Position numbers and translations under genes: made by a program
Shown here: piece after piece, positions 1 through 64,000 of the stretch
Layout of the letters: each line of letters starts with the position of its first letter
Position numbering within the stretch: position 1 is the stretch's first letter
The notes under the pieces: generated by a model
Database searches by the model: none
Told to the model about the DNA's origin: nothing
What the model saw: only the letters and a program-made list of their open reading frames with translations
DNA from: an uncultured Candidatus Saccharibacteria bacterium
GTDB lineage: Bacteria; Patescibacteriota; Minisyncoccia; Phycocordibacterales; DATDWN01
Reading direction: 5' to 3'
Length of the DNA: 64,000 bases
Assembly (NCBI GenBank): GCA_964426735.1
Contig: CAYRRP010000003.1
Location: forward strand, 77,378-141,377

Positions 1-1075
1 CTTTCTCTCCTGTTGTTGAGTTATAGATATATGAACCTGATTCTACAGTACCTGAGTACACACGGAAGAATGTCAGCTGTCCTACGAATGGGTCTGTCTG
101 GAGTTTGAAGGCAAGCGCAGCAAACGGTTCTTCATCAGACGCTTTTCGAGTAATCTCATCACCGGTTACTGGATCTGTTCCATGTACTGGTGGAATATCG
201 AGTGGACAAGGGAGATAGTCTACCACTGCATCAAGTACGAGCTGTACACCTTTGTTTTTAAGTGCTGAACCAGTAAATACAGGGAAAAGTTTGTTTGCAA
301 TAACCGCTTTTCGAATCACCGCTTTCAATTCATCAATTGAAAATTCTTTTCCTTCGAGATATCCAGACATCATTGCATCATCAAACTCCACTGCTTTTTC
401 TACAAGCTCTGCTCGATATTTGGTTGCGTCTGCCATGTATTCAGCAGGAATTTCTGCTTCTCTAATAGAGTTACCCATATCACCTTCAAAGTAATATGCT
501 TTCATCTTCAAAAGATCGATTACCGCTTCAAAGTTTGATTCTTCTCCAATTGGAAGCTGCATTCGCACTGCGTTTTTGTTGAGTCGCTCTACGATTGATT
601 TAAATGATCGGTCAAACGATCCTCCTGTTCGGTCAAGTTTGTTGATGAAACAGATTCGAGGTACGTGATATTTATCAGCTTGTCGCCATACAGTCTCAGA
701 CTGAGGCTCCACACCTGCCACACCGTCAAATACTACCACTCCACCGTCAAGCACCTTCAATGATCGCTCCACCTCTACGGTAAAGTCCACGTGACCAGGA
801 GTGTCGATGATATTGAATCGCTGTTTCTTTGATGTATTCGTACCCATATATGTTGGATTCCAGAAACAGGTAATAGCCGCAGCAGTGATCGTAATACCAC
901 GCTCTTTTTCCTGTTCCATCCAGTCAGTGGTTGCTGCACCATCGTGCACCTCACCGATTTTGTGAGACATACCTGTGTAATACAGGATACGTTCTGATGT
1001 AGTAGTCTTACCTGCATCAATGTGAGCAATAATACCGAAGTTTCGTACTCTCTCGAGTGGATAATCGCGATTCAT
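1..1075 (-). CDS. fusA: Elongation factor G, N-terminal ~358 aa; the gene runs off the window start
   Basis: Manual minus-strand translation from the ATG at 1075-1073: [35 protein letters not shown]...[16 protein letters not shown]...NKLDR (G1/G3/G4 GTPase motifs). Absent from the ORF track because it is truncated at the window edge. Classic str-operon position after rpsG. Confidence 0.9.
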
Positions 1076-1185
1076 ATATAAAATGATTAATGATTAAGTT
1101 GTACCTTATAAAAATCAACACGAAAAACCGTGAGATGATTTAATACCCCAAACTATATACTAAAAGTGCCCTGTGGGCAACTTAG

Positions 1186-1214
1186 TTGACATATATTTTG
1201 TACATGTTTAAATA
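1186..1214 (+). promoter_or_regulatory. sigma70-like promoter (TTGACA, 17-nt spacer, TAAATA)
   Basis: TTGACA at 1186-1191, 17-nt spacer, TAAATA at 1209-1214. Oriented opposite to the str operon. Confidence 0.35.
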
Positions 1215-1503
1215 GTCTTCATGCCTGTTCTTTCAACAACCACCCCCTCAGAGACAGTGTCTTTCGCTACAGACGAAGAAGCTTGGTACAATGGGAATCG
1301 CGTATTCATCGTCATGGAGGTAAGTCGCCGACTCAGACCCAACGAGCCCTCTTACAAAGTCCGCAAAGGACTCACCACCTTCACGGTCTCGCACAGCGAG
1401 CTCTCCCGGACAAGGCACTAGCACCTATTTCTCCAACCTCGCCTCCCCTTTACCGGGGAGGCGTCAACTTATACAAAAAGCACCCCGAGAAGGGTGTTTT
1501 TTT
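1215..1503 (+). ncRNA. Unclassified candidate structured RNA (~290 nt) bounded by a promoter and an intrinsic terminator
   Basis: GC-enriched relative to its flanks. Strong hairpins include CGCCTCCCC-TTTACC-GGGGAGGCG at 1438-1463 and GTCC-GCAAA-GGAC. Ends with the hairpin CACCC-CGAGAA-GGGTG followed by T7. The internal ORFs (66 aa and 76 aa) have no protein-like composition. Confidence 0.35.
1481..1503 (+). terminator. Intrinsic terminator (hairpin plus T7), usable on either strand
   Basis: caccccgagaagggtg followed by ttttttt. On the minus strand the same hairpin is followed by CTTTTT. Confidence 0.5.
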
Positions 1504-1630
1504 ATCTGGGTGAGGATTTTTGTTCGAGTTCGAAGGACGGAACTTTTCTCTTGACCAAGATGTAGATTGACTACTTCGCGGGAAAGAGAAAAGTGAGTAC
1601 CGAAGAAATCGGACAAAAAGACCAGCCAGA

Positions 1631-2101
1631 TTACCAGGCGAAGTGAGCAAACGCTTTGTTGGCTTCAGCCATCTTATGAGTGTTTTCTCGTTTCTTTACT
1701 GCTTCACCTTCATTTTTAGCTGCAAGCATGATTTCTTCCGCAAGCTTTTCTGCCATAGGAGAACCTTTTTTAGATCGAGCTGCTTCTACAATCCATTTCA
1801 TTGAAAGATAGTTTCGTCGCTCAGGTCGAACTTCTCGAGGGATTTGGTAGTTTGCACCTCCCACTCGTCGTGATCGTACTTCCATCAAAGGACCTGTGTT
1901 TTTGAGTGCTGTATCAAACACTTCCATAGGATCCTCTACCTTTGCCTTTTCTTTAATATTTTCGAGTGCACCGTATACGATACCTCGCGCAGTCTCCTTC
2001 TGACCTCGTTCCATTACATAGTTAATAAACTTAGAGATTTTCTCTGAGTTATATACGTGGTCGGGAGACACCATATTTCGATTTGTTACTTTTCGTCGCA
2101 T
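1631..2101 (-). CDS. rpsG: 30S ribosomal protein S7
   Basis: 156 aa; MRRKVTNRNMVSPDHVYNSEKISKFINYVMERGQKETARGIVYGA... matches the S7 family. Follows rpsL. Confidence 0.95.
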   Translation of the reverse strand: MRRKVTNRNMVSPDHVYNSEKISKFINYVMERGQKETARGIVYGALENIKEKAKVEDPMEVFDTALKNTGPLMEVRSRRVGGANYQIPREVRPERRNYLSMKWIVEAARSKKGSPMAEKLAEEIMLAAKNEGEAVKKRENTHKMAEANKAFAHFAW

Positions 2102-2181
2102 GTTTGTTTAGTCATTAGTCATTAGTTGATAGTCATGAGTTATTCTTCCTATGGACTGTCTACTATTGACTGTTATCTAGT

Positions 2182-2607
2182 TTATTTTTTAGCTGCTCCA
2201 CCTTTAGCTTTCTTAGCACCGTATCGACTTCGAGATTTACCTCGTTTGTCTACACCAGTCGCATCGAGTACACCTCGAACGATCTGATATCGAAGTCCTA
2301 CGTCTTTTACCTTTCCACCTCGGAGCATTACCACTGAGTGTTCCTGAAGTGTGTGACCCATACCTGGGATGTACGCAGTAACTTCCATACCGTTTGAAAG
2401 TCTTACTCGGGCAATCTTTCGAATCGCTGAGTTAGGCTTCTTTGGAGTCTTTGTGGTTACTTTTGTACAAACCCCTCGTTTAAAAGGTGATGAATAAAAA
2501 ATAGGTCGGTTCTTAAGTACGTTAAAACCGCGAGTAAGCGCAACAGAGCGCACTTTTCGCTTTACGTTTGAACGGCTTTTCTTTACTAATTGATTTATCG
2601 TTGACAT
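2182..2607 (-). CDS. rpsL: 30S ribosomal protein S12
   Basis: 141 aa; ...[58 protein letters not shown] is the S12 signature. Confidence 0.95.
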
Positions 2608-2915
2608 TGACCGTTATCCTAATACATTTGTACTAATATTGCAAGCTGTGTGCTTCTGGTACGTCCATATTTGACGAACTCCTTTATTGGACTGCAAAAA
2701 ATAATTTCCACCGTACAACGAGTACGTCTACAATTATTTTTCTGGTCCGCCTCGGATTTCAATCAAATCTGAACATCCTCCGAGTTAAACTTATACAAAA
2801 AAAGCCTTGTGCAGGAGGGAGCAAAGCTCCCTCCCACAACAAGACATCGATTTTTTCCGACCTTTAAGGGTCAGGCCTCCCGCAATCGTAGTTAGGAGGC
2901 TATTATAACATACAT

Positions 2916-2971
2916 AACCGAAGAACCGAAGAACCGAAGAACCGAAGAACCGAAGAACCGAAGAACCGATG
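2916..2971. repeat. Tandem 8-bp repeat (AACCGAAG) x7 upstream of rpsL
   Basis: Six perfect copies of aaccgaag plus one imperfect copy (aaccgatg). It produces the spurious minus-strand ORF 2791-2979. Confidence 0.85.
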
Positions 2972-3050
2972 AACTGCACAGTGCAGACTGAGAGCTTCAG
3001 ATGAAGCTTTCTGCAAAGAATAGTACACCCCCCTCAAAATTTGTCAAGTG

Positions 3051-3671
3051 CTACATCCCTACTCCAGTAATCATCTTAAAAAAGAAACTTACCACCGGGG
3101 AAAGGAACTGAGACAAGAAAAACACAAAGAAAATGAGGATTGTGATACTGTAAGCTTCCATAGTAGTTCTGATATGTGCCATGTTGTAAGGCAAAAAGGC
3201 AAAAAGTATCTTTGATCCATCAAGTGGTGGGATAGGTACCAGGTTAAAACACGCAAGAACAAGGTTAATTATCGTGATAGTAGCTGATATATGAATAAAA
3301 TCACTCGATAGCGTCAAAATGCCAGTAGATGCAAGTCGGATAATAAGCCCGAAAAACACTGCAATACATATATTAATGAATGGCCCCGCAAAAGCGACAA
3401 TAGCTTCGCCCCATTTTTGATTCCTCAAGTTATAGGGATTAAACGGCACAGGCTTTGCCCAGCCGATGATGAATCCCCCAAGCTGATATGACAAGAATGG
3501 GAGAATCACAGACCCAAACCACTCTAAATGCTTAAGTGGATTGAGAGTGAGGCGTCCCTGGAAGCGAGCTGTATTGTCCCCTTGCAGATACGCTGCATAC
3601 CCATGAGCTACTTCATGGGCAACCACTGAAAACATTAGTATAAGTAATGAAAAGATAAAATCGATTTGCAT
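3051..3671 (-). CDS. Site-2 protease family zinc metalloprotease (peptidase M50)
   Basis: 206 aa polytopic membrane protein with HEVAHG (HExxH) and NLVPIPPLDGSKIL motifs. Confidence 0.85.
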   Translation of the reverse strand: MQIDFIFSLLILMFSVVAHEVAHGYAAYLQGDNTARFQGRLTLNPLKHLEWFGSVILPFLSYQLGGFIIGWAKPVPFNPYNLRNQKWGEAIVAFAGPFINICIAVFFGLIIRLASTGILTLSSDFIHISATITIINLVLACFNLVPIPPLDGSKILFAFLPYNMAHIRTTMEAYSITILIFFVFFLSQFLSPVVSFFFKMITGVGM

Positions 3672-3711
3672 ATTGGTAAAATTATGCTACCATATTCCCA
3701 CATACAAATAT

Positions 3712-3954
3712 ATGGCTAAAGCATGTCCAATAACTAAAAAGAGTTCTCAGCTCCAGGGCGGATACTCAAACCGAACTCGTGCAACCAAGTTCAACCCAAC
3801 TGGTATCGTACGAAAATACGCAAATCTTCAGAAAAAGAAGATCTATATTCCTGAACTCAAAAAGAGTATCACTATGGAGCTCTCTACTCGAGCGATCAAG
3901 ACTATGCAGAAGAATGGCGTGTATGCGACCCTCAAAAAAGCTAACTTGGTGTAG
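3712..3954 (+). CDS. rpmB: 50S ribosomal protein L28
   Basis: MAKACPITKKSSQLQGGYSNRTRATKFNPTG...LSTRAIKTMQKNG aligns to the L28 pattern (C-x2-T-x-K..SH..NATKR..PNL...LRVS.KG.R...K.G). Start moved to the internal ATG at 3712; the ORF-track start at 3673 lies upstream. Confidence 0.8.
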   Translation: MAKACPITKKSSQLQGGYSNRTRATKFNPTGIVRKYANLQKKKIYIPELKKSITMELSTRAIKTMQKNGVYATLKKANLV

Positions 3955-4112
3955 CAAATAACGGCTCTGGTCTTTTTCTCGCATCTCATCTTCTAAAATT
4001 GTAAAAATAATTCTCACCTGCGCACTCAGGCAGGTTCAAATTATTTTTAAATTTTATAAGCGACCTGCGCGAAAAATCCTCAAAGATTCTTTATATGATA
4101 TAATATGCGCAT

Positions 4113-4349
4113 ATGAAGGAAAATAAGGCAAAAGAACAAATATTTTCTGTAATCTACGAACCTGCACCAGAAGGTGGTTTTGTTGTGTCTGTACCGAGTC
4201 TACCTGGTTGTTACTCTGAAGGAGAGACTTTAGAAGAAGCTCAGAAAAATATCCAAGAAGCTATTGAACTCTATATTGAAAATTCAAAAGAAATCACCAA
4301 CTCCCATCATATAAATCCTATTATTGGCACTGTTTCGGTATATGCCTAA
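4113..4349 (+). CDS. hicB: HicB-family antitoxin (UPF0150)
   Basis: 78 aa; IYEPAPEGGFVVSVPSLPGCYSEGETLEEAQKNIQEAIELYIE is the typical HicB/UPF0150 fold signature. -10 TATAAT at about 4093-4098. Confidence 0.8.
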   Translation: MKENKAKEQIFSVIYEPAPEGGFVVSVPSLPGCYSEGETLEEAQKNIQEAIELYIENSKEITNSHHINPIIGTVSVYA

Positions 4350-4548
4350 AATACCTCTTCTCACAGATAAAGAGATTATTAGTTTGATTGAAAAGCAAGG
4401 TTTCGTATTCCTCCGACAAAAAGGTAGTCATAAAATCTTTCGGAAAGAAGGAAAGAGTATTGTCGTACCTTGTCACAACAAACAGCTCAAACGAGGTCTT
4501 ACAGCAAAAATCTTAAAAGATGCAGGTATTGATCCGGAAAAACTCTGA
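4324..4548 (+). CDS. hicA: HicA-family mRNA interferase toxin
   Basis: 74 aa; QKGSHKIFRKEGKSIVVPCHNKQLKRGLTAKILKDAGI (YcfA/HicA). Overlaps hicB; an alternative start at 4342 (MPKIPLL) is possible. Confidence 0.8.
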   Translation: MALFRYMPKIPLLTDKEIISLIEKQGFVFLRQKGSHKIFRKEGKSIVVPCHNKQLKRGLTAKILKDAGIDPEKL

Positions 4549-4555
4549 AAGCACG

Positions 4556-5431
4556 CTACTTTCTTATAAATCTTTTTCCATCTGACTCAAACACAATCGT
4601 CCCCTCATCCATCGTCACTAAAATCTCCACGTTGTTACTTTTTAAGGTCTCAAGTGTGGCTTGTTTTGGATGTCCGTATGAATTATCTTTTCCAGCAGAA
4701 ATAATCGCAACCTCCGGACTGACTGCTTTTACAAACTCATCTCCTGTTGATGTGTCTGAACCATGATGCGCCACCTTGAGTATATCGGCATCTACATACT
4801 CTTTATATTGGCTTACAATATACTGCTCTATATTTTTTGTCGTATCACCTGTCAACATAATAGACGTATCTTTATACACAAGTCGTGCAACAAGAGAACC
4901 TTCGTTATGTGACACATCTTCGACATCTCTATCAGGGAAGATAATATCAATATATGCACCTCCTCCAAGCAAAATCTTTTGCCCTGTTCGCCCAATCAAC
5001 ACAGGAATCTCTTGTTCTACAAGAATACGCTTAAATTCTTGATATATTGGATTATTGTCAGCTTTCACACCAGGCTCAAGGACTGCTTCAACATCGTACC
5101 GCGACAGAAGCGGTATAAAACCTTCAAAATGATCCCTATCAGGATTAGTTACGATAATCATGTCTATACTTCTATCAATCAGTGGCATTTGTGTAGCAAC
5201 TTCAGAGACAAGCGCACTGCCTGGTCCACCATCAATCACAACCTGATTGCCTGTCGGTGACTCAATAAAAATAGCATCACCTTGTCCTACATCAAGAAAT
5301 GCAACTCGAAGTGGACGTTCTCGTGTTTGAAATACAAAAAATAATACTGCAATTACACACACAAAAAGTGTAAAGAGTGTATATATTTTCCAATAGGTAT
5401 GGATATTTTCTTTAATCCAGTTTTTATTCAT
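4556..5431 (-). CDS. comEC: ComEC/Rec2 C-terminal metallo-beta-lactamase domain protein, encoded separately from the ComEC membrane domain
   Basis: 291 aa; N-terminal TM helix then LRVAFLDVGQGDAIFIES...HHGSDTS (ComEC-type MBL fold). Confidence 0.8.
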   Translation of the reverse strand: MNKNWIKENIHTYWKIYTLFTLFVCVIAVLFFVFQTRERPLRVAFLDVGQGDAIFIESPTGNQVVIDGGPGSALVSEVATQMPLIDRSIDMIIVTNPDRDHFEGFIPLLSRYDVEAVLEPGVKADNNPIYQEFKRILVEQEIPVLIGRTGQKILLGGGAYIDIIFPDRDVEDVSHNEGSLVARLVYKDTSIMLTGDTTKNIEQYIVSQYKEYVDADILKVAHHGSDTSTGDEFVKAVSPEVAIISAGKDNSYGHPKQATLETLKSNNVEILVTMDEGTIVFESDGKRFIRK

Positions 5432-5509
5432 AGCTATGATATAGTATAACAGTTCAATTAAATTACGGAATGAATCCTGTTAGAAATCACGGAAATCAAT
5501 ATAACGGGA

Positions 5510-5523
5510 AATAATATATTATT
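5510..5523. promoter_or_regulatory. Perfect AT palindrome AATAATATATTATT in the sod/comEC divergent promoter region (Fur/PerR-box-like)
   Basis: 14-bp perfect palindrome about 55 bp upstream of the sod start codon. Confidence 0.3.
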
Positions 5524-5577
5524 AGTTTAACTTTATAGGAAACATAAACCACTTTATGATTTCCTATTTCTAATGAG

Positions 5578-6171
5578 ATGAAAACATTTGAAGAAATGAA
5601 ATTTAATATCGGCGAGCTTATCGGTATTTCTACCGACTCAGTTACCGAACACCTCAAGCTCTACGCTGGATATGTAAAACATGCCAACCTTATCATTTCT
5701 AAAATCGAAGAAATGAGTAAAGATTCAGAAACAAATGCATATGCACTTGGCGAGCTTCAACGACGTTTTGGTTTTGAATTTGATGGTATGAGAAATCACG
5801 AATATTATTTCAAATCACTCGTTGGTGGTGCAACAGCAATCACCGAAGGTGGCGCGCTTCATACTGCAATCGTTGAAGAATTCGGTTCGTTTGATGCATG
5901 GTTTGCACGTTTTAAAGCAGTAGCACTCACTCGTGGTATTGGCTGGGCAATGCTCTACTACGATAAAACAACTGGACGACTTTTAAATGCATGGGTAGAC
6001 GAACAACACCTCGGACATCTCACCGGACTCTCACCTATTCTTGCGCTTGATGTATGGGAACATGCATTTGTACCTGACTACAAAGCATCTGGGAAAAAAG
6101 CATACGTTGAAGATTTTTTCAAAAATCTCAATTGGTCTGTGATTGAAGAAAATTTCAAAAACGCACAATAG
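5578..6171 (+). CDS. Fe/Mn superoxide dismutase
   Basis: 197 aa; ...LALDVWEHAFVPDYKA... (the DVWEHAYY-type motif) and an N-terminal helical hairpin. Confidence 0.9.
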   Translation: MKTFEEMKFNIGELIGISTDSVTEHLKLYAGYVKHANLIISKIEEMSKDSETNAYALGELQRRFGFEFDGMRNHEYYFKSLVGGATAITEGGALHTAIVEEFGSFDAWFARFKAVALTRGIGWAMLYYDKTTGRLLNAWVDEQHLGHLTGLSPILALDVWEHAFVPDYKASGKKAYVEDFFKNLNWSVIEENFKNAQ

Positions 6172-6520
6172 TTGACTTGTGGCGTGTTTATATATAGTCT
6201 CTACTATAGACTATGCAGGATTTTCATTTTTACAACATCTTGCTCGAGTTTATGTTGAGAGGACCGGTAAATGTCGCAGCACCTTGTACACCTGTGGTCG
6301 ACCCTTTCTCGACTATCCTCGAGGATGCAGTCTCCGCAGTAAATACGTGCATCCAAAAAACCCCTCTTAACAAACAAGAAAAACAACATAACACATCCCG
6401 TCGACGAGCATTACGCGAAAGTCGAGGGAGGGTTTACAGAAAACTCTGACACATGATGTGTTGGAGTTTTTTCTTGCATATAGAAAATATTTTGATAGTG
6501 TGTAACAAGGAGTCACTACG

Positions 6521-6754
6521 ATGAAAGATAACGGTACTGAAGACTTAGAGATGTTCCCTGAAGATCTCGAGTCAGATATTTTCTCAATTATGGGCTACTT
6601 AGCTCAGGAGCTATCGCCACACACCACGCCTGAAGGATTGGTTGAGAATTGTGCACGCGCAACAGGTGTCAGCCCACACTTTGTTCGCGAACTTCTTGTG
6701 GATTGCAGACGTGAATTTTTTAGCAAACTGGTTGTAAAAACACAAGCACCTTAA
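6521..6754 (+). CDS. Hypothetical small acidic protein
   Basis: 77 aa with a strong RBS (AAGGAG 7 nt upstream). No recognisable domain. Confidence 0.5.
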   Translation: MKDNGTEDLEMFPEDLESDIFSIMGYLAQELSPHTTPEGLVENCARATGVSPHFVRELLVDCRREFFSKLVVKTQAP

Positions 6755-8307
6755 TATCCCACAACCGAATCATCCCCTGAGCGTGGCTCCGCCACACTCA
6801 GGTTTTGTTTTTTATGAAAACGATAGAGAATGAAACCAAAAACTACATAACATACAACTAACCAAAACACAGGAATGTATGGTACATGAATATTTGCAAA
6901 CGGAAGTTTTGAAACACTTTCCGCAATAAATATATCCCACGAGAGAAGAAGATATGTTGGTATTCCTGGAATCAATCCCAAAAAACGTGAGACGAAGCCA
7001 GCTATCGCCGTACAGAAACCGAGAAGCATGGTCAGTGGTACAAATGGAAGTACGACAAAGTTTGCAGGAAATGCAAACACTCCAAAATTTCCAGACATGT
7101 ACACAATATATGGAAGCACAGAAAACTGAGCTCCCAGTGTGGTTGCAGACAATTCCCTTAGTCCATATTTTTCAGTAATAAAAGAAATATGTTTTAAAAC
7201 AATCGGTGCAACATACATCACACCAATAGTTGCTAACACAGATAGATGGAATGATGGATCATATAACAATATAAATGGATTCCACATAACCATCCCCCAT
7301 ACCGCAAGCAGTAGTGCACGTGACACATTGTACGTCTTATGGAATTGCTTCCCTAAAAGCGCAATACTCGCCATAATACCTGCGCGCACTGCTGAAGCTC
7401 CACTCCCTGCCATCAATACAAAAAATATAACACCAAAAAGTGATGCTCCAAATGCAAAACGTACTGACACATATTTCATTACCACCAAAATACTTTCAGC
7501 AACAACTGTAATGTTATACCCTGACAATACGATAATATGCGAAAGTCCTGCCGTCCTAAACTGATCTGTAATAGTTTTTGGTAATGCATCAGTCCCCAAC
7601 AAAATTCCCGCCAAAAGCCCTGCTTCCGGCTCAGGAACCACATTTCTGATTGACTCTACAAATCGACGCTTTAAACCAAAAAGTATCGTAAGGATACTCT
7701 TGCCCTCTTCTCCTATTTTCTTAATTGATGCAAAAGAGAGTGTGTGCGTAATAGAGTCTTTAAATAGATACATTTGATAATCAAACATTCTTCCATCATC
7801 CGCCTCGATGCGCCCAGGCACACGAAGTGTCCCCGTAGCCACGACATAATCACCGTACGAAAATTCTGGAAATGCATGTGTACTTAAAAGAACACGAGTA
7901 TCGACTTGTTTAGTGGTGCTCCCAAAAGAAACTTTATCTACACGAAGCATGACTTTCTGCTTTTCTCCATCGGAGACCGGCTCACGCACCACCACTCCAT
8001 GAAGGGCTATATTTTTTGATTCTTGTGTAGGTAGATTTTTTATATCAGGATAGGAAATCATAAACACACGCAGCTGACCGACACACAACCCAATAAAAAA
8101 TATAATCAAAAGATGGGAAACTTTTCGGACATCTTCTGTCTTGGAAAATTTTGCATACACACCAAGTACACCCGCACACAAGAAACACGCTACACACAAA
8201 GCAACAGAGAGATGTATGAATGAAACAGCAACCCCTACCAAACTGGAAATAAAAAACAGTAACATACTGTTACCGTTTCTTAAACTCACTGATAATATTC
8301 TGCTCAT
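6751..8307 (-). CDS. comEC: ComEC/Rec2 competence membrane channel (DUF4131 plus Competence domain), no MBL domain
   Basis: 518 aa polytopic membrane protein; ...LLAGILLGTDALPKTITDQFRTAGLSHIIVLSGYNITVV... is the ComEC competence-domain signature. Confidence 0.8.
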   Translation of the reverse strand: MSRILSVSLRNGNSMLLFFISSLVGVAVSFIHLSVALCVACFLCAGVLGVYAKFSKTEDVRKVSHLLIIFFIGLCVGQLRVFMISYPDIKNLPTQESKNIALHGVVVREPVSDGEKQKVMLRVDKVSFGSTTKQVDTRVLLSTHAFPEFSYGDYVVATGTLRVPGRIEADDGRMFDYQMYLFKDSITHTLSFASIKKIGEEGKSILTILFGLKRRFVESIRNVVPEPEAGLLAGILLGTDALPKTITDQFRTAGLSHIIVLSGYNITVVAESILVVMKYVSVRFAFGASLFGVIFFVLMAGSGASAVRAGIMASIALLGKQFHKTYNVSRALLLAVWGMVMWNPFILLYDPSFHLSVLATIGVMYVAPIVLKHISFITEKYGLRELSATTLGAQFSVLPYIVYMSGNFGVFAFPANFVVLPFVPLTMLLGFCTAIAGFVSRFLGLIPGIPTYLLLSWDIFIAESVSKLPFANIHVPYIPVFWLVVCYVVFGFILYRFHKKQNLSVAEPRSGDDSVVGY

Positions 8308-8962
8308 CCTCTGTGCTCACTGATTTTTTGAATAACGCACCTGACACACCGTTTACACGCGCTTTACACTCGTCCCAAGTTCTGTGTACCTCAACTACTC
8401 CTTTGACACAACTGACATATGAATATGCGGGGTGTGATTTTTTTGACGCACTCTTTTTTTCTTTAGACTCGATTGAACTTTCAACCTGCTCCACATCGAC
8501 ATCATACTGGTCGAGACTTCCTTCATATAGTTCCACAGGATTGTTATCTGCATATGAGGTAGCGATCACATCACATCGTTCATTTGCAGGCACACCAGCA
8601 TGCCCAGAAACTTTTCGAAACAACACTTCACGAGACGTGATTACCTGATCAAGTGCTTCCCACAAATCTCTGTTTAATACATCATCTTTAGTTTTTGTTT
8701 TCCAATTATTTTTTTTCCATCCTTCAATCCAAGAAGTGATACCTGAAATAAGGTAACTTGAATCGGTGTGCACAATCACCTCATCTGCTTTTGTGTATGT
8801 GAGTGCTTCGAGTACCGCAGTGAGTTCCATTCTGTTGTTGGTCGTATTTCCTTCACGACCACCGAGTTCGGTTACACGCTCACCTTCTACAATAACCGCA
8901 CCCCATCCCCCAAGTCCCGGATTTCCTCGTGACGAACCGTCTGTAAAAATAATTGCTTTCAT
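8270..8962 (-). CDS. rnhA: Ribonuclease HI with a C-terminal Cauli_VI-like hybrid-binding domain
   Basis: MKAIIFTDGSSRGNPGLGGWGAVI...NNRMEL...HTDSSY...GWKKNNWKT...GHAGVPANERCD is RNase H. The C-terminal ...YSYVSCVKGVVEVHRTWDECKARVNGVSGALFKKS resembles the RNase H1/viroplasmin hybrid-binding domain. Start placed at the internal ATG at 8962; the ORF-track start at 9136 lies upstream. Confidence 0.85.
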   Translation of the reverse strand: MKAIIFTDGSSRGNPGLGGWGAVIVEGERVTELGGREGNTTNNRMELTAVLEALTYTKADEVIVHTDSSYLISGITSWIEGWKKNNWKTKTKDDVLNRDLWEALDQVITSREVLFRKVSGHAGVPANERCDVIATSYADNNPVELYEGSLDQYDVDVEQVESSIESKEKKSASKKSHPAYSYVSCVKGVVEVHRTWDECKARVNGVSGALFKKSVSTEDEQNIISEFKKR

Positions 8963-9001
8963 AAAGTGTATTATAGCAGAGTTTAGATATGAAACAGCAT
9001 T

Positions 9002-9118
9002 CAGAAGTTGGTGAATATTATATTTAAGCCGTGTCTCGCAGGCTGACGAGCCGAGAGTCAGCGCTGGGCGAGCACGCACAGACAGCGACGGCGAAAAGAT
9101 AATATTCACCAACTTCTG
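9002..9118. repeat. Perfect 20-bp inverted repeats (CAGAAGTTGGTGAATATTAT) flanking a 77-bp GC-rich core
   Basis: Arms at 9002-9021 and 9099-9118 are exact reverse complements. The core is ~62% GC in a ~38% GC genome and contains the hairpin GCTGAC...GTCAGC and the motifs CUGACGA and GAAA. Confidence 0.6.
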
Positions 9119-9128
9119 TTTATATGCC

Positions 9129-10874
9129 CTACTCAATCACATCCACTATTCTCAACCGCAATTCAGGGAAGTTGCGAAACATCGACTTTTCTATGTGCGC
9201 AACCAGATTGATTTTCTGTCCCGCTTCCAGTGCAACACTGTATTTACTTGGGTCAGAAAAGAATCCAATTGCTTGGATAGTTTTACCATTCTTCTTGTGA
9301 AACGTAAGTTCAAGATGATTTTTTTCTTTTCCAAATTGTTTCAAACTGCTGATTACCACATCAGAAATCAGAAAAAGAGGCTTTGGATTGTCGATACCAT
9401 ATGGTGCAAGCTTCTCGACATGAGAATAGACATTCCAATCCACATCATCGATTGATATTTCTTTATCCACCACAACAGGTACTGGTTCACTTAGTTCATT
9501 ACGAAGCGCTTTAAATGAATCATTCAATTTTTTCTCAAGCTCATGAACTGTAGCAAGTGATACCGAAAATCCACCCGCACCCGCGTGTCCACCAAAATCA
9601 AGAAATGCATCTTTTGCATGTCCCATCAACTTCATAATATTTGTATCTCCACCTGCTCGACATGAACCTTTCAAAATCACATGTCCGTCTTCATCTTTCA
9701 TTTCTTCACCTGATCGTCCCCAGAGAAATACCGGGCGATTATGTTCATCACCAAATGAATTTGCAACCAGTCCAAGAAGTGATGGTTTCCATTTTGGATT
9801 ACCGAGCACTATCACATCACCGAGCACATCTTCTCGTTCAGAAATTATTTTTTTAATTTCTTTTACCATACTTGCCACCACTCCTTTGCGTTCATTATTG
9901 ATTGTATCTAAATGTTCTGCCATGATTCCTGCTTGTACCGGATCAGTTTCTCCAAGCATCAAAAATGCATCACGAGGGACACCCATGCGAGATGCGGCAT
10001 TGATACGCGGAGTGATCATAAAACCAATATCTTCTTCAGTGAGATGTGCTTGATTCATTTTTAAAATCTGACAGAGTTTTTGAAGACCTGGTCGTGGAGA
10101 CTTTCGCATCACATACAAACCATATGATGCGAGCACGCGGTTTTCTCCACGAAGTGGCACCATGTCAGATAATGTCGCGAGACCAACCATATCAAGAAGC
10201 CACTTCTCCCACCCTTCCACCACAGAATATCTTTTTTTAAATTCTTCATGTTGCAACAGTGCACACACAACTTTCCAAATCACTCCAGACCCACATAACA
10301 TTTTTTCTGGATACTGACATCCTGGTTGTTTTGGATTTATAATTGCATATGCACTTGGAAGTACTTCGTGTGGCAAGTGGTGGTCAGTAACAATCACATT
10401 CAGACCCTCTGAGTTTGCATACTCCACTTCACTTACATCTGCAATCCCACAATCAATAGTGATCACAAGCGTCACTCCATTTTTCTTAAAGAGATCAGTT
10501 GCATCATGACTCATACCGTACCCTTCATCATTTCGATGTGGAATATAAACCTCAAAATTTTCATAACCAATTTTTTTAAAAAAATCATTCATCACCACTG
10601 CACCAGGGATACCGTCTGCATCATAATCAGAAAAGATTCCAATCCGCTCCCCTGCTTCTAGCGCCCGAAGAATTCTCTCCACCGCTTTTCCCATATCTTT
10701 CAGCAGGTAGGGATCGTGAATGTCCCGATTGAAATCAGGAGCGATAAAAAGCTCTGCATCAGCATGTTCGGTAATTCCGCGAGCATGAAGAAGTTCTTGT
10801 AATATCGGATGATACGCTTTGAGATTTTCTCTGACTGCATCCACCAGCTTCTCCCGGACAACATAGTTTTTCAT
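9129..10874 (-). CDS. recJ: Single-stranded-DNA-specific exonuclease RecJ
   Basis: 581 aa; DHH-family motifs (GIFSDYDADGI, IVTDHHLP) plus a DHHA1 region. Confidence 0.9.
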   Translation of the reverse strand: MKNYVVREKLVDAVRENLKAYHPILQELLHARGITEHADAELFIAPDFNRDIHDPYLLKDMGKAVERILRALEAGERIGIFSDYDADGIPGAVVMNDFFKKIGYENFEVYIPHRNDEGYGMSHDATDLFKKNGVTLVITIDCGIADVSEVEYANSEGLNVIVTDHHLPHEVLPSAYAIINPKQPGCQYPEKMLCGSGVIWKVVCALLQHEEFKKRYSVVEGWEKWLLDMVGLATLSDMVPLRGENRVLASYGLYVMRKSPRPGLQKLCQILKMNQAHLTEEDIGFMITPRINAASRMGVPRDAFLMLGETDPVQAGIMAEHLDTINNERKGVVASMVKEIKKIISEREDVLGDVIVLGNPKWKPSLLGLVANSFGDEHNRPVFLWGRSGEEMKDEDGHVILKGSCRAGGDTNIMKLMGHAKDAFLDFGGHAGAGGFSVSLATVHELEKKLNDSFKALRNELSEPVPVVVDKEISIDDVDWNVYSHVEKLAPYGIDNPKPLFLISDVVISSLKQFGKEKNHLELTFHKKNGKTIQAIGFFSDPSKYSVALEAGQKINLVAHIEKSMFRNFPELRLRIVDVIE

Positions 10875-10993
10875 TGGTTAATTTTAACACAGCAATACAA
10901 ACAACCTCATTGACACACCTCTTTTAAAAGTAGTATGCATACTTTGACATATAAATATAAATATGGTTAAATTAATTTCGGAGGATCTTTTAC

Positions 10994-11731
10994 ATGCCCA
11001 ACGAACTGGTGGTACGCGAGCAACTTGCACTTACGATTACCAACCCGAGAGTGGTCCATATAGCACACCACCTCAGATGGAAACCTGTCACCACTATTGC
11101 TCGCATCGAACGAGCACTGCCATCAATCCTGGAGCAACAGATTTATCTTGCTATTGCACCAATGGTTGGTGAATCCGGACTCCTTCCGGAATCCCTCGCC
11201 AAACTCCTCAGAATATTTCTAGGGTCAAAGGAGCTTCGACTTGAAGATTTGACACCTGGATACCCAACCCAAAAAAACTTCGATGAATTTATTGAGTTTC
11301 TCGGTGAGTGCATCACCATTCTCAAAGTGATCAAGCACGAATATATAACGCTTGGTTTAAGTATAAATGATGCGGCACTGATTGTGCTTCGTTATGGAAC
11401 AAATGACCCTGAACGTCTTATTGAGATGGTAGACAACAACCTCGAGCAACTATGCGAAGTTCTTGATATCAGCAACAACATTCCGTACGGAACTCGTATG
11501 CGAGTCTGTCTGAATGTTGTCATCACAAAAGTGATACCAGGAAATCAAAAGAGCGGTGCTCCCGATCTACTCGATTTTACTGATTTCATTGAAATGGATT
11601 CCGTCAGGCGTCACCATATTCGCAAATGTGTACACCAAGAAATTGATGACCATCTTGCTTGTGATTTCCAAACTCTGAGAGGATATGATTCTCTCAAAAT
11701 ACTAAAAGAAGAAGGGATTGGTATTCTATGA
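10994..11731 (+). CDS. Hypothetical protein; first gene of a higher-GC two-gene cassette
   Basis: 245 aa with no recognisable motif. Local GC is ~50% versus ~38% in the flanks. Its stop overlaps the next start (ATGA). Confidence 0.55.
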   Translation: MPNELVVREQLALTITNPRVVHIAHHLRWKPVTTIARIERALPSILEQQIYLAIAPMVGESGLLPESLAKLLRIFLGSKELRLEDLTPGYPTQKNFDEFIEFLGECITILKVIKHEYITLGLSINDAALIVLRYGTNDPERLIEMVDNNLEQLCEVLDISNNIPYGTRMRVCLNVVITKVIPGNQKSGAPDLLDFTDFIEMDSVRRHHIRKCVHQEIDDHLACDFQTLRGYDSLKILKEEGIGIL

Positions 11732-12876
11732 GTGGTTTTCTCTCTGATTTAAAGATGTCTATTGCTAAGTCGCGAGAAGGTCCAAAACCATGGGGGGATG
11801 TTAATCCCCTCCTGCTTATAGGACTTTCCGACACCATTCTTAACCTTGGCCTTGATGAACAACAGCTACACGCCGTTGTGAAAAGCTATGGTAGGCAACT
11901 AACTGCTCAGGTACACCCTGATCGTCAGACGGTCAATATCTCTGACGAAATTCGAAAGCGAATCTTTGAAGGGTTTAATGCTATTGATGACTTTGGTCAC
12001 TTTCAGCTTGCCTTGAAAGAATTCCGATCCCTTCGTGCAGAAGATCGGCGGGAAAACAGAATACTTCACGAGGCGATATCTGCATTACAGCATCGTATTT
12101 CTTCCATAGAAGGCGATGCTTCAAAAATCAAGGAGGCAGCTCTCAAGCTCGAATCTGAAAAACAAGAGTTCTTACGCCTTAAGCGAGAGGAAAGCTTGAA
12201 ATTACCTGACCTTCAGAGATACTGCGAAGTTGCTAACAAAAGAATCGACGAACTAATCAAGCAAACCGAATCAACCCGAAAAACAGGTAATGCATGGAAG
12301 AGTCGTTTTTCAACAGCAATGAAATATATGCTGAATTTAGGCAACTTAAATCAACCTCATAAACTCTTTTTTGATGCACAATGGGTTGCAGTAGTCTCTT
12401 TGTGGCACCACGAAGGAAAACCTCTTACACCAGACGACATGATGTGGCGTCTCTTACTTGCACAAGACAAGGAGGTCTGTTCATTAGGTATCCCTTTAGA
12501 GACAATCATTGATCAGTGGCGGATAGCCAAAAGTCATTTTGGCAAACCAGAATTAACAGAATCAAAAAAGCTTCCGCTTTCACTGAGTATACTTAAACTA
12601 GACAAAGGGGTTCCGAGTCTGATATCTGGCGACAGCTTGACGGTGCATGGCGGTAAAGTTATAGGTTCGATTGATGGAAACAGCCACAAAATCACACGAG
12701 AGAACCTGTTTCAAAAGATGGATATTCTAGATATTCCTCGTCTGCTTACACCAACTATCGTACCGAACGGATTACTGGTATCTGTATCGGAACTTAAGGG
12801 AGTTAAAGCTTCTTGGAGTACCACTTGCCCTGGCTACAGGTTCCATACAAAGCGAATCATTGTGGCGGCGGGATAA
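11728..12876 (+). CDS. J-domain (DnaJ-like HPD motif) protein with a coiled-coil and an uncharacterised C-terminal domain
   Basis: 382 aa; LGLDEQQLHAVVKSYGRQLTAQVHPDRQ carries the HPD signature of J domains, followed by a charged coiled-coil region. Elevated GC. Confidence 0.6.
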   Translation: MSGFLSDLKMSIAKSREGPKPWGDVNPLLLIGLSDTILNLGLDEQQLHAVVKSYGRQLTAQVHPDRQTVNISDEIRKRIFEGFNAIDDFGHFQLALKEFRSLRAEDRRENRILHEAISALQHRISSIEGDASKIKEAALKLESEKQEFLRLKREESLKLPDLQRYCEVANKRIDELIKQTESTRKTGNAWKSRFSTAMKYMLNLGNLNQPHKLFFDAQWVAVVSLWHHEGKPLTPDDMMWRLLLAQDKEVCSLGIPLETIIDQWRIAKSHFGKPELTESKKLPLSLSILKLDKGVPSLISGDSLTVHGGKVIGSIDGNSHKITRENLFQKMDILDIPRLLTPTIVPNGLLVSVSELKGVKASWSTTCPGYRFHTKRIIVAAG

Positions 12877-12948
12877 AATTCACACACGTGAAGGATGTAA
12901 ATCCTCCACGTGTGTTTTGTTTTTTACAAGTGATATACTTTTACTATT

Positions 12949-13314
12949 ATGAATATGAATGATTGTATATTTTGCAAAATAGTTCGTGGAGAAATTCCTT
13001 CATACAAGGTGTATGAGGATGAACATTTTTTCGCCTTTTTGGATATTCACCCACAGTCCCCAGGACATGTACAAGTGATTCCCAAAAAGCACCACAGGTG
13101 GGTGTGGCAAGTTCCTAATGCTGGCGAGTACTTTGAGGTGGTACGGAAAATAGCTCTCGCCCAACAAAAAGCATTTAATACAGACTGGATACTTTCAAAA
13201 ATTGTCGGTGATGAAGTAGAGCATGCTCACATCTGGGTGTTTCCAAATAATGAAGTCTCTGGCGACCCGAAAGATTTTGAAGGAAACGTAAAGAAATTAA
13301 AAGATTATATATAA
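12949..13314 (+). CDS. HIT-family (histidine triad) hydrolase
   Basis: 121 aa; CIFCKI... and HAHIWVFP (HxHxHxx motif). Confidence 0.85.
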   Translation: MNMNDCIFCKIVRGEIPSYKVYEDEHFFAFLDIHPQSPGHVQVIPKKHHRWVWQVPNAGEYFEVVRKIALAQQKAFNTDWILSKIVGDEVEHAHIWVFPNNEVSGDPKDFEGNVKKLKDYI

Positions 13315-13489
13315 AATGCTACCCTTTTGGGGTAGCATTGCTGGTGGAATGGTGGAGAAAGTTGAGAAGTAACAAAAGAAGAAAGAAAAGGTACACACCC
13401 CAAACTATCCTTTTAGTGCTCTTGAAAGACCTTTCCTCTTGAGGAGTCATCTTATAGACTCTTTTTTGCCACTGTAAATCGTACATATT

Positions 13490-13807
13490 CTAGTCCTTAA
13501 TACCTTTTTCCATCTTCCAGATGGCACAGTTTTCTGGGGATCGTTCAAACTCAACCACCATCTCGACAACAGGTTGAGTCCCATCAGATGCCGGTGACTT
13601 AATACCTGTAATCCGCCAGAGTCGCTTTCCATCATCGAAAAAAAGAAAAACTAGGTTACGACCGACATTATGTTTCGTGGTGAGATTGGTATTTCCACAT
13701 GGTGACCAATCCATTTTTTCTCGTTTTTTTAGCTGGGCCGAATACCATACAGATTGAGCCAAAAATAATACAGCAGCAATAACAGCGAGCGGGCCAAAAG
13801 TTTTCAC
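13490..13807 (-). CDS. Hypothetical small secreted/membrane protein
   Basis: 105 aa; the N-terminal hydrophobic segment MKTFGPLAVIAAVLFLAQS. Confidence 0.45.
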   Translation of the reverse strand: MKTFGPLAVIAAVLFLAQSVWYSAQLKKREKMDWSPCGNTNLTTKHNVGRNLVFLFFDDGKRLWRITGIKSPASDGTQPVVEMVVEFERSPENCAIWKMEKGIKD

Positions 13808-13842
13808 AAGGTGCCTCCACAGCTAATATAATCACCCAGGAC

Positions 13843-14973
13843 TTACTTTGTCAAAGCATCAATTCCAGGCAGAGTTTCGTTGACCAAAAAGTCGAGCATT
13901 GCTCCACCTGCAGTAGATACAAACGAAAACTTATCCATCAATCCGAGCTTTTCGATGGATGCGAGTGTGTCCCCTCCTCCGACAATACTGGTCGCCTTAC
14001 TATCTGCAATAATCTGAGCAAGCTGTTCTGTCTTATCAAAAAATCCTGCTTCATAGTTCCCAAGTGGACCATTCCAAACGATCAGTGATGCTTTTTTTAC
14101 CAACTCTTCAAGATGCGCAATGGTCTTCGGCCCCACATCGCCAATATATTCATCAGCTTCTACCTGATGTGCATCCTTTAATGAAAGTGCTCCATTTTCT
14201 TTTTTAACCGTCACATCTACTGGTGCGACAAATTTTGGATTTAGCAACATATCACCGATACCAAAATCTCCCTCTGAAACAAGTGAAGTTCCCACCTCAA
14301 ACCCTTGTGTTTTATACACATTGTTTGCAAGTGCTCCCACTACTACCACATGATCTGCTTTATCCAAATATTTTTGTATCAATGGAAGTTTTGTATCAAA
14401 CTTCGCACCACCTAAGATAAAAAGAAATGGATGTGTCGGAGTAAATGCTTTCGAGAGATTTTCTACTTCATTTAAAAAGAGTGGTCCTACATATGAAGGC
14501 AAAAGCGATGGTATACCTACCACTGATGCGTGTTTTCGATGAGATACTGAAAAAGCATCGTTCACATACACATCACCATACTGAGCAAGTTTTTTTGCAA
14601 AAGATTCGTCATTTGCCTTTTCTCCTTCATCAGAACGAAGATTTTCAAGCATCACCACATCAGCGTCTTCCATATCAGCAATCATTTTAATCGTTTCAGC
14701 AGAAAAAAGATCTTTTGCAAATTGCACTTTCACAAAACCATTTAGATAATCAAACATTGGATACAAGCTCGTATTGCCTTTTGCCTCGGTATGAGCAAGA
14801 ATAATAATCTTTGCTTTCTTAAGACGAAGCATGTCGATAGTTGGAATCGCCTGATCAATACGATACGGATCAGCAACTTTCCCATCAACGATAGGTGTAT
14901 TTAAATCCAAACGAAGGAGTACGTGTTTTCCTGAAATATCTCCTGCATCTTCTATTGTCTGTAATGTTTTCAT
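13843..14973 (-). CDS. pgk: Phosphoglycerate kinase
   Basis: 376 aa; ...VLLRLDLNTPI...LAHTEAKG...STAGGAMLDFL match PGK motifs. Confidence 0.9.
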   Translation of the reverse strand: MKTLQTIEDAGDISGKHVLLRLDLNTPIVDGKVADPYRIDQAIPTIDMLRLKKAKIIILAHTEAKGNTSLYPMFDYLNGFVKVQFAKDLFSAETIKMIADMEDADVVMLENLRSDEGEKANDESFAKKLAQYGDVYVNDAFSVSHRKHASVVGIPSLLPSYVGPLFLNEVENLSKAFTPTHPFLFILGGAKFDTKLPLIQKYLDKADHVVVVGALANNVYKTQGFEVGTSLVSEGDFGIGDMLLNPKFVAPVDVTVKKENGALSLKDAHQVEADEYIGDVGPKTIAHLEELVKKASLIVWNGPLGNYEAGFFDKTEQLAQIIADSKATSIVGGGDTLASIEKLGLMDKFSFVSTAGGAMLDFLVNETLPGIDALTK

Positions 14974-14996
14974 GGTAAATCAATTTTTGAGTAAAG

Positions 14997-15056
14997 ATAC
15001 GAATTAAATACTTTTAACTTTCTTATTCGTAACTATGTGTATTATTCGTATATTTA
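14997..15056. promoter_or_regulatory. TACGAAT / ATTCGTA inverted heptamer array between tpiA and pgk
   Basis: tacgaatt...cttattcgtaactatgtgtattattcgtatatttat. The same motif class recurs upstream of tig and the virB4-like gene. Confidence 0.35.
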
Positions 15057-15824
15057 TTTTATAAGGTCAACGTTATTGATAATGCCTACAAAATTTTCCA
15101 CTTTAAGAGACTCTCGACCAACCAAAAGTCCGTCAACATAACCTCTTTCGACAATTTCTCGTGCATTATCTGCTGTCACTGCGCCACCGTAGAGTACTTT
15201 TGGCAATGGAGCCATTGTGCCATACATTTCCTTAATACATTTCTGAATATATAACGACATTTCATGTACCTGGTGTGAATTCATCGCTTCTTTAGCGCCG
15301 ATAGCCCACACAGGCTCATATGCAATAACTACATCGGAAATAACACTCTTTGACACTCCCGCAAGACCTGATGCAAGCTGACTTTTAATTAACCCGAGGT
15401 ATTCTCCGTGTTCATCTCGAACTGACTCACCGATACATAATACAGGAATAAGCTTATTCTCAAGTGCTCGACTCACCTTTTTAGATACAGACGTGTCGCT
15501 TTCCCCACGAACTCGTCTTTCAGAATGCCCGATAATAACGTATGCAACTTTAAACTGAGAAAGATGTTGCGCTGAAACCTCACCTGTATATGACCCGGAT
15601 GTTTCTTCATGTATATTTTGTACACCCAACGCAACTTTTTTAGAGACCAATCCTTTAAGTTCAGAAACATATACAAATGGCGGACATACAACAACATCAG
15701 TATTTTTAGCTTTTACACTACCCTTTTTAATACCCTCAACTAACTTTTTAGCTTCCTTCGTGGTAAAAATATTCATTTTCCAATTACCAATAACAAGTTT
15801 TTTCTTTTTTAGTGCCATACGCAC
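15054..15824 (-). CDS. tpiA: Triosephosphate isomerase
   Basis: 256 aa; IGNWKMN, AYEPVWAIGAKEA, GGAVTADNA. Confidence 0.9.
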   Translation of the reverse strand: MRMALKKKKLVIGNWKMNIFTTKEAKKLVEGIKKGSVKAKNTDVVVCPPFVYVSELKGLVSKKVALGVQNIHEETSGSYTGEVSAQHLSQFKVAYVIIGHSERRVRGESDTSVSKKVSRALENKLIPVLCIGESVRDEHGEYLGLIKSQLASGLAGVSKSVISDVVIAYEPVWAIGAKEAMNSHQVHEMSLYIQKCIKEMYGTMAPLPKVLYGGAVTADNAREIVERGYVDGLLVGRESLKVENFVGIINNVDLIK

Positions 15825-15840
15825 ATAATATCATAAAATA

Positions 15841-15900
15841 CATAAGCATCACGAATGGACGTCCAACAAAAAAGTAGATGAAGTGATTTTACTGATGTTA
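15841..15900 (+). repeat. Degenerate partial copy (D) of the ~110-nt hairpin-repeat family
   Basis: ...CAACAAAAAAGTAGATGAAGTGATTTTACTG resembles the 3' arm of copy A (CAACAAAGCAGATGAAGTGATTTTATTG). Confidence 0.35.
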
Positions 15901-17379
15901 TCTTGTCTCTTCCCAAGAAATGATTTGGTATTGATCTGATGTCAATGGAAAACTCGGAGGCGGCCCGTACAATAAGTTGGCATCATAAATAATATCTCGA
16001 CTGTCGTATCCTGTACCGTCTGTGTATGCAAAACCGTATCGTAAACTACTTGCAATCATTCCGTACAGTGTCAATGAAGCTTTACTGTCATCCGAACATG
16101 ATGTTTCGTAATAATACCTTCCTGCACGTCCATTTTGTGCAACAAGTGCCGCATCTATACGAAGATTATTTGCTGAATACTGACCAACGTTTACGTTACC
16201 TTGCGATATAAGAGAGATTACATCTCGTCCATCATAATTTGTATATAATAAATTTGCATTGATTGTAATACTTGGTCGTGTTGCAGGGTTATCTGGGAAA
16301 CGTCCTACTGCAAGCGTCACACGAGCAGTATCAATCTGTCCATCTACCCACACATTATCTTCAAGGAAAATCAATCCATTCGAAGGAATCGCATAATTAC
16401 CGAGCAGTGTCTGCCCTCCTCCACCAGATGTTCGTATACTCCATGAACCCCACCCTGTTTGATTTTGCACATTAGAACAATTATTACCCACAGACTGAAG
16501 TGCAGTAACTCGATACAAATCAAACGTATCATTTGTTTTAAATACTACACGATACCCTTGATACCCTGATGCAGCAAAATATCTTCCTCCTGTTTGTGCA
16601 CCTGATTTAATTGACGCGAGATCAGTCGTCAATCCAACAAAATCAACCGCCGGAAGCGGAAATTGTCTACCTGATTCAAATACATCAGGTCGAGCAGGTA
16701 CACTATTTGGTGGTGCTTCGGCAGAACGAAACGTATCATTCACAGTACCACCTGGCAATGTTACGTGAGTATGCACTCCAAACTCATTGTTTCCTGAATG
16801 ATCAGGGTCATCATATACATCTCGCGAAGACGAAATAACGTTGTGAGCAAGTCCGTCAAAACGAATTCCACCGTTTGAGTGAATAGGGCCATAGACTTCA
16901 GTACCCTCTCCAAATCGAAGACTGTCATTGCTTACCACTGCATATTTTGCGAGAGATGGAATTGCAAAACGAGCAGTAATTGACCGCGCAACAGAAGGAT
17001 CATCGGTGATACGTCCAGTTGATTTTACAGTCACAATAGTAAACCCTGGTTGTGGTGGAGTAATCTCAAGAGTAAAGGAGCCAATCTGATTTCCATCTTT
17101 ATCATAAAATGGACGCACAGAAGGTGTGCTTGTACCAGTACCATCCTGATAGTCAGTCGGTGCATGTGCAAGATGCCATCGATAATAATCGACTCCAGAT
17201 TCTGCAATTTGAAGGGCTTGCTCTCTATACAATGCAAGACGTGACGCTTTAATATTTAATCCTGCCCAAGAAACCAGTCCTCCAATAATCACAACTGCAA
17301 TACTTCCAAACACAAGTGCTTGAACAAGAAGAGAACCTTTTTGTAGTTGGTATCCAGTAGTGGTGTGTATCTTTTTCAT
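15898..17379 (-). CDS. Pilus-associated protein (N-terminal TM anchor, PilX/minor-pilin-like), in an operon with pilins
   Basis: 493 aa; N-terminal hydrophobic helix then a Gly/Thr/Asn-rich extracellular region. 4-bp overlap with the downstream pseudopilin gene. Confidence 0.55.
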   Translation of the reverse strand: MKKIHTTTGYQLQKGSLLVQALVFGSIAVVIIGGLVSWAGLNIKASRLALYREQALQIAESGVDYYRWHLAHAPTDYQDGTGTSTPSVRPFYDKDGNQIGSFTLEITPPQPGFTIVTVKSTGRITDDPSVARSITARFAIPSLAKYAVVSNDSLRFGEGTEVYGPIHSNGGIRFDGLAHNVISSSRDVYDDPDHSGNNEFGVHTHVTLPGGTVNDTFRSAEAPPNSVPARPDVFESGRQFPLPAVDFVGLTTDLASIKSGAQTGGRYFAASGYQGYRVVFKTNDTFDLYRVTALQSVGNNCSNVQNQTGWGSWSIRTSGGGGQTLLGNYAIPSNGLIFLEDNVWVDGQIDTARVTLAVGRFPDNPATRPSITINANLLYTNYDGRDVISLISQGNVNVGQYSANNLRIDAALVAQNGRAGRYYYETSCSDDSKASLTLYGMIASSLRYGFAYTDGTGYDSRDIIYDANLLYGPPPSFPLTSDQYQIISWEETR

Positions 17380-17990
17380 AAATTATCTTTAAGATTACGC
17401 AGTGTTGCTGTGGTAGTCACTATAAGTGGTATTGGTGTTTTATTTGGATCTTTCTCAATAACCAACGTGATCTTTACCATGCGAATATTTGAAATCACTA
17501 CAGGTTGAGTAAGTGGTGATGTAGTTCCAGCAAATGTACTTGGATAATACGTAAACAAAGTTGTTGTTGCACTATTTGCAATATGCGAAACAACTGAAGA
17601 AACTTTTTCATTTGCCTCTACATATGCAAGTGGACTACCAGTTGGAGATAACTCTCCACGGCGAAGGGTTGTGCCGGACATAAAATACCGTATTCTTTCT
17701 TTATTCCCATCATTATTAATATCGCTATAAAAAGTTAACGCGGACGAACTTGCAACAGTTATAGGATATCCTCCAAGAGAAGATGGTGATGCTTCTCGCA
17801 ATTCAGCAACCATCTTTTTAATCACATGACGTGCATCAAGTTGTGCAGACAAACTATTTTGAGCAGAGAAATTTAAGGTAAAAATGTCACGCTGAAATGT
17901 TCCGACCGCAAGTGCAAGTAGGCCAATAATCGCAGAACTCACAACTATTTCAACAAGAGTGACACCTTGTGTATATTTCATATTATTCAC
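17376..17990 (-). CDS. Type IV pilin-like / pseudopilin (prepilin N-terminal methylation motif)
   Basis: 204 aa; N-terminus KYTQGVTLVEIVVSSAIIGLLA (GFTLIE-like class III signal). Confidence 0.7.
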   Translation of the reverse strand: MNNMKYTQGVTLVEIVVSSAIIGLLALAVGTFQRDIFTLNFSAQNSLSAQLDARHVIKKMVAELREASPSSLGGYPITVASSSALTFYSDINNDGNKERIRYFMSGTTLRRGELSPTGSPLAYVEANEKVSSVVSHIANSATTTLFTYYPSTFAGTTSPLTQPVVISNIRMVKITLVIEKDPNKTPIPLIVTTTATLRNLKDNL

Positions 17991-19782
17991 TTACCAGTAT
18001 AACATCTTGTAACTTCCAACTACTGTTAACAATGAGTGGAATCGTCTGAGTTTCATAACCTGTTTTAGTCACCCGAAGACTATATGTACCATCTGAAAGA
18101 CCTGTAAACACCACTTGACCTGGTGGAGTACATGAAGCGGTAAATGTAAATGCAATATCAGAAATATTCGGTGAACGACTCGTATCATCTGTATGGAGGT
18201 AGAGTTTGTATCTTAAATAACGTTTACCACTCGCCGATGAATGTATCGTACGGTTTGCAGTTGTGAAGTAGGTTGCATTTGTACCATCTGGCCCTACATA
18301 ATCCCATGTACCACCATCATCGTTTGTTGCAATCTGAAAACGTACAGCATTTGCACCCGTACTTGTCGCCTGATCCATCGGAGACCATACGATTTCTTGA
18401 AAATTTGAAACTCCGCCAGTATCAAAAGAAGATGATGTCAATGTTCCATCTGTTTGATACTGTCCGAGAATATATTTTAATGTTAAATCACCTGCTGGAT
18501 TATTGATTTCTATATTTCCATCACTACTTAAATACTGTGACATATTTGTTGATGTTGCTTGTCCTCCACCTGATGACCAGTTTGTTTGTACTAAAGAACC
18601 TTTACCGGTCACACGTGTTGCCAACACAGCACCACCAGAAGAAAGGAGTTCAACTGTAGCATCAGCAAGTGGTAGTGATGAAGCACTATCACGTACAGCC
18701 ACCAGTACTGTCTCTGGATCTTTTGGTGCAACAACAAGATCTACTTGTTGTGATGCGTCAGGGGAAAGCAAAAAAGAAATGAGAGGGTTTGCTCCAATCA
18801 AATCATACGTTCCTGATGTCATGGCGAGTGCGTAAGTATCCCACTCCATATTCGACAAAGAGACAGAACCTGAACCACCTGTTGAGTGACTCTGATCATA
18901 TTTAAGAATCACAGGGTTTGTTCCAATTGTTTTTGTGCCTGTTAAGGTGATTGGTATATTGGTTACTGTTGTACAGTTTGATGCGAAACTATTTACAGAT
19001 AATGTACTCAACTCATCAATAATAAAACTCTGCGCTGTTACTTGTTGCAACACCACGGTTGCATGAGGTTTGGTTGGGTTTGGGTTTGCAACCGTAATCG
19101 GATAGGTGCGTTCAGTAGAATACCCTGATTTAGTAACGGTAATTTCATATGCATTAATACCTGGAGGAGCGTCCACGATAGCGAGCAATCCATCATTATT
19201 GGTCACGTCATCAATCGAGATCGTACTTGTGGCACTATTGTTCTCTATATGCACACTTGCTTGTGGTACAGGATTGCCGTTTGCATCAAACACACGAATA
19301 AACAATGCTCCATTTGTTGATGCAGTTTCAAGACTTTTAGGAGCAACTCGTGATGTTACACTCACGGGTTTAAAATTACGACACAATACACATCCGATTT
19401 CTATTTCAACAACCTTAGAATCTGCGGGCGAAAGGTCATTTGGACTACCGCCAAGCGTTCCATCAAATGGATCATCAAAATTTCGTACTGTAGTCGTGGC
19501 GATAAATGTCGTCCCGTCTCGAACCAACGTCTGCACATGAGTCAACAAACCATCCGGAATACCTCCATCAATACCCACACTTGCATACGGAAGATTTTTT
19601 ACAATTTCCAACTGTTCGTTTGCCAAGTCGATAGCAGCAATCTTTTGTCGTGACACAGATACTGCTTGGTAAATAGAAGTATATGCATTGTATACACCAA
19701 CAATAATAATGGTAAACACAGAAACCCCCACCAGAAGCTCTATAAGCGTAAAACCTTTTTTATTTTTGATGTAATTTTGCAT
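17983..19782 (-). CDS. Large type IV pilin-like protein (599 aa) with a prepilin leader
   Basis: N-terminus MQNYIKNKKGFTLIELLVGVSVFTIII (canonical prepilin motif), then a long Thr/Ser/Asn-rich beta-rich region. Confidence 0.7.
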   Translation of the reverse strand: MQNYIKNKKGFTLIELLVGVSVFTIIIVGVYNAYTSIYQAVSVSRQKIAAIDLANEQLEIVKNLPYASVGIDGGIPDGLLTHVQTLVRDGTTFIATTTVRNFDDPFDGTLGGSPNDLSPADSKVVEIEIGCVLCRNFKPVSVTSRVAPKSLETASTNGALFIRVFDANGNPVPQASVHIENNSATSTISIDDVTNNDGLLAIVDAPPGINAYEITVTKSGYSTERTYPITVANPNPTKPHATVVLQQVTAQSFIIDELSTLSVNSFASNCTTVTNIPITLTGTKTIGTNPVILKYDQSHSTGGSGSVSLSNMEWDTYALAMTSGTYDLIGANPLISFLLSPDASQQVDLVVAPKDPETVLVAVRDSASSLPLADATVELLSSGGAVLATRVTGKGSLVQTNWSSGGGQATSTNMSQYLSSDGNIEINNPAGDLTLKYILGQYQTDGTLTSSSFDTGGVSNFQEIVWSPMDQATSTGANAVRFQIATNDDGGTWDYVGPDGTNATYFTTANRTIHSSASGKRYLRYKLYLHTDDTSRSPNISDIAFTFTASCTPPGQVVFTGLSDGTYSLRVTKTGYETQTIPLIVNSSWKLQDVILVSE

Positions 19783-19809
19783 TTTTATCTTCTCGAATAA
19801 TTACGAACC

Positions 19810-19923
19810 AATAAAATTGCTTTAGGTGCGCGGCGCAAGAAGGTTTTGGAGCGAGCCTTACTTGTCGTAAGGCAAGTGGCAAAACTTGAATTGCAACAAA
19901 GCAGATGAAGTGATTTTATTGTG
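19810..19923 (+). repeat. Copy A of the ~110-nt hairpin-repeat family
   Basis: Terminal inverted segments AATAAAATTGC...GTGATTTTATT and the central hairpin CCTTAC-TTGTC-GTAAGG. Homologous to 39031-39139 and 40303-40410 with compensatory changes. Confidence 0.6.
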
Positions 19924-19930
19924 TTCGCGG

Positions 19931-21145
19931 TTAGATTGCATCAGCAAGACTATACGTAGGAGCAAGCATTGAAATAGCAAATATTCCCACCGCTGCACCG
20001 ATCACAATCATAAGCACAGGTTCAATCACAGAAGACATGTCTTTTGTCTTCTGATCTACTTCATCCTCATAAAACTGAGCTACTCCAACCAACATATCCC
20101 CTATTTTTCCTGTTTCCTCACCTACCGAAACCATTTCTCCTACGAAAATAGGGTAAAGATCTTCATGTTTTAAAAAGATTGCAGACATTAATTCTCCTTT
20201 CTGAATCACCTGCTCAATATTATCAAGCACAGCTTTATAATAGGTATTTTGAATAACCTCTTTTGTGACAGAAATAGCGACCACAATATCCACACCTGAG
20301 CTAATAAGTGACGAGAGTGTACGTGCGGTACGTGCCGAATTAACTTGTTTTACAATATCTCCAATCACGGGAGTATGTAATGCAACATAATCAGATAATC
20401 GTTTTCCTTTTGTTGTTCTTAATCCATAATATACACCTGCACACAAAGCAATTACTCCACCAATCATCACGAGAAAATAGTCTTTCATGATATCACTGAT
20501 ACCAATAATGATTCGTGTAGACAACGGGAGCTTAATACCGAGACCTTTAAACGTTTCTGTGAGTGTTGGAACCATGTATACCATCATCAATACACCGATC
20601 ACCGCCATCAGAGAAAAAATAACTGCAGGATACATCATTGCTCCTTTGATTTTCTTATTCAACTGATATGTCTTTTCCATCTGGTTTGAAATATTCTTGA
20701 GTGCAAGAATAAGGTTTCCAGATTCTTCACCTGCACGCACCATTGAAATAAACAAGGTTGAAAATACCTCTGGATAGGCCTTCATTGCTTCAGAGAGAGT
20801 AACACCTTTACTGATTTCTTCTTCAAGAGAGGTGAGGATTTTTTTAAACTGACCTTTTGACTGCCTGCCCATAATAGATATTGCTCGAGTAATCGGAAGT
20901 CCTGCCTCAATCATAGAAGAAAGATTTCGTGCAAACACGATCTTGTCATGAGTTTTTACTTTTCCTGAAAATGGCATCGAAAAAGATCCTGAGAAAAACT
21001 TTTGAGTATGTACTTCGGATGACGAAAGCACCTGTCCCCCTTCTTTTTTTATATCTCTATATAAAGAAAATTTATCGGGAGCTTCTTTTACTCCTTCATA
21101 TTCTTTACCTTCTGCATCAATTGCTTTGTATTTATATTGTGACAT
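19931..21145 (-). CDS. pilC: Type IV pilus assembly platform protein PilC (GspF family)
   Basis: 404 aa; two T2SS-F domains and three TM segments. Confidence 0.9.
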   Translation of the reverse strand: MSQYKYKAIDAEGKEYEGVKEAPDKFSLYRDIKKEGGQVLSSSEVHTQKFFSGSFSMPFSGKVKTHDKIVFARNLSSMIEAGLPITRAISIMGRQSKGQFKKILTSLEEEISKGVTLSEAMKAYPEVFSTLFISMVRAGEESGNLILALKNISNQMEKTYQLNKKIKGAMMYPAVIFSLMAVIGVLMMVYMVPTLTETFKGLGIKLPLSTRIIIGISDIMKDYFLVMIGGVIALCAGVYYGLRTTKGKRLSDYVALHTPVIGDIVKQVNSARTARTLSSLISSGVDIVVAISVTKEVIQNTYYKAVLDNIEQVIQKGELMSAIFLKHEDLYPIFVGEMVSVGEETGKIGDMLVGVAQFYEDEVDQKTKDMSSVIEPVLMIVIGAAVGIFAISMLAPTYSLADAI

Positions 21146-21188
21146 ATATATTAAAACTGATGATTTACAAATTTGTAAATCATATTAT

Positions 21189-22940
21189 TTATTCTGAAAT
21201 TACACGAAGCACCTCTTCTATTGTAGTTGTACCTTGTACAGCCTGAAAAATACCATCTTCAATCATAGTGAGCATACCTTCTTTTTCTGCCTGTTTTTGT
21301 ATTTCATCTGCAGTTCCACCTTTCATAATAATTTCCTTAATCGCTGGTGATACTTTTAATATTTCATGGATACCTGCTCGTCCACCATATCCATCAGCAT
21401 CAGCAGTACCCTTCTTTGGTCTAAAGAATGGTATTTTTTCCCAATTATCACTTTTGCCAATTATTTTTTCAGCACGAAGTGCCTCGGCGATTTTATCAAG
21501 ATTTACCGACTTACCAAGAGTGTCGACTTCAGACTTTGTAAGAAAATATTTTTCTTTTGATTCTTCAGTTAACCGTCGCACCAAACGCTGCGCAATAATA
21601 ATATTGATAGTCGACACAAGCAAAAATGGCTCAACTTTCATATCGATAAGACGAGGAATAGCTCCTGCAGCACTGTTGGTGTGCAAGGTTGAGAGCACCA
21701 CGTGTCCTGTCAGTGATGCATTGATTGCTAGAGACGCTGTTTCATTATCTCGAATCTCTCCCACCATAATAATATCCGGGTCTTGTCGTACAAGTGTTCG
21801 AAGTCCTGAAGAAAACGTAAACCCTATTTCTGGACGAACCTGTGTCTGATTAATACGTTTCATCTGATATTCCACCGGGTCCTCGATAGTTGAGATGTTT
21901 ACATCAGGAGTATTGAGCATATCGAGAATAGTATAGAGAGTTGTAGTTTTACCAGATCCTGTAGGACCTGTAGTCAAAATCATTCCTGTTGTTGATTTGA
22001 TTGCTTTATGAATACGCTCAAGACCTTCTCCATGAAAATGAAGTTTCTCGAGAGTAAAGCCTGATACGGTTTCTCGAAGTAAACGCATTACGGTCTTTTC
22101 TCCATAATATGTCGGGAGTGTTGAGACACGAAAAGATACTTTCTCACCGTTCATATCAATCTTAAAACGACCATCTTGAGGAAGACGCTTTTCATCGAGC
22201 TTGAGACTTGCGAGCACTTTTATACGAGCACTAATAGACGGCGCAACATTTTTAGGTAGCACCATCGCATCATGAAGCAGACCATCAATACGGTATCGTA
22301 CCAAAAGCTCTGTTTCCATCGGCTCAATATGAATATCGGATGCATCTTGCAAGATTGCATGTTTCAAAAGCGTATCAACAATACGCACCACTGGCACATC
22401 ATCTGCCAATTTTTTCAAATCACTTTCTGAAACATCTTCCTCTAAATCCTCAACTTTTTTAAGAGAAAGGGCGTCCTTTTGAATCAGATCACCAAACTCA
22501 GCCTTCAAACTTTTTTGATACTGCAACAGTGCTGATTTCATTGATTCCCCATCAGTAAGACGTGGAAGAATTTTAAGACCTACCTTCTTTTTAACGAAAT
22601 CAATAGCTGTCAAATCTTCAGTATCAAGCATCGCTACCTCAAGTGCAGTGTCTGTTTTTTTGAATGCAACAATATTATGGTTGCGTGCGATAGGTTCTGG
22701 GATCAATGAGAGGACTTCAAAATCAAGTTTTTCACCCTTCAAGTCAACAAAGGGGATACCGAGAATATATGCTTGCATTCGACGAAGGTCATCTTCCGTT
22801 AGTTTACCTTTACTCACCAATATCTTCCCCAACCCTTCACCTGATTCTTCACCTTCTTTGGCCGCAGCAGTAACCTCAGCACGAGATACAAGACCTGAGT
22901 CAATAATGAAATCTTTAAGTTGTGTTTCTTCAATGTGCAT
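21189..22940 (-). CDS. pilB: Type IV pilus assembly ATPase PilB (GspE family)
   Basis: 583 aa; Walker A GPTGSGKTTTLY and the GspE N-terminal domain. Confidence 0.9.
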   Translation of the reverse strand: MHIEETQLKDFIIDSGLVSRAEVTAAAKEGEESGEGLGKILVSKGKLTEDDLRRMQAYILGIPFVDLKGEKLDFEVLSLIPEPIARNHNIVAFKKTDTALEVAMLDTEDLTAIDFVKKKVGLKILPRLTDGESMKSALLQYQKSLKAEFGDLIQKDALSLKKVEDLEEDVSESDLKKLADDVPVVRIVDTLLKHAILQDASDIHIEPMETELLVRYRIDGLLHDAMVLPKNVAPSISARIKVLASLKLDEKRLPQDGRFKIDMNGEKVSFRVSTLPTYYGEKTVMRLLRETVSGFTLEKLHFHGEGLERIHKAIKSTTGMILTTGPTGSGKTTTLYTILDMLNTPDVNISTIEDPVEYQMKRINQTQVRPEIGFTFSSGLRTLVRQDPDIIMVGEIRDNETASLAINASLTGHVVLSTLHTNSAAGAIPRLIDMKVEPFLLVSTINIIIAQRLVRRLTEESKEKYFLTKSEVDTLGKSVNLDKIAEALRAEKIIGKSDNWEKIPFFRPKKGTADADGYGGRAGIHEILKVSPAIKEIIMKGGTADEIQKQAEKEGMLTMIEDGIFQAVQGTTTIEEVLRVISE

Positions 22941-23091
22941 AGGAAAGTAAAAAGTCCATAAAGTTGAAAGTCCTTAAAGTCGGAACTCAAACTTTGAATT
23001 ACATTTAGTATATCAAAAAAGTAGTTTTCTCTAGTGTAAAAATGTGTACAAGAAAAGCCGGCCTAACATCATTAAACCGGCTTTCAGATCT

Positions 23092-23382
23092 TCACCCCCA
23101 TCCAAATCCTTTGTGATTCATTAACCACAAACCTACCCCTAGAAAAATTAGCCCATCCAAGCATTTAAACCCAGTTGGCACATCAAGACCAAGTCGGTAT
23201 GCGGTCGCGGTTAGCCAAAGACAGGTGGCCACTTGGAATCCAACTTGCTGGTCGACAAAGTACACACAGACTATGGCAACCGCGGACAATAGAGCGCAGA
23301 GCTTTTCCTTCACATCTGCACCTTCTCTAAAGAAAAACCAACCCTGTAAAAACAAGGTAAAAAGCAGAACAATCTCAAGCAT
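23092..23382 (-). CDS. Hypothetical small membrane protein
   Basis: 96 aa with three predicted TM segments. Confidence 0.4.
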   Translation of the reverse strand: MLEIVLLFTLFLQGWFFFREGADVKEKLCALLSAVAIVCVYFVDQQVGFQVATCLWLTATAYRLGLDVPTGFKCLDGLIFLGVGLWLMNHKGFGWG

Positions 23383-23426
23383 CGTAAGAACTCCTTCCTT
23401 ATATAACTATACATAATTAGGTTGAT

Positions 23427-23454
23427 TTGACAATTTTTACCACTACTGTATTAT
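23427..23454 (+). promoter_or_regulatory. sigma70-like promoter (TTGACA, 16-nt spacer, TATTAT) in the nusA leader
   Basis: TTGACA at 23427-23432, 16-nt spacer, TATTAT at 23449-23454. Confidence 0.4.
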
Positions 23455-23469
23455 ATATGTATCTGACAA

Positions 23470-23498
23470 GTCCGCCCGAAAGGCGGGCACGTTTTTTT
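23470..23498 (+). terminator. Intrinsic terminator in the nusA leader (possible attenuator)
   Basis: GTCCGCC-CGAAA-GGCGGGC hairpin followed by ACGTTTTTTT, only ~10 nt downstream of the predicted transcription start. Confidence 0.55.
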
Positions 23499-23658
23499 AA
23501 AAAATTATCAACATTCCAATTAATCACAAGCGGTTCAGATACGCCAGATTTCGAGGCAAAATTTGAAAAATCGAGGAGTCATACTTAATAGTACAGTGAC
23601 GAGCATTTTTTAAATTTTAACAAAGAAAGCTGGCAGTATATGAGACGCGTAACATATT

Positions 23659-24870
23659 ATGTTTGATTTAAAAGTAATCCATTCAGTTTTAACACAACTC
23701 GAAGAAGAGCGAGGTATTCCTCAAGCAAAAATTATTGAGGCTATTGAGCTCGCACTCGCAACTGCATATAAAAAAGAATATGGCAAAAAAGGCCAGATTG
23801 TTCGCGCTAAATTTGATATAAACTCAGGTGCAGTTGAAATGTACCAAGTTAAAATCGTTGTTGATGAGTCAACAGTCGTTATGGAGCTTGCAGACGATGC
23901 TGATCTCCCAGAAGGCATGGAGCTCTACAACCCAGAACACCACATGTTACTCGCCGATGCCAAACTCATCAAAAAGGATGCGGTACTCGGTGAAGAAATA
24001 GTCTTTCCACTCGAAGATAAGGCTGATTATAGCCGTATCGCAGCACAAACCGCAAAACAGGTAATCATGCAGAAAATCCGTGAAGCAGAAAAAGTGTCTG
24101 TACTTGGTGAATACGGTAAACGAGAAGGTGAGATTGTCACTGGTACTGTACAACGTATTGAACGAGGAAATATCTTTGTCGACATGGGTCGTGCAACTGG
24201 TCTACTTTCATACGAAGAGCAAATCCCTGGAGAACGATATGGTCAAGGTGAACGTGTACGAGCATACATGTACAGAGTAGAAGACTCAGGAAAAGGTGTA
24301 TTTTTGCGACTTTCACGTTCACATCCAAAATTCCTCGAGAAACTCTTTGAAGCAGAAGCTCCAGAGCTTGCAACAGGTGCAGTCGTAGTAAAATCAATCG
24401 CACGTGAAGCAGGTTCACGAACCAAGATCGCTGTTGCTTCAACTGATGAACATATTGACCCTGTGGGTTCTATGGTAGGTCAGCGTGGAGTACGTGTGGC
24501 GACTGTAATGTCTGAGCTTGGTGGCGAAAAAATTGATATTATCGAATGGAATGCAGATGCGAAGAAATTTATCGAAGAAGCCCTCTCTCCTGCAAAAATC
24601 CTTTCGATTGAGATCAATGAAGCTGACAAGTCAGCTAAAGTAGCAGTATCTCCAGACCAACAGTCACTTGCTATCGGAAAAGGTGGACAAAATGTACGTT
24701 TGGCAGCAAAACTCACTGGTTGGAGAATCGACATCCAGTCAGATGGCTCTACAGAGCCATTAGTAAGCGCAAGTGCAGCTCCAGTAGAAGCAGTTGCTGA
24801 CTCAGATGAAGGTTTTGCAGATATCTCAAGCCTAAAAGCTGATGCTCAAGAGGCAGAGAAGCAAGATTAA
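23659..24870 (+). CDS. nusA: Transcription termination/antitermination factor NusA
   Basis: 403 aa; NusA N-terminal domain, S1 and two KH domains (...GQRGVRVATVMSELGGEKIDII...). Confidence 0.9.
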   Translation: MFDLKVIHSVLTQLEEERGIPQAKIIEAIELALATAYKKEYGKKGQIVRAKFDINSGAVEMYQVKIVVDESTVVMELADDADLPEGMELYNPEHHMLLADAKLIKKDAVLGEEIVFPLEDKADYSRIAAQTAKQVIMQKIREAEKVSVLGEYGKREGEIVTGTVQRIERGNIFVDMGRATGLLSYEEQIPGERYGQGERVRAYMYRVEDSGKGVFLRLSRSHPKFLEKLFEAEAPELATGAVVVKSIAREAGSRTKIAVASTDEHIDPVGSMVGQRGVRVATVMSELGGEKIDIIEWNADAKKFIEEALSPAKILSIEINEADKSAKVAVSPDQQSLAIGKGGQNVRLAAKLTGWRIDIQSDGSTEPLVSASAAPVEAVADSDEGFADISSLKADAQEAEKQD

Positions 24871-24888
24871 AGATTAAGGAATAACTCA

Positions 24889-24915
24889 AAAAACCTCCCC
24901 TAAGGGAGGTTTTTG
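24889..24915 (+). terminator. Intrinsic terminator after nusA
   Basis: AACCTCCCC-TAA-GGGAGGTT followed by TTTTG. Confidence 0.6.
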
Positions 24916-24973
24916 CATCAACTTATTTTTTCCTGTACTATTGACTATTATCTATTAACTAAAGACTACTCTC

Positions 24974-25483
24974 ATGAATTTAATCAAAGAAATCAGTGCG
25001 GGATCAGCCGAAGAGATGAATGTTATCGTCGAAATCCCTAAAGGCTCTAAAAATAAATACGAAATCGACAAAGAAACCGGTCTTATTGCCCTCGACCGAG
25101 TGATGCATACTTCTCAGGATATGCCCTTTGACTATGGTTTTGTACCTCAAACCCTCTGGGAAGACGGTGACCCGCTCGATGTAGTAATCCTCACTACATA
25201 CCCTCTCCATCCTGGTATTTTGGCTAAGGTTCGCCCTGTCGGTATGATGGATATGGTGGATGATGGTGAAAGTGATGTGAAAATCATCGCTGTACCAGTC
25301 AAAGACCCTCGTTTTTCTGAAATAAAAGACCTTTCTGACGTCAACAAACATACAATCAAGGAAATGGAGCACTACTTCACTACCTACAAGAAACTTCAGA
25401 ATAAAGAAGTTATAATCAAAGGTTTCGGCGACAAACAAGCAGCAATGGATGCATTCAACAAAGCGATCGCCGCATTCAAATAA
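24974..25483 (+). CDS. ppa: Inorganic pyrophosphatase (family I)
   Basis: 169 aa; EIPKGSKNKYE, DGDPLDVVIL. Confidence 0.9.
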   Translation: MNLIKEISAGSAEEMNVIVEIPKGSKNKYEIDKETGLIALDRVMHTSQDMPFDYGFVPQTLWEDGDPLDVVILTTYPLHPGILAKVRPVGMMDMVDDGESDVKIIAVPVKDPRFSEIKDLSDVNKHTIKEMEHYFTTYKKLQNKEVIIKGFGDKQAAMDAFNKAIAAFK

Positions 25484-25599
25484 TCACTTCATCACTAATC
25501 CCCAGAAAGACCTGTCTGTAAATATACAGCCAGGTCTTTTACTTATATAATATACAGATAGGTATATGTCGCATATATCTATCTAATCGTAATATACCA

Positions 25600-26361
25600 A
25601 TGAAAAAATACTTATATATATCAATCATAACCTGTGCTCTTGTCTGCGCACCATACGTGTACGCAGAAGATGGTACAACAGGAACAGCAGAAACCACTTC
25701 TGCTACCACACCGACAGGTGCACCAAAACCAAGACCACTCGCTCCTATACGAGAAGTTCGAAAAGAAATTCGAGAAGACCGTAAGGAAATGAATGAAGGG
25801 ATCAGAGAGGATAAAAAAGAGTTTAACGAACAAGTGCGTGAAGACAGAAAAGCACTTGCCTCAAGTACTGCCTCTACAACACCTGCAATGCGAAAAGAAT
25901 TTCGAGAAGGTGTAAAAGAAGATCGTAAAGAGCTTCGTGAAGAAAACAAAGATAAACGAGAAGAATTTCGTGAGGAAAACAAAGATAAACGAAAAAATGC
26001 TCGACTAGAAACTATGGTAACTATCGTAGTAAATCGTCTCAATGCAACAATTACTCGCCTTGAAAAACTTATTGAAAAGCTCGATATGCGTATCGCTAAG
26101 TTTAAAGAAAAAGGTGCTGATGTAACTACTGCAACAGCAGCTTCAACAGAAGCAAAAAATGCAATCGCAAATGCTAAAAGCAAAGTAAGTGGTATCACCG
26201 TACCGACAAGCTCAACTACCGCATCAAGTACTGCTGAAACAATCAAATCAACAGTTAAACTCGTGGAACAAGACCTCAAAATGGCTCGATCTGCTCTCGA
26301 AAAAGCATTAAAAAGTTTTAAAGGTTTAAGCTCTCAAGCAACAACCACACCAACTAATTAA
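25600..26361 (+). CDS. Secreted repetitive charged protein (signal peptide; REDRKE-type repeats)
   Basis: 253 aa; signal peptide MKKYLYISIITCALVCAPYVYA and repeated (K/R)E(D/E)RKE(L/F)(R/N)EE units. The antisense ORF 25539-26279 is a shadow ORF. Confidence 0.55.
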   Translation: MKKYLYISIITCALVCAPYVYAEDGTTGTAETTSATTPTGAPKPRPLAPIREVRKEIREDRKEMNEGIREDKKEFNEQVREDRKALASSTASTTPAMRKEFREGVKEDRKELREENKDKREEFREENKDKRKNARLETMVTIVVNRLNATITRLEKLIEKLDMRIAKFKEKGADVTTATAASTEAKNAIANAKSKVSGITVPTSSTTASSTAETIKSTVKLVEQDLKMARSALEKALKSFKGLSSQATTTPTN

Positions 26362-26369
26362 TAGTCTCT

Positions 26370-26693
26370 ATGGAAAACGAAACAACAAATCAATTTCAAG
26401 CACCACAAACACCTGCTGAACAGGCTCCGGTAACAATGGTGCCTGAAAAATCTTCAACTAGTGGTATCATCGGCACAATTATTATTATTGCCCTTATTAT
26501 CCTCGGTGGATTATATTTCTGGGGTAAACGTATCAGTACTCAACAAGAAACAGCATCCCTTATCAATCAAGAACAAGTTGCTGCTCAGGAAGCGGCGGCG
26601 ATCCAGGCGGTAAGTACAAGTGATGAGGTAGATACGCTTCAAGCAGAACTTGATGCAACCATCACCTCTGATCTTGGTGCCGAACTCGAATAG
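26370..26693 (+). CDS. Hypothetical small single-pass membrane protein
   Basis: 107 aa with a central TM helix GIIGTIIIIALIILGGLYFWG. Confidence 0.45.
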   Translation: MENETTNQFQAPQTPAEQAPVTMVPEKSSTSGIIGTIIIIALIILGGLYFWGKRISTQQETASLINQEQVAAQEAAAIQAVSTSDEVDTLQAELDATITSDLGAELE

Positions 26694-26751
26694 AGCACAA
26701 TCACTCTATAATACTTTTGTAAAAACCTCGTGTAACGAGGTTTTTACTTGC

Positions 26752-26807
26752 TTTATTCGTAAAAATTCGTATCATTCGTATATTCGTTAATTCGTATATT
26801 TATAACT
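26752..26807 (+). promoter_or_regulatory. ATTCGTA heptamer array plus a -10-like ATATTTAT immediately upstream of tig
   Basis: ttattcgtaaaaattcgtatcattcgtatattcgttaattcgtatatttataactATG, i.e. five ATTCGT(A/T) units. Confidence 0.35.
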
Positions 26808-27878
26808 ATGGCTAAAAAAGATTACACAAACATTGTAGTGCACAAACTCCCCCAACAAGAAGTAGAAATTACTGGTGAAATTACTGTAGAAAAAATGGAT
26901 TCGATGCGAAAAAAAGCAATCGAATCACTTAAGAAAGAAATCACTCTTCCTGGATTTCGAAAAGGTACTGCACCTGAAAACCTTGTAATACAGCAGATTG
27001 GTGAAGTGAAAATACTTGAGGAAGCAGGAGAGCTTGCACTCGGTGAAGTATATCCTGATATTCTCGAAGATGAGAAACTTGATCCTCTTGGTAAACCAGA
27101 GGTAACTATCACGAAGATTGGTGTTGGTAGTGCCCTTGGTTTTAAGATCAAAACAGCACTGATGCCTGAAGTGAAAATCGGTAATTATAAAAAAATCGCC
27201 CAGAAAGTCTATGCAAAAGAAGTAGCTGTAGAAGTCACAGATAAAGATATTGAGGACGTCATCCTCAATCTTCGAAAAAATGTTGCTCATGCAAAACTCC
27301 ATGAAGAAGGTGGATATGATGAACACGATCACTCTCACGGAGAAATCAAAGATGAAGATTTACCAGAAGTAAATGATGATTTCTTAAAACAGATTGGTGA
27401 GTTTGCATCAGTTGAAGATTTAAAAGAAAAAATAAAAGAAAATCTCCTTAAAGAAAAAACTTTTAAAGCAAAAGATAAAAAACGAACAGAAACACTTGAA
27501 GAAATTATTAATGCATCAACAATTGAAATTCCCCAGATCTTGATTGATGGAGAGCTTGATCGAATGAAAGCTCAGTTTGAGGATGATTTGGCACAATCAG
27601 GTATTACACTTACAAACTACCTCTCATACGCAAAGAAAACAGAGGACGACCTCAAGGCTGATTGGAAAGATACGGCAATCAAACGAGCAAAATCTCAAAT
27701 CATTCTTAATACTATTGCAAAAGAAGAGAGCATCACACCTGACGAAGCGATGATAAAAACGGAAATGGAAAAAATCCTCGCACACCACAAAGATGCAGAA
27801 CGTTTCCGTGTACGAATGTATGTGGAAACATTTCTCACCAATGATTTGGTGTTTAAGTTTCTTGAGGAGCAGAAATAG
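26808..27878 (+). CDS. tig: Trigger factor
   Basis: 356 aa; the ribosome-binding signature LPGFRKGTAPENLV (GFRxGxxP) and an acidic C-terminal chaperone arm. Confidence 0.85.
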   Translation: MAKKDYTNIVVHKLPQQEVEITGEITVEKMDSMRKKAIESLKKEITLPGFRKGTAPENLVIQQIGEVKILEEAGELALGEVYPDILEDEKLDPLGKPEVTITKIGVGSALGFKIKTALMPEVKIGNYKKIAQKVYAKEVAVEVTDKDIEDVILNLRKNVAHAKLHEEGGYDEHDHSHGEIKDEDLPEVNDDFLKQIGEFASVEDLKEKIKENLLKEKTFKAKDKKRTETLEEIINASTIEIPQILIDGELDRMKAQFEDDLAQSGITLTNYLSYAKKTEDDLKADWKDTAIKRAKSQIILNTIAKEESITPDEAMIKTEMEKILAHHKDAERFRVRMYVETFLTNDLVFKFLEEQK

Positions 27879-28091
27879 TTGACGAAAAAGTAAGAGTATC
27901 TTATTCTTAGTTTAGACTTGCTCCCGCAGAGTAAGACCGCTTGATTCAGGAGGTGAAGAGGAAGAGACGCAAAAATAGCGAGCCCCTATTGGACGTGGGG
28001 GTGAAAAAGCGAAGGATGTTATGAACCCTTCGCTTTTTATATTGACTTATTTTTACCACTCGAGTAACCCTGGAGCTTACTACCTTTTATA

Positions 28092-28799
28092 TTACATTCC
28101 CAAAAGCACAGCTCCAGCGATTGCTGCTGTCTCTGCTCGCAAAATACGAGGTCCAAGTGCAAACCCTGCAACATTGTATTGTCTAAAGAGTGCGATTTCT
28201 TCATCACTAAAACCTCCTTCTGGACCAATAAAATAAGCAAATGAATACTGGTTTGTGTGTGCAGATAGATATTGCTGTATCGGAGGAAACTCGGGATGAA
28301 AAAATATTTTTTCTTGAGGAAGCACACCACGTTCAAACAGTTTTGGTAGTGTAGTCAGTTCATGTACTGTGAGCAATTCCCCTCTTCCCGACTGTTCTGT
28401 TGCCTCTTGAACAATCTTTTGCAATCGCTCCATATTGAGTTTTTTCTTTTCACTTCGTTCACCAACAATAGGAACAATATGACTCACACCGAGCTCCACT
28501 GCTTTTTGTACCACCAATTCAACATTATCTTTTTTAATAAGCGAAAGGCATAGCCAAATATTTTTTATAGGCGCTGCGATTTCTTTTGTTTCAAGGATTG
28601 AAAGTTCTGCTTCAGACGGAGAAACTTTTGCAATCACTGCTCGACACTCAATACCTGAACCATCAAATACAATCACCTGACTTCCTACATTATATCGAAA
28701 GACCTTTCGCCATTGGTGAATCAGGTCTCTGTTAGAGATATGTATACTTTTTTCCTTTTCAACTATTTTTTCAGTTATATAAAATCGATGGAGTCTCAT
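28092..28799 (-). CDS. rsmE: 16S rRNA (uracil1498-N3)-methyltransferase RsmE
   Basis: MRLHRFYITE... then GPEGGFSDEEIALF...LGPRILRAETAAIAG (RsmE C-terminal signature). Start placed at the internal ATG at 28799; the ORF-track start at 28889 lies upstream. Confidence 0.8.
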   Translation of the reverse strand: MRLHRFYITEKIVEKEKSIHISNRDLIHQWRKVFRYNVGSQVIVFDGSGIECRAVIAKVSPSEAELSILETKEIAAPIKNIWLCLSLIKKDNVELVVQKAVELGVSHIVPIVGERSEKKKLNMERLQKIVQEATEQSGRGELLTVHELTTLPKLFERGVLPQEKIFFHPEFPPIQQYLSAHTNQYSFAYFIGPEGGFSDEEIALFRQYNVAGFALGPRILRAETAAIAGAVLLGM

Positions 28800-28899
28800 A
28801 TACCAATATTGTGCAACAAAGAGTGTAAAAATGAAAGGTCTAGCATAATTCGTTTCTTTTGCTATAATAGTTAACACATTAACAATCAATATTGAATAT

Positions 28900-29475
28900 A
28901 TGAGCTATTTAGTACCAACAGTAATTGAAAAAACAAACATGGGTGAGCGAGCATACGATATCTACTCTCGCCTACTCAAAGACAATATTATCTTTTTAGG
29001 TGGGCCGATTGACGACACCGTTGCAAACCTCGTCATTGCCCAGCTTCTTTTCCTCCAGTCTGAGGATCCAAAAAAGGATATCTCTATTTATATCAACTCA
29101 CCAGGAGGGTCCGCTTCTGCTACGTTGGCGATGATTGACACAATGAATCATATTAAAAATGATGTTTCTACTGTATGTATCGGTATGGCCGCTTCAGGTG
29201 GTGCATGGATGCTCTCTGCAGGGACAAAAGGTAAACGTTTTGCACTTCCTAATGCTGAGATTATGATTCACCAGCCACTCGGAGGTGCTGAGGGTCAGGC
29301 TACCGATATTGAGATTCGAGCAAAACAAATCCTCAAACTCCGTGAAAACCTCACAAAAATCATGGCAAAAAATACTGGTCAAACTGTAGCAAAAGTGGCT
29401 CAAGACATTGACCGTGACTTCTGGATGAATTCTGAAGAAGCCAAAAAATACGGAATTATTGACAAAGTGTTGTAA
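28900..29475 (+). CDS. clpP: ATP-dependent Clp protease proteolytic subunit
   Basis: 191 aa; [14 protein letters not shown] (catalytic Ser) and IMIHQPLGG (His). Confidence 0.95.
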
Positions 29476-29507
29476 TAAAATATAGTAATTACAGAAAGGG
29501 CATTTAT

Positions 29508-29717
29508 ATGGTAATCATCGTAGTTGTAGGTCATTTGGGTGAAGAAAAATTGTTCTACGCCAAAACAACAGAAGAGGCGGAAAACACTTTACTCTTAAAA
29601 GGTTTTACGCTCTCAACAAAAAATGAGTCGGTTTTTTGGGAAGACACCTATCGTGGATGCCGAGCGAAAATCAAAAGACCTGAGGCATCTATCCCGCACA
29701 TCTCGGATCTTTGTTAA
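29508..29717 (+). CDS. Possible small protein (69 aa) between clpP and a strong terminator
   Basis: RBS-like GAAAGGG 6 nt upstream; no homology recognisable. Could be non-coding. Confidence 0.25.
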   Translation: MVIIVVVGHLGEEKLFYAKTTEEAENTLLLKGFTLSTKNESVFWEDTYRGCRAKIKRPEASIPHISDLC

Positions 29718-29750
29718 ACCACCACCGAATACCACGGGTGGTGGTTTTTC
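29717..29750 (+). terminator. Intrinsic terminator
   Basis: ACCACCACCG-AATACCA-CGGGTGGTGGT followed by TTTTTC. Confidence 0.7.
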
Positions 29751-29927
29751 GGTTAAATTAGACAAAGTTAAGTAATTAATGTATCGTGTAAGTATTACCC
29801 ATTTAAATTTGTGTAACTGACTGCTCCACCACTACTGCCCTGACCGACAACCAGCAATTCCCCCTTGTACTGACACCATAAAACTTTTTTAGGCTTCCGT
29901 GTAAGGCAGTAAGTTACTGCGTATAAT

Positions 29928-31457
29928 ATGTCATTAAAAATAGTAGCAGCCCTTTTGGCTGGAGCATCCGTCATCGGACTTGCTTTAGGTTATTACCTAC
30001 GACTGATCATTTCTCTCGGAAAACGTGGCTCTATGGAGCTTGAGCTCAAACAAATGGAGCTTGCCGCAAAAGACCGTGAAAAAGAAATCATCGAAGGTGC
30101 AGAACAAAAAGCAGAAAAAATCCTTGAAGAAGCTCGAAGTGAAATAAAAGAGAAAGAAGAAAAAGCAAAGAAAACAGAGGAGCGTTTGATCAAAAAAGAA
30201 GAAATGCTCGACAAACGGCAGATCGATATCGACTCTGAAGTTGATATGATTAAGGAAAAGATTGCTGAAGTGAAAGAAGTGCGAGATAAGGCGGATAAAC
30301 TTAAAGAGGAACGCCAAAAAGAACTCGAGCGTGTCAGCAGACTTACTCCAGAGGAAGCAAAGAAGGAAATTCTTGAAAATACCGAACGTACATATGAGGC
30401 GGATATTTTGGCGCGTATGCAAAAGCTCGAACGCAATGGTGAGGAGCAACTTTTGAAGAAGGCTCAGGATATTCTCGCTACATCGATTCAACGTCTTGCA
30501 AACTCAGTAACCGCAGACATGCTCACTACAAACGTACCGATTCCTTCAGATGAAATCAAAGGAAAGATCATCGGTAAAGAGGGGCGAAATATCAAAGCGT
30601 TTGAACGTATGAGCGGTGTGGAAATTATCGTAGATGACACCCCAGGCTCTATTACCATCTCATCATTTGACCCTGTACGCCGACAAGTTGCGAAAGTAGC
30701 TTTGGAAAAACTCATCGCCGATGGACGTATTCAACCTGCAAAAATCGAGGAGATGATCCAAAAAGCTCAAGAAGATATCAATAAAATGATAAAAGAAAAA
30801 GGTGAAGAAGCGGTGTATGAGTGTGGAATTTTGAACCTTGATCCAAAAGTTGTTGCTATTCTTGGTCGTCTCCACTATAGAACAAGCTACGGACAAAACG
30901 TCCTTGCTCACTCAGTAGAGATGGCACATATTGCAGGAATGCTTGCAGAAGAGCTCGGTGCAAATGTACAAGTAGCGAAAGCTGGTGCACTCCTCCATGA
31001 CCTCGGAAAAGCACTCGACCACGAAGTAGCAGGAACTCATGTAGAAATCGGACGCCGAATCTTGCAGAAATTCAATGTTGATGAAGCGGTAATCAAGGCA
31101 ATGCAGGCACACCATGAAGAATACCCATATGAAACTATCGAATCTATTATCGTGCAGTGTGCTGACGCTATTTCAGGAAGCCGTCCTGGTGCTCGCCGAG
31201 ACTCAGTAGAAAACTACTTGAAACGACTCGCAGACCTCGAAGGTGTCGCAACATCATTTAAAGGTGTTGAGAAAGCATATGCACTTCAGGCAGGACGAGA
31301 AATCAGAATCTTTGTGACTCCACAAGAAGTGACTGACTTGGAAGCAAAGAAAATGGCTCGTGATATAGCGACTCGTATTGAAAATGAATTGAAATACCCA
31401 GGAGAAATAAAAGTAAACGTAATTCGCGAAAGCAGAACGATTGAATACGCCCGATAA
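29928..31457 (+). CDS. rny: Ribonuclease Y
   Basis: 509 aa; N-terminal TM helix, a long charged coiled-coil, KH domain (GKIIGKEGRNIKAFE) and HD domain (LLHDLGKA...H). Confidence 0.9.
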   Translation: MSLKIVAALLAGASVIGLALGYYLRLIISLGKRGSMELELKQMELAAKDREKEIIEGAEQKAEKILEEARSEIKEKEEKAKKTEERLIKKEEMLDKRQIDIDSEVDMIKEKIAEVKEVRDKADKLKEERQKELERVSRLTPEEAKKEILENTERTYEADILARMQKLERNGEEQLLKKAQDILATSIQRLANSVTADMLTTNVPIPSDEIKGKIIGKEGRNIKAFERMSGVEIIVDDTPGSITISSFDPVRRQVAKVALEKLIADGRIQPAKIEEMIQKAQEDINKMIKEKGEEAVYECGILNLDPKVVAILGRLHYRTSYGQNVLAHSVEMAHIAGMLAEELGANVQVAKAGALLHDLGKALDHEVAGTHVEIGRRILQKFNVDEAVIKAMQAHHEEYPYETIESIIVQCADAISGSRPGARRDSVENYLKRLADLEGVATSFKGVEKAYALQAGREIRIFVTPQEVTDLEAKKMARDIATRIENELKYPGEIKVNVIRESRTIEYAR

Positions 31458-31493
31458 TAGTTAACAGTAGACAGTCAATAGTCTTTAGTAAAA

Positions 31494-31522
31494 ACAAAAA
31501 ATCACCTTTCGGTGATTTTTTG
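31494..31522 (+). terminator. Intrinsic terminator after rny
   Basis: AAAAAATCACC-TTTC-GGTGATTTTTT. Confidence 0.65.
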
Positions 31523-31669
31523 TTAATAACTTCGACTGTCTACTCATGACTTATGACTACACACTTCCTTGTCCGTCAACCCCTTGCACTCGAAAACCCT
31601 TGGTATATAATAGCTATATAGTAGATAGGGTGAGTCTTGAAAGATTACAAATTTAGTTTTACAACATCC

Positions 31670-31942
31670 ATGAATAAAGCATCATTGGTAGACGCAGTAT
31701 ATGCAGAGCTCGGTGGTACAAAAGTACAGGCTGAGAAAGTGGTTGATATTATTATCGACAACATTGTTGCTACTTTGAAAAAAGGTGGTGAAGTGTCTAT
31801 CGCGGGTCTTGGTATCTTTTCAACAAAAACTCGAGCGGCTCGACAGGCTCGAAACCCACGAACAGGTGAATCAATCTCTGTTCCTGCAATGAAAGTTCCT
31901 AAATTCCGCGCAGCTAAGGGTCTTAAGGACGCCGTAAAATAA
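31670..31942 (+). CDS. hup: DNA-binding protein HU
   Basis: MNKASLVDAVYAELGGTKVQAEKVVDIIIDNIVATLKKGGEVSIAGLGIFSTKTRAARQARNPRTGESI matches the HU/IHF family. Start moved to the internal ATG at 31670. Confidence 0.85.
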   Translation: MNKASLVDAVYAELGGTKVQAEKVVDIIIDNIVATLKKGGEVSIAGLGIFSTKTRAARQARNPRTGESISVPAMKVPKFRAAKGLKDAVK

Positions 31943-32093
31943 TAAAATCCATATTTGGTGAATTTCTTTGTTGCTTCACCTTTTTCTCTCCCGCGCAGTA
32001 CTCTTGTACAACTTGGTCAAGAAAAAGGTTTGTGCCTCAAACTTCACTCAAATCTGAAATTTTCTTACGTTTTATTCTCTAGAGAATATCAAA

Positions 32094-32119
32094 AAACACT
32101 CCAACCGGGGTGTTTTTTG
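32094..32119 (+). terminator. Intrinsic terminator after hup
   Basis: CACTCC-AACC-GGGGTG (with one G.U pair) followed by TTTTTT. Confidence 0.5.
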
Positions 32120-32124
32120 ATTAC

Positions 32125-32158
32125 AAAAAGCCCACCAACATGGCTCTTTGTTGGTGGG
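32125..32158 (-). terminator. Intrinsic terminator for the minus-strand gene 32159-32512
   Basis: On the minus strand, AACCCACCAACA-AAGAGCCA-TGTTGGTGGG followed by CTTTTT. Confidence 0.5.
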
Positions 32159-32512
32159 TTATACATTGTAATGTGCCCTGATGTCTGCGACTACTGTGTC
32201 TATGTACGACACTGGGTAATCCTGTCTGGTATTAACACAATAGACATACTCGACCACCAAAAACCACTGCCCTAGTTTTTTCTCAAGCGTGACCATGCAC
32301 AAACAGGTTGTTTTCCCATAGAGATACAGGGGAAATTTTTCACCTCTGTAAATACTCACGCCTCGCATGCCGCGCTGCGTCCAAAAATCATTCTCAAGAT
32401 CAAAAATGCAAAGCTCTTCATGGAGTTCGGATAGAGTATCATGGACAAAATTATTTTCTTCATGATTCTCTTTCCACCACGCCTCAATCCATTGCAATAT
32501 TCTGGACATCAA
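32159..32512 (-). CDS. Hypothetical protein (117 aa, Trp-rich N-terminus)
   Basis: Has its own terminator and no shadow-ORF pattern; no recognisable domain. The overlapping plus-strand ORF 31955-32275 is judged spurious. Confidence 0.45.
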   Translation of the reverse strand: MMSRILQWIEAWWKENHEENNFVHDTLSELHEELCIFDLENDFWTQRGMRGVSIYRGEKFPLYLYGKTTCLCMVTLEKKLGQWFLVVEYVYCVNTRQDYPVSYIDTVVADIRAHYNV

Positions 32513-32545
32513 TCCTCCTTCTTCCAGACTACCATAGGTAAAAAA

Positions 32546-33094
32546 CTAATCAATAGAACTATTCAATATTTTCAAAAATAACTCATCCCCCTCAGATTCC
32601 TCAACAAAATTCTCCGGATGAAATTGAAAACCATATAGAGGTAAATTTTTATGTTTAATAATTTCAGGACCATCATTTGATATACCCAATACATCAAAAG
32701 TCTCTGGCAACATATCTACTACCCATCGATGACTCTCAAATACCCGTACTATCCCCTCTCCCAAACTTTTATCTAAAAGTCGAACTTCATACATTCCCTT
32801 TTTGTCCTGTGATAGTTCCTTTAGAGTACCTCCAAACGCAGTAACGATAAGTTCATACCCAAAACAAATCCCAATGACCGGAATTTTTGCATTTTTAATA
32901 AAATCTATTTCTTTTTTAAATATGTCCTCATTACCCACCAATTGATATTTACTTCCTCCCGACAAAATAACCACATCAAAATCTGTCGTATCTGTATCAA
33001 AATCAGCAAAAGAATGCACTATTTCTTTTCCAGGAATAAGTACTTTAAGTTTATTTAAAAGGGTTGTTCCATTGTCGATAAGTAAAATTTTCAT
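32546..33094 (-). CDS. Class I glutamine amidotransferase-like protein
   Basis: 182 aa; PVIGICFGYELI (nucleophile-elbow Cys) and FQFHPE (catalytic His/Glu). Confidence 0.75.
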   Translation of the reverse strand: MKILLIDNGTTLLNKLKVLIPGKEIVHSFADFDTDTTDFDVVILSGGSKYQLVGNEDIFKKEIDFIKNAKIPVIGICFGYELIVTAFGGTLKELSQDKKGMYEVRLLDKSLGEGIVRVFESHRWVVDMLPETFDVLGISNDGPEIIKHKNLPLYGFQFHPENFVEESEGDELFLKILNSSID

Positions 33095-33143
33095 GTGGTA
33101 AGTATACCAAATTATTTAGCCAAATTAGTAGGAAGAAAGTTAG

Positions 33144-33291
33144 AAATTTCCACTGGTGCGGGTGGGGAGAATCGGTCACGAGTAATTCTGGTTCCGTCGA
33201 ACCAGAATTCTCTCGACCCCGACTCGCGACCCACTCTGGTGAGCGGGTGCCCCCGCTCCGTCTTTCGATTCCCCATGCAAAGCTCTGCTTT
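33144..33291 (-). ncRNA. GC-rich structured RNA-like element (el2) directly downstream of tRNA-Gly(TCC); it shares that tRNA's 5' 7 nt and 3' 18 nt and has an encoded CCA
   Basis: Minus-strand read: GCGGGTGAG-[GCAAAGC-AGA-GCTTTGC]-ATGG-GGAATCGAAAG-[ACCCGCTC-ACCA-GAGTGGGT]-...-[AATTCTGGTTC-GACG-GAACCAGAATT]-ACTCGTGACCGATTCTCCCCACCCGCA-CCA. ~60% GC. Two homologous copies sit at 37149-37496. Confidence 0.5.
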
Positions 33292-33336
33292 GCTCACCCG
33301 CACACATATCAAAAAACCGGCATAAAACCGGTTTTT
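33292..33336. terminator. 45-nt perfect palindromic hairpin (19-bp stem, loop TTTTATG) between tRNA-Gly(TCC) and el2; candidate bidirectional terminator or processing site
   Basis: ACACATATCAAAAAACCGG-CATAAAA-CCGGTTTTTTGATATGTGT. The outer base pair includes the tRNA discriminator position. Confidence 0.55.
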
Positions 33337-33406
33337 TGATATGTGTGCGGGTGGGGAGAATCGAACTCCCGTATACTGCTTGGAAGGCAGTCATTCTACC
33401 ACTAAA
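33336..33406 (-). tRNA. tRNA-Gly (anticodon UCC)
   Basis: GCGGGTG-TA-ATTTAGTGGTAGAAT-G-ACTGC-CTTCCAA-GCAGT-ATAC-GGGAG-TTCGATT-CTCCC-CACCCGC-A. 71 nt, CCA not encoded; same architecture as Bacillus tRNA-Gly(UCC). Confidence 0.9.
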
Positions 33407-33479
33407 TTACACCCGCGATTGAAATACTCTAGCAGAAAAACAAGTATTCGGCAATTAAAAATGTTATATACTTATACGT

Positions 33480-34607
33480 ATGCTCAGACATCTTTTTACA
33501 AAAATCATTCTTTTCCTTAGCCTGTCTTTCTTTATACACCCCAACCCGGTAGTTATTTCAAACATGCCCACACTTCCCCATTCCACAACCACATCAGAAG
33601 CGAAAGCAACTTCCACTCAATCTGCGATCACATCAACGCCGTCAACACCAAAAAAAGAAACAACAAAGCCAACTGGTACAAAAAATACCTCAAAAGTCAG
33701 CGAAACACAGTCTGTAGCATCATCCACTACTCCCGTAGTAGTCCCAGAACCAACTATTCCCTTTGAGACAATCAACGAAAATGCTCGTAAAGCAGTGGTA
33801 AATATTTTATGTACTGTACAAAACTCTAGCTCACTTTCGACGATTACTGGAAGCGGTATTGTTTTAAGTAGTGATGGTTTGATTTTGACCAACGCTCATG
33901 TAGCACAATATTTCCTCTTTAAAAACTTTAACAATCAAAAAGATTTTATCTCATGCGTAATCCGTACTGGAAACCCTGCCTACCCTACGTATACCGCAGA
34001 GCTCGCATACATTTCTCCACAATGGATAGCGGAACACAAAGGCGATATTGTCCTTGAGAGTCCAAAAGGTACCGGTGAATATGATTATGCTTTTTTACGT
34101 ATTACCGGAAAAACAGATGGCACTATAGCACCCACAACACTTCCGTTTATTCCCATAAATCTGATTGAATTTACAGAAATAGGTACACCAGCAGTACTCG
34201 TCTCATATCCTGCTGGTTTTCTCGGAGGGCAAAGTATTATTCAAAATCTGTATCAAAGTAGTGCAGTGATCAATGTTACTGATCGATTTACATTTGGTGA
34301 GAATACTGTAGACCGACTGTCTCTCGGAGGAAGTGTGGTGGCACAAAAAGGCTCTTCAGGAGGAGCTGTGGTAGATAGCAGAGGTACCCTCATTGGATTG
34401 ATTTCTATTAGCTCAGACGGAAATACCACGGGAGAACGAGACCTTAGTGCCATTACCCTCTCCTACATCAACCGCGATCTTATTAAAAATGCAAACACTA
34501 CTATTTCCTCTATCGCTTCGAATAGCGCTGTCTTTGCCGCAACATTTAATGAAAAATTAGCTCCTGGACTGACTAAAGCATTGAGTGATGTGATTTTGAA
34601 GAAATAA
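33480..34607 (+). CDS. Secreted trypsin-like serine protease (S1C/HtrA-like catalytic domain, no obvious PDZ)
   Basis: 375 aa; signal peptide, a Thr/Ser-rich linker, then GSGIVLSSDGLILTNAHV (His region) and GSSGGAVVDSRGTLIGLIS (GxSGG catalytic Ser). Confidence 0.7.
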   Translation: MLRHLFTKIILFLSLSFFIHPNPVVISNMPTLPHSTTTSEAKATSTQSAITSTPSTPKKETTKPTGTKNTSKVSETQSVASSTTPVVVPEPTIPFETINENARKAVVNILCTVQNSSSLSTITGSGIVLSSDGLILTNAHVAQYFLFKNFNNQKDFISCVIRTGNPAYPTYTAELAYISPQWIAEHKGDIVLESPKGTGEYDYAFLRITGKTDGTIAPTTLPFIPINLIEFTEIGTPAVLVSYPAGFLGGQSIIQNLYQSSAVINVTDRFTFGENTVDRLSLGGSVVAQKGSSGGAVVDSRGTLIGLISISSDGNTTGERDLSAITLSYINRDLIKNANTTISSIASNSAVFAATFNEKLAPGLTKALSDVILKK

Positions 34608-34632
34608 AAGGTATTGTTACAATATACAGATT

Positions 34633-35145
34633 ATGAAAAAAATCTGGAACTCTTTTTGGAATTGGTACGATAGTCACCCAACACTCACCCTTGGTATAAC
34701 CCTCGGGCTCTTTAGTTTACAAATTATTCACCTGATTTGGCTCTTAACTAGTGTTATTTGGACTAAAGCATTTGGTCACGCACTCTTTGCACCACATGAA
34801 GCTTTTGAGCGCATTCTTGTTCTTGTAGATTATACTGAAATACCAGCACTCATCAGTGCCTCTCTTGTATATATTGACGATTTACGTAAAAAAATAAGCC
34901 CAAAAGCTATCATGTACCTCATCTTCCTCAACACTCAATGGCTTCACCTTTTCTGGATCACTGATGAATATGTAGTAAGTCAATTTACACAAACTGTTCT
35001 TATCCCCTCATGGCTCGCATGGATTGCTATTCTTATAGACTATCTCGAACTTCCAGTGATACTTGATACGCTCAAAAAATTTATTTCATCGCTTCATAAA
35101 GGAGAAGTGAAGCAGGCTTTCCAAGCTATTTCTGAACGAGACTAG
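34633..35145 (+). CDS. Hypothetical polytopic membrane protein
   Basis: 170 aa with 4-5 TM segments. Confidence 0.45.
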   Translation: MKKIWNSFWNWYDSHPTLTLGITLGLFSLQIIHLIWLLTSVIWTKAFGHALFAPHEAFERILVLVDYTEIPALISASLVYIDDLRKKISPKAIMYLIFLNTQWLHLFWITDEYVVSQFTQTVLIPSWLAWIAILIDYLELPVILDTLKKFISSLHKGEVKQAFQAISERD

Positions 35146-35202
35146 TTACCCTAAAACATTCTTCCTGAAGAATGTTCGGGCGAACATTTTAGTAAAAATG
35201 TT

Positions 35203-35520
35203 TTAGCCGGCTTTTTCAGCAGCAATTTGTAACACCATATCAAAATTATCTTCTTTTTGTGCTTTATTCGCTCGTGTAAAACCACACTTTTCACATACTT
35301 GAATAATATTGTATTCACTCCCCTTCTTTTGTATTTCCGTTGGACGCATCAGTCCTCCACATGTTTCCGCTCGATCACCTGGGTCAATATCAACATGTTT
35401 AGACCACAAACACTGTGGGCAATGATTCGTAAAACCATTCCCTACCACAGTTTCTCCGCAGTGTTCACAGACAAAATCTTCAATAGTTCGTTTGAACATA
35501 CACCATGTATAGTAACACAA
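35203..35520 (-). CDS. Cys-rich zinc-ribbon protein with an RNHCP-like motif
   Basis: 105 aa; CEHCGE...FTNHCPQC...CEKCGF gives three CxxC pairs, and RNHCP matches the Pfam RNHCP domain name motif. Confidence 0.45.
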   Translation of the reverse strand: MCYYTWCMFKRTIEDFVCEHCGETVVGNGFTNHCPQCLWSKHVDIDPGDRAETCGGLMRPTEIQKKGSEYNIIQVCEKCGFTRANKAQKEDNFDMVLQIAAEKAG

Positions 35521-35539
35521 TCAATCCAAAAAAAGCCCC

Positions 35540-36109
35540 TCACAAGGAGGGGACTTCTAGTGTCTGTACATCAAATGAAAGTGGATGTCCTGCAGGTGTA
35601 GAAAACACCGCACAGGGAACTGCCAGAAATTGATAGCTGCGCATTGGCGTGTAAACGGGGTCAGAATAAGCATGGTTAAATAAAACAACATAACGCACCT
35701 TTTCATAATCTACTTCCCTACCTACACCAACAGAAGATTGCATGAACTTTTTTTCCGCTTGATTAATCCATGTAGGAAAACTGATAGCAGTTCCTACATG
35801 AAAACCAATAACATCAAAAAGGAAGTATGGAACCGGATAGTTTGCTAAAAATGAGTCAAGTACATGATTTAGCATCCTTCCTTGAAACATCTCGACAGCA
35901 CGCTCTTTGGTGATAATTTTTGGACAATCTGATGTGAAGTATTCAGAAAAACCATTCTGATACAAACCTCTCAACAGTTTCACGTCACCCGAACACAAAA
36001 CAATCTTCAATGAACTCCTCGGTGGATCCTCTAAAACTTTTTTCCAATTTACATACATCATCACAACACCTCCTCGTCTAAATACTAAACTTATTGAATT
36101 AATTGTCAA
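35540..36109 (-). CDS. Hypothetical protein
   Basis: 189 aa; no confident domain; the start codon is uncertain (MMYVNW... internal starts are possible). Confidence 0.4.
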   Translation of the reverse strand: MTINSISLVFRRGGVVMMYVNWKKVLEDPPRSSLKIVLCSGDVKLLRGLYQNGFSEYFTSDCPKIITKERAVEMFQGRMLNHVLDSFLANYPVPYFLFDVIGFHVGTAISFPTWINQAEKKFMQSSVGVGREVDYEKVRYVVLFNHAYSDPVYTPMRSYQFLAVPCAVFSTPAGHPLSFDVQTLEVPSL

Positions 36110-36153
36110 AATTGTAATTTAGCACTTTTATGTTACACTAGTTGAGTATTATA

Positions 36154-36226
36154 CGGGGTGTGGTGTAACGGCTAACATGCTTGATTTGGGATCAAGTGAC
36201 TCCGGGTTCGAATCCCGGCACCCCGA
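36154..36226 (+). tRNA. tRNA-Pro (anticodon UGG)
   Basis: CGGGGTG-TG-GTGTAACGGCTAACAT-G-CTTGA-TTTGGGA-TCAAG-TGACT-CCGGG-TTCGAAT-CCCGG-CACCCCG-A. 73 nt with G37. Confidence 0.9.
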
Positions 36227-36247
36227 CAATAGATTTTCTAAATACAC

Positions 36248-36673
36248 CTAAAGTATTATATCTTCCAGCATCTTTACCCTACATACTCGTTTTTCTTGAT
36301 CCACATACACCGTAGCTACATCAAACTGCCACTCCGTATCATCTGAGACATTTTTATCAAGCAAATACGACTGTATAGTCCGAGCAAGCCTCTGGAGTTT
36401 CCATGGGTGCATATTATCCTCTGGCCGATACCTATTATTCGTTTCACGTGGCACATCTTCAAACTTTCTCGATACACTCTTCACCTCAACAAAGTGAATT
36501 TTTTTGTCCTTTATAGCTACCACATCCAATTCTCCCCACTTTTTTAAATAGTTACGATCAGTCACCTTAAAACCTTTTCTCTTAAGATACGTACACACCG
36601 CTTCTTCCCCAATTGCACCCAATATCTGTTTTTGGGTTTTAGTATGAACCTTCAATGCAGCTTTTTCTCTCAT
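36248..36673 (-). CDS. yraN: YraN-family (UPF0102) endonuclease-like protein
   Basis: MREKAALKVHTKTQKQILGAIGEEAVCTYLKRKGFKVTDRNYLKKWGELDVVAIKDKKIHFVEVKS... is the UPF0102 signature. Start placed at the internal ATG at 36673. Confidence 0.75.
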   Translation of the reverse strand: MREKAALKVHTKTQKQILGAIGEEAVCTYLKRKGFKVTDRNYLKKWGELDVVAIKDKKIHFVEVKSVSRKFEDVPRETNNRYRPEDNMHPWKLQRLARTIQSYLLDKNVSDDTEWQFDVATVYVDQEKRVCRVKMLEDIIL

Positions 36674-37027
36674 ACATATATAGTATACAAGCTTAATCCT
36701 TTCACGTGTAACTATATTATATGTTACATATGTAACATATAATATTTGAGTAGGTACAGGAGGATTCGTAGTATAAAGTACACAATTTCCTTTGTATAAA
36801 GCCATTTTTGGAGACTTTTGGACACAAAGTCTTATACTTTGAAGCCTGTCAAAGACTGTCTCTAATACACATGTCCACAGACTTATCCACAGTTTTCAAC
36901 ATATTTTGTGTAAAACTGACTTTAATTTAAAGACTTTGTCCCACAGAATAGGGGTTTAATGGAGACAGTCCGTGATCAAATAGACAAAACTTGGCAAAAG
37001 CTAGAAAAAAGGTATGATACATATATT

Positions 37028-37101
37028 GCACCCGTAGCTCAATTGGATAGAGTATTTGTCTTCGGAACAAAGGGTTGCAGGTTCGAGTCCTGCCGGGTGC
37101 A
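37028..37101 (+). tRNA. tRNA-Arg (anticodon UCG)
   Basis: GCACCCG-TA-GCTCAATTGGATAGAGT-A-TTTGT-CTTCGGA-ACAAA-GGGTT-GCAGG-TTCGAGT-CCTGC-CGGGTGC-A. 74 nt. Confidence 0.88.
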
Positions 37102-37106
37102 CACGA

Positions 37107-37135
37107 CAAAAAATCCCAACTGCTTGGGATTTTTT
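37107..37135 (+). terminator. Intrinsic terminator after tRNA-Arg
   Basis: AAAAAATCCCA-ACTGC-TTGGGATTTTTT. Confidence 0.6.
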
Positions 37136-37148
37136 GCTACGTGTGCAC

Positions 37149-37290
37149 AACGGAGACATGTTTTTTCAGCAGAAAAAAAGGTCGAGTTGTGGACCGAAGG
37201 AAATTTCAATTCGACGGAATTGAAATTATCCGAAGTGTACAAGACAAAACCCTATGTATTTGAATTTCTCCCCACTTTGTGTAAAATGAA
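37149..37290 (+). ncRNA. Degenerate third member (el4) of the tRNA-Gly-associated structured element family, just upstream of tRNA-Gly(GCC)
   Basis: ACGGAG...TTTTTT-CAGCAG-AAAAAAA...GGTCGAG...AAATTTCAATTC-GACG-GAATTGAAATT...TTTCTCCCC. The GACG-loop hairpin and flanking motifs are homologous to el2 with compensatory substitutions. Confidence 0.35.
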
Positions 37291-37296
37291 GGGGAA

Positions 37297-37367
37297 GCGG
37301 CTATGGTTTAGTGGTAGAACACGTCCTTGCCAAGGATGAGATTCGGGTTCGATTCCCGGTAGCCGCA
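37297..37367 (+). tRNA. tRNA-Gly (anticodon GCC)
   Basis: GCGGCTA-TG-GTTTAGTGGTAGAAC-A-CGTCC-TTGCCAA-GGATG-AGAT-TCGGG-TTCGATT-CCCGG-TAGCCGC-A. 71 nt. Confidence 0.9.
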
Positions 37368-37370
37368 CAG

Positions 37371-37496
37371 AAAAATCGGAGATTTTTATCCGGGAATCGA
37401 AAGCCGGAGCGAGGGTTCCCGTCAGCAGACGGGACCGCGAGGCCGGGTCGGGAAATTTTACGAGTGGCGACGAGTAAAATATTCCTGACCGATTCC
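37371..37496 (+). ncRNA. GC-rich structured RNA-like element (el3) starting 3 nt after the tRNA-Gly(GCC) 3' end; homolog of el2
   Basis: [AAAAATC-GGA-GATTTTT]-ATCC-GGGAATCGAAAG-CCGGAGCGAGGG-[TCCCGTC-AGCA-GACGGGA]-...-CTGACCGATTCC. The hairpins are at the same positions as in el2 but built from different, compensating sequences. Confidence 0.5.
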
Positions 37497-37545
37497 AGTG
37501 CCCATACTCATAAATAAGGCCTCCAAAAGCCTTAAAATCACTCAT

Positions 37546-39018
37546 ATGAATACAAACTTCACTATCCCTGTCGAAGTGTCACGTGTAACACAAACCCTCG
37601 AAAATGCCGGTTTTGAGGCTTTTTTGGTTGGTGGATGTGTACGAGATCTTATCCTCAACAAAAAACCAAAAGATTGGGATGTTACTACCAACGCAACACC
37701 TGAGCAAATCATTGCTTTGTTTCCACATACCTTTTACGAAAACAACTTTGGAACAGTTGGTGTTGTTTCAGATGAAACAGAAGATGACACTCTTAAAACT
37801 ATTGAAGTTACGCCATACCGTCTTGAATCAGAGTATTCTGACAATCGACGCCCAGACGCTGTTACTTTTTCACAAAATCTCACAGATGACTTAAGGCGAC
37901 GCGACTTCACCATTAACGCCCTTGCATACTCAGTATCTAAAGGACAACTCACTGATGTCTTTAATGGACAAGCTGATATTTCTGCTCAAACTATACAAAC
38001 AGTAGGGAATGCGGTCGAAAGACTCACTGAAGATGCCCTTCGTATCATGCGAGCAGTGCGGTTTCATGTGGAACTTGGCTTTATCCTTTCACGTGAAACG
38101 GAAAAAGCGGTACTTGAACACGGTCATTTACTACAAAACATCTCAAAGGAACGCATTCGTGACGAATTTACAAAGATTATTATGTCTCCGCAGCCAATGA
38201 ATGGCTTACTCATGCTGAAAAAGCTGAATTTACTTCAGTATATTGTACCAGAACTGGAAAAAACTATTGGGGTAGAGCAGAACCGGGCACATTCATACGA
38301 TGTATGGGAACATTTACTTCGAAGCCTCCAGACTGCAGCAGATAAGAACTGGCCTCTTGATATTAGACTTACCGCTTTATTTCACGATATTTCAAAACCT
38401 GAGACACGTCGATGGGGAAAAGAGCAGAATACGTGGACATTTTACGGTCATGAAGTAGTTGGTTCACGTGTAACACGGAAAATACTTACTGATTTGCGAT
38501 ATCCGAATAAACTAATTGATAAAGTGGTGACAATGGTGCGATGGCATATGTTTTTTTCTGACACAGAACAGATAAGCCTCTCTGCGGTCCGTAGAATGAT
38601 CGTAAATGTTGGACGAGAGAATATCTGGGATTTGATGAATGTACGCATCTGCGACCGTGTAGGAACTGGTAGACCCAAAGAAGATCCGTACCGCCTCCGC
38701 AAATACCATGCAATGATAGAGGAGGCTCTTCGTGACCCGATTACTGTAGGAATGTTGAAAATAGATGGTAAACGTTTAATCGATGTTACACAGGGAACAC
38801 CTGGTCCTAAAATAGGGTATACACTTCATGCATTACTCGAAGAGGTACTCGAAGATCCAACTAAAAACACTGTGGAATATTTAGAAAAACGCTCTGTTGA
38901 GCTCTATACTATGGATGAGATCGAATTAAAAAAGCTCGGTGAACAAGGTAAACAAACGAAAGAAGAAATAGATCAGCAGGAAATCTCAAAAATTCGTAAA
39001 GGACACAAAGTAAAGTAG
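37546..39018 (+). CDS. cca: CCA-adding tRNA nucleotidyltransferase with a C-terminal HD domain
   Basis: ...FEAFLVGGCVRDLILNKKPKDWDVTTNATPEQ...RRDFTINALA (Pol-beta NTase head) and ...LFHDISKP...GHE (HD). Start placed at ATG 37546 (MNTNFTIP); the ORF-track start at 37498 would overlap el3. Confidence 0.85.
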   Translation: MNTNFTIPVEVSRVTQTLENAGFEAFLVGGCVRDLILNKKPKDWDVTTNATPEQIIALFPHTFYENNFGTVGVVSDETEDDTLKTIEVTPYRLESEYSDNRRPDAVTFSQNLTDDLRRRDFTINALAYSVSKGQLTDVFNGQADISAQTIQTVGNAVERLTEDALRIMRAVRFHVELGFILSRETEKAVLEHGHLLQNISKERIRDEFTKIIMSPQPMNGLLMLKKLNLLQYIVPELEKTIGVEQNRAHSYDVWEHLLRSLQTAADKNWPLDIRLTALFHDISKPETRRWGKEQNTWTFYGHEVVGSRVTRKILTDLRYPNKLIDKVVTMVRWHMFFSDTEQISLSAVRRMIVNVGRENIWDLMNVRICDRVGTGRPKEDPYRLRKYHAMIEEALRDPITVGMLKIDGKRLIDVTQGTPGPKIGYTLHALLEEVLEDPTKNTVEYLEKRSVELYTMDEIELKKLGEQGKQTKEEIDQQEISKIRKGHKVK

Positions 39019-39030
39019 TTCTGCAAATAA

Positions 39031-39139
39031 GTTAAACTGCTTCAGATGCTAGGCGCGAGAGAATTTGTGAGTGAGTTGTACTTGTCGTACGGTGAGCGAA
39101 CAAATTTGAATCGCAACAACGCAGATGGAGTAATTTAAC
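39031..39139 (+). repeat. Copy B of the ~110-nt hairpin-repeat family (candidate plus-strand structured RNA)
   Basis: GTTAAACTGCTTCAGATGC...TTGTAC-TTGTC-GTACGG...GCAGATGGAGTAATTTAAC. The closing stem and central hairpin contain G.U/U.G pairs only if the plus strand is read. Confidence 0.6.
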
Positions 39140-39497
39140 TTATTTAACAACAAAAAACCGCCCAAGGTGGCGTCATTTGTCGCAAAGACGGCTCACGGGC
39201 GGCTAAAGAAGTATTTCCCAGCAAGAATAAGGATTTGATAAATATCTCAATCTTAAAATATATAGTAGATAGTGTAGATATGTATATCTCTTGTCCTATC
39301 GAACCAAGAAACCTTCATGGGGGAGAACCTGCAGATTCTCAAATGTACAAACGCACAACTTTATGTGTAAAGAACTTTAAACGACAGAATTGTTTGTTTC
39401 TTTTTTGATGAAACTCTCGATCCTGTTCTGGAGTAACTATATCAGACAGATAAAAGTCATGTAAAGGACTATGCTGTGGATAACTTTGTCTTATTAA

Positions 39498-40268
39498 TTA
39501 TATAGCAATGTCCAATTGAAGAGGACAGTGGTCTGACCCTAAAATATCATTGTGTATAGTCATATTTTTCACATTTGAAAGAAGTGATGTGTCAACAAAA
39601 AAATAATCGATTCTCCATCCAACATTTCTACTTCGTGCAAATGTTTTCATATCCCAGTATGTGTATATATCTTTTGCATCAGGATTTTTTTCTCTCCATA
39701 CATCAACAAAATTATTTTGCACCACTTCATCAATCCATGCTCGTTCGATAGGGAGGAAGCCTGTATTTTTCTCATTTTCTTTTGGTCGAGCAAGATCAAC
39801 AGCGGTATGTGCAGTATTTACATCTCCACAGAAAATCACCTTCATACCTTTTTTACGAAGCTTAAGAATAAACACAAGAAAGTGTTTATAAAACTCGAGT
39901 TTATATGCAAGACGCTCTGGACCACCTCCTCCGTTAGGGAAATAGCAGTTCAGTAACACAAATTCATCAAAATACGCAACGATGAGACGCCCTTCTTGAT
40001 CCATTTCGGGAATACCCATACCATACTCGACTTTATTTGGTTCAATCTTTGAGTAAATAGCGACACCGCTGTACCCCTTACGTGTTTTTGAGGAATTAAA
40101 ATATGAAAAATACCCTAAAGGAGAGCGTACTTCATCTGGAAGTTGATGTGATTCTGATTTAGTTTCCTGTATACAAAAAATATCCGGACTTTGGTCAATA
40201 AGCCACTGAAACGCACCTTTTTTAAAAGATGCCCGTGCACCATTTACATTCCATGAGATTATTTTCAT
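39498..40268 (-). CDS. xth: Exodeoxyribonuclease III (AP endonuclease)
   Basis: 256 aa; MKIISWNVNG...CIQETK...GDVNTAHT...SDHCP (EEP-fold motifs). Confidence 0.9.
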   Translation of the reverse strand: MKIISWNVNGARASFKKGAFQWLIDQSPDIFCIQETKSESHQLPDEVRSPLGYFSYFNSSKTRKGYSGVAIYSKIEPNKVEYGMGIPEMDQEGRLIVAYFDEFVLLNCYFPNGGGGPERLAYKLEFYKHFLVFILKLRKKGMKVIFCGDVNTAHTAVDLARPKENEKNTGFLPIERAWIDEVVQNNFVDVWREKNPDAKDIYTYWDMKTFARSRNVGWRIDYFFVDTSLLSNVKNMTIHNDILGSDHCPLQLDIAI

Positions 40269-40302
40269 TACTAAAAGATATTACCACACCTTGAATGAAG
40301 AA

Positions 40303-40410
40303 GTTAAATTGCTCCAGATGCTAGGCGCGAGAAAATTTATGAGTGAACCGTACTTGTAGTACGGTGAATGAATAAATTTGAATCGTAACAACGCAGATGG
40401 AGTAATTTAC
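40303..40410 (+). repeat. Copy C of the ~110-nt hairpin-repeat family
   Basis: GTTAAATTGCTCCAGATGCTAGGCGCGAGAAAATTTATGAGTGAA-CCGTAC-TTGTA-GTACGG-...GCAGATGGAGTAATTTAC. About 85% identical to copy B; its 3' end overlaps the xerC-like stop codon by 4 nt. Confidence 0.6.
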
Positions 40411-41393
40411 TTCTTTCCGTGAAATTTCTTGTGAATGTCACGCAGGTGCTTGTCGGTTACGTGTGTATAAATCTGGGTCGTAATAATGCTCGAATGACCC
40501 AACAAAGCCTGAACTGAGCGAATATCTGCTCCGTTTGAAAGTAAATCAGTCGCAAAGAGATGACGCATGGTGTGCGGTGTTACACGTTTTGAAATACCTG
40601 CTTTGATTGCATATTGTTTGATGATGCGCTCTATTGTCCGTTTGGTCAGGGGACTTGCTTCTTTACTAGTAATTTCTCGCCCTACCTGCACAAAAAGAGC
40701 ATCATTCATATCTTTACGGAGAGACAAGTACGCCTTGAGACAATTTTTTGCAGTATCTGAAAGAAATACTACTCGCACCTTTCCTCCTTTTCCTCGAATA
40801 GAAAGTTCATCGGAAGTCAGATCAATATCAGACGTGAGGGAACAGAGCTCAGAAACACGCAAACCTGTTGAAAATAATAATTCGAGAATTGCTTTGTCAC
40901 GAACTGTCTTCAAATCACTACCTTTAGGAGCATCGAGAAGGCGAGCGAGCTCATTTTCTGTAATAAGATCAAGAAGACGCTCTCCAGTTTTTGCAAGGTC
41001 GATACGCTCAGGCGCAAGAGAAGTGACACCTTCTCGAGCAAGAAACTTGAGAAACGCCCGGAGTGCAATCAGGTGATAGTTTTGAGTTTTTTTAGAAAGA
41101 GTATTTTTTTTGGCTTTATCAAGTCCTGAAAGTTGTCTGTTGAGCCACAAACGAAACTCTCGTACCACCATATCGGTGATATCTCCTGGTTTTGAAGCTT
41201 TTGTTTGCTCAAGAAAGCGTACAAGGTAATGTAAATAGTTTTGCCGAGTCTGGATAGATCGCCCTCTTTCTATTTCAAGATAGTTGAGAAAATCACGAAG
41301 AAAACGCCCTAAGGGGGTTTTCGGTATTCTTTCTTCTTCTGTCAAAGCAGGTTTGCGTTTAGACGTCTCTTTTTTAATCTTTTCCTCTGCCAT
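40407..41393 (-). CDS. xerC: Tyrosine site-specific recombinase, XerC/XerD-like
   Basis: 328 aa; N-terminal core-binding domain (...FLNYLEIERGRSIQTRQNYLHYL...) and the catalytic R...HTMRHLFAT...LGHSSIITTQIYTHV (R-H-R-Y). Adjacent to a tRNA/ncRNA-dense region; an integrase role cannot be excluded. Confidence 0.85.
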   Translation of the reverse strand: MAEEKIKKETSKRKPALTEEERIPKTPLGRFLRDFLNYLEIERGRSIQTRQNYLHYLVRFLEQTKASKPGDITDMVVREFRLWLNRQLSGLDKAKKNTLSKKTQNYHLIALRAFLKFLAREGVTSLAPERIDLAKTGERLLDLITENELARLLDAPKGSDLKTVRDKAILELLFSTGLRVSELCSLTSDIDLTSDELSIRGKGGKVRVVFLSDTAKNCLKAYLSLRKDMNDALFVQVGREITSKEASPLTKRTIERIIKQYAIKAGISKRVTPHTMRHLFATDLLSNGADIRSVQALLGHSSIITTQIYTHVTDKHLRDIHKKFHGKK

Positions 41394-41492
41394 TTGTATA
41401 ATTCTAACATAGCTTCACGTCGCACAATAACAGAACAATCGCGCGCTAAAGCACTTGCATTATGGTTTTATTTGTGATATCTTATAAAAACA

Positions 41493-41759
41493 ATGTTAAC
41501 CAAGACAAAAAAGGCAAAAGTTATCGATACCGTGAAAATTCACGATACAGACACTGGATCTCCAGAGGTTCAGATTTCTATACTCTCAAAACGAATCGAC
41601 GAGCTTGCTTCACACCTCAAGAAAAACAATAAAGATAACCACTCACGACGTGGACTTCTCCAGATGGTGGCTGACCGAAAAGCTCACATGAAATACCTCG
41701 AGAAGAAATCTCCAAAACGATACGCTTCACTCATCAAAAAACTCGGTTTGAAAAAATAG
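41493..41759 (+). CDS. rpsO: 30S ribosomal protein S15
   Basis: 88 aa; ...GSPEVQISILSKRIDELASHLKKNNKDNHSRRGLLQMVADRKAHMKYL... Confidence 0.9.
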   Translation: MLTKTKKAKVIDTVKIHDTDTGSPEVQISILSKRIDELASHLKKNNKDNHSRRGLLQMVADRKAHMKYLEKKSPKRYASLIKKLGLKK

Positions 41760-41769
41760 CAAACAGAAA

Positions 41770-41793
41770 AACTACCCGAAAGGGTATTTTTCT
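41770..41793 (+). terminator. Intrinsic terminator after rpsO
   Basis: TACCC-GAAA-GGGTA followed by TTTTTC. Confidence 0.5.
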
Positions 41794-41858
41794 TATGCTA
41801 TACTTAGTATGTTCCATTTTTTCATAAAGCATTGCAATTAATTTTTTAATACAAAAAC

Positions 41859-42455
41859 ATGTCAGTCATTAAACATAAAAATCAACGAGTCGGTATCTTC
41901 ATCGACACCCAAAATCTTTATCACACCGCTAAAAACCTCTATGGTTGCAAAGTAAATTTTGACCAAGTGGTCAAAGACGGTCTTGCAGGACGTTCTCTTA
42001 TCCGTGCTGTGGCATATGTCATCACCACTGAAGCAGGAGATGAAAAGGGTTTTTTTGATGCGCTTGAAAAAGTAGGTATCGAAACAAAAACAAAAAATCT
42101 CCAAATTTTCTCTGGCGGAGCAAAGAAAGGGGACTGGGATGTAGGGATGGCGGTAGATGCTATCAAGCTTGCACCAAAGCTTGATGCGGTAATCCTTGTT
42201 ACCGGAGACGGGGATTTTGTACCACTTGCAGAGTATCTCCGTACAAACCAAGGTTGTCAGGTAGAAGCAATCTCTTTTGGAAAATCTTCATCTTCAAAAC
42301 TTATTGAAGCTGTGGATGACTTTATCGATCTCGACACAAACCCAGCAAAATACCTGATCGGATATCGATCGAGACGACCTCATGCTCGAAATTTTCGTAA
42401 ACAATCCAGAGTAGACCAGGCGCCAGATCAATCAGTTGACAATCAGACTGAATAA
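41859..42455 (+). CDS. NYN-domain (LabA-like, PIN-related) protein
   Basis: 198 aa; RVGIFIDTQNLYH...VILVTGDGDFVPL (NYN/LabA acidic residues). Confidence 0.75.
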   Translation: MSVIKHKNQRVGIFIDTQNLYHTAKNLYGCKVNFDQVVKDGLAGRSLIRAVAYVITTEAGDEKGFFDALEKVGIETKTKNLQIFSGGAKKGDWDVGMAVDAIKLAPKLDAVILVTGDGDFVPLAEYLRTNQGCQVEAISFGKSSSSKLIEAVDDFIDLDTNPAKYLIGYRSRRPHARNFRKQSRVDQAPDQSVDNQTE

Positions 42456-42698
42456 TTCTATTCTAAGAACAGAGTCTTGTGTGTACTTCCGCATCCCCCC
42501 GACACATAAGAACACCTCATGAGGGGCCATAGGGCGGAGCCCCTCCTGCACTTATTCATATATTGTTTTTTAGACTGTCTCTATCTTCTCCAGTGGTGGA
42601 AATGTATCGAGATAGTCCTTATGAGGATCCATGCTCTGCACAGCATTGTATTGATCCTCTTTTTTTATATACAGAAATACTGATATACTTATATACAA

Positions 42699-43649
42699 AT
42701 GCCCCCTCTCCCTGACAACAAAAAAAATAGTTTGCAGTCTGTGGTTGACACGATTCAATCACAAATAAGCTCTTCTTCTAAAAACCAGCCGACACCGGGA
42801 TACATTCCAAACCCTCAATTAAAATCACTGCGAACATTTCAAGGTGATGTGCAGGAACATATCGAAACAAAAAAAGAAACAATAGCCACCATCGCACTAG
42901 CTGAACAGAAGAAGAAAATTGAACATAATGAACCTACATACACCGAACGCCCAACGCATTCTTTTACTGCAGGTATTTTGGTTACCATTAGTATTATTTT
43001 TCTTGCAGTAGGCGGAATGATTATAGGGGGAATATATTTTTTTAAAACCACCGCCGAACCCACCTCTTCTCTTACTACTGAACAAACAATAATCACATAC
43101 ACTGATAAAAAAGATGTTGTTCTTCCTGGAATAACACATGAATATTTGGCAGCAGCACTACGGAATGAAAAAACATCATTTACTACAGAAGTAGATCGTA
43201 TTCTCCATACAACTTTTTCATATGGAACAAGCAGTCTCACCACAACTGAGCTGATACCTCTTATCGCACCAAACGCGGGAGATGCATTGCAAAGAAATAT
43301 CACTTCTGTGATGGTTGGTGTCTACTCATATGACACTCATGAGGTATTTTTCTTATTACGTCCCGATGATTTTGGTATTGTATATTCTGGAATGTTGAAT
43401 TGGGAAAGTGCACTTGGAAATGATATGGCTGATTTTTTCCCAGCACTACAAAACCATCTCATCACAAACCCTTCAATCTTTACTGACGAAACATATAAAA
43501 ACAAAGATGTACGTGTAATCAAAGATACAAATGGAAATGTTGTTCTTCTGTATGGATTTATTGATAAAAACACACTCGTGATCACTGCTAATGAGAAAAT
43601 ATTTGAAGCTATTTTGAATCGCTACCTACAAAGTAAACTCTCTCGCTAG
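42699..43649 (+). CDS. Hypothetical membrane-anchored protein
   Basis: 316 aa with one TM helix (ILVTISIIFLAVGGMIIGGIYFF) and a large extracytoplasmic domain. Confidence 0.45.
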   Translation: MPPLPDNKKNSLQSVVDTIQSQISSSSKNQPTPGYIPNPQLKSLRTFQGDVQEHIETKKETIATIALAEQKKKIEHNEPTYTERPTHSFTAGILVTISIIFLAVGGMIIGGIYFFKTTAEPTSSLTTEQTIITYTDKKDVVLPGITHEYLAAALRNEKTSFTTEVDRILHTTFSYGTSSLTTTELIPLIAPNAGDALQRNITSVMVGVYSYDTHEVFFLLRPDDFGIVYSGMLNWESALGNDMADFFPALQNHLITNPSIFTDETYKNKDVRVIKDTNGNVVLLYGFIDKNTLVITANEKIFEAILNRYLQSKLSR

Positions 43650-43694
43650 TAAAAATTTATCAAGTTCGCAATGTTGAATGTACATACTTGATAT

Positions 43695-43740
43695 ATTTCT
43701 GACTTGATAGGCTTTTGACTTGATGGACTTGATGGACTAT
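43695..43740 (+). promoter_or_regulatory. Direct-repeat array of GACTTGAT(R)G units immediately upstream of the dksA/traR-like gene
   Basis: atttctGACTTGATAGgcttttGACTTGATGGACTTGATGGACTATcatg. A near-identical array lies upstream of comM (44147-44190). Confidence 0.4.
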
Positions 43741-43749
43741 CATGTACAT

Positions 43750-44109
43750 ATGATTAATACTGAATATTTTAAAGAAAAACTTGAGGCAGAATTAAAAACC
43801 GTCGAGGCTGAATTGCATACAGTGGGAAGAAAAAACCCATCAAACCCTTTGGATTGGGAAGCAAAAGAGGGTGAAATGAACACCGATACTGCAGAGGAAG
43901 CTGAAGTTGCAGAAGGTATTGAAGAGTATGAAAATAACTCAGCAATCTTGAAGCAACTAGAAATTCGATATAATGAAATAAAAGACGCTCTCGCAAAGAT
44001 AGATATGGGTACATATGGTATCTGTGAAGTTTCTGGCTTGCCGATTGAAGAAGATAGACTTGAAGCCAACCCCGCAGCACGCACCTGCAAAGCTCACATG
44101 AATTCATAA
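43750..44109 (+). CDS. DksA/TraR-family C4-type zinc-finger-like protein
   Basis: MINTEYFKEKLEAELKTVEAEL...GTYGICEVSGLPIEEDRLEANPAARTCKAH (DksA/TraR C-terminal pattern with only 2 Cys retained). Start placed at ATG 43750; the ORF-track start at 43720 is a TTG inside the repeat array. Confidence 0.65.
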   Translation: MINTEYFKEKLEAELKTVEAELHTVGRKNPSNPLDWEAKEGEMNTDTAEEAEVAEGIEEYENNSAILKQLEIRYNEIKDALAKIDMGTYGICEVSGLPIEEDRLEANPAARTCKAHMNS

Positions 44110-44146
44110 CCACAAACCCATCAGAGCTACTGTAAATACGAAAAGC

Positions 44147-44190
44147 ATTTCTGACTTGATAGACTTTGGACTTTATAGACTTGATGGACT
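44147..44190 (+). promoter_or_regulatory. Second GACTTGAT(R)G-type repeat array, upstream of comM
   Basis: atttctGACTTGATAGactttGGACTTTATAGACTTGATGGACTaaaat, followed by the 16-bp palindrome ATAGACATATGTCTAT spanning the comM ATG. Confidence 0.4.
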
Positions 44191-44201
44191 AAAATAGACA
44201 T

Positions 44202-45758
44202 ATGTCTATTTCTCAAATATACAGCGCTCAGACAAACCTCCTCGATGCCTCCATAGTGACTATAGAAGTGGACCTCTCAAAGGGGCTCCACTCTTTTTCT
44301 ATAGTAGGACTTGCAGGGAAAGCGGTGGATGAAGCAAAAGACCGCGTATCTTCTGCAATTAAAAATACCGGTTTTACTTCACCAAAAAGTAAAAACCAAA
44401 AAGTTGTTGTATCACTTGCTCCCGCTGATATCAAAAAAGAAGGACCTGCATTTGATCTCGGTATTGCTGTCGGATATTTGTGTGCCTCAGGAGACATTCA
44501 AGCGGATATGAAGAAGACTGTGTGTATTGGTGAACTTTCACTCGATGGAAGTATTCGAAAAGTGAAGGGTATTATCCCGATGATTATCGAGGCTCGAAAA
44601 AGAGGTTTTACTGATTGTATTATTCCAAAAGAAAATAGTATTGAGGCATCAGTGATACCTGACATCACCATATATCCCGCAGAAACATTACGTGAAGTGA
44701 TTGGTCATATTCACACAAACCCTCATGGAGAAAAATGGCCTGGAATAGAAAGTACTCCTATACCAACTCTTGAAATACACACTCCTGAAATCCACCTCGC
44801 GCACAATGATGTCGATATGCAGGATGTCGCGGGACAAGAGGTAGCAAAGCGCGCACTCGAAATAGCGGCGGCAGGTGGACATAATATTATTATGTATGGC
44901 CCACCAGGAACAGGAAAAACGATGCTCGCTAAAGCATGCAAAGGATTACTTCCTGAACTTTCTTTTGATGATATGCTCGAAGTTACATCGATTCACTCAC
45001 TTCACAATGGAGGAGGGGATTTGATAACCGCTGCACCGTTTCGTGCACCACACCATACTGCATCATATGTATCAGTGGTCGGAGGTGGTTCAAGCCCACG
45101 ACCAGGAGAAGTAACTCTGGCGCACAAAGGAGTACTTTTTTTGGATGAGATGCCCGAGTTTAGTACACAAGTACTCGAAACACTTCGTGAACCACTCGAA
45201 GAAAAGAAGGTGCGTATCAGTCGAGCAAAAGGAAGTGTAGTATACCCTGCACAATTTATCCTCGTGGGAGCAATGAATCCGTGTCCCTGTGGATACTATG
45301 GAGTGAAGGGAAAGGAATGTATTTGTTCACCGATTCATATTCAAAAATACAAACGAAAACTTTCGGGACCAATCGCTGATCGTATTGATATATGGGTTGA
45401 AGTAAATACAGTCGAACACTCAGAGCTTACAAAAAAGGGGACAGGTGAAACAACGGCCGATATTAAAAAACGTGTTCAAGCAGCTCGAAATATCCAAAAA
45501 AATCGATATATCGAAAAAGGAATCAGTCTCAACAGCGAACTCTCCGGCAAACAGCTTGTTGAAATGATTCACCTCTCTCCTGAAGCAAAAGGAATACTGG
45601 AAGCATCAGCAAAAAAGTTTGATATTTCAGCACGTGCATATCATCGAATCATCAAAACCGCACAAACAATTGCCGACCTTGCAGAAAGTGTACATATCCA
45701 ACCAGAGCATATTCTCGAAGCATTACAATATCGCCCAAAAGCGTATCAGATTATTTAA
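44202..45758 (+). CDS. comM: YifB/ComM Mg-chelatase-like AAA+ ATPase
   Basis: 518 aa; Lon-like N-terminal domain, Walker A GPPGTGKTMLA, Walker B LFLDEMPEF, and a C-terminal ChlI-type zinc-finger-like CPCGYYG. Confidence 0.9.
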   Translation: MSISQIYSAQTNLLDASIVTIEVDLSKGLHSFSIVGLAGKAVDEAKDRVSSAIKNTGFTSPKSKNQKVVVSLAPADIKKEGPAFDLGIAVGYLCASGDIQADMKKTVCIGELSLDGSIRKVKGIIPMIIEARKRGFTDCIIPKENSIEASVIPDITIYPAETLREVIGHIHTNPHGEKWPGIESTPIPTLEIHTPEIHLAHNDVDMQDVAGQEVAKRALEIAAAGGHNIIMYGPPGTGKTMLAKACKGLLPELSFDDMLEVTSIHSLHNGGGDLITAAPFRAPHHTASYVSVVGGGSSPRPGEVTLAHKGVLFLDEMPEFSTQVLETLREPLEEKKVRISRAKGSVVYPAQFILVGAMNPCPCGYYGVKGKECICSPIHIQKYKRKLSGPIADRIDIWVEVNTVEHSELTKKGTGETTADIKKRVQAARNIQKNRYIEKGISLNSELSGKQLVEMIHLSPEAKGILEASAKKFDISARAYHRIIKTAQTIADLAESVHIQPEHILEALQYRPKAYQII

Positions 45759-45795
45759 ATTGATACTGGATTAAAAGATTAAGGATTAAAGGAAA

Positions 45796-45826
45796 AGGCG
45801 CATCCACAGGATGCGCCTCTTTAGAA
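45796..45826. terminator. Bidirectional intrinsic terminator between comM and the convergent small membrane-protein gene
   Basis: AAAAGGCGCATCC-ACAG-GATGCGCCTCTTT. Confidence 0.55.
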
Positions 45827-45837
45827 CACATAATCTG

Positions 45838-46131
45838 TCAGCCAGCAGGGAAGTAGCGAGCAAGTACAGCACCCACTGTCACACAGGTCATGTATATCCC
45901 CACAAACCCAGGAACCCCTAAGGTAATCTTCCATTTCTGGAGACCTTGAGAATAGTTATGGTAAGTGACAAGCACTCCCAACATCTGGTTGAAAGCCAAC
46001 ATCAAAAGCAAAACAAACACCGCTCCGAGAACATTGGCAGATGTTAGTGGTATGGAAAAAAAGACCCATGCCCCTAAAACAACAATAACCCACAGCACAA
46101 CCGAGATCTGATAGAACCGAGATACTTTCAT
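45838..46131 (-). CDS. Hypothetical small membrane protein (3 TM)
   Basis: 97 aa, hydrophobic. Confidence 0.4.
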   Translation of the reverse strand: MKVSRFYQISVVLWVIVVLGAWVFFSIPLTSANVLGAVFVLLLMLAFNQMLGVLVTYHNYSQGLQKWKITLGVPGFVGIYMTCVTVGAVLARYFPAG

Positions 46132-46327
46132 TGGTTACTCCTAAGTAACATTATACAATAATTATGTAAATTAAGCAATAAAAATGTTTTTGGCTTTTAA
46201 AAGTATAAAACTTTCACAATTTCGCCAAGGTCGCTTATGAAATTTTAAAATATTCCTCACCTTACAACGAGTAAGGTTCGTCATATTTTAAAATTTCAGA
46301 AGATGAGATTGGTGAAATTTGGAAGTT

Positions 46328-47506
46328 TTAGAATGGGTTTCGGGCACCTCGTACTTCGAAATGGAGATGAGTCCCCGTCGACTTTCCTGTCGATCCCATG
46401 TTTCCAATTACCTGACCTTGAGATACATTTTGCCCTACTGAGACTTGCACACCTGAAAGGTGAGCATAGAGGGTTTGTGTACCATTTCCATGTTTAATAA
46501 CCACATACGAACCGTATCCTCCATTGTACCCACTACTTTTAGCAACAATCACTTCTCCATCTGCAGCAGCAAGAATATCTGAACCAAAATGAGAAACGAG
46601 GTCAACACCATTGTGTCCATGTATACCCTGACTCTTCACTCCACCCACAATCGGACGAATATAATATCCACTATATGAAGGTGCAGAAAGATACTGTTGA
46701 ACTTTCTTCACAGATGTTGATGTGGTTGTTTTTGTCGTAGAATGCCCAGAGAACATTTCTCCATCAGGGATAATAACAACATCACCCACTGAAAGTTTTT
46801 CACCGGCAGTAAGATCATTAAACTGAGTGATTTCTTCAAGATCCCCACTGTATTTCTTGGCGATAGATTGTAGCGTATCTCCTTTTTTAACCACATGACG
46901 TACTCCAGAAACAGGAAGAATAACCAATCGATCACCAGGGGATACTGTATTTCCTGAAATATCGTTTGACCATACAATTGTATTTGTTGTCACATTAAAC
47001 ATCTTGGCGATTCCAGAAAGAGTGTCTCCTTTTCGTACCACATAAATAGTAATCTGATCTGACGACAGATGATCTTTTGCTGTTGCAGCAACACCAGAAG
47101 TCTCAGCAAGCAATGATGAGTCATCAACAATAGCAATATCACCACCACCAAGAGGTTGGTTTGATGGTGCAGTAGCCGCTTGAAGTAAAGCCATATTTTG
47201 TGAATTTTGGACAAATTCAACATCAGCCGATGCATCTTTAAACATACCAAACACAAAAGATCTGATCCCTGCAGAGGCAACAAAAGGGATAGCGATAAGC
47301 AGACATGCAAAAATAAACTTTGTGAAAAGTTTTATTATAGATTCTTTGTCCGCACCCTTATCGTATGACCCAACTCGACTTCTCCGTACTTTACGGACTG
47401 TCTTGTTTTTTAGACCATTTTGATGAGGAGCTTCTTGTGAGTTTCCCCTAATACGCGTTATGTTAGTTTCAATTCTGCATTTCTGTAAATGGCTCTGTTG
47501 AGCCAT
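46328..47506 (-). CDS. Peptidoglycan hydrolase: 2x LysM plus a C-terminal M23 peptidase
   Basis: 392 aa; LysM (RKGDTLSGIAKMF, KKGDTLQSIAKKY) and M23 (HNGVDL...GSTGKSTGTHLHFEV). Confidence 0.85.
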   Translation of the reverse strand: MAQQSHLQKCRIETNITRIRGNSQEAPHQNGLKNKTVRKVRRSRVGSYDKGADKESIIKLFTKFIFACLLIAIPFVASAGIRSFVFGMFKDASADVEFVQNSQNMALLQAATAPSNQPLGGGDIAIVDDSSLLAETSGVAATAKDHLSSDQITIYVVRKGDTLSGIAKMFNVTTNTIVWSNDISGNTVSPGDRLVILPVSGVRHVVKKGDTLQSIAKKYSGDLEEITQFNDLTAGEKLSVGDVVIIPDGEMFSGHSTTKTTTSTSVKKVQQYLSAPSYSGYYIRPIVGGVKSQGIHGHNGVDLVSHFGSDILAAADGEVIVAKSSGYNGGYGSYVVIKHGNGTQTLYAHLSGVQVSVGQNVSQGQVIGNMGSTGKSTGTHLHFEVRGARNPF

Positions 47507-47587
47507 TTTTTACGACTGTATTTCTGAAGAACTTCTTAAGTATACCTAAAGGGATACATCGGTCAACTAGACCTATCCACACAAACT

Positions 47588-49585
47588 ATGGTCAGACTTT
47601 ATGATATAGTAAGCCCCATGGACGCAACGAAAGACTACCTTTCAGGATTGAATGCTAAACAAAAATCTGCGGTACTTACCACAGAAGGCCCGGTACTTAT
47701 CGTAGCAGGCGCAGGAGCAGGGAAAACCAAGACTATAACTCACAGAATACTCCATCTTATAAAAAACGGGGTACACCCCCACAATATTCTCGCGATTACG
47801 TTTACAAATAAAGCAGGAAAGGAAATGCGTGAGCGAGTGGAGCATTTACTTGCCGCTGACCCTATGCTCCGTGCCCAGCACCACAATGCAGCACCTTTTG
47901 TGAGCACGTTCCACTCACTCGGGGTATTTATCATCAAACAATGGGCTGACCGATTGGGACTTCCGAGACATTTTGGTATTTTTGATAAAACAGATTCAAA
48001 AAAAGCACTGAAAAAGGCACTCGAATCACTGAATGTAGAACCAAAAGAACATCTCGATAAAGTAGCAAGTATTATCTCTCGAGAAAAAGGACTTGGAGTA
48101 TCGTACCAAGAATTTGCTTCACGTCAGAGTTATGATTTTACATCTGATATCACTGCTCGTGCATGGAATATATATGAATCAACACTCAAGAAAGAAAAAG
48201 CTCTCGATTTTGATGACCTGCTTCTCAAATCACTCGAACTTCTTGAACAACACCTTGACATACGTACGTATTATCAAAACCTGTGGCACTATGTACATAT
48301 TGATGAATACCAAGATACAAATAAAGTACAAAATAAAATTGCCGAACTGATCTCTGAAAAACATCGTAATATTTGTGTAGTAGGGGATACAGATCAAAAT
48401 ATTTATAGTTGGCGAGGAGCTGAGATCAAGAACATGCTCTCGTTTGAAAAAAAATATACTGATGCTCACGTCATACTGCTTGAGCAAAATTATCGTTCAA
48501 CAAAAATGATTTTGGATGTTGCAAATGATATTATTTCAAAAAATAAATGGCGTATTCCCAAAAAACTTTTCACTGAAAACACCAAAGGGGAAAAGGTGAG
48601 TGTGTATGAAGCATTCAATGAAGTAGACGAGGCTCATTTCATAGCACAAAAAAGTAAAGAGTTAATCGACCAAGGAACATCATCAGATGAAATCGCTGTT
48701 CTTTTTCGCGCGAACTTCCAATCACGAATCCTTGAAGAAGCATTTCTCGCATATGGAGTGTCGTACCAAATGCTTGGGACAAAATTCTTTGAACGTAAAG
48801 AAATTAAAGATATGCTTTCGTATATTAAATCCGCACTCAACCCAGAAAGTAGTATTGATTTGGCACGCATTATCAATGTGCCGCCACGTGGTATTGGTAA
48901 AGTCACACTTGATAAAATAGAAGCTGGCGAATTTGATTCTCTTCCCACTAAAACTCAGGAAAAAATAAGATTATTTAAAGAAATGCTTGCTCGTATTAAA
49001 GATTTTATCCTGAGTCATAAAACCTCCGAATCAATTCGTTTTATTGTGGAAATTTCAGGAATAGCGAAAGCGTACACAGAAGGAAATGACGAGGATCAGG
49101 AACGTCTCGAAAACATTATGGAGCTTGTCACACTTGCAACAGGATATGATGAATTACTTCCAGAAGAAGGTATCGAGATGCTCCTTACTGATGCTGCGCT
49201 TGTATCGGATCAAGACTCTCTTAAAAAAGAAACTTCTGGGGTTAAACTTATGACTGTCCACTCATCCAAAGGACTTGAATTTGATACTGTGTTCATTTCA
49301 GGTATGGAGGAAGGTTTATTTCCTCATCAACGCCTTGGCGAAAAGAAAAAAGAAGGTGAGGATAGCGAAGAAGAACGACGCCTCTTTTATGTAGCAGTCA
49401 CCCGTGCTCGAAAAAAACTCTATCTCACACTCGCTCAAATGCGTACGATTTTTGGAAACAAACAGATTAACACCCCATCTCATTTTATCGGAGATATCAA
49501 TGAAGATTTTCTTGATCATGAAAAGAAAAGTATGCTGGGGCCTATGGGTAATGCAGGCGGGAAGTATTTTAGTATTGATTTCTAG
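47588..49585 (+). CDS. UvrD/PcrA/Rep-family ATP-dependent DNA helicase
   Basis: 665 aa; Walker A AGAGAGKTKTIT and helicase motifs II-VI (VHIDEYQDTN, ...TVHSSKGLEFD...). Confidence 0.9.
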   Translation: MVRLYDIVSPMDATKDYLSGLNAKQKSAVLTTEGPVLIVAGAGAGKTKTITHRILHLIKNGVHPHNILAITFTNKAGKEMRERVEHLLAADPMLRAQHHNAAPFVSTFHSLGVFIIKQWADRLGLPRHFGIFDKTDSKKALKKALESLNVEPKEHLDKVASIISREKGLGVSYQEFASRQSYDFTSDITARAWNIYESTLKKEKALDFDDLLLKSLELLEQHLDIRTYYQNLWHYVHIDEYQDTNKVQNKIAELISEKHRNICVVGDTDQNIYSWRGAEIKNMLSFEKKYTDAHVILLEQNYRSTKMILDVANDIISKNKWRIPKKLFTENTKGEKVSVYEAFNEVDEAHFIAQKSKELIDQGTSSDEIAVLFRANFQSRILEEAFLAYGVSYQMLGTKFFERKEIKDMLSYIKSALNPESSIDLARIINVPPRGIGKVTLDKIEAGEFDSLPTKTQEKIRLFKEMLARIKDFILSHKTSESIRFIVEISGIAKAYTEGNDEDQERLENIMELVTLATGYDELLPEEGIEMLLTDAALVSDQDSLKKETSGVKLMTVHSSKGLEFDTVFISGMEEGLFPHQRLGEKKKEGEDSEEERRLFYVAVTRARKKLYLTLAQMRTIFGNKQINTPSHFIGDINEDFLDHEKKSMLGPMGNAGGKYFSIDF

Positions 49586-49664
49586 TCTACCTAGAAATTT
49601 TCTCAGATTAAGAACTCTCAAAAACTCATTCGCCAAGCTATGTATGCTGTGTTAGATTAAACTT

Positions 49665-50450
49665 ATGAAAGCTAAAAAGTCACTCGGGCAACATTTCCTC
49701 ACTTCAGAAGCAGCGGTGCATCATATAGTCACCGCATCAGGTGCTAAAAAAGGAGATACGATCCTTGAAATTGGCCCCGGGAAAGGTGTGCTCACTAAGG
49801 CATTACTCGCTACTGGTGCATCTGTCGCAGTGGTAGAAAAAGATGATCGCATGGTACCAGTTTTGTCGGAGACTTTTGTACAAGAAATCAAAGATGGTCA
49901 ACTCACTATTATTCATGGAGATATCTTAACAACCAACATTGAAAAGATACTAAGTGAACCATACTCTGTTGTGGCAAATATTCCGTATTACATTACAGGG
50001 GAAATAATGCGTCTCTTTTTGGAACACAACCACCAACCAAAAAGTATGACATTACTTGTTCAAAAAGAAGTTGCGGAGCGTATTGTTGCTCGCGACAAAA
50101 AAGAAAGTGTACTTTCACTTTCAGTAAAAGCATTTGGCGCACCATCTCTTATATCGGTAGTAAAAAAGGGATCATTTTTTCCAATACCAAACGTTGATTC
50201 TGCCATTATTCATATCGCAGATATTTCGCGAACAAAACTTGGCACAGTATCACCTGAACATTTTTTCGCTGTGGTGAAAACAGGTCTTGCGCATAAGCGA
50301 AAAATTCTTATTTCAAATCTGAAGGACTTATACACAAAAGACACGCTTTCACGTGTCTTTGCAGAACTTTCTTTATCTGAAGATGTACGGGGAGAAGACC
50401 TTGATGTTTCTACATGGATCAACCTTTCCCGTATACTCCAACAGTATTAA
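49665..50450 (+). CDS. rsmA: 16S rRNA (adenine1518/1519-N6)-dimethyltransferase
   Basis: 261 aa; LGQHFL, ILEIGPGKGVLT, ANIPYYITGEI (KsgA/Dim1). Confidence 0.9.
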   Translation: MKAKKSLGQHFLTSEAAVHHIVTASGAKKGDTILEIGPGKGVLTKALLATGASVAVVEKDDRMVPVLSETFVQEIKDGQLTIIHGDILTTNIEKILSEPYSVVANIPYYITGEIMRLFLEHNHQPKSMTLLVQKEVAERIVARDKKESVLSLSVKAFGAPSLISVVKKGSFFPIPNVDSAIIHIADISRTKLGTVSPEHFFAVVKTGLAHKRKILISNLKDLYTKDTLSRVFAELSLSEDVRGEDLDVSTWINLSRILQQY

Positions 50451-51745
50451 TTGCAAGGTTTTGTCAATGCATCCCAATCATAGTATGCATTGTTGAATGA
50501 TCCGAAAAGGTTTGCATACTCTGTGTTTCCTCCTGCTGTTCCCGGGAGAGATTGTAAATAATTAAACTTTCCTTGATTTTGCCGATTGAGGTCAAGCGCA
50601 TTTGTTGCTGTAAATGAGAAAAGTGGGGGAACATAATACGGATCACTCGGAGTACTGTATGCAAGATTGTTTAACGTAACAGTCCATGTGTTATCGCTGT
50701 TTTTCTTAAACATATATACATATTTACCATTCTTCATACCTGATCGTGGGGCAGAACATGATGAGGTTGAAGTTTGTGTGGTGGTTACTATTGCTGAAGC
50801 AGGCACAATACATGCTGAATTTAGGTATGCTCGAGTTTTTTCTCCCACTACGCCAGTACCTTGAGTAAGTCCGAGGATACTGAGTATTTCAGTTGCATGC
50901 GCCTCCTGGAATCTTTTCACTGCAGTCATTACTGTAGAGTCAAACGTTGATGTAGTTTGATTTAAAAACCCACCCTGCTTAAGCGCATAACTCAATGCAA
51001 ACACATCGTTTCCAGAATTACCAAAAGACAGGTTGTTAGAAAAAGAGTAACACTGAGAGTTTGAGGTTATGTTTATATTTGTTCCGTTTGTTTCCGAAGA
51101 AGTTGCTCTTCTTGTCACAAAACTCCCAATATCAATACCGTATGTATTTTTATACGTATTCACCAAATTAGCATAGAGAGAATTTAATGCGCTTAATAAT
51201 GCAGAAGATGCTCGCGTTGTTACATCTGCTGCAGAAGATTCTTGGTTTTTTGTTGAGCCAACAGAAGATGCTGGCACAGGAAGAGCGCCCTCTGGAGCAG
51301 TACACGTATATGCACCATTTACATAATATGGTGCTTTGCCTCCACACTGAGCAAATGCTTTTCCATAAGCAAGTTCTGTTTTTAAAATATCCCAACCAGG
51401 ATTTACACTCTGGATAATAGCATTTGAACCTGGTGCAGCTGTAAACCCAGCAAGTAAATACGCACCATGTCCTGTAGAACCATTGACTGTACATACTCCA
51501 TTAAGAATATAGTCTTTCCCTGATGTAGGGTCGACAAATCCTGCAAGACCAAGTTGTTCCACCTTACAACTCATATCATACCCAAGCGCCTCTCCCTGAG
51601 CTATAGCTTTATTAACACAATCTTGTGCTGCTACTGGATCTGTACGTATCTCACCTGTACAAGTGCCTGTTGTACTTTGTGCATTAGATAAAGATGGTGC
51701 ACACATCCATACCATTAAAAAACCAAAAAGAAGTATTTTTTTCAT
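50447..51745 (-). CDS. Secreted protein with a PG_binding_1-like peptidoglycan-binding domain
   Basis: 432 aa; signal peptide MKKILLFGFLMVWMCAPSLSNA; ...TVMTAVKRFQEAHATEILSILGLTQGTGVVGEKTRAYL resembles peptidoglycan-binding repeats. Confidence 0.5.
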   Translation of the reverse strand: MKKILLFGFLMVWMCAPSLSNAQSTTGTCTGEIRTDPVAAQDCVNKAIAQGEALGYDMSCKVEQLGLAGFVDPTSGKDYILNGVCTVNGSTGHGAYLLAGFTAAPGSNAIIQSVNPGWDILKTELAYGKAFAQCGGKAPYYVNGAYTCTAPEGALPVPASSVGSTKNQESSAADVTTRASSALLSALNSLYANLVNTYKNTYGIDIGSFVTRRATSSETNGTNINITSNSQCYSFSNNLSFGNSGNDVFALSYALKQGGFLNQTTSTFDSTVMTAVKRFQEAHATEILSILGLTQGTGVVGEKTRAYLNSACIVPASAIVTTTQTSTSSCSAPRSGMKNGKYVYMFKKNSDNTWTVTLNNLAYSTPSDPYYVPPLFSFTATNALDLNRQNQGKFNYLQSLPGTAGGNTEYANLFGSFNNAYYDWDALTKPCN

Positions 51746-51769
51746 AATTTCTGTGAATAATAATTACTG

Positions 51770-52723
51770 TTGATTATACCACTGTGTTATACTAAAAACA
51801 CCATGACACATCAAAAAGTGTTAGTAACTCTCATTCTATGTGCAGGTCTTATTACCTCTGTTTTCCTTATATCAAAAACAGAAAAATCTAATGAAAAGAG
51901 TGTAAAAAATGATTCTACTCAACAAAACATAAACCTTTTAGCTACAATTGATAAAAAAGCTGATTCTGATACTGACGGAGATGGTTTAAAGGATTGGGAG
52001 GAAAGTCTGATTAACACCAACCCTCAACTCAAAGATACTGATGATGATGGTACGTCAGACGGAGATGAAGTGGTTCAAAACCGAGATCCTCGAAAAAAAG
52101 CTCCAAATGACAAAAATATCACTCAAAACACAATAACAGAATCCACCTTAACAGATGAAACTCTTACCGAAAGGGTGTCGAGAGACTTTTTTAGTCGATA
52201 TTTAATCGCAAAACAACAAAACATAGATATTACGCCGGAGGAAGCATCTGTGATTGCACAACAAGTAGTCGCAAATATTCCAGGCACTATTGAGGTAAAA
52301 GCATACGGAATAAAAGATATTGTGATTACACCTAACAACTCAGAACAAAGCAGGCTTGCATATGCAAAACAAATGAGTGACATATTGGTTAATAACTCAC
52401 CTCAATTCACAGAAAATAGCTTGGAAATTGTCGGGCGTATCATACAAAACCCTACCGAAAACGACAAAAAGAAACTTGCAACTATCCTCGCAAGCTATAA
52501 AACAATTCTTTCTAAGACGCTTGCGATAGCTGTACCAAGTACAGTTGTACCTGAGCACCTTGTATATATCAACACATTATCTTCAATTTATTCAAACTTG
52601 GCTGAAATAGAGCAAATGACGGTTGATCCAATCAAAGGATATGTAGCATACTCACATTATTCCAATTTTCTCATCAAAATATCAATTGCATTTGAAAATC
52701 TCAAGAAAGCTTCAGGTGTCTAG
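51770..52723 (+). CDS. Hypothetical membrane-anchored protein with a thrombospondin-type-3-like Asp-rich Ca-binding motif
   Basis: 317 aa; TM helix VLVTLILCAGLITSVFLI; DSDTDGDGLKDWEE...DTDDDGTSDGDE. Confidence 0.45.
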   Translation: MIIPLCYTKNTMTHQKVLVTLILCAGLITSVFLISKTEKSNEKSVKNDSTQQNINLLATIDKKADSDTDGDGLKDWEESLINTNPQLKDTDDDGTSDGDEVVQNRDPRKKAPNDKNITQNTITESTLTDETLTERVSRDFFSRYLIAKQQNIDITPEEASVIAQQVVANIPGTIEVKAYGIKDIVITPNNSEQSRLAYAKQMSDILVNNSPQFTENSLEIVGRIIQNPTENDKKKLATILASYKTILSKTLAIAVPSTVVPEHLVYINTLSSIYSNLAEIEQMTVDPIKGYVAYSHYSNFLIKISIAFENLKKASGV

Positions 52724-52800
52724 TACGGGTGTAATTGTTTTCAACAGATAAGAGACTAGAGGGGTAGCACCATACCTCACTCGTACTATATACTATATAT

Positions 52801-54114
52801 ATGTTGTACCCCTCATTTTTCTCAAAAAAAGTACTGTCAAGTGTTTTAATGCTCTGCCTCATATTACCCTTTGGTTTTCTCTTTAATCCAACAACAGCAA
52901 ATGCCCAATGGGTAGTATGGGATCCAGGTAATAATGCAACTGCAGTAGCAGGATGGGCATCAATGATCCCAAACACAACTGCAAACGTAATTAACACAGT
53001 CAAAGAACAAGGTCTTGATGCAATCGGGTATATTATTGCAAAGGCAGTATTAAGTAAAATGACTGCATCCACTGTAAACTGGATTAACACAGGCTTTCAA
53101 GGTAACCCAAGTTTCCTTACAGACCCCGAGAGATTTTTTGGAAATATTGGAGACCAAGTCGCTACTCAGTATTTATTAGGAGCAAATTCTCCATTAAACC
53201 AACTCTGTAGCCCTTTTAAAGCAGAGGTGCGTCTTGCATTGGTTAAAAACTATCTTCAAGAAAACACTTTTCAGTCACAATGTACCTTTTCTGCAATCGG
53301 GGCAAATTTTGAAAGTTTTACCCGAGACTTTACTCAAGGAGGGTGGGATGCTTGGTTTACCATGACCCAGCAAGATCAAAACAACCCCTATGGTGCATAT
53401 CTACAAGCAAAACAACAGCTTTCATTACAAATTGGAACTCAACAAAATAAATATCAAACACAAGTTGCAAATGGTAATGGCTTTCTTTCTTATGAACGTT
53501 GCCGTCGGGACTACATACCTCCGGCAAATGTTGCAAATAGACAATGTATAAAATATGAACCTCTTACTGTAGGAGGAGGAGAGCCAAAGTGTCTGGCATA
53601 CGAGATAGCTGATCCGAATGGTCTTGGTTATGATGACTGCCCTGCATCAGAAAAAGAAGTAGTGACCCCAGGAAGTGTAATCAATGAACAACTTGGTAAA
53701 GCTCTTGGTTCGAGTTTTGCCCAACTCGAAGCTGCAGATGAGCTTAATGAAATTGTAAATGCACTGATGGTACAACTTGTGAATAAAACATTTAGTAGTA
53801 TAGGAAATGGTCTTCGTGGTTTGAGCTCTTCAAATTCTACAAATACAAAAAGTGCAACTCAACAACTCCAAGATGCTGTTAATACTTCCAGCTCTGAACT
53901 TGGATTAGATACAGTAGTAACTACAACACAAGCACTACAGAATGCAGCTAATACAATCCCTACAGAATTTCAACCTGGATCAACTTCCCAAACTCCTGAC
54001 CCTGCAGCAATACAAAGGGCAGTAGATGAAGAGACTGAACGTTTTAGACAGCAATACTGCGCCCAAAATCCAGCAAATTGTCCCTCAAATACAAACGGTA
54101 ACGAAAATCCTTAG
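52801..54114 (+). CDS. Hypothetical secreted protein
   Basis: 437 aa; signal peptide ending ...TTANAQ; Gln/Asn/Thr-rich. Confidence 0.45.
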   Translation: MLYPSFFSKKVLSSVLMLCLILPFGFLFNPTTANAQWVVWDPGNNATAVAGWASMIPNTTANVINTVKEQGLDAIGYIIAKAVLSKMTASTVNWINTGFQGNPSFLTDPERFFGNIGDQVATQYLLGANSPLNQLCSPFKAEVRLALVKNYLQENTFQSQCTFSAIGANFESFTRDFTQGGWDAWFTMTQQDQNNPYGAYLQAKQQLSLQIGTQQNKYQTQVANGNGFLSYERCRRDYIPPANVANRQCIKYEPLTVGGGEPKCLAYEIADPNGLGYDDCPASEKEVVTPGSVINEQLGKALGSSFAQLEAADELNEIVNALMVQLVNKTFSSIGNGLRGLSSSNSTNTKSATQQLQDAVNTSSSELGLDTVVTTTQALQNAANTIPTEFQPGSTSQTPDPAAIQRAVDEETERFRQQYCAQNPANCPSNTNGNENP

Positions 54115-54120
54115 TATTCC

Positions 54121-56484
54121 ATGAAATCTGTCGCACAAAAAATCCTTATAACATTTGGTTTTATCACACTTATAACACTAAGTGTGATTCCTGTTTCTGT
54201 ATCAGCTGATCGTGCTGCGTATGAAGCGTGTGCCGCAAATGCAGGAGATGATCCTTCAGTATGTAATCATTTATTAACAGAAAATGAGGCTCAAACAGGA
54301 AAATCAAATCTCTCAGTAGGTGGAGTTGTTGGTGGTGCGATAAGTGGATTGTTTGATATACAAGGAGCTTTTTTGCGCGTACCACTCTTTCTCATCATGA
54401 AGATTGCTGCTGCACTACTCGGGATGGCTGGACTTTTACTCGATGAAGTGATGGTACGTACAGTAGTACACATGTCTGATGAAATCGGGAAAATTACCGC
54501 CATCAATGATGTATGGAGGATTATCAGGGATCTTGTAAACATGTCTTTTATTTTTATCCTCTTGTACCACGGTATTCGTATGGTACTCGGCCTCAGTGAC
54601 GCTGGTGTAAAGAAAATCATCGCAGGTATTGTTACCACTGCAATACTTATAAACTTTAGTCTATTGTTTACTAAAGTTATTATTGACGCATCAAACGTCG
54701 TTACGCTTGGTTTTTATAATTCAATTAGCGCAGCAGGAGGGACAGCAAAAGGGGATGAGTTTGCTGGAAAATACAATTTTGGTTTTTCAGGAGCTTTTAT
54801 GAAACCTCTTGGTATCACTGGTGCTTTCGACCCCTCAGGGCTTTCTCAAGCTACAAACTTCACGTTTGGAGAAAATGGAAACATGGTGATTATCTACCTT
54901 GGCAGTATTGTATTTATGCTTATTACCATTTTTATTTTTATGGCTGTAAGCGTATTCTTTATCATTCGTTTTGTTGCCTTCATCATACTCCTTATTATGT
55001 CACCAGTGGCATTCCTTTTTATTGCTCTTCCTGGTTTAGACAATCTGAAATCAAAATATTGGGGCACACTTTCTGGTCAAGCTCTTTTTGGACCATTGTA
55101 TATGTTTTACTCATGGCTTGTTTTACGACTCATGGGTCCTGGAGGTCTTGGTTCTTCAGATTATACCTTGGGGTATGCTTTAATGAACCCGAATAAAGAT
55201 ACGATATCGGTGATTATTAACTTTATTATACTTATCGGACTTCTTGTTACATCAGTTATTGAAGCAAAAAAACAAGCAACAAGCGGAGGCATAATCAGCA
55301 CAAAAATACTCGATAAAGGAACAGGTTATTTGGGAAGTGCTATTTTTGGAGGAGCTTCTATGCTCGGAAGGTCAACATTGGGTAGAGTTGGTCAAAAAAT
55401 ATCAGAAAATGATGATTTAAAGAAAAGAGCTGCCGATGGTGGAAAGTGGGCTCGCCTACAACTACTTGCAGGGAACAAACTAGCGTCATCGTCTTTTGAC
55501 GCGCGAAACACTAAAGTGATGGAGCTAGCTAGTAAAGATGTTACTGGTTTAGGAGCAATTGCTAATTTTGGTAAAGCAATTAATACAAAAGGGTATCGAG
55601 GGTATGTTGAAGAAAAACTAAAAGCTGACGCGGAATCAGACAAAGCAAGAAATGCTCAATTTAAAATGTCTGATGAACAAAAAAACATAAATAAACAAAA
55701 ATTAAAAGACTATGAAGCCAGTGGAGATGAAGCAAAGAAGAAGAAAGAACATATCGAAGCACTTACTGCCCAAATCGAAGCCGAGGAAAATGCTCTTGGT
55801 ATACCTGCATTAAATAAAAAAATTACTGAACTTACAGAGACAAAGAAAGCCACAGATGAGCAGAAAAAGAAAACTGATCAAGAAATTACTAACCTTGAAA
55901 AACAAATAAAAGAAACTATTCTTCCCGAAGAGCAGCAGCGCCTCAAAAACATTCTTCTTGAAAAGAAAAAAGTTGCTGATGATATTGAAAATACTGCAAA
56001 AGAAATAGCTACTCAACTTGTTCAAGAAAATGCCAAATATGAAGAAATTAAGAAAACAAGTGATTACAGAGATATTCAGGAAAAAATTAAAAATCGCACA
56101 GAGGAAGAAAAGTTCTACATATCTTCTGAATATGAAAAGCTTATTAGTTTAGCAGATGACAAGAAGGGTAATAAAAACCCAAGAATCAACGCTATTGAAA
56201 GAGAAGGCGATAGACGAATTAAAGCATACGCAAATAGGTTGGAGAAAAAAAGTGGTGTATTGAGTGGATTTCCAAATATTATTATTGATAAAGATTACAC
56301 TAAACGTAGAGCTAGTGTAATACGCAAACTTGCAAATGCTGAAAGACCTGAGGCTAATCTAAAAAAAGCATTAAAAGAATTTAAATTTATCGATGAGGAA
56401 GAAAATGAAGAGAAGTCTAAAGAAAAAAAAGATGATGATAAAAAAGAAGAATCAAAAACAACCCCTCCACCTTCAACACCTTAA
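54121..56484 (+). CDS. VirB6/TrbL-like polytopic membrane protein with a long C-terminal Lys/Glu-rich coiled-coil (T4SS-like component)
   Basis: 787 aa; signal/TM, then 6-7 TM helices (...IFMAVSVFFIIRFVAFIILLIMSPVAFLFIALPG...), then ~300 aa of charged coiled-coil. Confidence 0.5.
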   Translation: MKSVAQKILITFGFITLITLSVIPVSVSADRAAYEACAANAGDDPSVCNHLLTENEAQTGKSNLSVGGVVGGAISGLFDIQGAFLRVPLFLIMKIAAALLGMAGLLLDEVMVRTVVHMSDEIGKITAINDVWRIIRDLVNMSFIFILLYHGIRMVLGLSDAGVKKIIAGIVTTAILINFSLLFTKVIIDASNVVTLGFYNSISAAGGTAKGDEFAGKYNFGFSGAFMKPLGITGAFDPSGLSQATNFTFGENGNMVIIYLGSIVFMLITIFIFMAVSVFFIIRFVAFIILLIMSPVAFLFIALPGLDNLKSKYWGTLSGQALFGPLYMFYSWLVLRLMGPGGLGSSDYTLGYALMNPNKDTISVIINFIILIGLLVTSVIEAKKQATSGGIISTKILDKGTGYLGSAIFGGASMLGRSTLGRVGQKISENDDLKKRAADGGKWARLQLLAGNKLASSSFDARNTKVMELASKDVTGLGAIANFGKAINTKGYRGYVEEKLKADAESDKARNAQFKMSDEQKNINKQKLKDYEASGDEAKKKKEHIEALTAQIEAEENALGIPALNKKITELTETKKATDEQKKKTDQEITNLEKQIKETILPEEQQRLKNILLEKKKVADDIENTAKEIATQLVQENAKYEEIKKTSDYRDIQEKIKNRTEEEKFYISSEYEKLISLADDKKGNKNPRINAIEREGDRRIKAYANRLEKKSGVLSGFPNIIIDKDYTKRRASVIRKLANAERPEANLKKALKEFKFIDEEENEEKSKEKKDDDKKEESKTTPPPSTP

Positions 56485-56493
56485 TTAATTACC

Positions 56494-57159
56494 ATGGAAG
56501 AAGCACTTCAAGAAATAAAAGAATCACTCAAGACACTCCCTTCACATATACGTGAGGTTGTTACTCAAACAAACTGGGAGCCAAAAATAGAAGAGCTTGC
56601 TTTGAAGTATTCACTCACCAACGAACAAAAGCGTGCGTTATTTATTGAGGTATTACTTGTCCTTGTTGCAATAAACCCAGAAGAGGAGATTGTGGAAAAT
56701 ATCGAAAATGAACTCGGTGTTTCTACAATACTTGCTGAACAACTCGCCGAAGAAGTGGGGGAGCGTGTATTTTCTTGGATATATAAACTATATACAGAAA
56801 AAGCAGAGCAACACACACACAACGGAGCGCCTAAACAACCAATCAACACCCTTGATACTCCTCCACCAAACCTTCCAGGGGAAATAATCGAGGATCTTCC
56901 ACTTCCTCCAGTGGATCAAGAACCTTTATTTGCAAAAACTCAACAACGCCCACTACGAGACACTGTTGCGGACTTTTTTGCAAAACCAGAACCTATCGAG
57001 ACTCCAGTTATAGAACCAACCTCTCTACCAAAACCAGAGTCCGCAAACACAACTTCGACATTTATTAGTAAAAAACTAAGTCAACCAAGCACCATATCTA
57101 CACCGTCACGTACACCACAATCATATACTGTTGATCCGTATCGAGAACCGGTTGAATAG
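56494..57159 (+). CDS. Hypothetical protein with a Pro-rich C-terminus
   Basis: 221 aa; no domain recognised; sits inside the T4SS-like gene string. Confidence 0.4.
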   Translation: MEEALQEIKESLKTLPSHIREVVTQTNWEPKIEELALKYSLTNEQKRALFIEVLLVLVAINPEEEIVENIENELGVSTILAEQLAEEVGERVFSWIYKLYTEKAEQHTHNGAPKQPINTLDTPPPNLPGEIIEDLPLPPVDQEPLFAKTQQRPLRDTVADFFAKPEPIETPVIEPTSLPKPESANTTSTFISKKLSQPSTISTPSRTPQSYTVDPYREPVE

Positions 57160-57175
57160 ATTTACCATTATATTT

Positions 57176-57607
57176 ATGAGATTCCAAGTACCACAATTTA
57201 TTGAAATAGAAGATAAAATCGTAGGACCACTGACGCTTAAGCAGTTTTTGTATCTCGCTGGATCAGTAGGTATGTCAATTATTGCATATCGTTTTCTTCC
57301 ACTTATTGTAGCGATTATTGTGATTGCATGTGTTGGTTCACTTGGTATAGCTCTCGCATTTTTTAAGTACAATAACAAACCTTTTATCGACCTTCTTGAA
57401 TCAGGTGTACAGTATTACTTGGGAGAAAAACTATACATTTGGAAAAAAAGGGAGCGGGTTGTTGAAAAACAAAATACTGCTGATAAAAATCCTGCTCAAG
57501 TATATGTACCTCGTTTATCTGACAGTAAACTTAAAGAGCTCACCTGGAGCTTAGATATTAAAGAAAATCAAAACCCAGTTACTCGGGAAGAAAGTAGATT
57601 AAAGTAA
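57176..57607 (+). CDS. PrgI-family (VirB3-like) small membrane protein
   Basis: MRFQVPQFIEIEDKIVGPLTLKQFLYLAG... followed by 2 TM helices, the typical PrgI/VirB3-like N-terminus of Gram-positive-type T4SS. Start placed at ATG 57176. Confidence 0.6.
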   Translation: MRFQVPQFIEIEDKIVGPLTLKQFLYLAGSVGMSIIAYRFLPLIVAIIVIACVGSLGIALAFFKYNNKPFIDLLESGVQYYLGEKLYIWKKRERVVEKQNTADKNPAQVYVPRLSDSKLKELTWSLDIKENQNPVTREESRLK

Positions 57608-57679
57608 AAGGATTACAGAATAATTCTTATTCATTAATCCTACTACCTTAATCATTAATCAATCTGGTATACTATTCTT

Positions 57680-58318
57680 ATGGCTATTCCTTCTAAAGCA
57701 ACACAAGATTTTGTACCTATCAAAGAAATACGTGATGGGGTAGTACTGCTCAAAGATAATTCTATGCGTGCCGTACTCCTCGCATCTTCTTTAAACTTTT
57801 CTCTTAAATCAGAAGATGAGCGAAAAGGTATTTTATACCAATTTCAAGATTTTCTTAACTCACTTGATTTTCCACTTCAAATCTTTATCCAGTCACGAAG
57901 ACTTGATATTAGACCATATATTGCTCTTCTTGAAGGTCGGTATAAAGAACAGATGAATGATTTGATGAAAATTCAAACTCAAGAATACATTGAATTTATT
58001 AAAAAGTTTACTGAGTCGACCAATATTATGACAAAAAGTTTCTTTGTGGTTGTTCCATACACTCCCGCACTGATCCAAGGAAAAGGTATAGATCCTACAA
58101 GTTTTTTTGGCAAGAAAGATGCGGATGATGCTGTAAAAAAACGCATGGTGAATTTTGAAGAAAACAAGACTCAGCTCGAACAAAGAATGGCAATCGTGGA
58201 ACAAGGACTTGTACGTTGTGGAATCAGAGTGGCACGTCTTGGAACAGAAGAAGTGGTAGAATTATTTTATAAAATATTTAATCCAGGAGAAACAGAAAAA
58301 CCAATCCAAGTGAGCTAA
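57680..58318 (+). CDS. Hypothetical T4SS-associated protein (possibly a detached VirB4 N-terminal-like domain)
   Basis: 212 aa soluble protein immediately upstream of the VirB4-like ATPase; no motif recognised. Confidence 0.4.
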   Translation: MAIPSKATQDFVPIKEIRDGVVLLKDNSMRAVLLASSLNFSLKSEDERKGILYQFQDFLNSLDFPLQIFIQSRRLDIRPYIALLEGRYKEQMNDLMKIQTQEYIEFIKKFTESTNIMTKSFFVVVPYTPALIQGKGIDPTSFFGKKDADDAVKKRMVNFEENKTQLEQRMAIVEQGLVRCGIRVARLGTEEVVELFYKIFNPGETEKPIQVS

Positions 58319-58319
58319 C

Positions 58320-58440
58320 TATACGAATATGCGAATGAAAAACTTACGAATAACCACGAATACAGAAAATCAAAATGTTTTTTATTCGTATACATTCGTA
58401 GATTCGAATTATTTGTATATTCGTATATTTATTTAAAACT
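58320..58440. promoter_or_regulatory. Imperfect palindromic array: TACGAAT units followed by ATTCGTA units, ending in ATATTTATTT just before the virB4-like ATG
   Basis: atacgaatatgcgaatgaaaaacttacgaataaccacgaatac...ttattcgtatacattcgtagattcgaattatttgtatattcgtatatttatttaaaactATG. Confidence 0.4.
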
Positions 58441-60246
58441 ATGGGACTATTTGATTTTTTACAAAAAAAAGAAGAGCCGTCAATATCTTCTATCATCCCT
58501 CAGGAGATTTACCAAGCAGGTACACTTGAACTGCAGGATATTATCGCACCAAGTGCGTTAAAAATTTCACCAAAAGAAATAAATCTTGGGGAAAAGGTGC
58601 TTCGTAGTTTTTTTGTAATCTCTTATCCTCGATTTCTTGGAGAAAACTGGTTCTCTCCAATCATTAACCTCGATAAAGTATTTGATATTGCTATTTTTGT
58701 ACACCCTATTGAAACATCCGATGTACTTCGTACATTTCAAAAAAAAGTAGCTGAGGTACAAAGTCAGATTATGGAACGTGAGAGTAGGGGACAAGTACGA
58801 AACCCGATGCTTGATACCGCATATCAAGATCTTGAAAACCTCCGTGACCAACTTCAACAAGCACAAGAGAAACTTTTTGATGTTGGTTTATATATCACCA
58901 TGTATGGAGATAATGAAGCGGAGCTTGATAAGATGGAATCAGAAATAAAATCTATTCTTGAATCAAAGCTTGTATATGTAAAACCAGCTCTCTTCCAACA
59001 AGAACAAGCGTTTAAAACAGTACTTCCTTTAGGAACTGATCAGCTTGAGGTTCATAGTAAGCTAAATTCTTCTCCACTCTCAAGCCTTTTTCCTTTCATA
59101 TCTTTCGACCTTACCTCAGATAAAGGTATCTTATATGGGATTAACCGACACAACTCATCACTTGTATTATTTGACCGTTTTTCACTTGAAAACTATAACT
59201 CAATTACTTTTGCAAAATCAGGTTCGGGTAAATCATATGCAACAAAACTCGAAATCCTTCGAACACTTATGTTTGATACATCAGTAATGGTTATCGACCC
59301 TGAAAATGAGTACGAGTACATGGCTGAAGCAGTAGGGGGAAGATACTTTAAAATATCGTTAAACTCAGAGCATCATATAAACCCTTTTGATCTTCCTATA
59401 CCCAATGAAGATGAATCTGCTGCGAGTGTTCTTCGAAGCAATATTATAAACTTGGTAGGGCTTTTCCGTATTATGCTTGGGGGGCTCACACCAGAAGAAG
59501 ATGCGATTGTAGATCGAGCTATCACCGAAACATACGCGCTCAAGGACATAACTCCGGACTCAGACTTCAAAAATATCGAGCCGCCACTTCTTTCTGATTT
59601 TGAAATGGTACTCTCTGGTATGGAAGGTGGAGAATCTCTTGCTCAACGTCTTACAAAATATACCAAAGGTACATGGGCTGGTTTTATCAACCGACCAACC
59701 AACATTGATATTAATAAAAAATTCATCGTCTTCTCAGTGCGAGATATGGAAGACGAGCTTAAGCCGATTGCAATGTATATTATTATGCATTATATCTGGG
59801 CTGCAATCAGAAAGGAACTAAAAAAACGTCTTCTTGTTATTGATGAAGCGTGGTGGATGATGAAATCTGAAGATACTGCTTCATTCCTTTTGTCGTTGGC
59901 AAAACGAGGACGAAAATACTTCCTCGGACTAGCGACAATCACTCAAGACGTGGATGACTTCCTTAAATCTCCGTACGGAATGCCGATTATTACAAACTCT
60001 TCTATACAAATACTTCTCAAACAATCACCGACTTCAATGGATAAACTCCAGCAAACATTTAACCTCACTGATGAAGAAAAATATCTACTCCTTGAGTCTG
60101 ATGTAGGGGAGGGAATCTTCTTTGCAGGACTCAAACACGTAGCAATCAAGATTATTGCTTCATATACTGAAGACCAGATCATCACTTCAGATCCATCTCA
60201 GATCCTTGCTATCAAAAAAGCAAAAAACGACTTACTTTCTTCTTGA
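58441..60246 (+). CDS. virB4: VirB4/TraE/TrsE-family type IV secretion ATPase
   Basis: 601 aa; Walker A FAKSGSGKSY, Walker B LLVIDEAWWMM, conserved C-terminal ...GRKYFLGLATITQD... Confidence 0.85.
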   Translation: MGLFDFLQKKEEPSISSIIPQEIYQAGTLELQDIIAPSALKISPKEINLGEKVLRSFFVISYPRFLGENWFSPIINLDKVFDIAIFVHPIETSDVLRTFQKKVAEVQSQIMERESRGQVRNPMLDTAYQDLENLRDQLQQAQEKLFDVGLYITMYGDNEAELDKMESEIKSILESKLVYVKPALFQQEQAFKTVLPLGTDQLEVHSKLNSSPLSSLFPFISFDLTSDKGILYGINRHNSSLVLFDRFSLENYNSITFAKSGSGKSYATKLEILRTLMFDTSVMVIDPENEYEYMAEAVGGRYFKISLNSEHHINPFDLPIPNEDESAASVLRSNIINLVGLFRIMLGGLTPEEDAIVDRAITETYALKDITPDSDFKNIEPPLLSDFEMVLSGMEGGESLAQRLTKYTKGTWAGFINRPTNIDINKKFIVFSVRDMEDELKPIAMYIIMHYIWAAIRKELKKRLLVIDEAWWMMKSEDTASFLLSLAKRGRKYFLGLATITQDVDDFLKSPYGMPIITNSSIQILLKQSPTSMDKLQQTFNLTDEEKYLLLESDVGEGIFFAGLKHVAIKIIASYTEDQIITSDPSQILAIKKAKNDLLSS

Positions 60247-60363
60247 GATACGAGGCGAGAGATTTGAGATAAGAGATATGAAAGATACACCGCTTTTTTC
60301 TCATATCCCTTCGTAAGGTTCAACCTTTACTCAACCACGTAACTTCTATACCATTATCTATAT

Positions 60364-60741
60364 ATGGATACTGAACTCGAACAAATACGCGAACAAAACA
60401 GATATAAACCAAACGATACCAATCAACAATATACTCCTCCCACAAATATACCTCCCAATACAGCAACGTGGATGTTGGCAACTGCTGGTTTTATCGACGG
60501 ATTACAAGCACTAATCACTCTTACTGGAGTAGGTGCTATTATTAACCCTTTTGTGAGTATATTTGCAGCGATTTTATTTTGGTTCTGGTTTAAGATATAT
60601 AATGTATCTTTACTTACATGGCAAAGAATGCTTACGTTTATGTTTGGTGGTGTACTTGAAGCAATACCTGTTGTTGATGCATTACCTGGTTGGTATGGAA
60701 TAGTGTGGAGAATTATACAAACTACAAAAACATCTTCGTAA
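60364..60741 (+). CDS. Hypothetical small membrane protein (possible pilin-like T4SS subunit)
   Basis: 125 aa with 2-3 TM helices; in the T4SS-like string. Confidence 0.4.
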   Translation: MDTELEQIREQNRYKPNDTNQQYTPPTNIPPNTATWMLATAGFIDGLQALITLTGVGAIINPFVSIFAAILFWFWFKIYNVSLLTWQRMLTFMFGGVLEAIPVVDALPGWYGIVWRIIQTTKTSS

Positions 60742-60799
60742 CCTTTACTGTTAACAACCGTTACCTCTTTTCTATACGGTTTATGATAAAATATGTGTA

Positions 60800-61810
60800 A
60801 TGATTTTTCGTTATATTACACAATTATCTTTTTTATGTTTACTATTTTTTTGTGTACCATTTATAGGAAATACACAATTGATTGGTATAACAAACAACGA
60901 TGTTTCTATTGGAGTTTCTCCAGAAAACCCGGGGCCATATAGTGTAGTTTCTGTAACAATAGAAACGTATTCGTTCGACCTTGATAACTCGAATACACGA
61001 TGGTATGTAAATGATGTTTTAGCACAAGAAGGTAAGGGGCTCAAAACGCTTACATTCGATACCGGCAAACTTGGCAAACCTATGGTAATAAAAGTTGTTA
61101 TAGATTCCACTAAAGGAACACTTACCAAAGACCTCACTATTGTCCCAAGTACAGTAAATATTCTTTGGGAAGCACAAACATATACTCCACCATTCTTTAA
61201 AGGTAAATCTTTATTTTCACATCAAAGTAGCGTCGTATTTTTTGCCCAACCGGAACTTATTTCAAATGGGAAAGTTTTAAATTCATCGAACCTTGTATAC
61301 ACATGGAGTAAAGACGGGGTTGTACTTGGTAGTGCAAGTGGGTACGGAAAACAAAGTCTCACCCTTACAGGTTCTGTTATTTCTCGTCCACTCCGTATAT
61401 TCGTAGACGTAACTGATCCAAATACCAATATTTCTGGTTCAGGTGTTATTACAGTAAATCCTATAGAACCTGAAATTCTTACGTATGTTGTACATCCATT
61501 ATATGGTATCCAATACGAAAAAGTGATAACAAAAACCCTCCCTTTGTCCGGAAAAGAGGTTACTCTTCGAGCAGAACCTTATTATTTCAACTCTGTAGAT
61601 AAAAATACATTAGGTAAATTAGCGTACAACTGGTCTATTAATGGCAACGTTATTTCTGACGGACAAAATACACAGACACGAGTTTTCAGAAAGGTAGGGG
61701 ATGTGTTTGGTTTATCAAATATAGGCATTACTGTAAATAACGATTCCAAACTATTACAATTTGCATCATACCAGCTCGCTATTGATTTTCTAAAAGATCG
61801 ATCTGAATAA
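60800..61810 (+). CDS. Hypothetical secreted protein
   Basis: 336 aa; N-terminal signal/TM; beta-rich. Confidence 0.45.
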   Translation: MIFRYITQLSFLCLLFFCVPFIGNTQLIGITNNDVSIGVSPENPGPYSVVSVTIETYSFDLDNSNTRWYVNDVLAQEGKGLKTLTFDTGKLGKPMVIKVVIDSTKGTLTKDLTIVPSTVNILWEAQTYTPPFFKGKSLFSHQSSVVFFAQPELISNGKVLNSSNLVYTWSKDGVVLGSASGYGKQSLTLTGSVISRPLRIFVDVTDPNTNISGSGVITVNPIEPEILTYVVHPLYGIQYEKVITKTLPLSGKEVTLRAEPYYFNSVDKNTLGKLAYNWSINGNVISDGQNTQTRVFRKVGDVFGLSNIGITVNNDSKLLQFASYQLAIDFLKDRSE

Positions 61811-61813
61811 TTT

Positions 61814-62746
61814 ATGAAAAAAATTTTTTATACATCACTTCTTATATGCACCGCTCTCGTTGGTACTTTTGTGTATGCACAAACACCTTCAACTACCGAA
61901 CCAATCACCGGAGAATACACCGTTCTTGCCCCTATACCTGGCACAACAAAAACTTGTACCGGAAGTGGTGCAGATGAAAAATGTACTGCCGATATAAATT
62001 CTTACTTAAACGGTTTTCTTGGTGTGATAATTAGTATTGGAGCAATTATTGCTATGCTTTATATTGCATATTATGGCTTCCAGTATGCTATCTCAGACAG
62101 CGCTTCTTTGAAAATGGAATCTAAAGGAAAATTATTTGAAATTATGGGTGGTCTAGTTCTTATTATTTCTGCATACGCAATTGTATACACTATTAACCCC
62201 AAAATACTTCCAGAAGGTGGCTTATCTCTTGATATTAGCGTTCCTCGTATAAACTCTCAAACACCGATGGTTTCTGGTGGTAATGGTGGTATGCGAACCA
62301 CATTTACAACAAATCCTGATCCTGCAGGAGATAAAGTGGTGCGCGATAGATTAATAAACAATACAGGTATATCAATTAACAGAACAAACCCTTGTACACC
62401 AACTCAACGCACAGGTTGTACTTCTTTAACTGCTTTACCTGAAGTCGCTATCACAGGAGTTCTTACCTTAAACAAAGAGTGCCAGTGTAATTTAATAATA
62501 ACAGGAGGTACAGAGACACTCCCTCATAACGGTGGAGTTAATACTGAACACGGCCCAGGTTTATCTGTTGTCGATCTCAACCCTTCAGCAAAACTAAATT
62601 CATACCTTGGAAAACCAAACCCTCAAGAAAGAGACAGGGTTTCAAAAACTATCAATGGTAGAGAGGTAATCTTTATTTTTGAAAAAGCTGGTGGGAATGC
62701 ATCTCATTCATCAACAGGAGATCATTGGCATGTTCAATTTAAATAA
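61814..62746 (+). CDS. Hypothetical secreted/membrane protein
   Basis: 310 aa; signal peptide plus one internal TM helix. Confidence 0.45.
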   Translation: MKKIFYTSLLICTALVGTFVYAQTPSTTEPITGEYTVLAPIPGTTKTCTGSGADEKCTADINSYLNGFLGVIISIGAIIAMLYIAYYGFQYAISDSASLKMESKGKLFEIMGGLVLIISAYAIVYTINPKILPEGGLSLDISVPRINSQTPMVSGGNGGMRTTFTTNPDPAGDKVVRDRLINNTGISINRTNPCTPTQRTGCTSLTALPEVAITGVLTLNKECQCNLIITGGTETLPHNGGVNTEHGPGLSVVDLNPSAKLNSYLGKPNPQERDRVSKTINGREVIFIFEKAGGNASHSSTGDHWHVQFK

Positions 62747-62748
62747 TT

Positions 62749-63954
62749 ATGATAAAAAAAATCCTTAAAATAAGCGCATATGTACTTATTGCACTTGCAT
62801 GTGCACTTCTTGGGTATTATTTTATAATTTCAACAAATGATGGTGGTGGGGCAAATAAAAAACCTTTTTTTGCTAATCTATTTCCTTTTGGAAACAACCC
62901 AACAGTAGTATCTGAACTCCCATTTGCAACAACTACAGAAACCACTTCTGATGAGCCATCTACAGGTAATGTAGATCAAGTGATGCGTTTAATATCAAAC
63001 GAACCTGTAGCAGGAAGTGTTTTTATAGAAACACAAAGAGGGGACATTGTTCGTTATATAGAGAAGGCAACTGGTCATATTTACGATGTTCCTACATTTG
63101 AAAACACAGTTTCTCGTATTTCAAATACAACGATTCCTCAATTATATACAGCAAAATTTACTGAAAACGGATCTGGTTTTATCACTCAATATATAAAAGA
63201 TGATAATTCTCTCGAAACATTGTACGGAAAAATAATAAGTACCTCTACAGAACAAACAGTTACAGGGACGATTCTTTCTAAAAAGATTATGTCTTTTGAT
63301 ATATCTCCAAACGGAAAAACTGTCTTTACGTTAGAAACTACACAAAATGGGAGTGAGGGATATATATCAACTCCTAATGGGACAAACAAAAAACTTATAT
63401 GGACATCACCTCTACGAGAACTTATTCCTCAATATACTTCAGATACCCATATTGGATTACAAACAAAACCTCATTCTTCTGCCTATGGTATATTATTTGA
63501 TGTTGATACGAACACCTCAGCAAAAAAAATACTTGTGTCAAACCATAAAAATCTCACGACACTGCCATATATAAACAAGAATTATATTTTGTATTCAAAT
63601 ACAATCGGATTATTTACCATAAATACCACTACGGGTGTTTCAGAAGAACTTTCTCCAAACACATTTGCTGAAAAATGCGTATGGGCACACACCAAAGCAT
63701 TTGTATACTGTGCAGTTCCGCAAACAACATTAAATTCTAATTCACTGTATGCGTGGTACAAAGGAGAATTATCTTACTCTGACACTATTTGGGAATATGA
63801 TATAGAGAAAAATACCGCTCGAGAGTTGGTAAATCCTGTAGATGTCGGTGGAAGAGCTGTTGATATATCTTCTATCTCTATAAATAAAAGTGGCACACTA
63901 CTTTTAATTCAAAGTAAAACCGATGGAAGTTTGTGGACAATTAAAGTTAATTAA
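62749..63954 (+). CDS. Hypothetical membrane-anchored protein
   Basis: 401 aa; N-terminal TM anchor; Thr/Asn-rich. Confidence 0.45.
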   Translation: MIKKILKISAYVLIALACALLGYYFIISTNDGGGANKKPFFANLFPFGNNPTVVSELPFATTTETTSDEPSTGNVDQVMRLISNEPVAGSVFIETQRGDIVRYIEKATGHIYDVPTFENTVSRISNTTIPQLYTAKFTENGSGFITQYIKDDNSLETLYGKIISTSTEQTVTGTILSKKIMSFDISPNGKTVFTLETTQNGSEGYISTPNGTNKKLIWTSPLRELIPQYTSDTHIGLQTKPHSSAYGILFDVDTNTSAKKILVSNHKNLTTLPYINKNYILYSNTIGLFTINTTTGVSEELSPNTFAEKCVWAHTKAFVYCAVPQTTLNSNSLYAWYKGELSYSDTIWEYDIEKNTARELVNPVDVGGRAVDISSISINKSGTLLLIQSKTDGSLWTIKVN

Positions 63955-63985
63955 AAAAACGACATATGTCGTTTTTTAATTAACT
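63947..63985. terminator. 39-nt perfect palindrome (bidirectional intrinsic terminator)
   Basis: GTTAATTAAAAAAACGACATATGTCGTTTTTTAATTAAC; T/A runs on both sides. Confidence 0.6.
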
Positions 63986-64000
63986 TTTTCGTATATGTTT

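Follow-up and report, generated by a model that had tools for sequence, protein, structure and literature searches.

Between recJ and a HIT gene in the window, that is, the whole 64-kb stretch of DNA analysed here, lies a pair of genes, A and B, of which the second encodes a protein with a J domain and the first a protein resembling nothing familiar. A sequence-only reading of this stretch had suggested that the pair was acquired horizontally and could be a toxin or defence module hijacking Hsp70. Is the pair such an island or a resident operon, and what do its products do? We find that it is old and vertically inherited in the Minisyncoccota (CPR/Patescibacteria). The function that we somewhat favour is that of a lineage-specific operon, in which B would be a dedicated class-C J-domain co-chaperone and A its obligate partner or client.

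The limits of both ORFs, their common + strand, the ATGA overlap and the position between recJ and the HIT gene are exactly those given by the sequence-only reading, and its description of a translationally coupled two-gene unit is right. As a bicistronic operon the pair is self-contained: a promoter-like site and a Shine-Dalgarno (SD) sequence precede A, the overlap and an internal SD mark the junction, and a strong terminator follows B (Table 1). Promoter-like sites are no more numerous in the region than expected by chance, so the one preceding A is taken as a plausible promoter. A GA-rich run equivalent to the internal SD is situated 7–13 nt ahead of the B start in nearly all loci (16 examined), and in the homologous loci with source-called genes A and B overlap by 1–8 nt. 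The terminator RNA folds with −22.1 kcal/mol (z = −6.4), and none of 200 shuffles was equally good; the HIT gene has a promoter-like site of its own.

Table 1. Features of the A–B locus (coordinates are positions within the 64-kb window).
Feature	Position	Strand	Basis or remark
recJ, upstream neighbour	9129-10874	-	
Promoter-like site 5' of gene A: TTGACA, 18 nt spacer, TAAATT	10944..10973	+	consensus scan, 10/12 matches
Shine-Dalgarno GGAGGA, 8 nt 5' of the gene A ATG	10980..10985	+	direct sequence reading
Gene A ORF	10994-11731	+	245 aa
Conserved N-terminal half of A, residues 12-88	11027-11257		
SD-like purine-rich run GAAGAAGGGA, in the final K-E-E-G codons of A, 10 nt before the B start	11708..11717	+	
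Gene B ORF	11728-12876	+	382 aa, class-C J-domain protein
ATGA overlap, 4 nt: B start codon and A stop codon	11728..11731	+	direct sequence reading
N-terminal J-domain extension, B residues 21-35, PWGDVNPLxxIGL	11788..11832	+	family-specific conservation
Divergent J domain, B residues ~36-100	11833..12027	+	family profile, PF00226 matches, Foldseek
HPD codons, H63-P64-D65	11914..11922	+	between predicted helices 44-61 and 73-86
Antiparallel coiled-coil hairpin, B helices 89-154 and 162-205	11992..12342	+	AF2 secondary structure
C-terminal alpha/beta domain, B residues 210-382, ~170 aa, orphan	12355..12873	+	AF2 pLDDT ~85-90
Intrinsic terminator: 14-pair (9 + 5) hairpin with one internal mismatch, then UUUGUUUUUU	12882..12925	+	
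Promoter-like site of the HIT gene	12923-12950		consensus scan
HIT gene, downstream neighbour	12949-13314	+	

Horizontal acquisition had been deduced from a GC content of 48–52% in the pair against about 38% in the neighbouring genes. These figures are absent from the sequence, and the deduction is therefore rejected: the GC content is 43.4% in A and 43.2% in B, against 39.3% in the window, 41.0% in recJ and 38.8% in the HIT gene, and the maximum for any 300-nt segment within the pair is 47%. Relative to 54 ORFs of the window, GC and GC3 of the pair are about +1.5 sd, the GC excess being +4 points, and the fit to synonymous codon usage is −1.8 sd for A and −2.3 sd for B. The GC3 and codon-usage comparison proposed as a check thus shows a deviation that is real but mild. 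In ten loci the GC content of the pair rises with that of the host over the range of 38–61%, at offsets of −2.9 to +8 points. A related genome, L004, is colinear with the window over at least 17 kb, and the pair occupies the identical position in it (ComEC–RNaseH–RecJ, A–B, HIT–PGK–TIM), which is the kind of synteny that the sequence-only reading had itself regarded as evidence against its proposal. The identity to L004 is 75% for A and 53% for B, and 61–84% for 14 flanking housekeeping orthologues. No mobility genes flank the pair within the window. A recently acquired island was considered and discarded, given the lack of a strong compositional anomaly (z about 1.5) and the presence of the pair at the same site in L004. 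Since the block is colinear and the pair GC tracks the host GC, we conclude that the pair has been inherited vertically.

In every locus for which the sequence is available, about 25 distinct ones, the gene immediately upstream of the B homologue is a homologue of A; the two genes are thus always together there, the point that the sequence-only reading had wanted checked. The pairing extends to distant members, whose B proteins have 453–496 aa and are about 20% identical, and this fits an ancient resident gene pair. Hence the pairing is strict and ancient, not patchy or island-like. The neighbours differ among the loci and are mostly housekeeping or unannotated (about 14 contexts besides L004), among them tRNA synthetases, ribosomal proteins, DnaB, ParB, the DNA polymerase III clamp loader and PPDK. 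Only one locus, the distant L003, has defence-type neighbours, an R-M system and an RT-protease gene 2.7–5 kb upstream. No ORF with the Hsp70 signature DLGT[TS] was found in the 64-kb window, and no Hsp70 gene adjoins the pair in any locus.

The B family comprises 187 clusters at 50% identity; the conservation, HPD and Pfam counts below refer to 116 family representatives. The B protein of the window, taken alone, has no match to PF00226 (DnaJ) even at E<=1, and 55 of the 116 members do match it (best 8e-6). An N-terminal family profile of 50 sequences, with the window protein as the first row, retrieved 70 PDB sequences at E<=1; the best 60 of these 70 are all J-domain proteins, and the best one is E. 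coli DnaJ (E 6.5e-6), with helix II, HPD and helix III aligned. The AF2 model of B (pLDDT 77.8) has its best Foldseek matches in the PDB among J domains, namely 2cug, a "pseudo DnaJ" J domain, 3ucs_C and 2ctp (TMt 0.44–0.51, rmsd about 4 Å); these matches have E 0.5–1.6, and the pLDDT of the region is only 54–79, the expected helices being present. The domain consists of helix I (ILNLGL), helix II (44–61), the HPD triad, helix III (73–86) and the start of helix IV. What had been called a clear J domain is thus a J domain, and the peptide quoted for it is found in B with HPD at residues 63–65, but the domain is divergent and is demonstrated only with family profiles, Pfam being blind to the window protein.

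The HPD triad is invariant among the 11 closest B homologues and is kept in every close relative of the window gene. Across the family it is canonical in 85 of the 116 representatives (73%), while the other 31 (27%) carry HSD, HED, HTD, SPD, NEQ, HRD or HPR; members with such variants include the close full-length P0047 and P0056 (SPD) and P0059 (HTD). At that, the H and the D are each at least 90% conserved. HPE variants constitute about 1% of known J-domain proteins (JDPs) and are the only non-HPD class that has been quantified (PMC10410713). The rate in the B family is far above this value, hence some of its members may not stimulate Hsp70. The basic positions equivalent to DnaJ R22, K26 and R36 are kept in B: in close homologues R56 and R66, aligned with K26 and R36, are invariant, and position 52, aligned with R22, is always K or R. 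The N-terminal extension, in which conservation among the representatives reaches at least 90% at N26, P27, L28 and G32, is missing from the aligned canonical J domains. Another conserved motif, F..AL..F..L.AEDRRE, follows the J domain.

The J domain runs directly into the coiled coil without a G/F-rich linker, the hairpin starting with the invariant AEDRRE. Neither DnaJ_C nor DnaJ_CXXCXGXG has a Pfam match in the window protein, and the 25 families most matched by the 116 members include neither. Since the G/F linker, the CxxCxGxG zinc finger and DnaJ_C, all of them parts of canonical class A DnaJ, are absent, B is assigned to class C; it differs from DnaJ also by its conserved N-terminal extension and by a J domain too divergent for Pfam. 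The remainder of the protein yields little. Searches of B against Pfam, NCBIfam, PADLOC and PHROGs gave insignificant matches or coiled-coil noise (Syntaxin, ASRP, MkoC), the coiled-coil region against Pfam, NCBIfam and PDB gave noise of the coiled-coil type only, and a 26-sequence sub-profile of the C-terminal domain matched nothing in PDB and Pfam. Foldseek matches of B to proteasome subunits (rmsd 12–20 Å, probability <=0.04) were dismissed as noise. The long coiled coil and the motif-free C-terminal domain described from the letters alone are therefore both present. There exist natural short B homologues that lack the C-terminal domain, with no remnant of it downstream, which argues against this domain being the universal site of A binding.

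The A protein is an orphan, with an all-helical predicted fold; that it lacks recognisable motifs had been noted before and holds in family, profile and fold searches. None of its homologues, 29 initially and 55 in a wider search, has a Pfam domain, and A itself has no significant match in Pfam, NCBIfam, PADLOC or PHROGs (e.g. Fes1, E 0.31). The AF2 model (pLDDT 73.6) has 14 helices, and the C-terminal tail, residues 218–245, is predicted to be disordered; Foldseek against PDB and BFVD produced nothing under E 1.6. Profiles of the full-length protein and of its N- and C-terminal halves retrieved from the PDB a PAK CRIB (E 0.57), DNA primase (E 0.31) and Dad4 (E 0.04), none of them credible. 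When 28 close and 10 distant homologues were searched with Pfam, DAO_C matches were weak (E>=0.003), and scattered single-member matches to HTH domains (E 0.07–0.2) were too weak to be accepted. The cysteines of A were rejected as a metal site, as they are not conserved in distant homologues, and the conserved C-terminal EEG was rejected as a peptide motif, as the embedded SD of B accounts for it at least partly.

A literature search on J-domain proteins in CPR/Patescibacteria found nothing relevant, and the closest parallels come from other bacteria. In Shewanella, the class-C JDP AtcJ is encoded in one operon with AtcC, a protein of unknown function to which it binds via its non-J part (PMC6715715). 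The A–B operon resembles this operon in combining a bacterial class-C JDP with a domain-less protein, A being likened to the Atc proteins by description only, and in conserved synteny with few nucleotides between the genes (PMC6715715). However, AtcJ is short, a J domain and 21 residues, and is encoded by the first gene of four (PMC6715715), whereas B, with 382 aa, comes second in an operon of two genes, overlaps its partner and belongs to a different phylum. HscB, a class C (type III) JDP with IscU as its client, is similar to B in that its J domain carries HPD, that a G/F region, a zinc finger and DnaJ-type C-terminal domains are all missing, and that the remainder of the protein is a family-specific module. 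Unlike HscB, to which it has no sequence relationship beyond the J domain, B contains a coiled-coil hairpin of about 115 residues and an orphan alpha/beta domain, and the vicinity of the pair has no gene for a specialised Hsp70 such as HscA.

The model that we lean towards can be outlined as follows. Translational coupling would ensure that A and B are made at a fixed ratio. The J domain of B, via helix II, HPD and helix III, would dock on ATP-state DnaK (Hsp70) and trigger ATP hydrolysis, whereupon DnaK would clamp onto whatever B holds beside the J domain. The coiled-coil hairpin may act as a spacer, mediate oligomerisation or offer a platform for binding. A may be a dedicated client or a specificity subunit presented by B to DnaK, in parallel to IscU with HscB and AtcC with AtcJ; the client role is suggested by A being more conserved than B and never found without it. 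IscU, the client, is more conserved than HscB, the recruiter, and the identities of A and B to their L004 orthologues show the same pattern, which supports A as a client. The C-terminal domain of B is probably an accessory module, given the natural short forms.

Several points speak against this model: Pfam does not recognise the J domain in the window protein taken alone, the structural matches to J domains are weak, the HPD triad is variable, and no Hsp70 gene is seen in the window or beside the pair in any locus. It is unlikely, in our opinion, that the J-like domain has been co-opted for an Hsp70-independent role. In that case A and B would build a complex, structural or regulatory in nature, on the coiled coil, and the HPD loop would be retained for the sake of the fold or of partner contacts. 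Such a role would agree with the non-HPD members, close full-length ones included, with the "pseudo DnaJ" among the top structural matches, and with the fact that the top-conserved residues include the NPLxxIGL extension and the post-J motif, both outside the canonical DnaK-binding surface. However, the conservation of H and D, HPD in most representatives and all close relatives, the retained basic positions of helix II and the best sequence matches being bona fide DnaJ J domains all point the other way. A quite unlikely alternative is that A modulates B as CbpM does CbpA, binding the J domain or its flanks and gating the access of DnaK. In E. coli, too, the J-protein shares a two-gene operon with the small partner that acts on it, and the CbpA J domain–CbpM complex (3ucs) is among the top structural matches of the B N-terminus. 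That the genes are paired in an operon and coupled in translation suggests a stoichiometric complex; the J-domain flanks are unusually conserved; the invariant core of all forms is A, the J domain and the coiled coil, and, as the C-terminal domain is dispensable, A likely contacts the N-terminal half of B. On the other hand, A has no sequence or fold similarity to CbpM, and the CbpM chains of 3ucs were not retrieved by PDB profiles at E<=10. CbpM has about 100 aa and is encoded downstream of cbpA, whereas A is about 2.5 times as large and encoded upstream; CbpA is of class B, with DnaJ-type C-terminal domains and DNA binding, neither of which B has; and for a mere regulator it would be unusual to be more conserved than its target.

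The horizontally acquired toxin or anti-phage module, in turn, is highly improbable and already largely refuted. A stand-alone J-domain protein beside an unknown one, the mildly atypical composition and the L003 neighbourhood could be cited for it, but PADLOC finds nothing for A and only coiled-coil noise for B (MkoC, E 0.019, 11 bits), there are no PHROG matches, and scans of viral contigs with both families gave no relatives. The shared chromosomal position in L004, the composition tracking each host, the housekeeping neighbours elsewhere, the lack of flanking mobility genes and the pairing of distant homologues are no more compatible with it. Finally, a somewhat unlikely reading is that A and B together make up an ancient machine confined to Patescibacteria, each being one of its two subunits, with two or three folds without detectable relatives and a J-like domain that may be partly freed from the HPD rule.

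The CPR/Patescibacteria have tiny genomes rich in lineage-specific proteins of unknown function. That a dedicated, putatively Hsp70-targeting operon has been retained in such reduced genomes over a wide range of divergence points to an indispensable process, and the J domain offers a handle by which experiments could assign a function to an orphan protein. The high non-HPD rate bears on the strictness of the HPD rule, and Pfam thresholds miss about half of the B family. Apart from this handle and the HPD question, A and B are an ordinary conserved resident gene pair, neither an island nor a defence system. If, however, they do form the Patescibacteria-only machine, they would represent a new family of J-domain systems, unannotated in current domain databases, that either couples DnaK to a lineage-specific process in minimal episymbiotic cells via an unusual J–Hsp70 interface or is an Hsp70-independent module.

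The sequence-only reading had placed two ORFs sharing an ATGA, here A and B, in the spacer between recJ and a HIT-family gene, and these coordinates, the overlap and the location all hold (see the table). A promoter-like site and a Shine–Dalgarno (SD) sequence precede A, the hairpin downstream of B is exceptionally stable for its composition (−22.1 kcal/mol, z-score −6.4, with 0 of 200 shuffles as stable), and the HIT gene has a separate promoter-like site; hence A–B is a discrete bicistronic unit. Of 16 homologous loci, nearly all have a counterpart of the SD-like run in the final codons of A, 7–13 nt upstream of where B starts; the run probably adds to the conservation of '...KEEG(I/L)(I/L)' at the C-terminus of A. 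In the window and 15 other loci the Glu-Glu-Gly codons of this C-terminus double as an SD-like sequence for B, and a dual constraint on them, from the protein and the RNA, is possible.

Features of the A–B region in the window, and short forms of B in homologous loci
Feature	Position	Strand	Remark
gene A	10994–11731	+	ORF, 245 aa
gene B	11728–12876	+	ORF, 382 aa
ATGA overlap of A and B	11728–11731	+	read from sequence
recJ (DHH, DHHA1, RecJ_OB domains)	9129–10874	−	one flank of A–B
HIT-family gene	12949–13314	+	other flank of A–B
promoter-like TTGACA-18-TAAATT	10944–10973	+	upstream of A
Shine–Dalgarno GGAGGA	8 nt 5′ of the ATG of A	+	read from sequence
SD-like purine-rich run GAAGAAGGGA	11708–11717	+	final codons of A, 10 nt 5′ of B start
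hairpin, 14 pairs (9 + 5), one internal mismatch, then UUUGUUUUUU	12882–12925	+	downstream of B
short B, L009 (= L010, L013)	6822–7622
short B, L014 (= L030 7723–8556)	6001–6834
short B, L015	1305–2201

The ORFs of every homologous locus retrieved were searched with the A and B profiles. In about 25 distinct loci, without exception, the gene directly preceding the B homologue is an A homologue, and two further loci are truncated by the contig end; where the source pipeline provided gene calls, the two genes overlap by 1–8 nt. The genes upstream of distant B-like proteins (453–496 aa), which have only the N-terminal ~120 residues in common and a remodelled C-terminus, match the A profile as well (2.4e-45 and 6.6e-32). 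The two genes are translationally coupled and strictly co-inherited.

The J domain of B had been called clear. It is not, as the window protein has no match to PF00226 (DnaJ) in Pfam even at E ≤ 1, and it is the family profiles that uphold the domain. The family profile, run through an exhaustive HMMER search, yielded 187 clusters at 50% identity, 64 of them at E ≤ 1e-30. PF00226 is matched individually by 55 of 116 full-size members (best 8e-6), and no other Pfam family recurs among the 116 beyond coiled-coil noise. The N-terminal profile, built from 50 sequences and covering only residues 20–104 of window B, matches 70 PDB sequences at E ≤ 1; the 60 listed of these are without exception J-domain proteins (JDPs), at the top E. 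coli DnaJ (6.5e-6), human DNAJB1, DNAJA1, Ydj1, CbpA and Sis1, with helix II, the His-Pro-Asp tripeptide (HPD) and helix III aligned in register. In the AF2 model of B (pLDDT 77.8) helices 44–61 and 73–86 lie on either side of H63-P64-D65, and the best Foldseek matches in PDB are the J domains 2cug, 3ucs_C and 2ctp, at TMt 0.44–0.51, E 0.5–1.6 and modest local pLDDT. K52, R56 and R66 of B align with R22, K26 and R36 of DnaJ, which we take to be part of the basic helix-II and HPD surface in the DnaJ–DnaK complex (5NRO). By profile homology and the HPD, B is assigned to the J-domain superfamily, its own J domain being judged real, though divergent.

The HPD is missing in 31 of the 116 B cluster representatives (27%; column of residues 63–65 in their alignment, A3), the variants being HSD (10), HED (9), HTD (6), SPD (2), NEQ (2), HRD (1) and HPR (1). 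For a J-domain family such a share is unusually high: among known JDPs, HPE is the sole quantified non-HPD class, at about 1% (PMC10410713).

The rest of B follows the predicted order, the J domain being succeeded by a coiled coil and a C-terminal domain without motifs. The family has an invariant N-terminal extension, PWGDVNPLxxIGL, and an invariant motif, F..AL..F..L.AEDRRE, starting the coiled coil, which is modelled by AF2 as an antiparallel hairpin of about 115 residues (89–205, helices 89–154 and 162–205). Residues 210–382 are modelled as an alpha/beta domain (pLDDT about 85–90), an orphan without Pfam or PDB matches, a 26-sequence sub-profile included. Since the G/F region, the zinc finger and the DnaJ_C domain are all absent, B is a class-C JDP; it belongs to neither class A nor class B. 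Natural short forms of B (265–300 aa) stop after the coiled coil, with full-length A still alongside. In these loci a terminator-like hairpin follows the end of the short B gene, and none of the frames contains a remnant of the C-terminal domain. Hence A, the J domain and the coiled coil make up the invariant core.

Protein A is an orphan, as initially suggested by its lack of recognisable motifs. Its 55 homologues identified by profile, all of 195–273 aa, contain no Pfam domains, PDB-sequence profile searches with the whole protein, its conserved N half and its C half gave nothing credible, and Foldseek found no fold relatives below E 1.6 in PDB and BFVD. The AF2 model (pLDDT 73.6, pTM 0.62) has an all-helical fold of 14 helices, and its tail is disordered from residue 218. 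HTH matches, scattered over single members (E 0.07–0.2), are no more than a hint at a possible HTH made of the three N-terminal helices. Protein A is better conserved than B, the mean column identity being 61% (28 sequences) versus 53% (11 closer sequences).

The pair had been considered a horizontally acquired cassette with 48–52% GC against ~38% in neighbouring genes. This magnitude is wrong: A has 43.4% and B 43.2%, compared to 39.3% in the window, 41.0% in recJ and 38.8% in the HIT gene, and the maximum over any 300-nt stretch of the pair is 47%. Relative to 54 long ORFs of the window, GC and GC3 are about +1.5 sd (GC3 of 0.39 in A and 0.38 in B versus 0.30 ± 0.06), and the fit to the synonymous codon usage of the window is −1.8 sd for A and −2.3 sd for B; the deviation is real, yet mild. 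Few window ORFs fit worse. One of them, a 126-aa ORF (36959–37339), overlies tRNA-Arg (37028–37102) and tRNA-Gly (37297–37368) and is almost certainly not a gene. In homologous loci the GC content of the pair tracks the host, from 38% (remainder of the locus 34%) up to 57–61% (remainder 56%), with offsets of −2.9 to +8 points. Such tracking is a signature of long residence, and the slightly raised GC of the pair in AT-rich genomes is characteristic of the family.

The contig of a Minisyncoccota MAG, L004, is colinear with the window across at least 17 kb, with M50 peptidase, L28, lactamase_B, SOD, ComEC, RNase H and RecJ before the pair, and HIT, PGK, TIM, pilin-like genes, T2SSF and T2SSE after it. 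Flanking orthologues are 61–84% identical; A (75%) is inside this range, and B (53%) is the fastest-evolving gene of the block. With the pair between RecJ and HIT in both genomes and its GC following the hosts, horizontal acquisition is not supported; conserved synteny had been named beforehand as an observation that would speak against it. Outside this lineage, the neighbourhoods differ and are mostly housekeeping (CysRS/CorA/DnaB/RecR, ParB/L28/M50 peptidase, S10/EF-Tu, TrpRS or TyrRS/L21, GluRS, LexA/DinB/FtsZ, PPDK, DNA polymerase III clamp loader, RecN-like ATPase), with no recurrent neighbour and no DnaK beside the pair. Every homologue source with a name is a Minisyncoccota/Minisyncoccia or 'Candidatus Saccharibacteria' MAG. 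Taken together, these results favour a resident gene pair.

A minus-strand cluster (15898–22940), also colinear with L004 and near ComEC (6751–8307), resembles a type IV pilus-like apparatus: it encodes a large N_methyl (pilin-like) protein, T2SSF and a T2SSE/MshEN ATPase, together with two proteins of 493 and 204 aa that carry no annotation. In the RNase H ORF (8270–9136) a weak motif of the RNase H1 N-terminal (Cauli_VI) type occupies residues 250–271, at the C-terminus, the reverse of the usual order; as the L004 orthologue has 229 aa, the true start probably lies downstream of the TTG. The 528-nt HIT–PGK gap contains a 105-aa minus-strand ORF (13490–13807), and in L004 the spacing is just 30 nt with no counterpart, so this segment may be lineage-specific or non-coding. 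In another homologous locus, L005, a free-standing LAGLIDADG_3 homing-endonuclease gene (9731–10279) is situated near parB, 3′ of the pair.

The proposed role as an Hsp70-hijacking toxin or defence module is highly improbable. Both families are absent from viral contigs, PHROGs and PADLOC, the pair belongs to no known defence family, its neighbours are mostly housekeeping genes, and defence genes are near it in a single homologous locus, L003, from a distant genome: about 2.7–5 kb upstream of the pair are an R-M system and an RT-protease. With their products, an N6_N4 methyltransferase, a restriction enzyme of the MjaV type and a 530-aa reverse transcriptase–trypsin fusion, these genes (20–3036) are likely a defence cluster without relation to A–B.

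In J domains, helix II, HPD and helix III bind Hsp70-ATP and trigger hydrolysis; given this established role, B would recruit the DnaK of the cell, and obligate co-encoding with translational coupling implies that A and B may form a stoichiometric complex. We see somewhat better than an even chance that B is a dedicated class-C co-chaperone delivering to DnaK, for remodelling, either A itself or something that A holds. That A is the better conserved of the two is reminiscent of client/recruiter pairs, IscU being better conserved than HscB. The system would work as known class-C JDP systems do, among them HscB–IscU, AtcJ–AtcC and CbpA–CbpM; the JDP AtcJ has nanomolar affinity for AtcC, which the same operon encodes and whose function is unknown (PMC6715715). 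The 27% of non-HPD variants would fit a J-like domain no longer working via Hsp70, which we consider unlikely. Slightly less probable still is that A modulates the J domain in the manner of CbpM, a role consistent with the dispensable C-terminal domain of B and the unusually conserved J-domain flanks; the pair is not a member of the CbpA/CbpM family.

The architecture combines an extended J domain, a coiled-coil hairpin and, optionally, an orphan alpha/beta domain with an orphan partner encoded by the overlapping upstream gene. We found no description of it, and literature searches on CPR J-domain proteins brought up nothing relevant. As many class-C JDPs of unknown function are already known, the finding is unsurprising; to specialists it is of mild interest that minimal-genome bacteria have a JDP family which lacks annotation, comes with an obligate partner and often carries HPD variants.

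Follow-up and report, generated by a model that had tools for sequence, protein, structure and literature searches.

Organization of the locus

The window, by which we mean the whole analyzed stretch of 64,000 nucleotides, carries on its minus strand a tRNA-Gly(UCC) gene and, directly downstream of it, a structured element that is referred to here as E1. Related sequences, E2 and E3, lie on the plus strand downstream of a tRNA-Gly(GCC) and a tRNA-Arg(UCG) gene (37028-37102), respectively (Table 1). ARAGORN and Rfam RF00005 detect four real tRNAs only in the window, and the element is not called as a cloverleaf tRNA.

Table 1. Element copies, their parts, and their host genes in the window
Feature	Position	Strand	Basis or remark
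Host gene tRNA-Gly(UCC)	33345..33416	-	ARAGORN; Rfam tRNA 73.7 bits
Perfect inverted repeat, 26 bp, 7-nt loop	33295..33353 (33295-33320 / 33328-33353)		Repeat search
E1, full-type element copy, 148 nt	33154..33301	-	Sequence, fold, covariance model
E1 left arm, outer part GCGGGTG ("5' acceptor mimic")	33295..33301	-	Reverse complement of tRNA positions 66-72
E1 hp1, optional hairpin module GCAAAGC-AGA-GCTTTGC	33277..33293	-	Between both left-arm parts
E1 left arm, inner part ("guide") GGGGAATCG	33266..33274	-	5' strand of helix P1
Core domain P2	33220..33265	-	Alignments
Core domain P3	33174..33219	-	Alignments
E1 right arm ("tail") CGATTCTCCCCACCCGCA plus CCA	33154..33174	-	19-nt direct repeat
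E3, decayed copy	37142-37241	+	R1 16 bits, E = 0.004
Promoter-like site TTGAAT-16-TAAAAT	37260..37287	+	Consensus scan only; 10 nt upstream of tRNA-Gly(GCC)
Host gene tRNA-Gly(GCC)	37297..37368	+	ARAGORN, Rfam
E2, second full core copy	37371-37496	+	R1 90.4 bits
E2 hp1	37371-37387	+	
E2 guide CCGGGAATCG	37390-37399	+	Followed by P2 and P3
E2 tail	37490-37496	+	Decayed to CGATTCC

A sequence-only reading of this DNA had already recognized the structured element on the minus strand, although it placed it 10 nt too low (33144-33291), as well as its high GC content (0.607 at 33150-33299 versus ~0.3-0.45 in the flanks) and its encoded CCA (ACCA at 33157-33154). The 19-nt direct repeat described there is also present, its true positions being 33156-33174, where tRNA positions 56-73 and one extra base are directly repeated, and 33345-33363. 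All four nested helices that it called perfect were found, the third of which holds one G:U pair. The tRNA-Gly(UCC) gene itself does not encode CCA, its discriminator A being followed by CAC.

The 26-bp inverted repeat links the 3' strand of the tRNA acceptor stem, a terminator-like succession of A-tract, hairpin, and U-tract, and the reverse complement of the acceptor strand with which E1 starts. That GCGGGTG forms the outer end of this repeat had been overlooked. The same architecture of tRNA, terminator-like hairpin, and element start is seen in the loci L028, L026, L030, L048, and L119, with one compensated substitution between the repeats of the window and L028.

Inside E1, the guide is the reverse complement of the host sequence from C56 of the T-loop through the 3' strand of the T-stem. 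P2 consists of the junction AAAG, a helix GNC/GN'C, an internal loop GGA/GA, a helix GCG/CGC, and a variable hairpin with the loop CACCAG. P3 comprises the strands GGGUCG.../...GUGACC, an invariant G:U pair, one bulged A, and a variable hairpin whose loop is GACG. The predicted fold of E1 has an energy of -81.6 kcal/mol (z = -6.7 versus shuffles), and its score with the covariance model R1 is 90.7 bits over 33165-33275. A 19-base core pattern matched the window twice and 100 shuffles not once; together with the 102 genome loci described below, this excludes a chance origin of E1.

E2 sits in the leader of the gene for the CCA-adding enzyme (cca, ATG at 37546) and is present in the relatives L223, L346, and L347 and absent from L225 and L348. 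Judged from its sequence, the promoter-like site upstream of tRNA-Gly(GCC) would give rise to one transcript spanning the tRNA, E2, and perhaps cca. E3 is an internally deleted remnant that follows the tRNA-Arg(UCG) gene and its extended hairpin (37097-37148); in a three-way alignment of the E3 site, the copy in L109 is fuller and that in L050 more deleted. Of the two further copies that the earlier reading had assigned to the other tRNA-Gly, E2 is thus a full copy with compensatory hairpin changes, whereas E3 is only a remnant and belongs to tRNA-Arg(UCG).

The conserved core

The core has the consensus ...AAAG-N-CGGAGCG(hairpin)CGCGAG-N'-CGGGGUCG(hairpin)GUGAC, of which several "invariant" columns were fixed by the search patterns, and it forms a three-way junction with two irregular hairpins. 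Among 146 sequences, 89% of the cells were paired, compared with 29-48% when the partners were slid. Double-change cells numbered 597 against 72-157 when slid, and the observed value was reached by none of 500 shuffles. The N:N' pair covaries (CG 64, AU 36, GC 33, UA 4), and RNAalifold reports compensatory changes at 12 pairs. The argument from covariation, originally drawn from three copies, was correct and is now backed by this larger set. In P3, the ratio of G:T to A:C was 50 to 5 (p = 2e-10), which corresponds to an excess of G:U on the tRNA-sense strand. These patterns show that selection acts on the core in the form of a folded single strand with tRNA-sense polarity, which would be either a read-through or co-transcribed RNA or sense-strand single-stranded DNA (ssDNA).

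Rfam 15 was searched with the window and with the best-scoring family member, both at the gathering score and at E <= 10, without a match for the element. The tmRNA models gave no match at the gathering score, the best of them (tmRNA_permuted, 18.7 bits, gathering 47, E = 0.87) lying on a hairpin and not on E1. A group I intron was rejected as well, given no Rfam match at E <= 10, an end in ...GUGAC, and a length of only 85-150 nt. Readings of the core as a kink-turn, a hammerhead, an HDV-like, or a group I structure appeared to fit poorly when judged by eye. The element was not matched in annotated phages and plasmids. In viral contigs the guide-free pattern had 0 matches, and a 14-base pattern matched 120 loci, none of which was confirmed by the profile. 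A literature search returned no description of the element family. Patescibacteria are rich in tRNA introns, which are group I introns at position 35/36 of the anticodon loop and unrelated to the element (PMC13011429), as is TIGR-Tas (PMC12045711).

Distribution and placement of the family

The core pattern was found at 102 genome loci, 96 of them with the full element, and at no fewer than 120 metagenome loci, each of them with it. The loci come from ultra-small bacteria (CPR/Patescibacteria), almost entirely from Paceibacteria, and the lineages with names are Zambryskibacteria and Nomura-, Taylor-, Niyogi-, Adler-, Campbell-, Kaiser-, and Yonath-bacteria. With a length of ~85-150 nt, the element encodes no protein and is positioned 20-95 nt downstream of a tRNA or tmRNA gene, always on the same strand, usually with a terminator-like hairpin between gene and element. 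A specific link to tRNA-Gly, as initially proposed, does not hold: the same core stands beside tRNA genes of all 20 amino-acid types and beside tmRNA genes. In these loci, 196 of 328 tRNA and tmRNA genes are followed by a same-strand copy within 300 nt, and all 11 tmRNA genes carry the element, counts that are biased by locus discovery, as the loci were found through the element itself. Up to seven R1 matches occur within one 12-kb locus; the window holds two full copies and the remnant within 5 kb.

All-against-all clustering of the open reading frames within ~3 kb of the 102 genome loci recovered only housekeeping synteny (SmpB, FtsH, IF-2). No integrase, transposase, or reverse transcriptase was enriched in these flanks, no downstream gene family was enriched, and no tnpA was seen near any copy. 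No split copies with an open reading frame between the core halves were found. A Xer-like gene at 40407-41393 of the window also occurs in relatives that do not have the element.

Arms matched to the host tRNA

While the core is shared by the family, both arms vary with the host tRNA, the right arm being a direct copy from C56 to the 3' end and the left arm its reverse complement. From C56 on, the tail repeats 18-31 nt of the host 3' end; family-wide it matches host positions 56-65 at 8.3 of 10 positions, and only ~40% of the copies include the full acceptor strand. The guide is identical to the expectation from the host T-arm at 8.7 of 10 positions family-wide, as illustrated by GCAGGCTCG beside a tRNA-Phe with ..CGAGCCTGC. 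A perfect T-stem match of the guide was found in 40% of the copies versus 2.5% when compared with other hosts, and complementarity to the host acceptor strand at 6 or more of 7 positions in 43% versus 6.8%. Between the two left-arm parts, a hairpin homologous to hp1 (AGCAAG..CTTGCG) is present in ~40 family members at 18-27 nt from the guide and absent from 16 copies.

The ratio of G:T to A:C in the arms was 87 to 72, that is, there is no G:U excess, and for this reason the arms look templated from the local tRNA, neither carried along with the element nor co-evolved. Downstream of hosts without an encoded CCA, 10 of 51 copies still end in CCA, and most of the others keep the "CA" trailer of the real tRNA gene. 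This CCA excess is the only hint of an RNA template.

Gain, loss, and movement

The element spreads between tRNA species, forms arrays, decays, and is lost. Identical 64-nt interiors adjoin a tmRNA gene and a tRNA-Arg gene, and interiors that are 92-96% identical lie beside Thr, Ser, Tyr, Leu, Val, Trp, and Glu tRNAs; part of this near-identity between short cores beside different tRNAs may be due to strong constraint on the sequence and not to recent transfer. Tandem or nested arrays were found in L022, L030, L072, L081, L088, and L128, and in L119 elements follow most genes of a five-tRNA cluster. Empty sites were seen in relatives with 78-81% cca identity and filled sites in those with 84-93%, a comparison for which the relatives were fetched via the cca protein and in which the flanks of the empty sites are too diverged to align or to fix the boundaries. 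The fetched loci contained no presence/absence pairs, because each locus had been discovered through the element itself. Stepwise decay is visible at tRNA-Arg and also at tRNA-Gly(UCC) in L224. Orthologous copies are kept with compensatory hairpin changes (E1 in the window, L028, L021, and L212; E2 in the window, L223, L346, and L347), and this persistence is as readily expected of an RNA that benefits the host as of a mobile element.

The sole simple insertion was found in L177 (3351-3560), a locus from contig Ga0075868_11, where an otherwise perfect tRNA-Ser(UGA) gene contains the core exactly inside its T-loop, without target duplication. When the insert is taken out, a 6-nt T-loop without U55 remains. 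The sister copy in L177 carries a piece of tRNA-Ser(UGA), yet the tail of another tRNA-Ser.

Comparison with known systems

Some integrative elements (phages, ICEs, and islands) have their attB in the T-loop sublocation of a tRNA or tmRNA gene. They share with the family their tRNA and tmRNA targets, the 3' placement, the direct repeat from T-loop to 3' end (19 nt in the window), and tandem accumulation. Unlike them, the family measures 85-150 nt, has neither integrase nor genes (within ~3 kb of the 102 genome loci no tyrosine or serine recombinase was enriched), and carries an inverted target copy. Furthermore, a single core family serves more than 20 tRNA species with re-matched arms, and its interior is a folded core instead of cargo.

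Folded single strands are also used by integron attC sites, the ends of IS200/IS605 elements and their miniature derivatives (PATEs), and the attP hairpin of the CTX phage. As in these systems, the sequence varies while irregular hairpins with a bulged base, a fixed wobble pair, and an internal loop are conserved, and strand asymmetry, an orientation fixed by the host gene, cassette-like arrays, and non-autonomous copies are observed. PATEs are marked by two subterminal irregular hairpins, strand-specific folding, a lack of target duplication, and mobilization by a Y1 HUH TnpA. Two irregular hairpins and strand asymmetry are seen in the family, and the L177 insertion has no duplication, but no tnpA was seen near any copy, and the family is at most a possible relative of PATEs. 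However, IS200/IS605 elements have fixed ends and make no target duplication, whereas here a target copy normally flanks the element, and attC sites flank open reading frame cassettes at attI, whereas in the present family the target itself supplies the outer helix. A dependence of the family on IntI, TnpA, or Xer would be hypothetical.

tRNA-like handles and mimics include plant mitochondrial t-elements, mascRNA, viral tRNA-like structures, bacterial YrlA, and the tRNA-like domain of tmRNA. Full-type copies such as E1 can likewise stack an acceptor-type stem on a T-stem, with discriminator and CA or CCA, and by analogy RNase P, RNase Z, and the CCA-adding enzyme could plausibly act on them. 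In contrast to such handles, the family has no D or anticodon mimic and no T-loop, because the core takes the place of the latter. It mimics one particular neighboring tRNA, optionally, its arms are not under RNA-level selection, and it has no Rfam match.

Tandem inversion duplications and quasi-palindrome template switching in bacteria have been studied by the Roth and Lovett laboratories. The order of a segment X, its reverse complement, and X again, the first junction exactly at the terminator palindrome, the perfect extended palindromes, and the compensated change between the window and L028 all resemble the products of template switching. By itself, however, this process cannot explain why hundreds of independent loci share a homologous conserved core.

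Among the four identities suggested by the sequence-only reading, a tRNA-targeting MITE- or SINE-like element comes closest to the evidence. The family is short, non-coding, and multi-copy, with tRNA-derived sequence and inverted ends, and spread, gain and loss, tandem arrays, and T-loop-derived ends agree with that suggestion. Its ends are not a fixed mimic of the T-loop, because the arms are copied from whichever tRNA hosts the element. A MITE proper was rejected, since the inverted ends are host-specific instead of family-specific and the direct repeat varies between 8 and 31 nt, unlike a target-site duplication of fixed length. A tRNA-derived SINE or retroposon was rejected as well, for there is no reverse transcriptase gene nearby or other such signature, no A-tail, and only the 3' end of the tRNA (positions 56-73) is copied.

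Alternative explanations

The element might be a gene for a stable tRNA-like small RNA, an acceptor-plus-T-stem minihelix with the same sequence as in the neighboring tRNA that is cut by RNase P and RNase Z, receives or encodes CCA, and exposes a trans-acting core for protein binding or as a decoy for tRNA-binding factors. E1 with its perfect 7-bp acceptor-type stem, discriminator A, and encoded CCA would suit this role, as would the CCA or "CA" endings noted above, the sense-strand selection on the core, and the persistence of orthologues with compensatory changes. We nevertheless consider it unlikely. Processing by RNase P and RNase Z, as suggested earlier, is possible for full-type copies but cannot be general, because the family is not Gly-specific and only ~40% of the copies have the full acceptor-type stem (full tail copy in ~40%, 5' complement in 43%); the minihelix is missing from short-type copies, E2, and E3-type copies. 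The arms are not maintained as an RNA helix, as they have no G:U excess, the terminator-like hairpin usually separates tRNA and element, and no promoter was found for E1. In addition, copies decay and vanish between close relatives, and dozens of host-matched versions are needless for a trans-acting RNA. The same hairpin, the neutral decay of the arms, and the many truncated or interrupted tails weigh against a decidedly improbable second RNA-level explanation, a cis-acting switch on the upstream tRNA or a downstream gene, in which X, the reverse complement in the left arm, and the second X pair either 1:2 or 2:3. A folded core, perhaps bound by a ligand or protein, would favor 2:3 and free the tRNA; otherwise the left arm would trap the 3' half of the tRNA. 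Predicted folds are compatible with such a switch: in the minimum free energy fold of the tRNA-Gly(UCC)-E1 read-through, the tRNA 3' half pairs with the left arm via the terminator stem, and in tRNA-Gly(GCC)-E2 the guide pairs with the T-arm. E2 is also predicted to share a transcript with its tRNA, starting at the tRNA promoter, and in five relatives it occupies the leader of cca; a three-way junction closed by a helix such as P1 is a typical aptamer layout. On the other hand, no downstream gene family is enriched, and multi-element arrays behind one tRNA together with frequent loss are unlike a needed regulator.

Three further explanations have far less in their favor. A novel intron in the T-loop of tRNA genes, excised from the transcript and with the downstream copies as homing by-products or pseudo-copies, could be invoked for the tRNA-Ser(UGA) of L177, and Patescibacteria are indeed rich in tRNA introns, though in the anticodon loop (PMC13011429). 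It is very improbable, as L177 is one case in ~280 copies, all others following an intact tRNA, and is equally explained by a disruptive insertion or a deletion fusion; removal of the insert would leave the defective T-loop described above, and neither group I features nor an Rfam intron match was found. It is scarcely credible that the locus is a plain attL/attR scar, i.e., that a past island with a tyrosine integrase left a duplicated tRNA 3' end with junk between the copies. Direct repeats that begin in the T-loop and reach the tRNA end or extend beyond it, at tRNA as well as tmRNA genes, are the classic footprint of T-loop-class integrases, as reportedly described by Williams in 2002 (NAR). 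The scar accounts for the direct repeat, but the supposed junk is a conserved covarying core at hundreds of loci and more than 20 different hosts, an inverted target copy is also present, no integrase is linked, and near-identical cores occur at different tRNAs; as a sufficient explanation it is effectively refuted. The acceptor piece of a permuted, two-piece tmRNA, for which nothing speaks except the encoded CCA and the fact that AUUCUGGUUCGACGG locally resembles the 5' region of tmRNA, is refuted too and retains practically no probability. There are two full copies plus a remnant in 5 kb and up to seven matches per 12-kb locus, and the element occurs downstream of normal one-piece tmRNA genes with tag peptides. 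Its acceptor has G3:C70 and not G3:U70, both a T-loop and a coding piece are lacking, none of the Rfam tmRNA models matches, and "GACGG" is a family-wide hairpin loop.

Proposed origin and implications

E1 is a member of a large family, absent from every library searched, of small non-coding elements located directly 3' of tRNA and tmRNA genes in Paceibacteria. We estimate the probability that this family is a non-autonomous mobile or duplicative element with the T-loop as its attachment point at roughly 0.5. Copying may be performed by a trans-acting enzyme of host or foreign origin, or could result from template switching during replication at the T-loop and the tRNA terminator palindrome. 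The "acceptor stem plus CCA" appearance of E1 would then be largely a by-product of the inverted and direct copies of the tRNA 3' end. We know of no mechanism that makes an inverted and a direct target copy around an insert.

More tentatively, and with some doubt, the family may represent a new class of gene-less, self-retargeting elements, in which the folded core, as RNA or sense ssDNA, docks at the T-loop, a universally conserved feature, of any tRNA or tmRNA gene and the arms are freshly templated each time. Every new copy would automatically be matched to its host through the templated inverted and direct 3'-end copies. In a stronger version, the core itself could be catalytic or direct a host enzyme, and the same entity might behave like an intron when it resides in a T-loop, as in the tRNA-Ser(UGA) of L177.

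With the covariance model, hundreds of loci can be annotated immediately. If the finding is confirmed, an abundant and structurally conserved element has been missed by the standard annotation of the Candidate Phyla Radiation, and the intergenic DNA beside tRNA and tmRNA genes in these genomes needs to be re-read. The question posed is how an element without a protein gene gains arms that match each new tRNA host. Possible answers include an RNA- or ssDNA-guided insertion chemistry, a template-switching pathway at tRNA terminators, or a new layer of control over tRNA maturation, and any of them would concern tool development as well as research on mobile DNA and RNA structure. The old idea of tRNA "top halves" as tags for replication and recombination would be touched on, too.

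Copies in the window and extent of the family

A 148-nt segment does lie on the minus strand downstream of tRNA-Gly(UCC), as the sequence-only reading had proposed, and its true span (E1) starts and ends 10 nt higher than was then given. The GC enrichment (0.607 vs about 0.3-0.45 in the surroundings), the 19-nt direct repeat and all four helices of that reading were found again, and E1 folds at -81.6 kcal/mol (z = -6.7). What had been overlooked is a 26-bp perfect inverted repeat that links the 3' acceptor strand of the tRNA, a terminator-like hairpin, and the start of E1, whose 5' GCGGGTG forms the outer end of that repeat. A covariance model subsequently derived for the family returns three hits in the window. 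Two further copies had been claimed, and one of them, E2, stands as a full-scoring copy behind tRNA-Gly(GCC), whereas the other, E3, is internally deleted and belongs to tRNA-Arg(UCG), with homologues that are fuller (L109) or carry a larger deletion (L050). Open reading frames of 66-76 aa can be called mechanically across E1 on both strands; they pass through covarying hairpins, and it is almost certain that none is a gene.

Element copies and neighbouring features in the window
Feature	Position	Strand	Remark
E1	33301->33154	minus	90.7 bits, covariance model
E2	37390-37499	plus	90.4 bits, covariance model; directly 3' of tRNA-Gly(GCC)
E3	37142-37241		16 bits, E = 0.004, covariance model
tRNA-Gly(UCC)	33345-33416		host of E1
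Other tRNA genes	36154-36227, 37028-37102, 37297-37368		
19-nt direct repeat	33156-33174 and 33345-33363		
26-bp inverted repeat	33295-33320 / 33328-33353		
ORFs of 66-76 aa	33095-33394	both	overlap E1
Palindrome, 16+16 nt	36714-36745		ATATTATATGTTACAT/ATGTAACATATAATAT
ORF of 185 aa	36248-36805	minus	
TCACGTGTAAC	36702-36714, 37579-37591, 38464-38476		CACGTG core

The family is real, widespread, and structured, and it lies outside Rfam 15, where neither the window nor the best-scoring member matched any family at E <= 10. The sequence GGGAATCGAAAGNCGGAGCG, common to E1 and E2, has two matches in the window and none in shuffles. A scan of one genome per species matched 102 loci (96 of them with a complete element), a second pattern that left the 5' arm free gave at least 120 metagenome loci, all real, and a profile search delivered 278 copies. 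Nearly all genome loci belong to Paceibacteria (Zambryski-, Nomura-, Taylor-, Niyogi-, Adler-, Campbell-, Kaiser-, and Yonath-bacteria); where the label "Saccharibacteria" occurs, it goes back to third-party (TPA) assemblies produced automatically from uncultured organisms, and the CCA-adding enzyme places the window organism close to Zambryskibacteria/Minisyncoccota. No copies were found in the phage, plasmid, and viral collections searched.

A core under single-strand selection

In two alignments (A1 and A3) the core is a three-way junction. P1 is followed by a GAAA junction; P2 consists of GNC/GN'C, an internal loop GGA/GA, GCG/CGC, and a variable hairpin; and P3 (GGKYCG.../...UGRCC) contains an invariant G:U pair, a bulged A, a second variable hairpin, and a non-canonical yet covarying pair (C:G, A:G or U:C). 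The two hairpins end in loops of CAGCAG-like and GACGG-like sequence. The search patterns themselves imposed several of the "invariant" columns, and copies found by profile only do vary there (GAAGG, GCGCAGC...), while GAGNCGGGGUCG...GUGAC is kept. The covariation expected from the first copies was borne out in 146 sequences: 89% of core cells are paired vs 29-48% with the partners slid, and 597 cells show double changes vs 72-157, a value that 0/500 shuffles reach. G:T outnumbers A:C in P3 by 50 to 5 (p = 2e-10), so what folds is one strand only, with tRNA-sense polarity, whether as RNA or as sense-strand ssDNA.

Other cores were also observed. A second, different family with the layout [T-stem]AATCGAAGACCTTGAG...GCGAAAGGTGTAC occurs at L128:1422-1700, in L074, and in the tails of L174 and L178; it is flanked by a like T-arm-derived guide and is often nested in or adjoins the first family. 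L119 carries a variant core, AAAGCGAATGCG...GGCTAAG..CTTAGCC.

Arms copied from the host tRNA

The arms on both sides of the core derive from the adjoining (host) tRNA. The right arm, or tail, begins at T-loop C56 and copies the tRNA to its 3' end, sometimes beyond (18-31 nt). The inner left arm, or guide, comprises the 10 nt 5' of AAAG and is the reverse complement of the T-loop and the 3' strand of the T-stem, so that it varies with the host (GCAGGCTCG at tRNA-Phe, GGGATTTG next to TTCAAATCCC, CGGGATTG at tRNA-Thr). Guides match the expected sequence at 8.7/10 positions, and 40% of copies match perfectly over the T-stem vs 2.5% when paired with other hosts. Further 5', a complement of the host acceptor strand (at least 6/7) is present in 43% of copies vs 6.8% in controls, joined directly to the guide in the short type and set apart from it by a homologous hairpin, hp1, in the full type (as in E1). 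The element thus amounts to a "top-half" copy of the adjacent tRNA in which a core occupies the T-loop position. In the arms, G:T and A:C are nearly balanced (87 to 72, p = 0.27) and many other mismatches occur; the arms thus resemble inverted copies made from a template and left to neutral decay, rather than helices maintained by compensatory change.

Within the tail, A58/U59 and the copied T-stem are separated by a small extra hairpin in L007, L010, L041, L063, L070, L073, L086, L090, and L095, in forms such as CGA[AAGYGTACTCRC]GGTTCCC or CGAT[GCGTGCC..GGACAC]TTCCCC; this hairpin may be a further nested module.

Placement and turnover

Members occur in association with tRNA and tmRNA genes, on their 3' side: essentially all copies away from contig ends lie 20-95 nt downstream on the same strand. 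In the fetched loci 196/328 such genes carry a copy, a sample that is biased because the loci were found through the element; among tRNAs that did not themselves bring a locus in, the share is roughly 14%, estimated from counts. Hosts span all 20 amino-acid types, and all tmRNA genes (11/11) are included. In L119:7000-8480 (minus), five tRNA genes (Cys, Leu, fragment, Lys, Leu) lie in about 1.4 kb, most with their own matched element behind them, an illustration of the dense colonisation of some genomes. CCA is not encoded by the tRNA genes of the window or by most hosts in fetched loci; in most of these genes the discriminator is directly followed by "CA" (CAA, CAC, CAG, CAT), an unusually regular 3' trailer.

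Turnover is evident: copies are gained and lost, form arrays, and decay. Identical 64-nt interiors occur at a tmRNA gene and at tRNA-Arg(UCU), and interiors 92-96% identical at Thr, Ser, Tyr, Leu, Val, Trp, and Glu tRNAs; between such near-identical copies the arms are re-matched and the spacer hairpins are unrelated, being the host's own. Tandem and nested arrays are common. E2, upstream of the CCA-adding enzyme gene (cca), is present in relatives at cca identities of 93%, 88%, and 84% (L223, L347, L346) and absent at 81% and 78% (L225, L348); in these last two the distance from tRNA-Gly(GCC) to the cca start codon is 35-50 nt. As for E1, L028, L021, and L212 have an intact copy and L224 a decayed one; L225 lacks it, and the tRNA there keeps a terminator of its own that has no acceptor complement. 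Within about 3 kb of the 102 genome loci, genes for recombinases, transposases, or reverse transcriptases were not enriched, and a search for a split ORF-bearing version found none.

TCACGTGTAAC occurs three times in 1.8 kb, twice within the cca reading frame, and could be a binding site or chance. A perfect palindrome lies within the 5' part of the 185-aa ORF; homologues in relatives (UPF0102/YraN-like, 130-180 aa) are shorter, which suggests that translation probably starts downstream of the palindrome.

Interpretation

The element resembles several known systems: T-loop-class integrative elements in target and direct repeat, attC sites and IS200/IS605 ends in irregular conserved hairpins and strand asymmetry, tRNA-like processing signals in its minihelix look, and tandem inversion duplications in the direct-inverted-direct layout. 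It fails defining tests of these systems, less clearly so for the IS200/IS605 type. No description of it was found in the searched literature; one may exist outside it.

Among the rival explanations, a processed tRNA-like small RNA is possible but unlikely. CCA ends 10 tails among 51 hosts without gene-encoded CCA (E1 included), an excess that could stem from RNA templating, from selection acting on the tail, or from gene ends inherited from an ancestor; the apparently neutral decay of the arms makes it less likely that the functional part of E1 is its acceptor-like stem. A cis switch acting on tRNA maturation or on the downstream gene appears more doubtful still. tRNA-Gly(GCC) is preceded at 10 nt by a promoter-like site, and no terminator intervenes before E2, which is therefore probably co-transcribed with the tRNA and part of the cca leader. 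No promoter-like site was found upstream of E1, and a terminator-like palindrome separates it from its tRNA; should transcription read through, the 3' half of the tRNA is predicted to pair with the left arm.

A T-loop intron is improbable. Telling for the dynamics of the family is L177:3351-3560 (minus), where a tRNA-Ser(UGA) gene with perfect acceptor stem, D arm, and anticodon arm and with G73 and CCA is broken in the T-loop by a core, and ARAGORN detects the gene only after in silico removal of the insert; at 900 nt from it, a sister copy (L177:4280-4362) combines the identical core with 24 nt of tRNA-Ser(UGA) upstream and a tail from tRNA-Ser(CGA). A bare att scar, to which the direct repeat might point, is marginally less probable given the covarying core, and a permuted tmRNA piece is hardly credible.

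We consider it about an even bet (roughly 0.5) that the element is non-autonomous and mobile or duplicative, with the T-loop as attachment point. The arms would then be made by a copying step at each new site, either by a putative trans-acting enzyme acting on folded RNA or ssDNA, or by replication template-switching via the conserved T-loop and the terminator palindrome; a compensated change that separates the window from L028 within the 26-bp palindrome is a sign that palindromes are actively corrected.

Follow-up and report, generated by a model that had tools for sequence, protein, structure and literature searches.

The analysed window is a 64,000-nt stretch of DNA in which a tRNA-Arg(TCG) gene (37028-37102, plus strand; ARAGORN, Rfam tRNA model 69.9 bits) and a tRNA-Gly(GCC) gene (37297-37368, plus strand; ARAGORN and Rfam) are followed by cca, the gene for the CCA-adding enzyme (37546-39018, plus strand; Pfam PolyA_pol, PolyA_pol_RNAbd and HD domains). 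Promoter-like sites precede both tRNA genes on the plus strand, namely TTGGCA-16-TATGAT at 36991-37018 and TTGAAT-16-TAAAAT at 37260-37287. Directly behind tRNA-Arg a long palindromic, terminator-like hairpin can be read from the sequence (AAAAAATCCCAACTGCTTGGGATTTTTT, 37103-37148, plus strand). In its outer arms (GCACACG/CGTGTGC), the last tRNA-Arg bases pair with a downstream complement. Equivalent long hairpins follow tRNA-Arg in sister genomes, with sequences that vary by genome and arms that are perfect in L132 and L134 and imperfect in the window and L131; the loop motif CAACUGCUUG is also found at other loci, in the P0 hairpins described below.

No terminator-like site was seen between tRNA-Gly(GCC), the element behind it (el3) and cca. 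Most of the closest cca homologues listed measure 487-492 aa, and the product from ATG 37546 has 490 aa, which supports the proposal that cca starts at this codon. Further downstream lies a gene for a Xer-like recombinase (40407-41393), which is syntenic in the sisters. A second glycine gene, tRNA-Gly(TCC), is found at 33345-33416 on the minus strand (ARAGORN).

Three copies of one folded element

In the trailers of these three tRNA genes lie members of one family of folded elements, two of them intact and one decayed: el3 behind tRNA-Gly(GCC) (37371-37496, plus strand), el2 as the intact reference member behind tRNA-Gly(TCC) (33156-33303, minus strand) and el4 behind tRNA-Arg(TCG) (about 37135-37242, plus strand). 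The original prediction had placed all three in a single structured family oriented like the neighbouring tRNA. The orientation is the same in all three cases, the modules that it had listed were recovered in place, and the grouping is borne out by a covariance model (R1) as well as by a sequence-only HMM that was trained on 79 foreign copies with the window rows left out. This HMM recovered el3 at E 6.9e-22 and el2 at E 1.8e-20, and the covariance model gave 88.6 bits for el3 and 93.7 bits for el2. Folding energies were -56.1 kcal/mol (z -4.7) for el3 and -84.2 kcal/mol (z -8.7) for el2. In the case of el4, model R1 returned 26.2 bits (E 4.9e-7) at 37135-37242; as el4 was not among the sequences of the model, this score marks it as a real but degenerate copy. 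It retains hairpin A (TTTTTT-CAGCAG-AAAAAAA) and hairpin B (GACG loop) and has lost P1, GAAAG and the base of P3. The covariance model detected no members beyond these three in the 64,000-nt window.

Two details of el4 had to be revised. Firstly, the 3' terminus ascribed to it, ...TTTCTCCCC (~37270-37280), falls in the spacer of the tRNA-Gly(GCC) promoter-like site, which is variable among the sisters, and probably lies outside the element. Secondly, el4 had been taken to bracket tRNA-Gly(GCC) from upstream. In L131 and L134, the element at the same site closes with a partial copy of the 3' end of tRNA-Arg (TCCTGCCGG), and el4 was therefore assigned to the upstream tRNA-Arg(TCG).

The anatomy of the intact copies can be followed along el3, which starts 3 nt past the end of tRNA-Gly(GCC); all of its modules are on the plus strand. 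It opens with the P0 hairpin AAAAATC-GGA-GATTTTT (37371-37387; 7 bp and a GGA loop, from sequence and folding), followed by the 5' strand of P1, CCGGGAATC (37390-37398; sequence and covariance model), which complements T-loop/T-stem positions 56-65 of tRNA-Gly(GCC). Then come the GAAA junction (37399-37402), invariant in the family, P2 (GCC...GGC) with hairpin A and its AGCA loop (37403-37443), and P3 (GGUCG/UGACC, near-invariant) with hairpin B and its GGCG loop (37446-37490), P2 and P3 both being defined by alignment of 81 copies and by covariation. The 3' strand of P1, GATTCC (37491-37496), closes the element. A CGATTCC terminus had been described for el3, and it is indeed present at 37490-37496; what had been overlooked is that a duplicate of the host tRNA 3' end begins with it. 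Repeat comparison shows this duplicate, which begins at the T-loop C56 equivalent, to be shortened to 7 nt in el3, as against 19/19 nt in el2.

On the minus strand, el2 begins with an acceptor complement (GTGCGGGTG, 33303-33295), continues with P0 (33293-33277), the 5' strand of P1 (33274-33267) and the core, and ends in an exact 19-nt copy of the tRNA 3' end (33174-33156), the proximal counterpart of which is formed by the last 19 nt of tRNA-Gly(TCC) (33363-33345). Because CA follows the copy, the RNA is predicted to end in ...CCA. The closing stem of el2 is acceptor-like and 9 bp long, and a perfect 26-bp inverted repeat (33295-33320 with 33328-33353) links the 3' end of tRNA-Gly(TCC) to the 5' end of el2.

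Fold, distribution and relation to known families

The 81-copy alignment was derived from a sequence-pattern scan, with pattern segments thus invariant by ascertainment, and its paired cells amount to 91.5%, compared to 31-44% in slid controls. Double-change cells number 520 versus 68-124 in these controls, six of the seven P1 pairs covary, and the middle pair of P2 occurs as CG 32, GC 23, AU 16 and UA 4 times. G.U pairs (153) far outnumber A.C mismatches (45), and one G.U pair in P3 is present in all 81 aligned copies, which indicates that it is the sense strand that folds. The element is a three-way junction of P1, P2 and P3 with strong covariation on one strand and a common fold, as in structured RNAs in general. 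The order of modules is an optional P0, P1, the invariant GAAA, P2 with hairpin A, and P3 with hairpin B. The junction strands, as read from the alignment, measure 4 (GAAA), 2 and 0 nt, the junction is rich in tandem G.A motifs, and the internal loop of P2 (GGAGCG/CGCGAG) is invariant. Immediately 5' of P1, folding is significantly better than in shuffled sequences for 56% of 107 copies, and in most cases the structure is a P0-type hairpin.

A pattern scan of genomes returned at least 119 loci, of which about 108 are genuine; nearly all come from Patescibacteria. The family consists of elements of ~110-150 nt in the 3' trailers of tRNA and tmRNA genes of this group. A same-strand tRNA lay just upstream in 84 of 121 pattern matches. 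In 100 related loci, 99 of the 157 tRNA or tmRNA genes were followed by a model match, and these matches cover all 20 isotypes and seven of the eight tmRNA genes; many tRNAs in the same loci carry no element. Conversely, 97 of 125 model matches lay at most 350 nt downstream of a same-strand tRNA or tmRNA gene, most others being at locus edges, and the strand of the element was always that of its host tRNA. The special tie to tRNA-Gly that had been suggested from the window thus dissolves into a general association.

We then compared the element with known families. A search of Rfam 15 at gathering scores returned four tRNAs only, and in E-value mode, run on 5.5 kb and on isolated el3 and el2, no match to the elements came near the gathering score. 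The best match on el2 was mir-877 (19.7 bits, E 0.096, gathering score 47) and the best on el3 reached 10.8 bits; 12 related loci yielded nothing but tRNAs. We found no description of the family in the literature. Lack of a model match, unsuitable junction anatomy or a missing partner gene led us to reject tmRNA and permuted tmRNA, RNase P, SRP, Y RNA, hammerhead, retron msr/msd, IS110 bridge RNA, TnpB/IscB omega RNA, integron attC and T-loop group I introns. Introns in the anticodon loop at position 35/36 are unrelated to this family (PMC13011429).

Partner proteins and vehicles were sought as well. No recurrent integrase, transposase or reverse transcriptase was present within 4 kb of the ~108 copies, and all-against-all clustering of 828 ORFs near copies revealed housekeeping synteny alone, with SmpB, ribosomal protein L19, IF2 and ABC ATPases as the apparent recurrent neighbours on reading the sequences. 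Phage and plasmid collections gave no match by blastn. Of the 11 matches that the pattern scan gave in viral contigs, 10 arose by chance in coding DNA of high GC content; the remaining one, L122, consists of three tandem copies next to ordinary metabolic genes and is not a phage. A third copy of the repeat that would mark a larger island was sought and none was found.

Duplicated tRNA 3' ends and turnover among relatives

Of 84 loci, 54 have an element that ends in an exact copy of at least 12 nt, mostly 19 nt, of the upstream tRNA 3' end. Exact repeats have a median length of 16.5 nt, compared to 5 nt in a control region. Full-length (19-nt) repeats begin at the T-loop C56 equivalent, so that the duplicate spans T-loop C56 to one base beyond the discriminator and its first part is the 3' strand of P1. 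The insert is therefore bounded by a direct repeat of a tRNA 3' segment, as in integrative elements of tRNA genes; no integrase, which such elements have inside or beside the insert, recurs within 4 kb of the ~108 copies, and the insert measures only ~0.2 kb. Nor does the organisation correspond to that of a MITE, with terminal inverted repeats, a short target-site duplication and scattered sites: the P1 arms are inverted repeats, and the direct repeat is the 19-nt tRNA-end copy rather than a short target duplication.

Pairing within an RNA is by itself insufficient to explain the repeat, because in L103 it is conserved at 19/19 even though its acceptor part is unpaired. A complete acceptor complement (7/7) is found in only 19 of 84 copies (mean shuffle p 0.09), which argues against tRNA mimicry as a general property, and the idea of a general acceptor mimic was dropped. 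In the case of el2, the acceptor stem, T-arm and 3' CCA of a tRNA-like RNA are all present; the family overall does not have them, and the position of the T-loop is taken by the core of the element. CCA is not enriched after the copy (7 of 46 elements versus 5 of 46 tRNA genes), and an origin from a retro-copied mature tRNA was dropped for this reason.

Comparison of related genomes showed considerable turnover. The window, L131, L136 and L137 have the el3 core, and L133, L134 and L135 lack it. In L132 the core is gone, and what is left is P0 together with diverged, directly abutting remnants of both P1 arms, i.e. no clean empty site. Where present, el3 is vertically inherited across 84-93% CCA-protein identity with its structure maintained: six pairs carry compensatory double changes among the four orthologues, and the L136 orthologue has a compensatory U-A at the middle P2 pair. 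Such inheritance is as compatible with a role for the host as with a selfish one. At the tRNA-Arg site, the window, L132 and L136 have a type-1 relic, whereas L131 and L134 have another variant of the core; the L132 orthologue of el4 is better preserved (39.9 bits), and L136 retains just its first 18 nt. Tandem copies occur in L103, L005, L031 and L122, and many copies are decayed. Within the genomes of L043 and L057, copies share hairpin modules and P1 fits each local tRNA. Mobility had been suspected from the window, and presence, absence and replacement among the sister genomes lend it support.

Possible origin and significance of the family

The tRNA-end duplicate that closes many intact copies points to a tiny, protein-less mobile element with a structured RNA. 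We tentatively consider the family to be a non-autonomous element that copies the 3' end of the tRNA and specifies a structured RNA transcribed together with it, a reading that we would place slightly below an even chance. Copies of such a tiny element would be acquired, multiply and disappear at the 3' ends of tRNA genes. Recombination in the T-loop would have left the ~19-nt direct repeat as an att-like scar of the kind seen with genomic islands that insert into tRNA genes, and the recombinase would act in trans; alternatively, the element may spread by recombination through the conserved tRNA flank. The sense-strand fold would most probably be that of an RNA read through from the tRNA promoter, and el3 would then be part of a tRNA-Gly-el3-cca transcript. 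In eight loci, the tRNA end is at most 40 nt from the GAAAG junction; in many others, a terminator-like hairpin separates tRNA and element. As these hairpins often intervene and promoter-like sites were found upstream of the tRNAs only and none belonging to the element, transcription is something that we infer. Integration by recombination and any role of the RNA in the cell are inferred as well, while the existence of the family, its fold, its link to tRNA genes, the repeat and the turnover are established by the data.

There are counterpoints to mobility. A single recombinase would face more than 20 different tRNA 3' ends, the matching of P1 to a new tRNA lacks an explanation, and no integrase, third repeat, or phage or plasmid copy was found. 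Gene conversion with the tRNA ~150 nt away could keep the repeat identical instead of integration.

The element could also be a housekeeping tRNA trailer, that is, a structured RNA that serves the host and is released with the tRNA, its duplicate being kept by gene conversion or selection. Variants of this explanation would be a processing or insulating module, or an acceptor/T 'top half' mimic to which RNase P, 3' exonucleases or the CCA-adding enzyme would be drawn. The very high occupancy behind tRNAs of all isotypes, the maintenance of el3 with compensatory changes in four related genomes, the acceptor-like closing stem and CCA end of el2 and the existence of direct tRNA-element fusions without a terminator all speak for a host function. 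However, the acceptor complement is complete in a minority of copies and CCA is not enriched, many copies are decayed, tandem, deleted or replaced among close relatives, many tRNAs at the same loci do without the element, and terminator-like hairpins often lie between tRNA and element. On balance we regard a housekeeping role as rather unlikely, while giving it real weight.

Less probable still is a recombination site of folded single-stranded DNA, in which P1 would imitate the duplex target and a host Xer-type tyrosine recombinase would insert the strand. Integron attC sites and the attP hairpin of CTX phage are precedents for the insertion of folded strands. The inverted arms around a folded core of variable length, the strand-specific folding, the att-like direct repeat with tandem arrays, the lack of a detected promoter of its own and the conserved, syntenic Xer-like gene at 40407-41393 would be consistent with such a site. 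Yet the interior looks like RNA: invariant unpaired segments, tandem G.A motifs and a universal G.U pair are typical of RNA tertiary structure, and here the unpaired GAAA and GGAGCG/CGCGAG are invariant, tandem G.A motifs occur and one G.U pair is universal, whereas attC interiors have no such sequence conservation. Moreover, the Xer gene is syntenic with or without the element, and nothing connects it to the elements.

A self-cleaving ribozyme unit appears very unlikely. Its three-way junction would cut at a border, e.g. between GUGAC and C, to free unit RNAs from tRNA-element or tandem-element transcripts, and small size, invariant junction nucleotides, tandem arrays, the position beside tRNAs and the mobile-element-like behavior could be read in this sense. 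No Rfam ribozyme matched the isolated elements, even at E up to 10, and junction lengths of 4, 2 and 0 nt are incompatible with a hammerhead core (CUGAUGA...GAAA...UH), of which neither CUGAUGA nor UH is present in the junction strands. Finally, an element tied only to tRNA-Gly genes, or a leader that regulates cca, is hardly tenable: two window copies do lie behind tRNA-Gly genes and el3 does precede cca in four genomes, but the family lies behind all isotypes and tmRNA with unrelated genes downstream, el4 sits behind tRNA-Arg, and the cca homologues of L132, L133, L134 and L135 have no intact el3.

Going back to the non-autonomous mobile element, a bolder version can be formulated, to which we assign only a slim chance. 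A protein-less mobile unit might specify its insertion site by its own folded strand (RNA or single-stranded DNA) and leave the chemistry to a host recombinase, e.g. a single Xer-type enzyme. The P1 complement would pair with the universal T-loop C56-R57-A58 and the 3' strand of the T-stem, so that P1 would present, or guide to, a matching tRNA 3' end and a changed P1 would retarget the unit. Retargeting through P1 would explain one conserved core behind more than 20 different tRNAs and tmRNA.

Known systems share some of these features. Genomic islands and prophages reportedly occupy tRNA and tmRNA genes by means of tyrosine integrases, with the T-loop as a sublocation (Reiter et al. 1989; Williams 2002). 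Like these, the elements use the 3' part of tRNA and tmRNA genes, have a direct repeat from the T-loop to the gene end, come with a regenerated, intact tRNA, form tandem arrays and vary in presence or absence among relatives; unlike them, they have an insert of ~0.15-0.25 kb that encodes no integrase or other protein, a deeply conserved folded core, and one family at more than 20 tRNA species. Cis-mobilizable elements (CIMEs) and Xer-exploiting elements (IMEX, e.g. the CTX/RS1/TLC arrays at dif) are likewise non-autonomous, bounded by att repeats and arranged in tandem. They depend on a recombinase encoded elsewhere, a dependence that is conjecture for the present family, and CTX forms a folded single-strand site from inverted att-like arms reminiscent of the arms of the element. 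However, they are kilobases long and reside at one fixed site, whereas the interior of the element is a conserved, RNA-like three-way junction.

The 3'ETS-leuZ sponge, the tRNA-like domain of tmRNA, YrlA and mascRNA are RNAs that are also made from or adjoin a tRNA transcript, and el2 is similar in its acceptor-like closing stem, its T-stem-derived helix and its encoded CCA. In contrast to these, the elements have no Rfam 15 match, show an acceptor mimic in about a quarter of copies, carry a large insertion at the T-loop position and are multi-copy, with many copies decaying. MITE and REP repeats, again, are short, protein-less, multi-copy, strongly folding and intergenic, with decayed copies, but the elements are strictly placed and oriented behind tRNA and tmRNA genes, have a ~19-nt tRNA-end repeat instead of a short target duplication, and keep their unpaired nucleotides conserved across the whole superphylum.

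Patescibacteria have very small genomes with few recognised mobile elements or regulatory RNAs. Here, an uncatalogued structured element lies behind a large share of their sampled tRNA and tmRNA genes. The family explains spurious ORF starts, as at cca, and duplicated tRNA 3' fragments in Patescibacteria genomes, and covariance model R1 can be used to annotate such elements. If the family is mobile, no smaller kind of element that targets tRNA 3' ends would be known, and it would raise the question of how a gene-less unit of ~0.2 kb moves and retargets; were the self-targeting version true, it would represent a nucleic-acid-programmed integration system in the smallest bacterial genomes. Should the family instead be an RNA of the host, tRNA gene expression in a major bacterial radiation would have a new and widespread component.

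Elements behind tRNA genes of the window

ARAGORN and Rfam place four tRNA genes in the window: tRNA-Gly(TCC) (33345-33416, minus strand), tRNA-Pro(TGG) (36154-36227), tRNA-Arg(TCG) (37028-37102) and tRNA-Gly(GCC) (37297-37368). The element el3 starts 3 nt past the end of tRNA-Gly(GCC), and its modules match exactly the order listed in the original prediction: the optional 5' hairpin P0 (37371-37387), CCGGGAATC with GAAA (37390-37402), stem P2 with hairpin A (37403-37443), stem P3 with hairpin B (37446-37490) and GATTCC (37491-37496). As also predicted, el2, behind tRNA-Gly(TCC), has the identical module order; the two share a 30-nt block of 87% identity. Compared with shuffles, folding z-scores were -4.7 for el3 and -8.7 for el2.

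Promoter-like sites were found only before tRNA-Arg (36991-37018) and tRNA-Gly(GCC) (37260-37287), and no terminator-like site was detected between tRNA-Gly(GCC), el3 and cca, the gene of the CCA-adding enzyme. Most simply, these sites predict that el3 lies within a tRNA-el3-cca transcript. The proposed cca start at ATG 37546 was borne out, as most of the closest listed homologues measure 487-492 aa, like the product read from 37546, whose domain content is complete.

The third element, el4, had been thought to bracket tRNA-Gly(GCC) together with el3. It belongs instead to tRNA-Arg and comes after the palindromic terminator-like hairpin of that gene (37103-37148). The 'TTTCTCCCC terminus' ascribed to el4 is not counted as part of it, because it lies in the spacer between -35 and -10 of the promoter of tRNA-Gly(GCC) and differs from sister to sister. 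Our covariance model R1, which had not seen el4, gave it 26.2 bits over 37135-37242 (E 4.9e-7). It is thus a real but decayed family member, having lost the closing stem P1, GAAAG and the basal part of P3.

A pattern of unpaired conserved segments (GAAAGNCGGAGCG...CGCGAG...GGTCG) matched species-representative genomes in at least 119 stretches; about 11 GC-rich matches within coding DNA look like chance. An HMM derived from 79 foreign copies, window sequences excluded, recovered el3 (E 6.9e-22) and el2 (E 1.8e-20), which R1 scored at 88.6 and 93.7 bits. Beyond el2, el3 and el4, R1 found in the window only the antisense of el2 (11.9 bits). The elements had no match in Rfam 15 or in phage and plasmid collections, and literature searches returned no description of the family.

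Link to tRNA genes, terminal repeat and fold

A same-strand tRNA gene lies 20-340 nt upstream in 84 of 121 pattern matches (19 isotypes), and several of the remaining matches are located after tmRNA; in 11 loci the gene about 1 kb upstream is, as we take it from the sequences, SmpB-like. With R1, an element was found after 99 of 157 tRNA/tmRNA genes in 100 loci, comprising all 20 isotypes and 7 of the 8 tmRNA genes. The family is therefore not tied to glycine: the special link to tRNA-Gly does not hold, and a reading specific to glycine or to cca is contradicted.

The original prediction had missed this tRNA link, and the 3' end of the element is a repeat of the 3' end of its host tRNA. The median exact match was 16.5 nt (5 nt in a control region), and 54 of 84 loci carry an exact repeat of at least 12 nt. 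Typically, 19 nt are repeated, from the equivalent of T-loop C56 to the discriminator plus one base. In the case of el2 the repeat is 19/19 (33363-33345 and 33174-33156); in the case of el3 a remnant, CGATTCC, is left. In P1, the 5' strand complements the tRNA-end copy, so that P1 varies by tRNA, with double-sided changes at 6 of its 7 pairs among 81 copies. In el2 the acceptor-stem complement results in a tRNA-like look with a giant T-loop and encoded CCA. Such mimicry is not general, since no more than 19 of 84 copies have a perfect complement and CCA is not enriched after the tRNA-end copy. As the repeat is 19/19 even when mostly unpaired, e.g. in L103, a foreign locus, the sequences point to a DNA-level duplication and not to an RNA pairing constraint.

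The consensus of 81 copies is a three-way junction running from P1 through GAAA, P2 with hairpin A, 2 nt and P3 with hairpin B back to P1. Paired cells reached 91.5%, against 31-44% with slid partners, and double-change cells numbered 520, against 68-124 in slid controls and 173 in shuffles. Because copies were ascertained by the pattern, its segments are necessarily invariant, and the covariation evidence comes from the stems outside them. The middle pair of P2 is C-G in 32, G-C in 23, A-U in 16 and U-A in 4 copies. Because G.U pairs outnumber A.C mismatches (153 vs 45) and one G.U pair of P3 is kept in 81/81 copies, the tRNA-sense strand is the folding strand. Conserved junction contents are GAAA, GGAGCG/CGCGAG and GGUCG/UGACC, together with several G.A motifs in tandem. 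Directly 5' of P1, the region beats shuffles significantly in 56% of 107 copies, typically as a P0 hairpin of 9-10 bp whose loop is often AACUGCUU.

After tRNA genes, we also noted terminator-like hairpins formed by very long, near-perfect palindromes (A-tract, GC stem, T-tract), at 33295-33353 and 37103-37148 and in the sister loci L131, L132 and L134; their arms are perfect in L132 and L134 despite differing sequences. With an element present, the outer arms reach into the last bases of the tRNA. At the empty site after tRNA-Gly(TCC) in L134, the palindrome is kept without the tRNA-complementary extension.

Sister loci and genomic surroundings

Sister loci were retrieved via the CCA enzyme, whose identity to that of the window is given below. 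The original prediction had proposed to check el3 at sister tRNA-Gly loci, and presence and absence both occur. Besides the window, el3 is intact in L131 (93%, 83.6 bits), L136 (88%, 93.1 bits) and L137 (84%, 80.6 bits), and these four orthologues show compensatory double changes at six pairs. In L132 (90%, 5905-5955) P0 is kept, the core is gone and what is left of the two P1 arms, now diverged, abuts directly, reading agagatcgaaa and then atcgattccc; it appears that the core, about 90 nt long, was cut out in one piece, at the junction or very close to it. No el3 is present in L134 (81%), nor in L135 (89%) and L133 (87%), where the locus is rearranged.

At the tRNA-Arg site, compared in the window and L131-L136, a relic of the el2/el3 type of core is found in the window, L132 (39.9 bits) and L136 (18 nt left), and nothing in L133 and L135. 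Here L131 (61-190) and L134 (4330-4460) carry a divergent core variant, laid out as P1, GAAC, a long hairpin with an AGCA-type loop and a hairpin with a TGAC/GACG loop, its 3' end being part of the tRNA-Arg 3' end. With R1 the variant gives only weak scores (14.4 bits in L131, 12.8 bits in L134), and therefore the family is broader than the search pattern. At the el2 site, compared in the window and L132-L134, the intact window copy has an orthologue with different hairpins in L132 (61.3 bits), an orthologue in L133 (36 bits) and none in L134. Altogether, the compensatory changes and the loss or replacement in sisters indicate that the fold is maintained by selection and that elements are also lost and replaced.

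Within 4 kb of the elements, the recurrent neighbours are, judging from their sequences, housekeeping genes, and no recurrent integrase, transposase or reverse transcriptase was found. A third, more distant copy of the repeat was not found, which makes this a self-contained unit of about 0.15-0.25 kb. Five loci (L103, L005, L031, L096, L122) have copies in tandem, and degenerate copies are many. In L043 and L057, copies of the same genome share hairpin modules and P1 fits each local tRNA.

The sole recombinase seen near elements is an Xer-type tyrosine recombinase (40407-41393, minus strand; 328 aa; Phage_int_SAM_1 and Phage_integrase domains) about 3 kb downstream of el3. It lies beside rpsO, syntenic in L131, L133 and L134, and is probably the chromosomal dimer-resolution enzyme. 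L122, an IMG/VR contig filed as viral (IMGVR_UViG_3300033463_005745), has an end with three tandem elements; the ORFs after them, read by eye, are presumably ordinary metabolic genes, for a GDSL-like lipase, cytidine deaminase, UDP-glucose epimerase and serine acetyltransferase, and the viral label looks doubtful for this end.

Other repeats were noted in the window. D1, which may be the 'el1' of the original prediction, is a second multi-copy structured family, with three copies of about 115 nt (19806-19917, 39026-39137 and 40298-40409, plus strand; 71-88% identity to the reference copy). On the plus strand each copy forms a single long, imperfect hairpin (z -5.6 and -8.8, at -45 and -51.8 kcal/mol); the minus strand folds much more weakly, and the GA-rich internal loops of D1 are similar to hairpin B of the elements linked to tRNA. 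One copy begins 8 nt beyond the stop codon of cca, and another directly adjoins the Xer-like gene at its 3' end; D1 matches neither Rfam at gathering score nor R1. Additionally, an 8-nt unit, AACCGAAG, is tandemly repeated about 8-9 times at 2908-2982 (plus strand). Inverted segments of about 100 nt (3975-4074 and 46220-46317, 42 kb apart) are 84-88% complementary over two blocks, the latter also holding a local palindrome (46234-46302). An 86-nt direct repeat of 77% identity (43679-43764 and 44131-44216, plus strand), with reiterated GACTTGAT(A/G)G motifs, lies upstream of two plus-strand ORFs and may be a shared regulatory region.

Nature of the element

Our leading interpretation, still tentative and somewhat short of an even chance, makes the element a non-autonomous unit by which the 3' end of the tRNA is duplicated and which carries a structured RNA, to be produced as a trailer of the tRNA. 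The repeat is similar to the att scar of genomic islands after T-loop integration; a recombinase could be supplied in trans, or recombination via the conserved tRNA flank could spread the unit. The main rival, a trailer RNA serving the host with the repeat kept by gene conversion, seems to us unlikely. The element has features in common with functional tRNA trailers, as with tRNA-integrating islands and CIME/IMEX elements, but lacks what defines them, having neither an integrase nor a general acceptor mimic. A folded-ssDNA recombination site is improbable, and a self-cleaving unit highly improbable, there being no ribozyme core. We rate the element as an att-bounded tRNA-site element; its real interest is that it comes with a deeply conserved RNA-like core.
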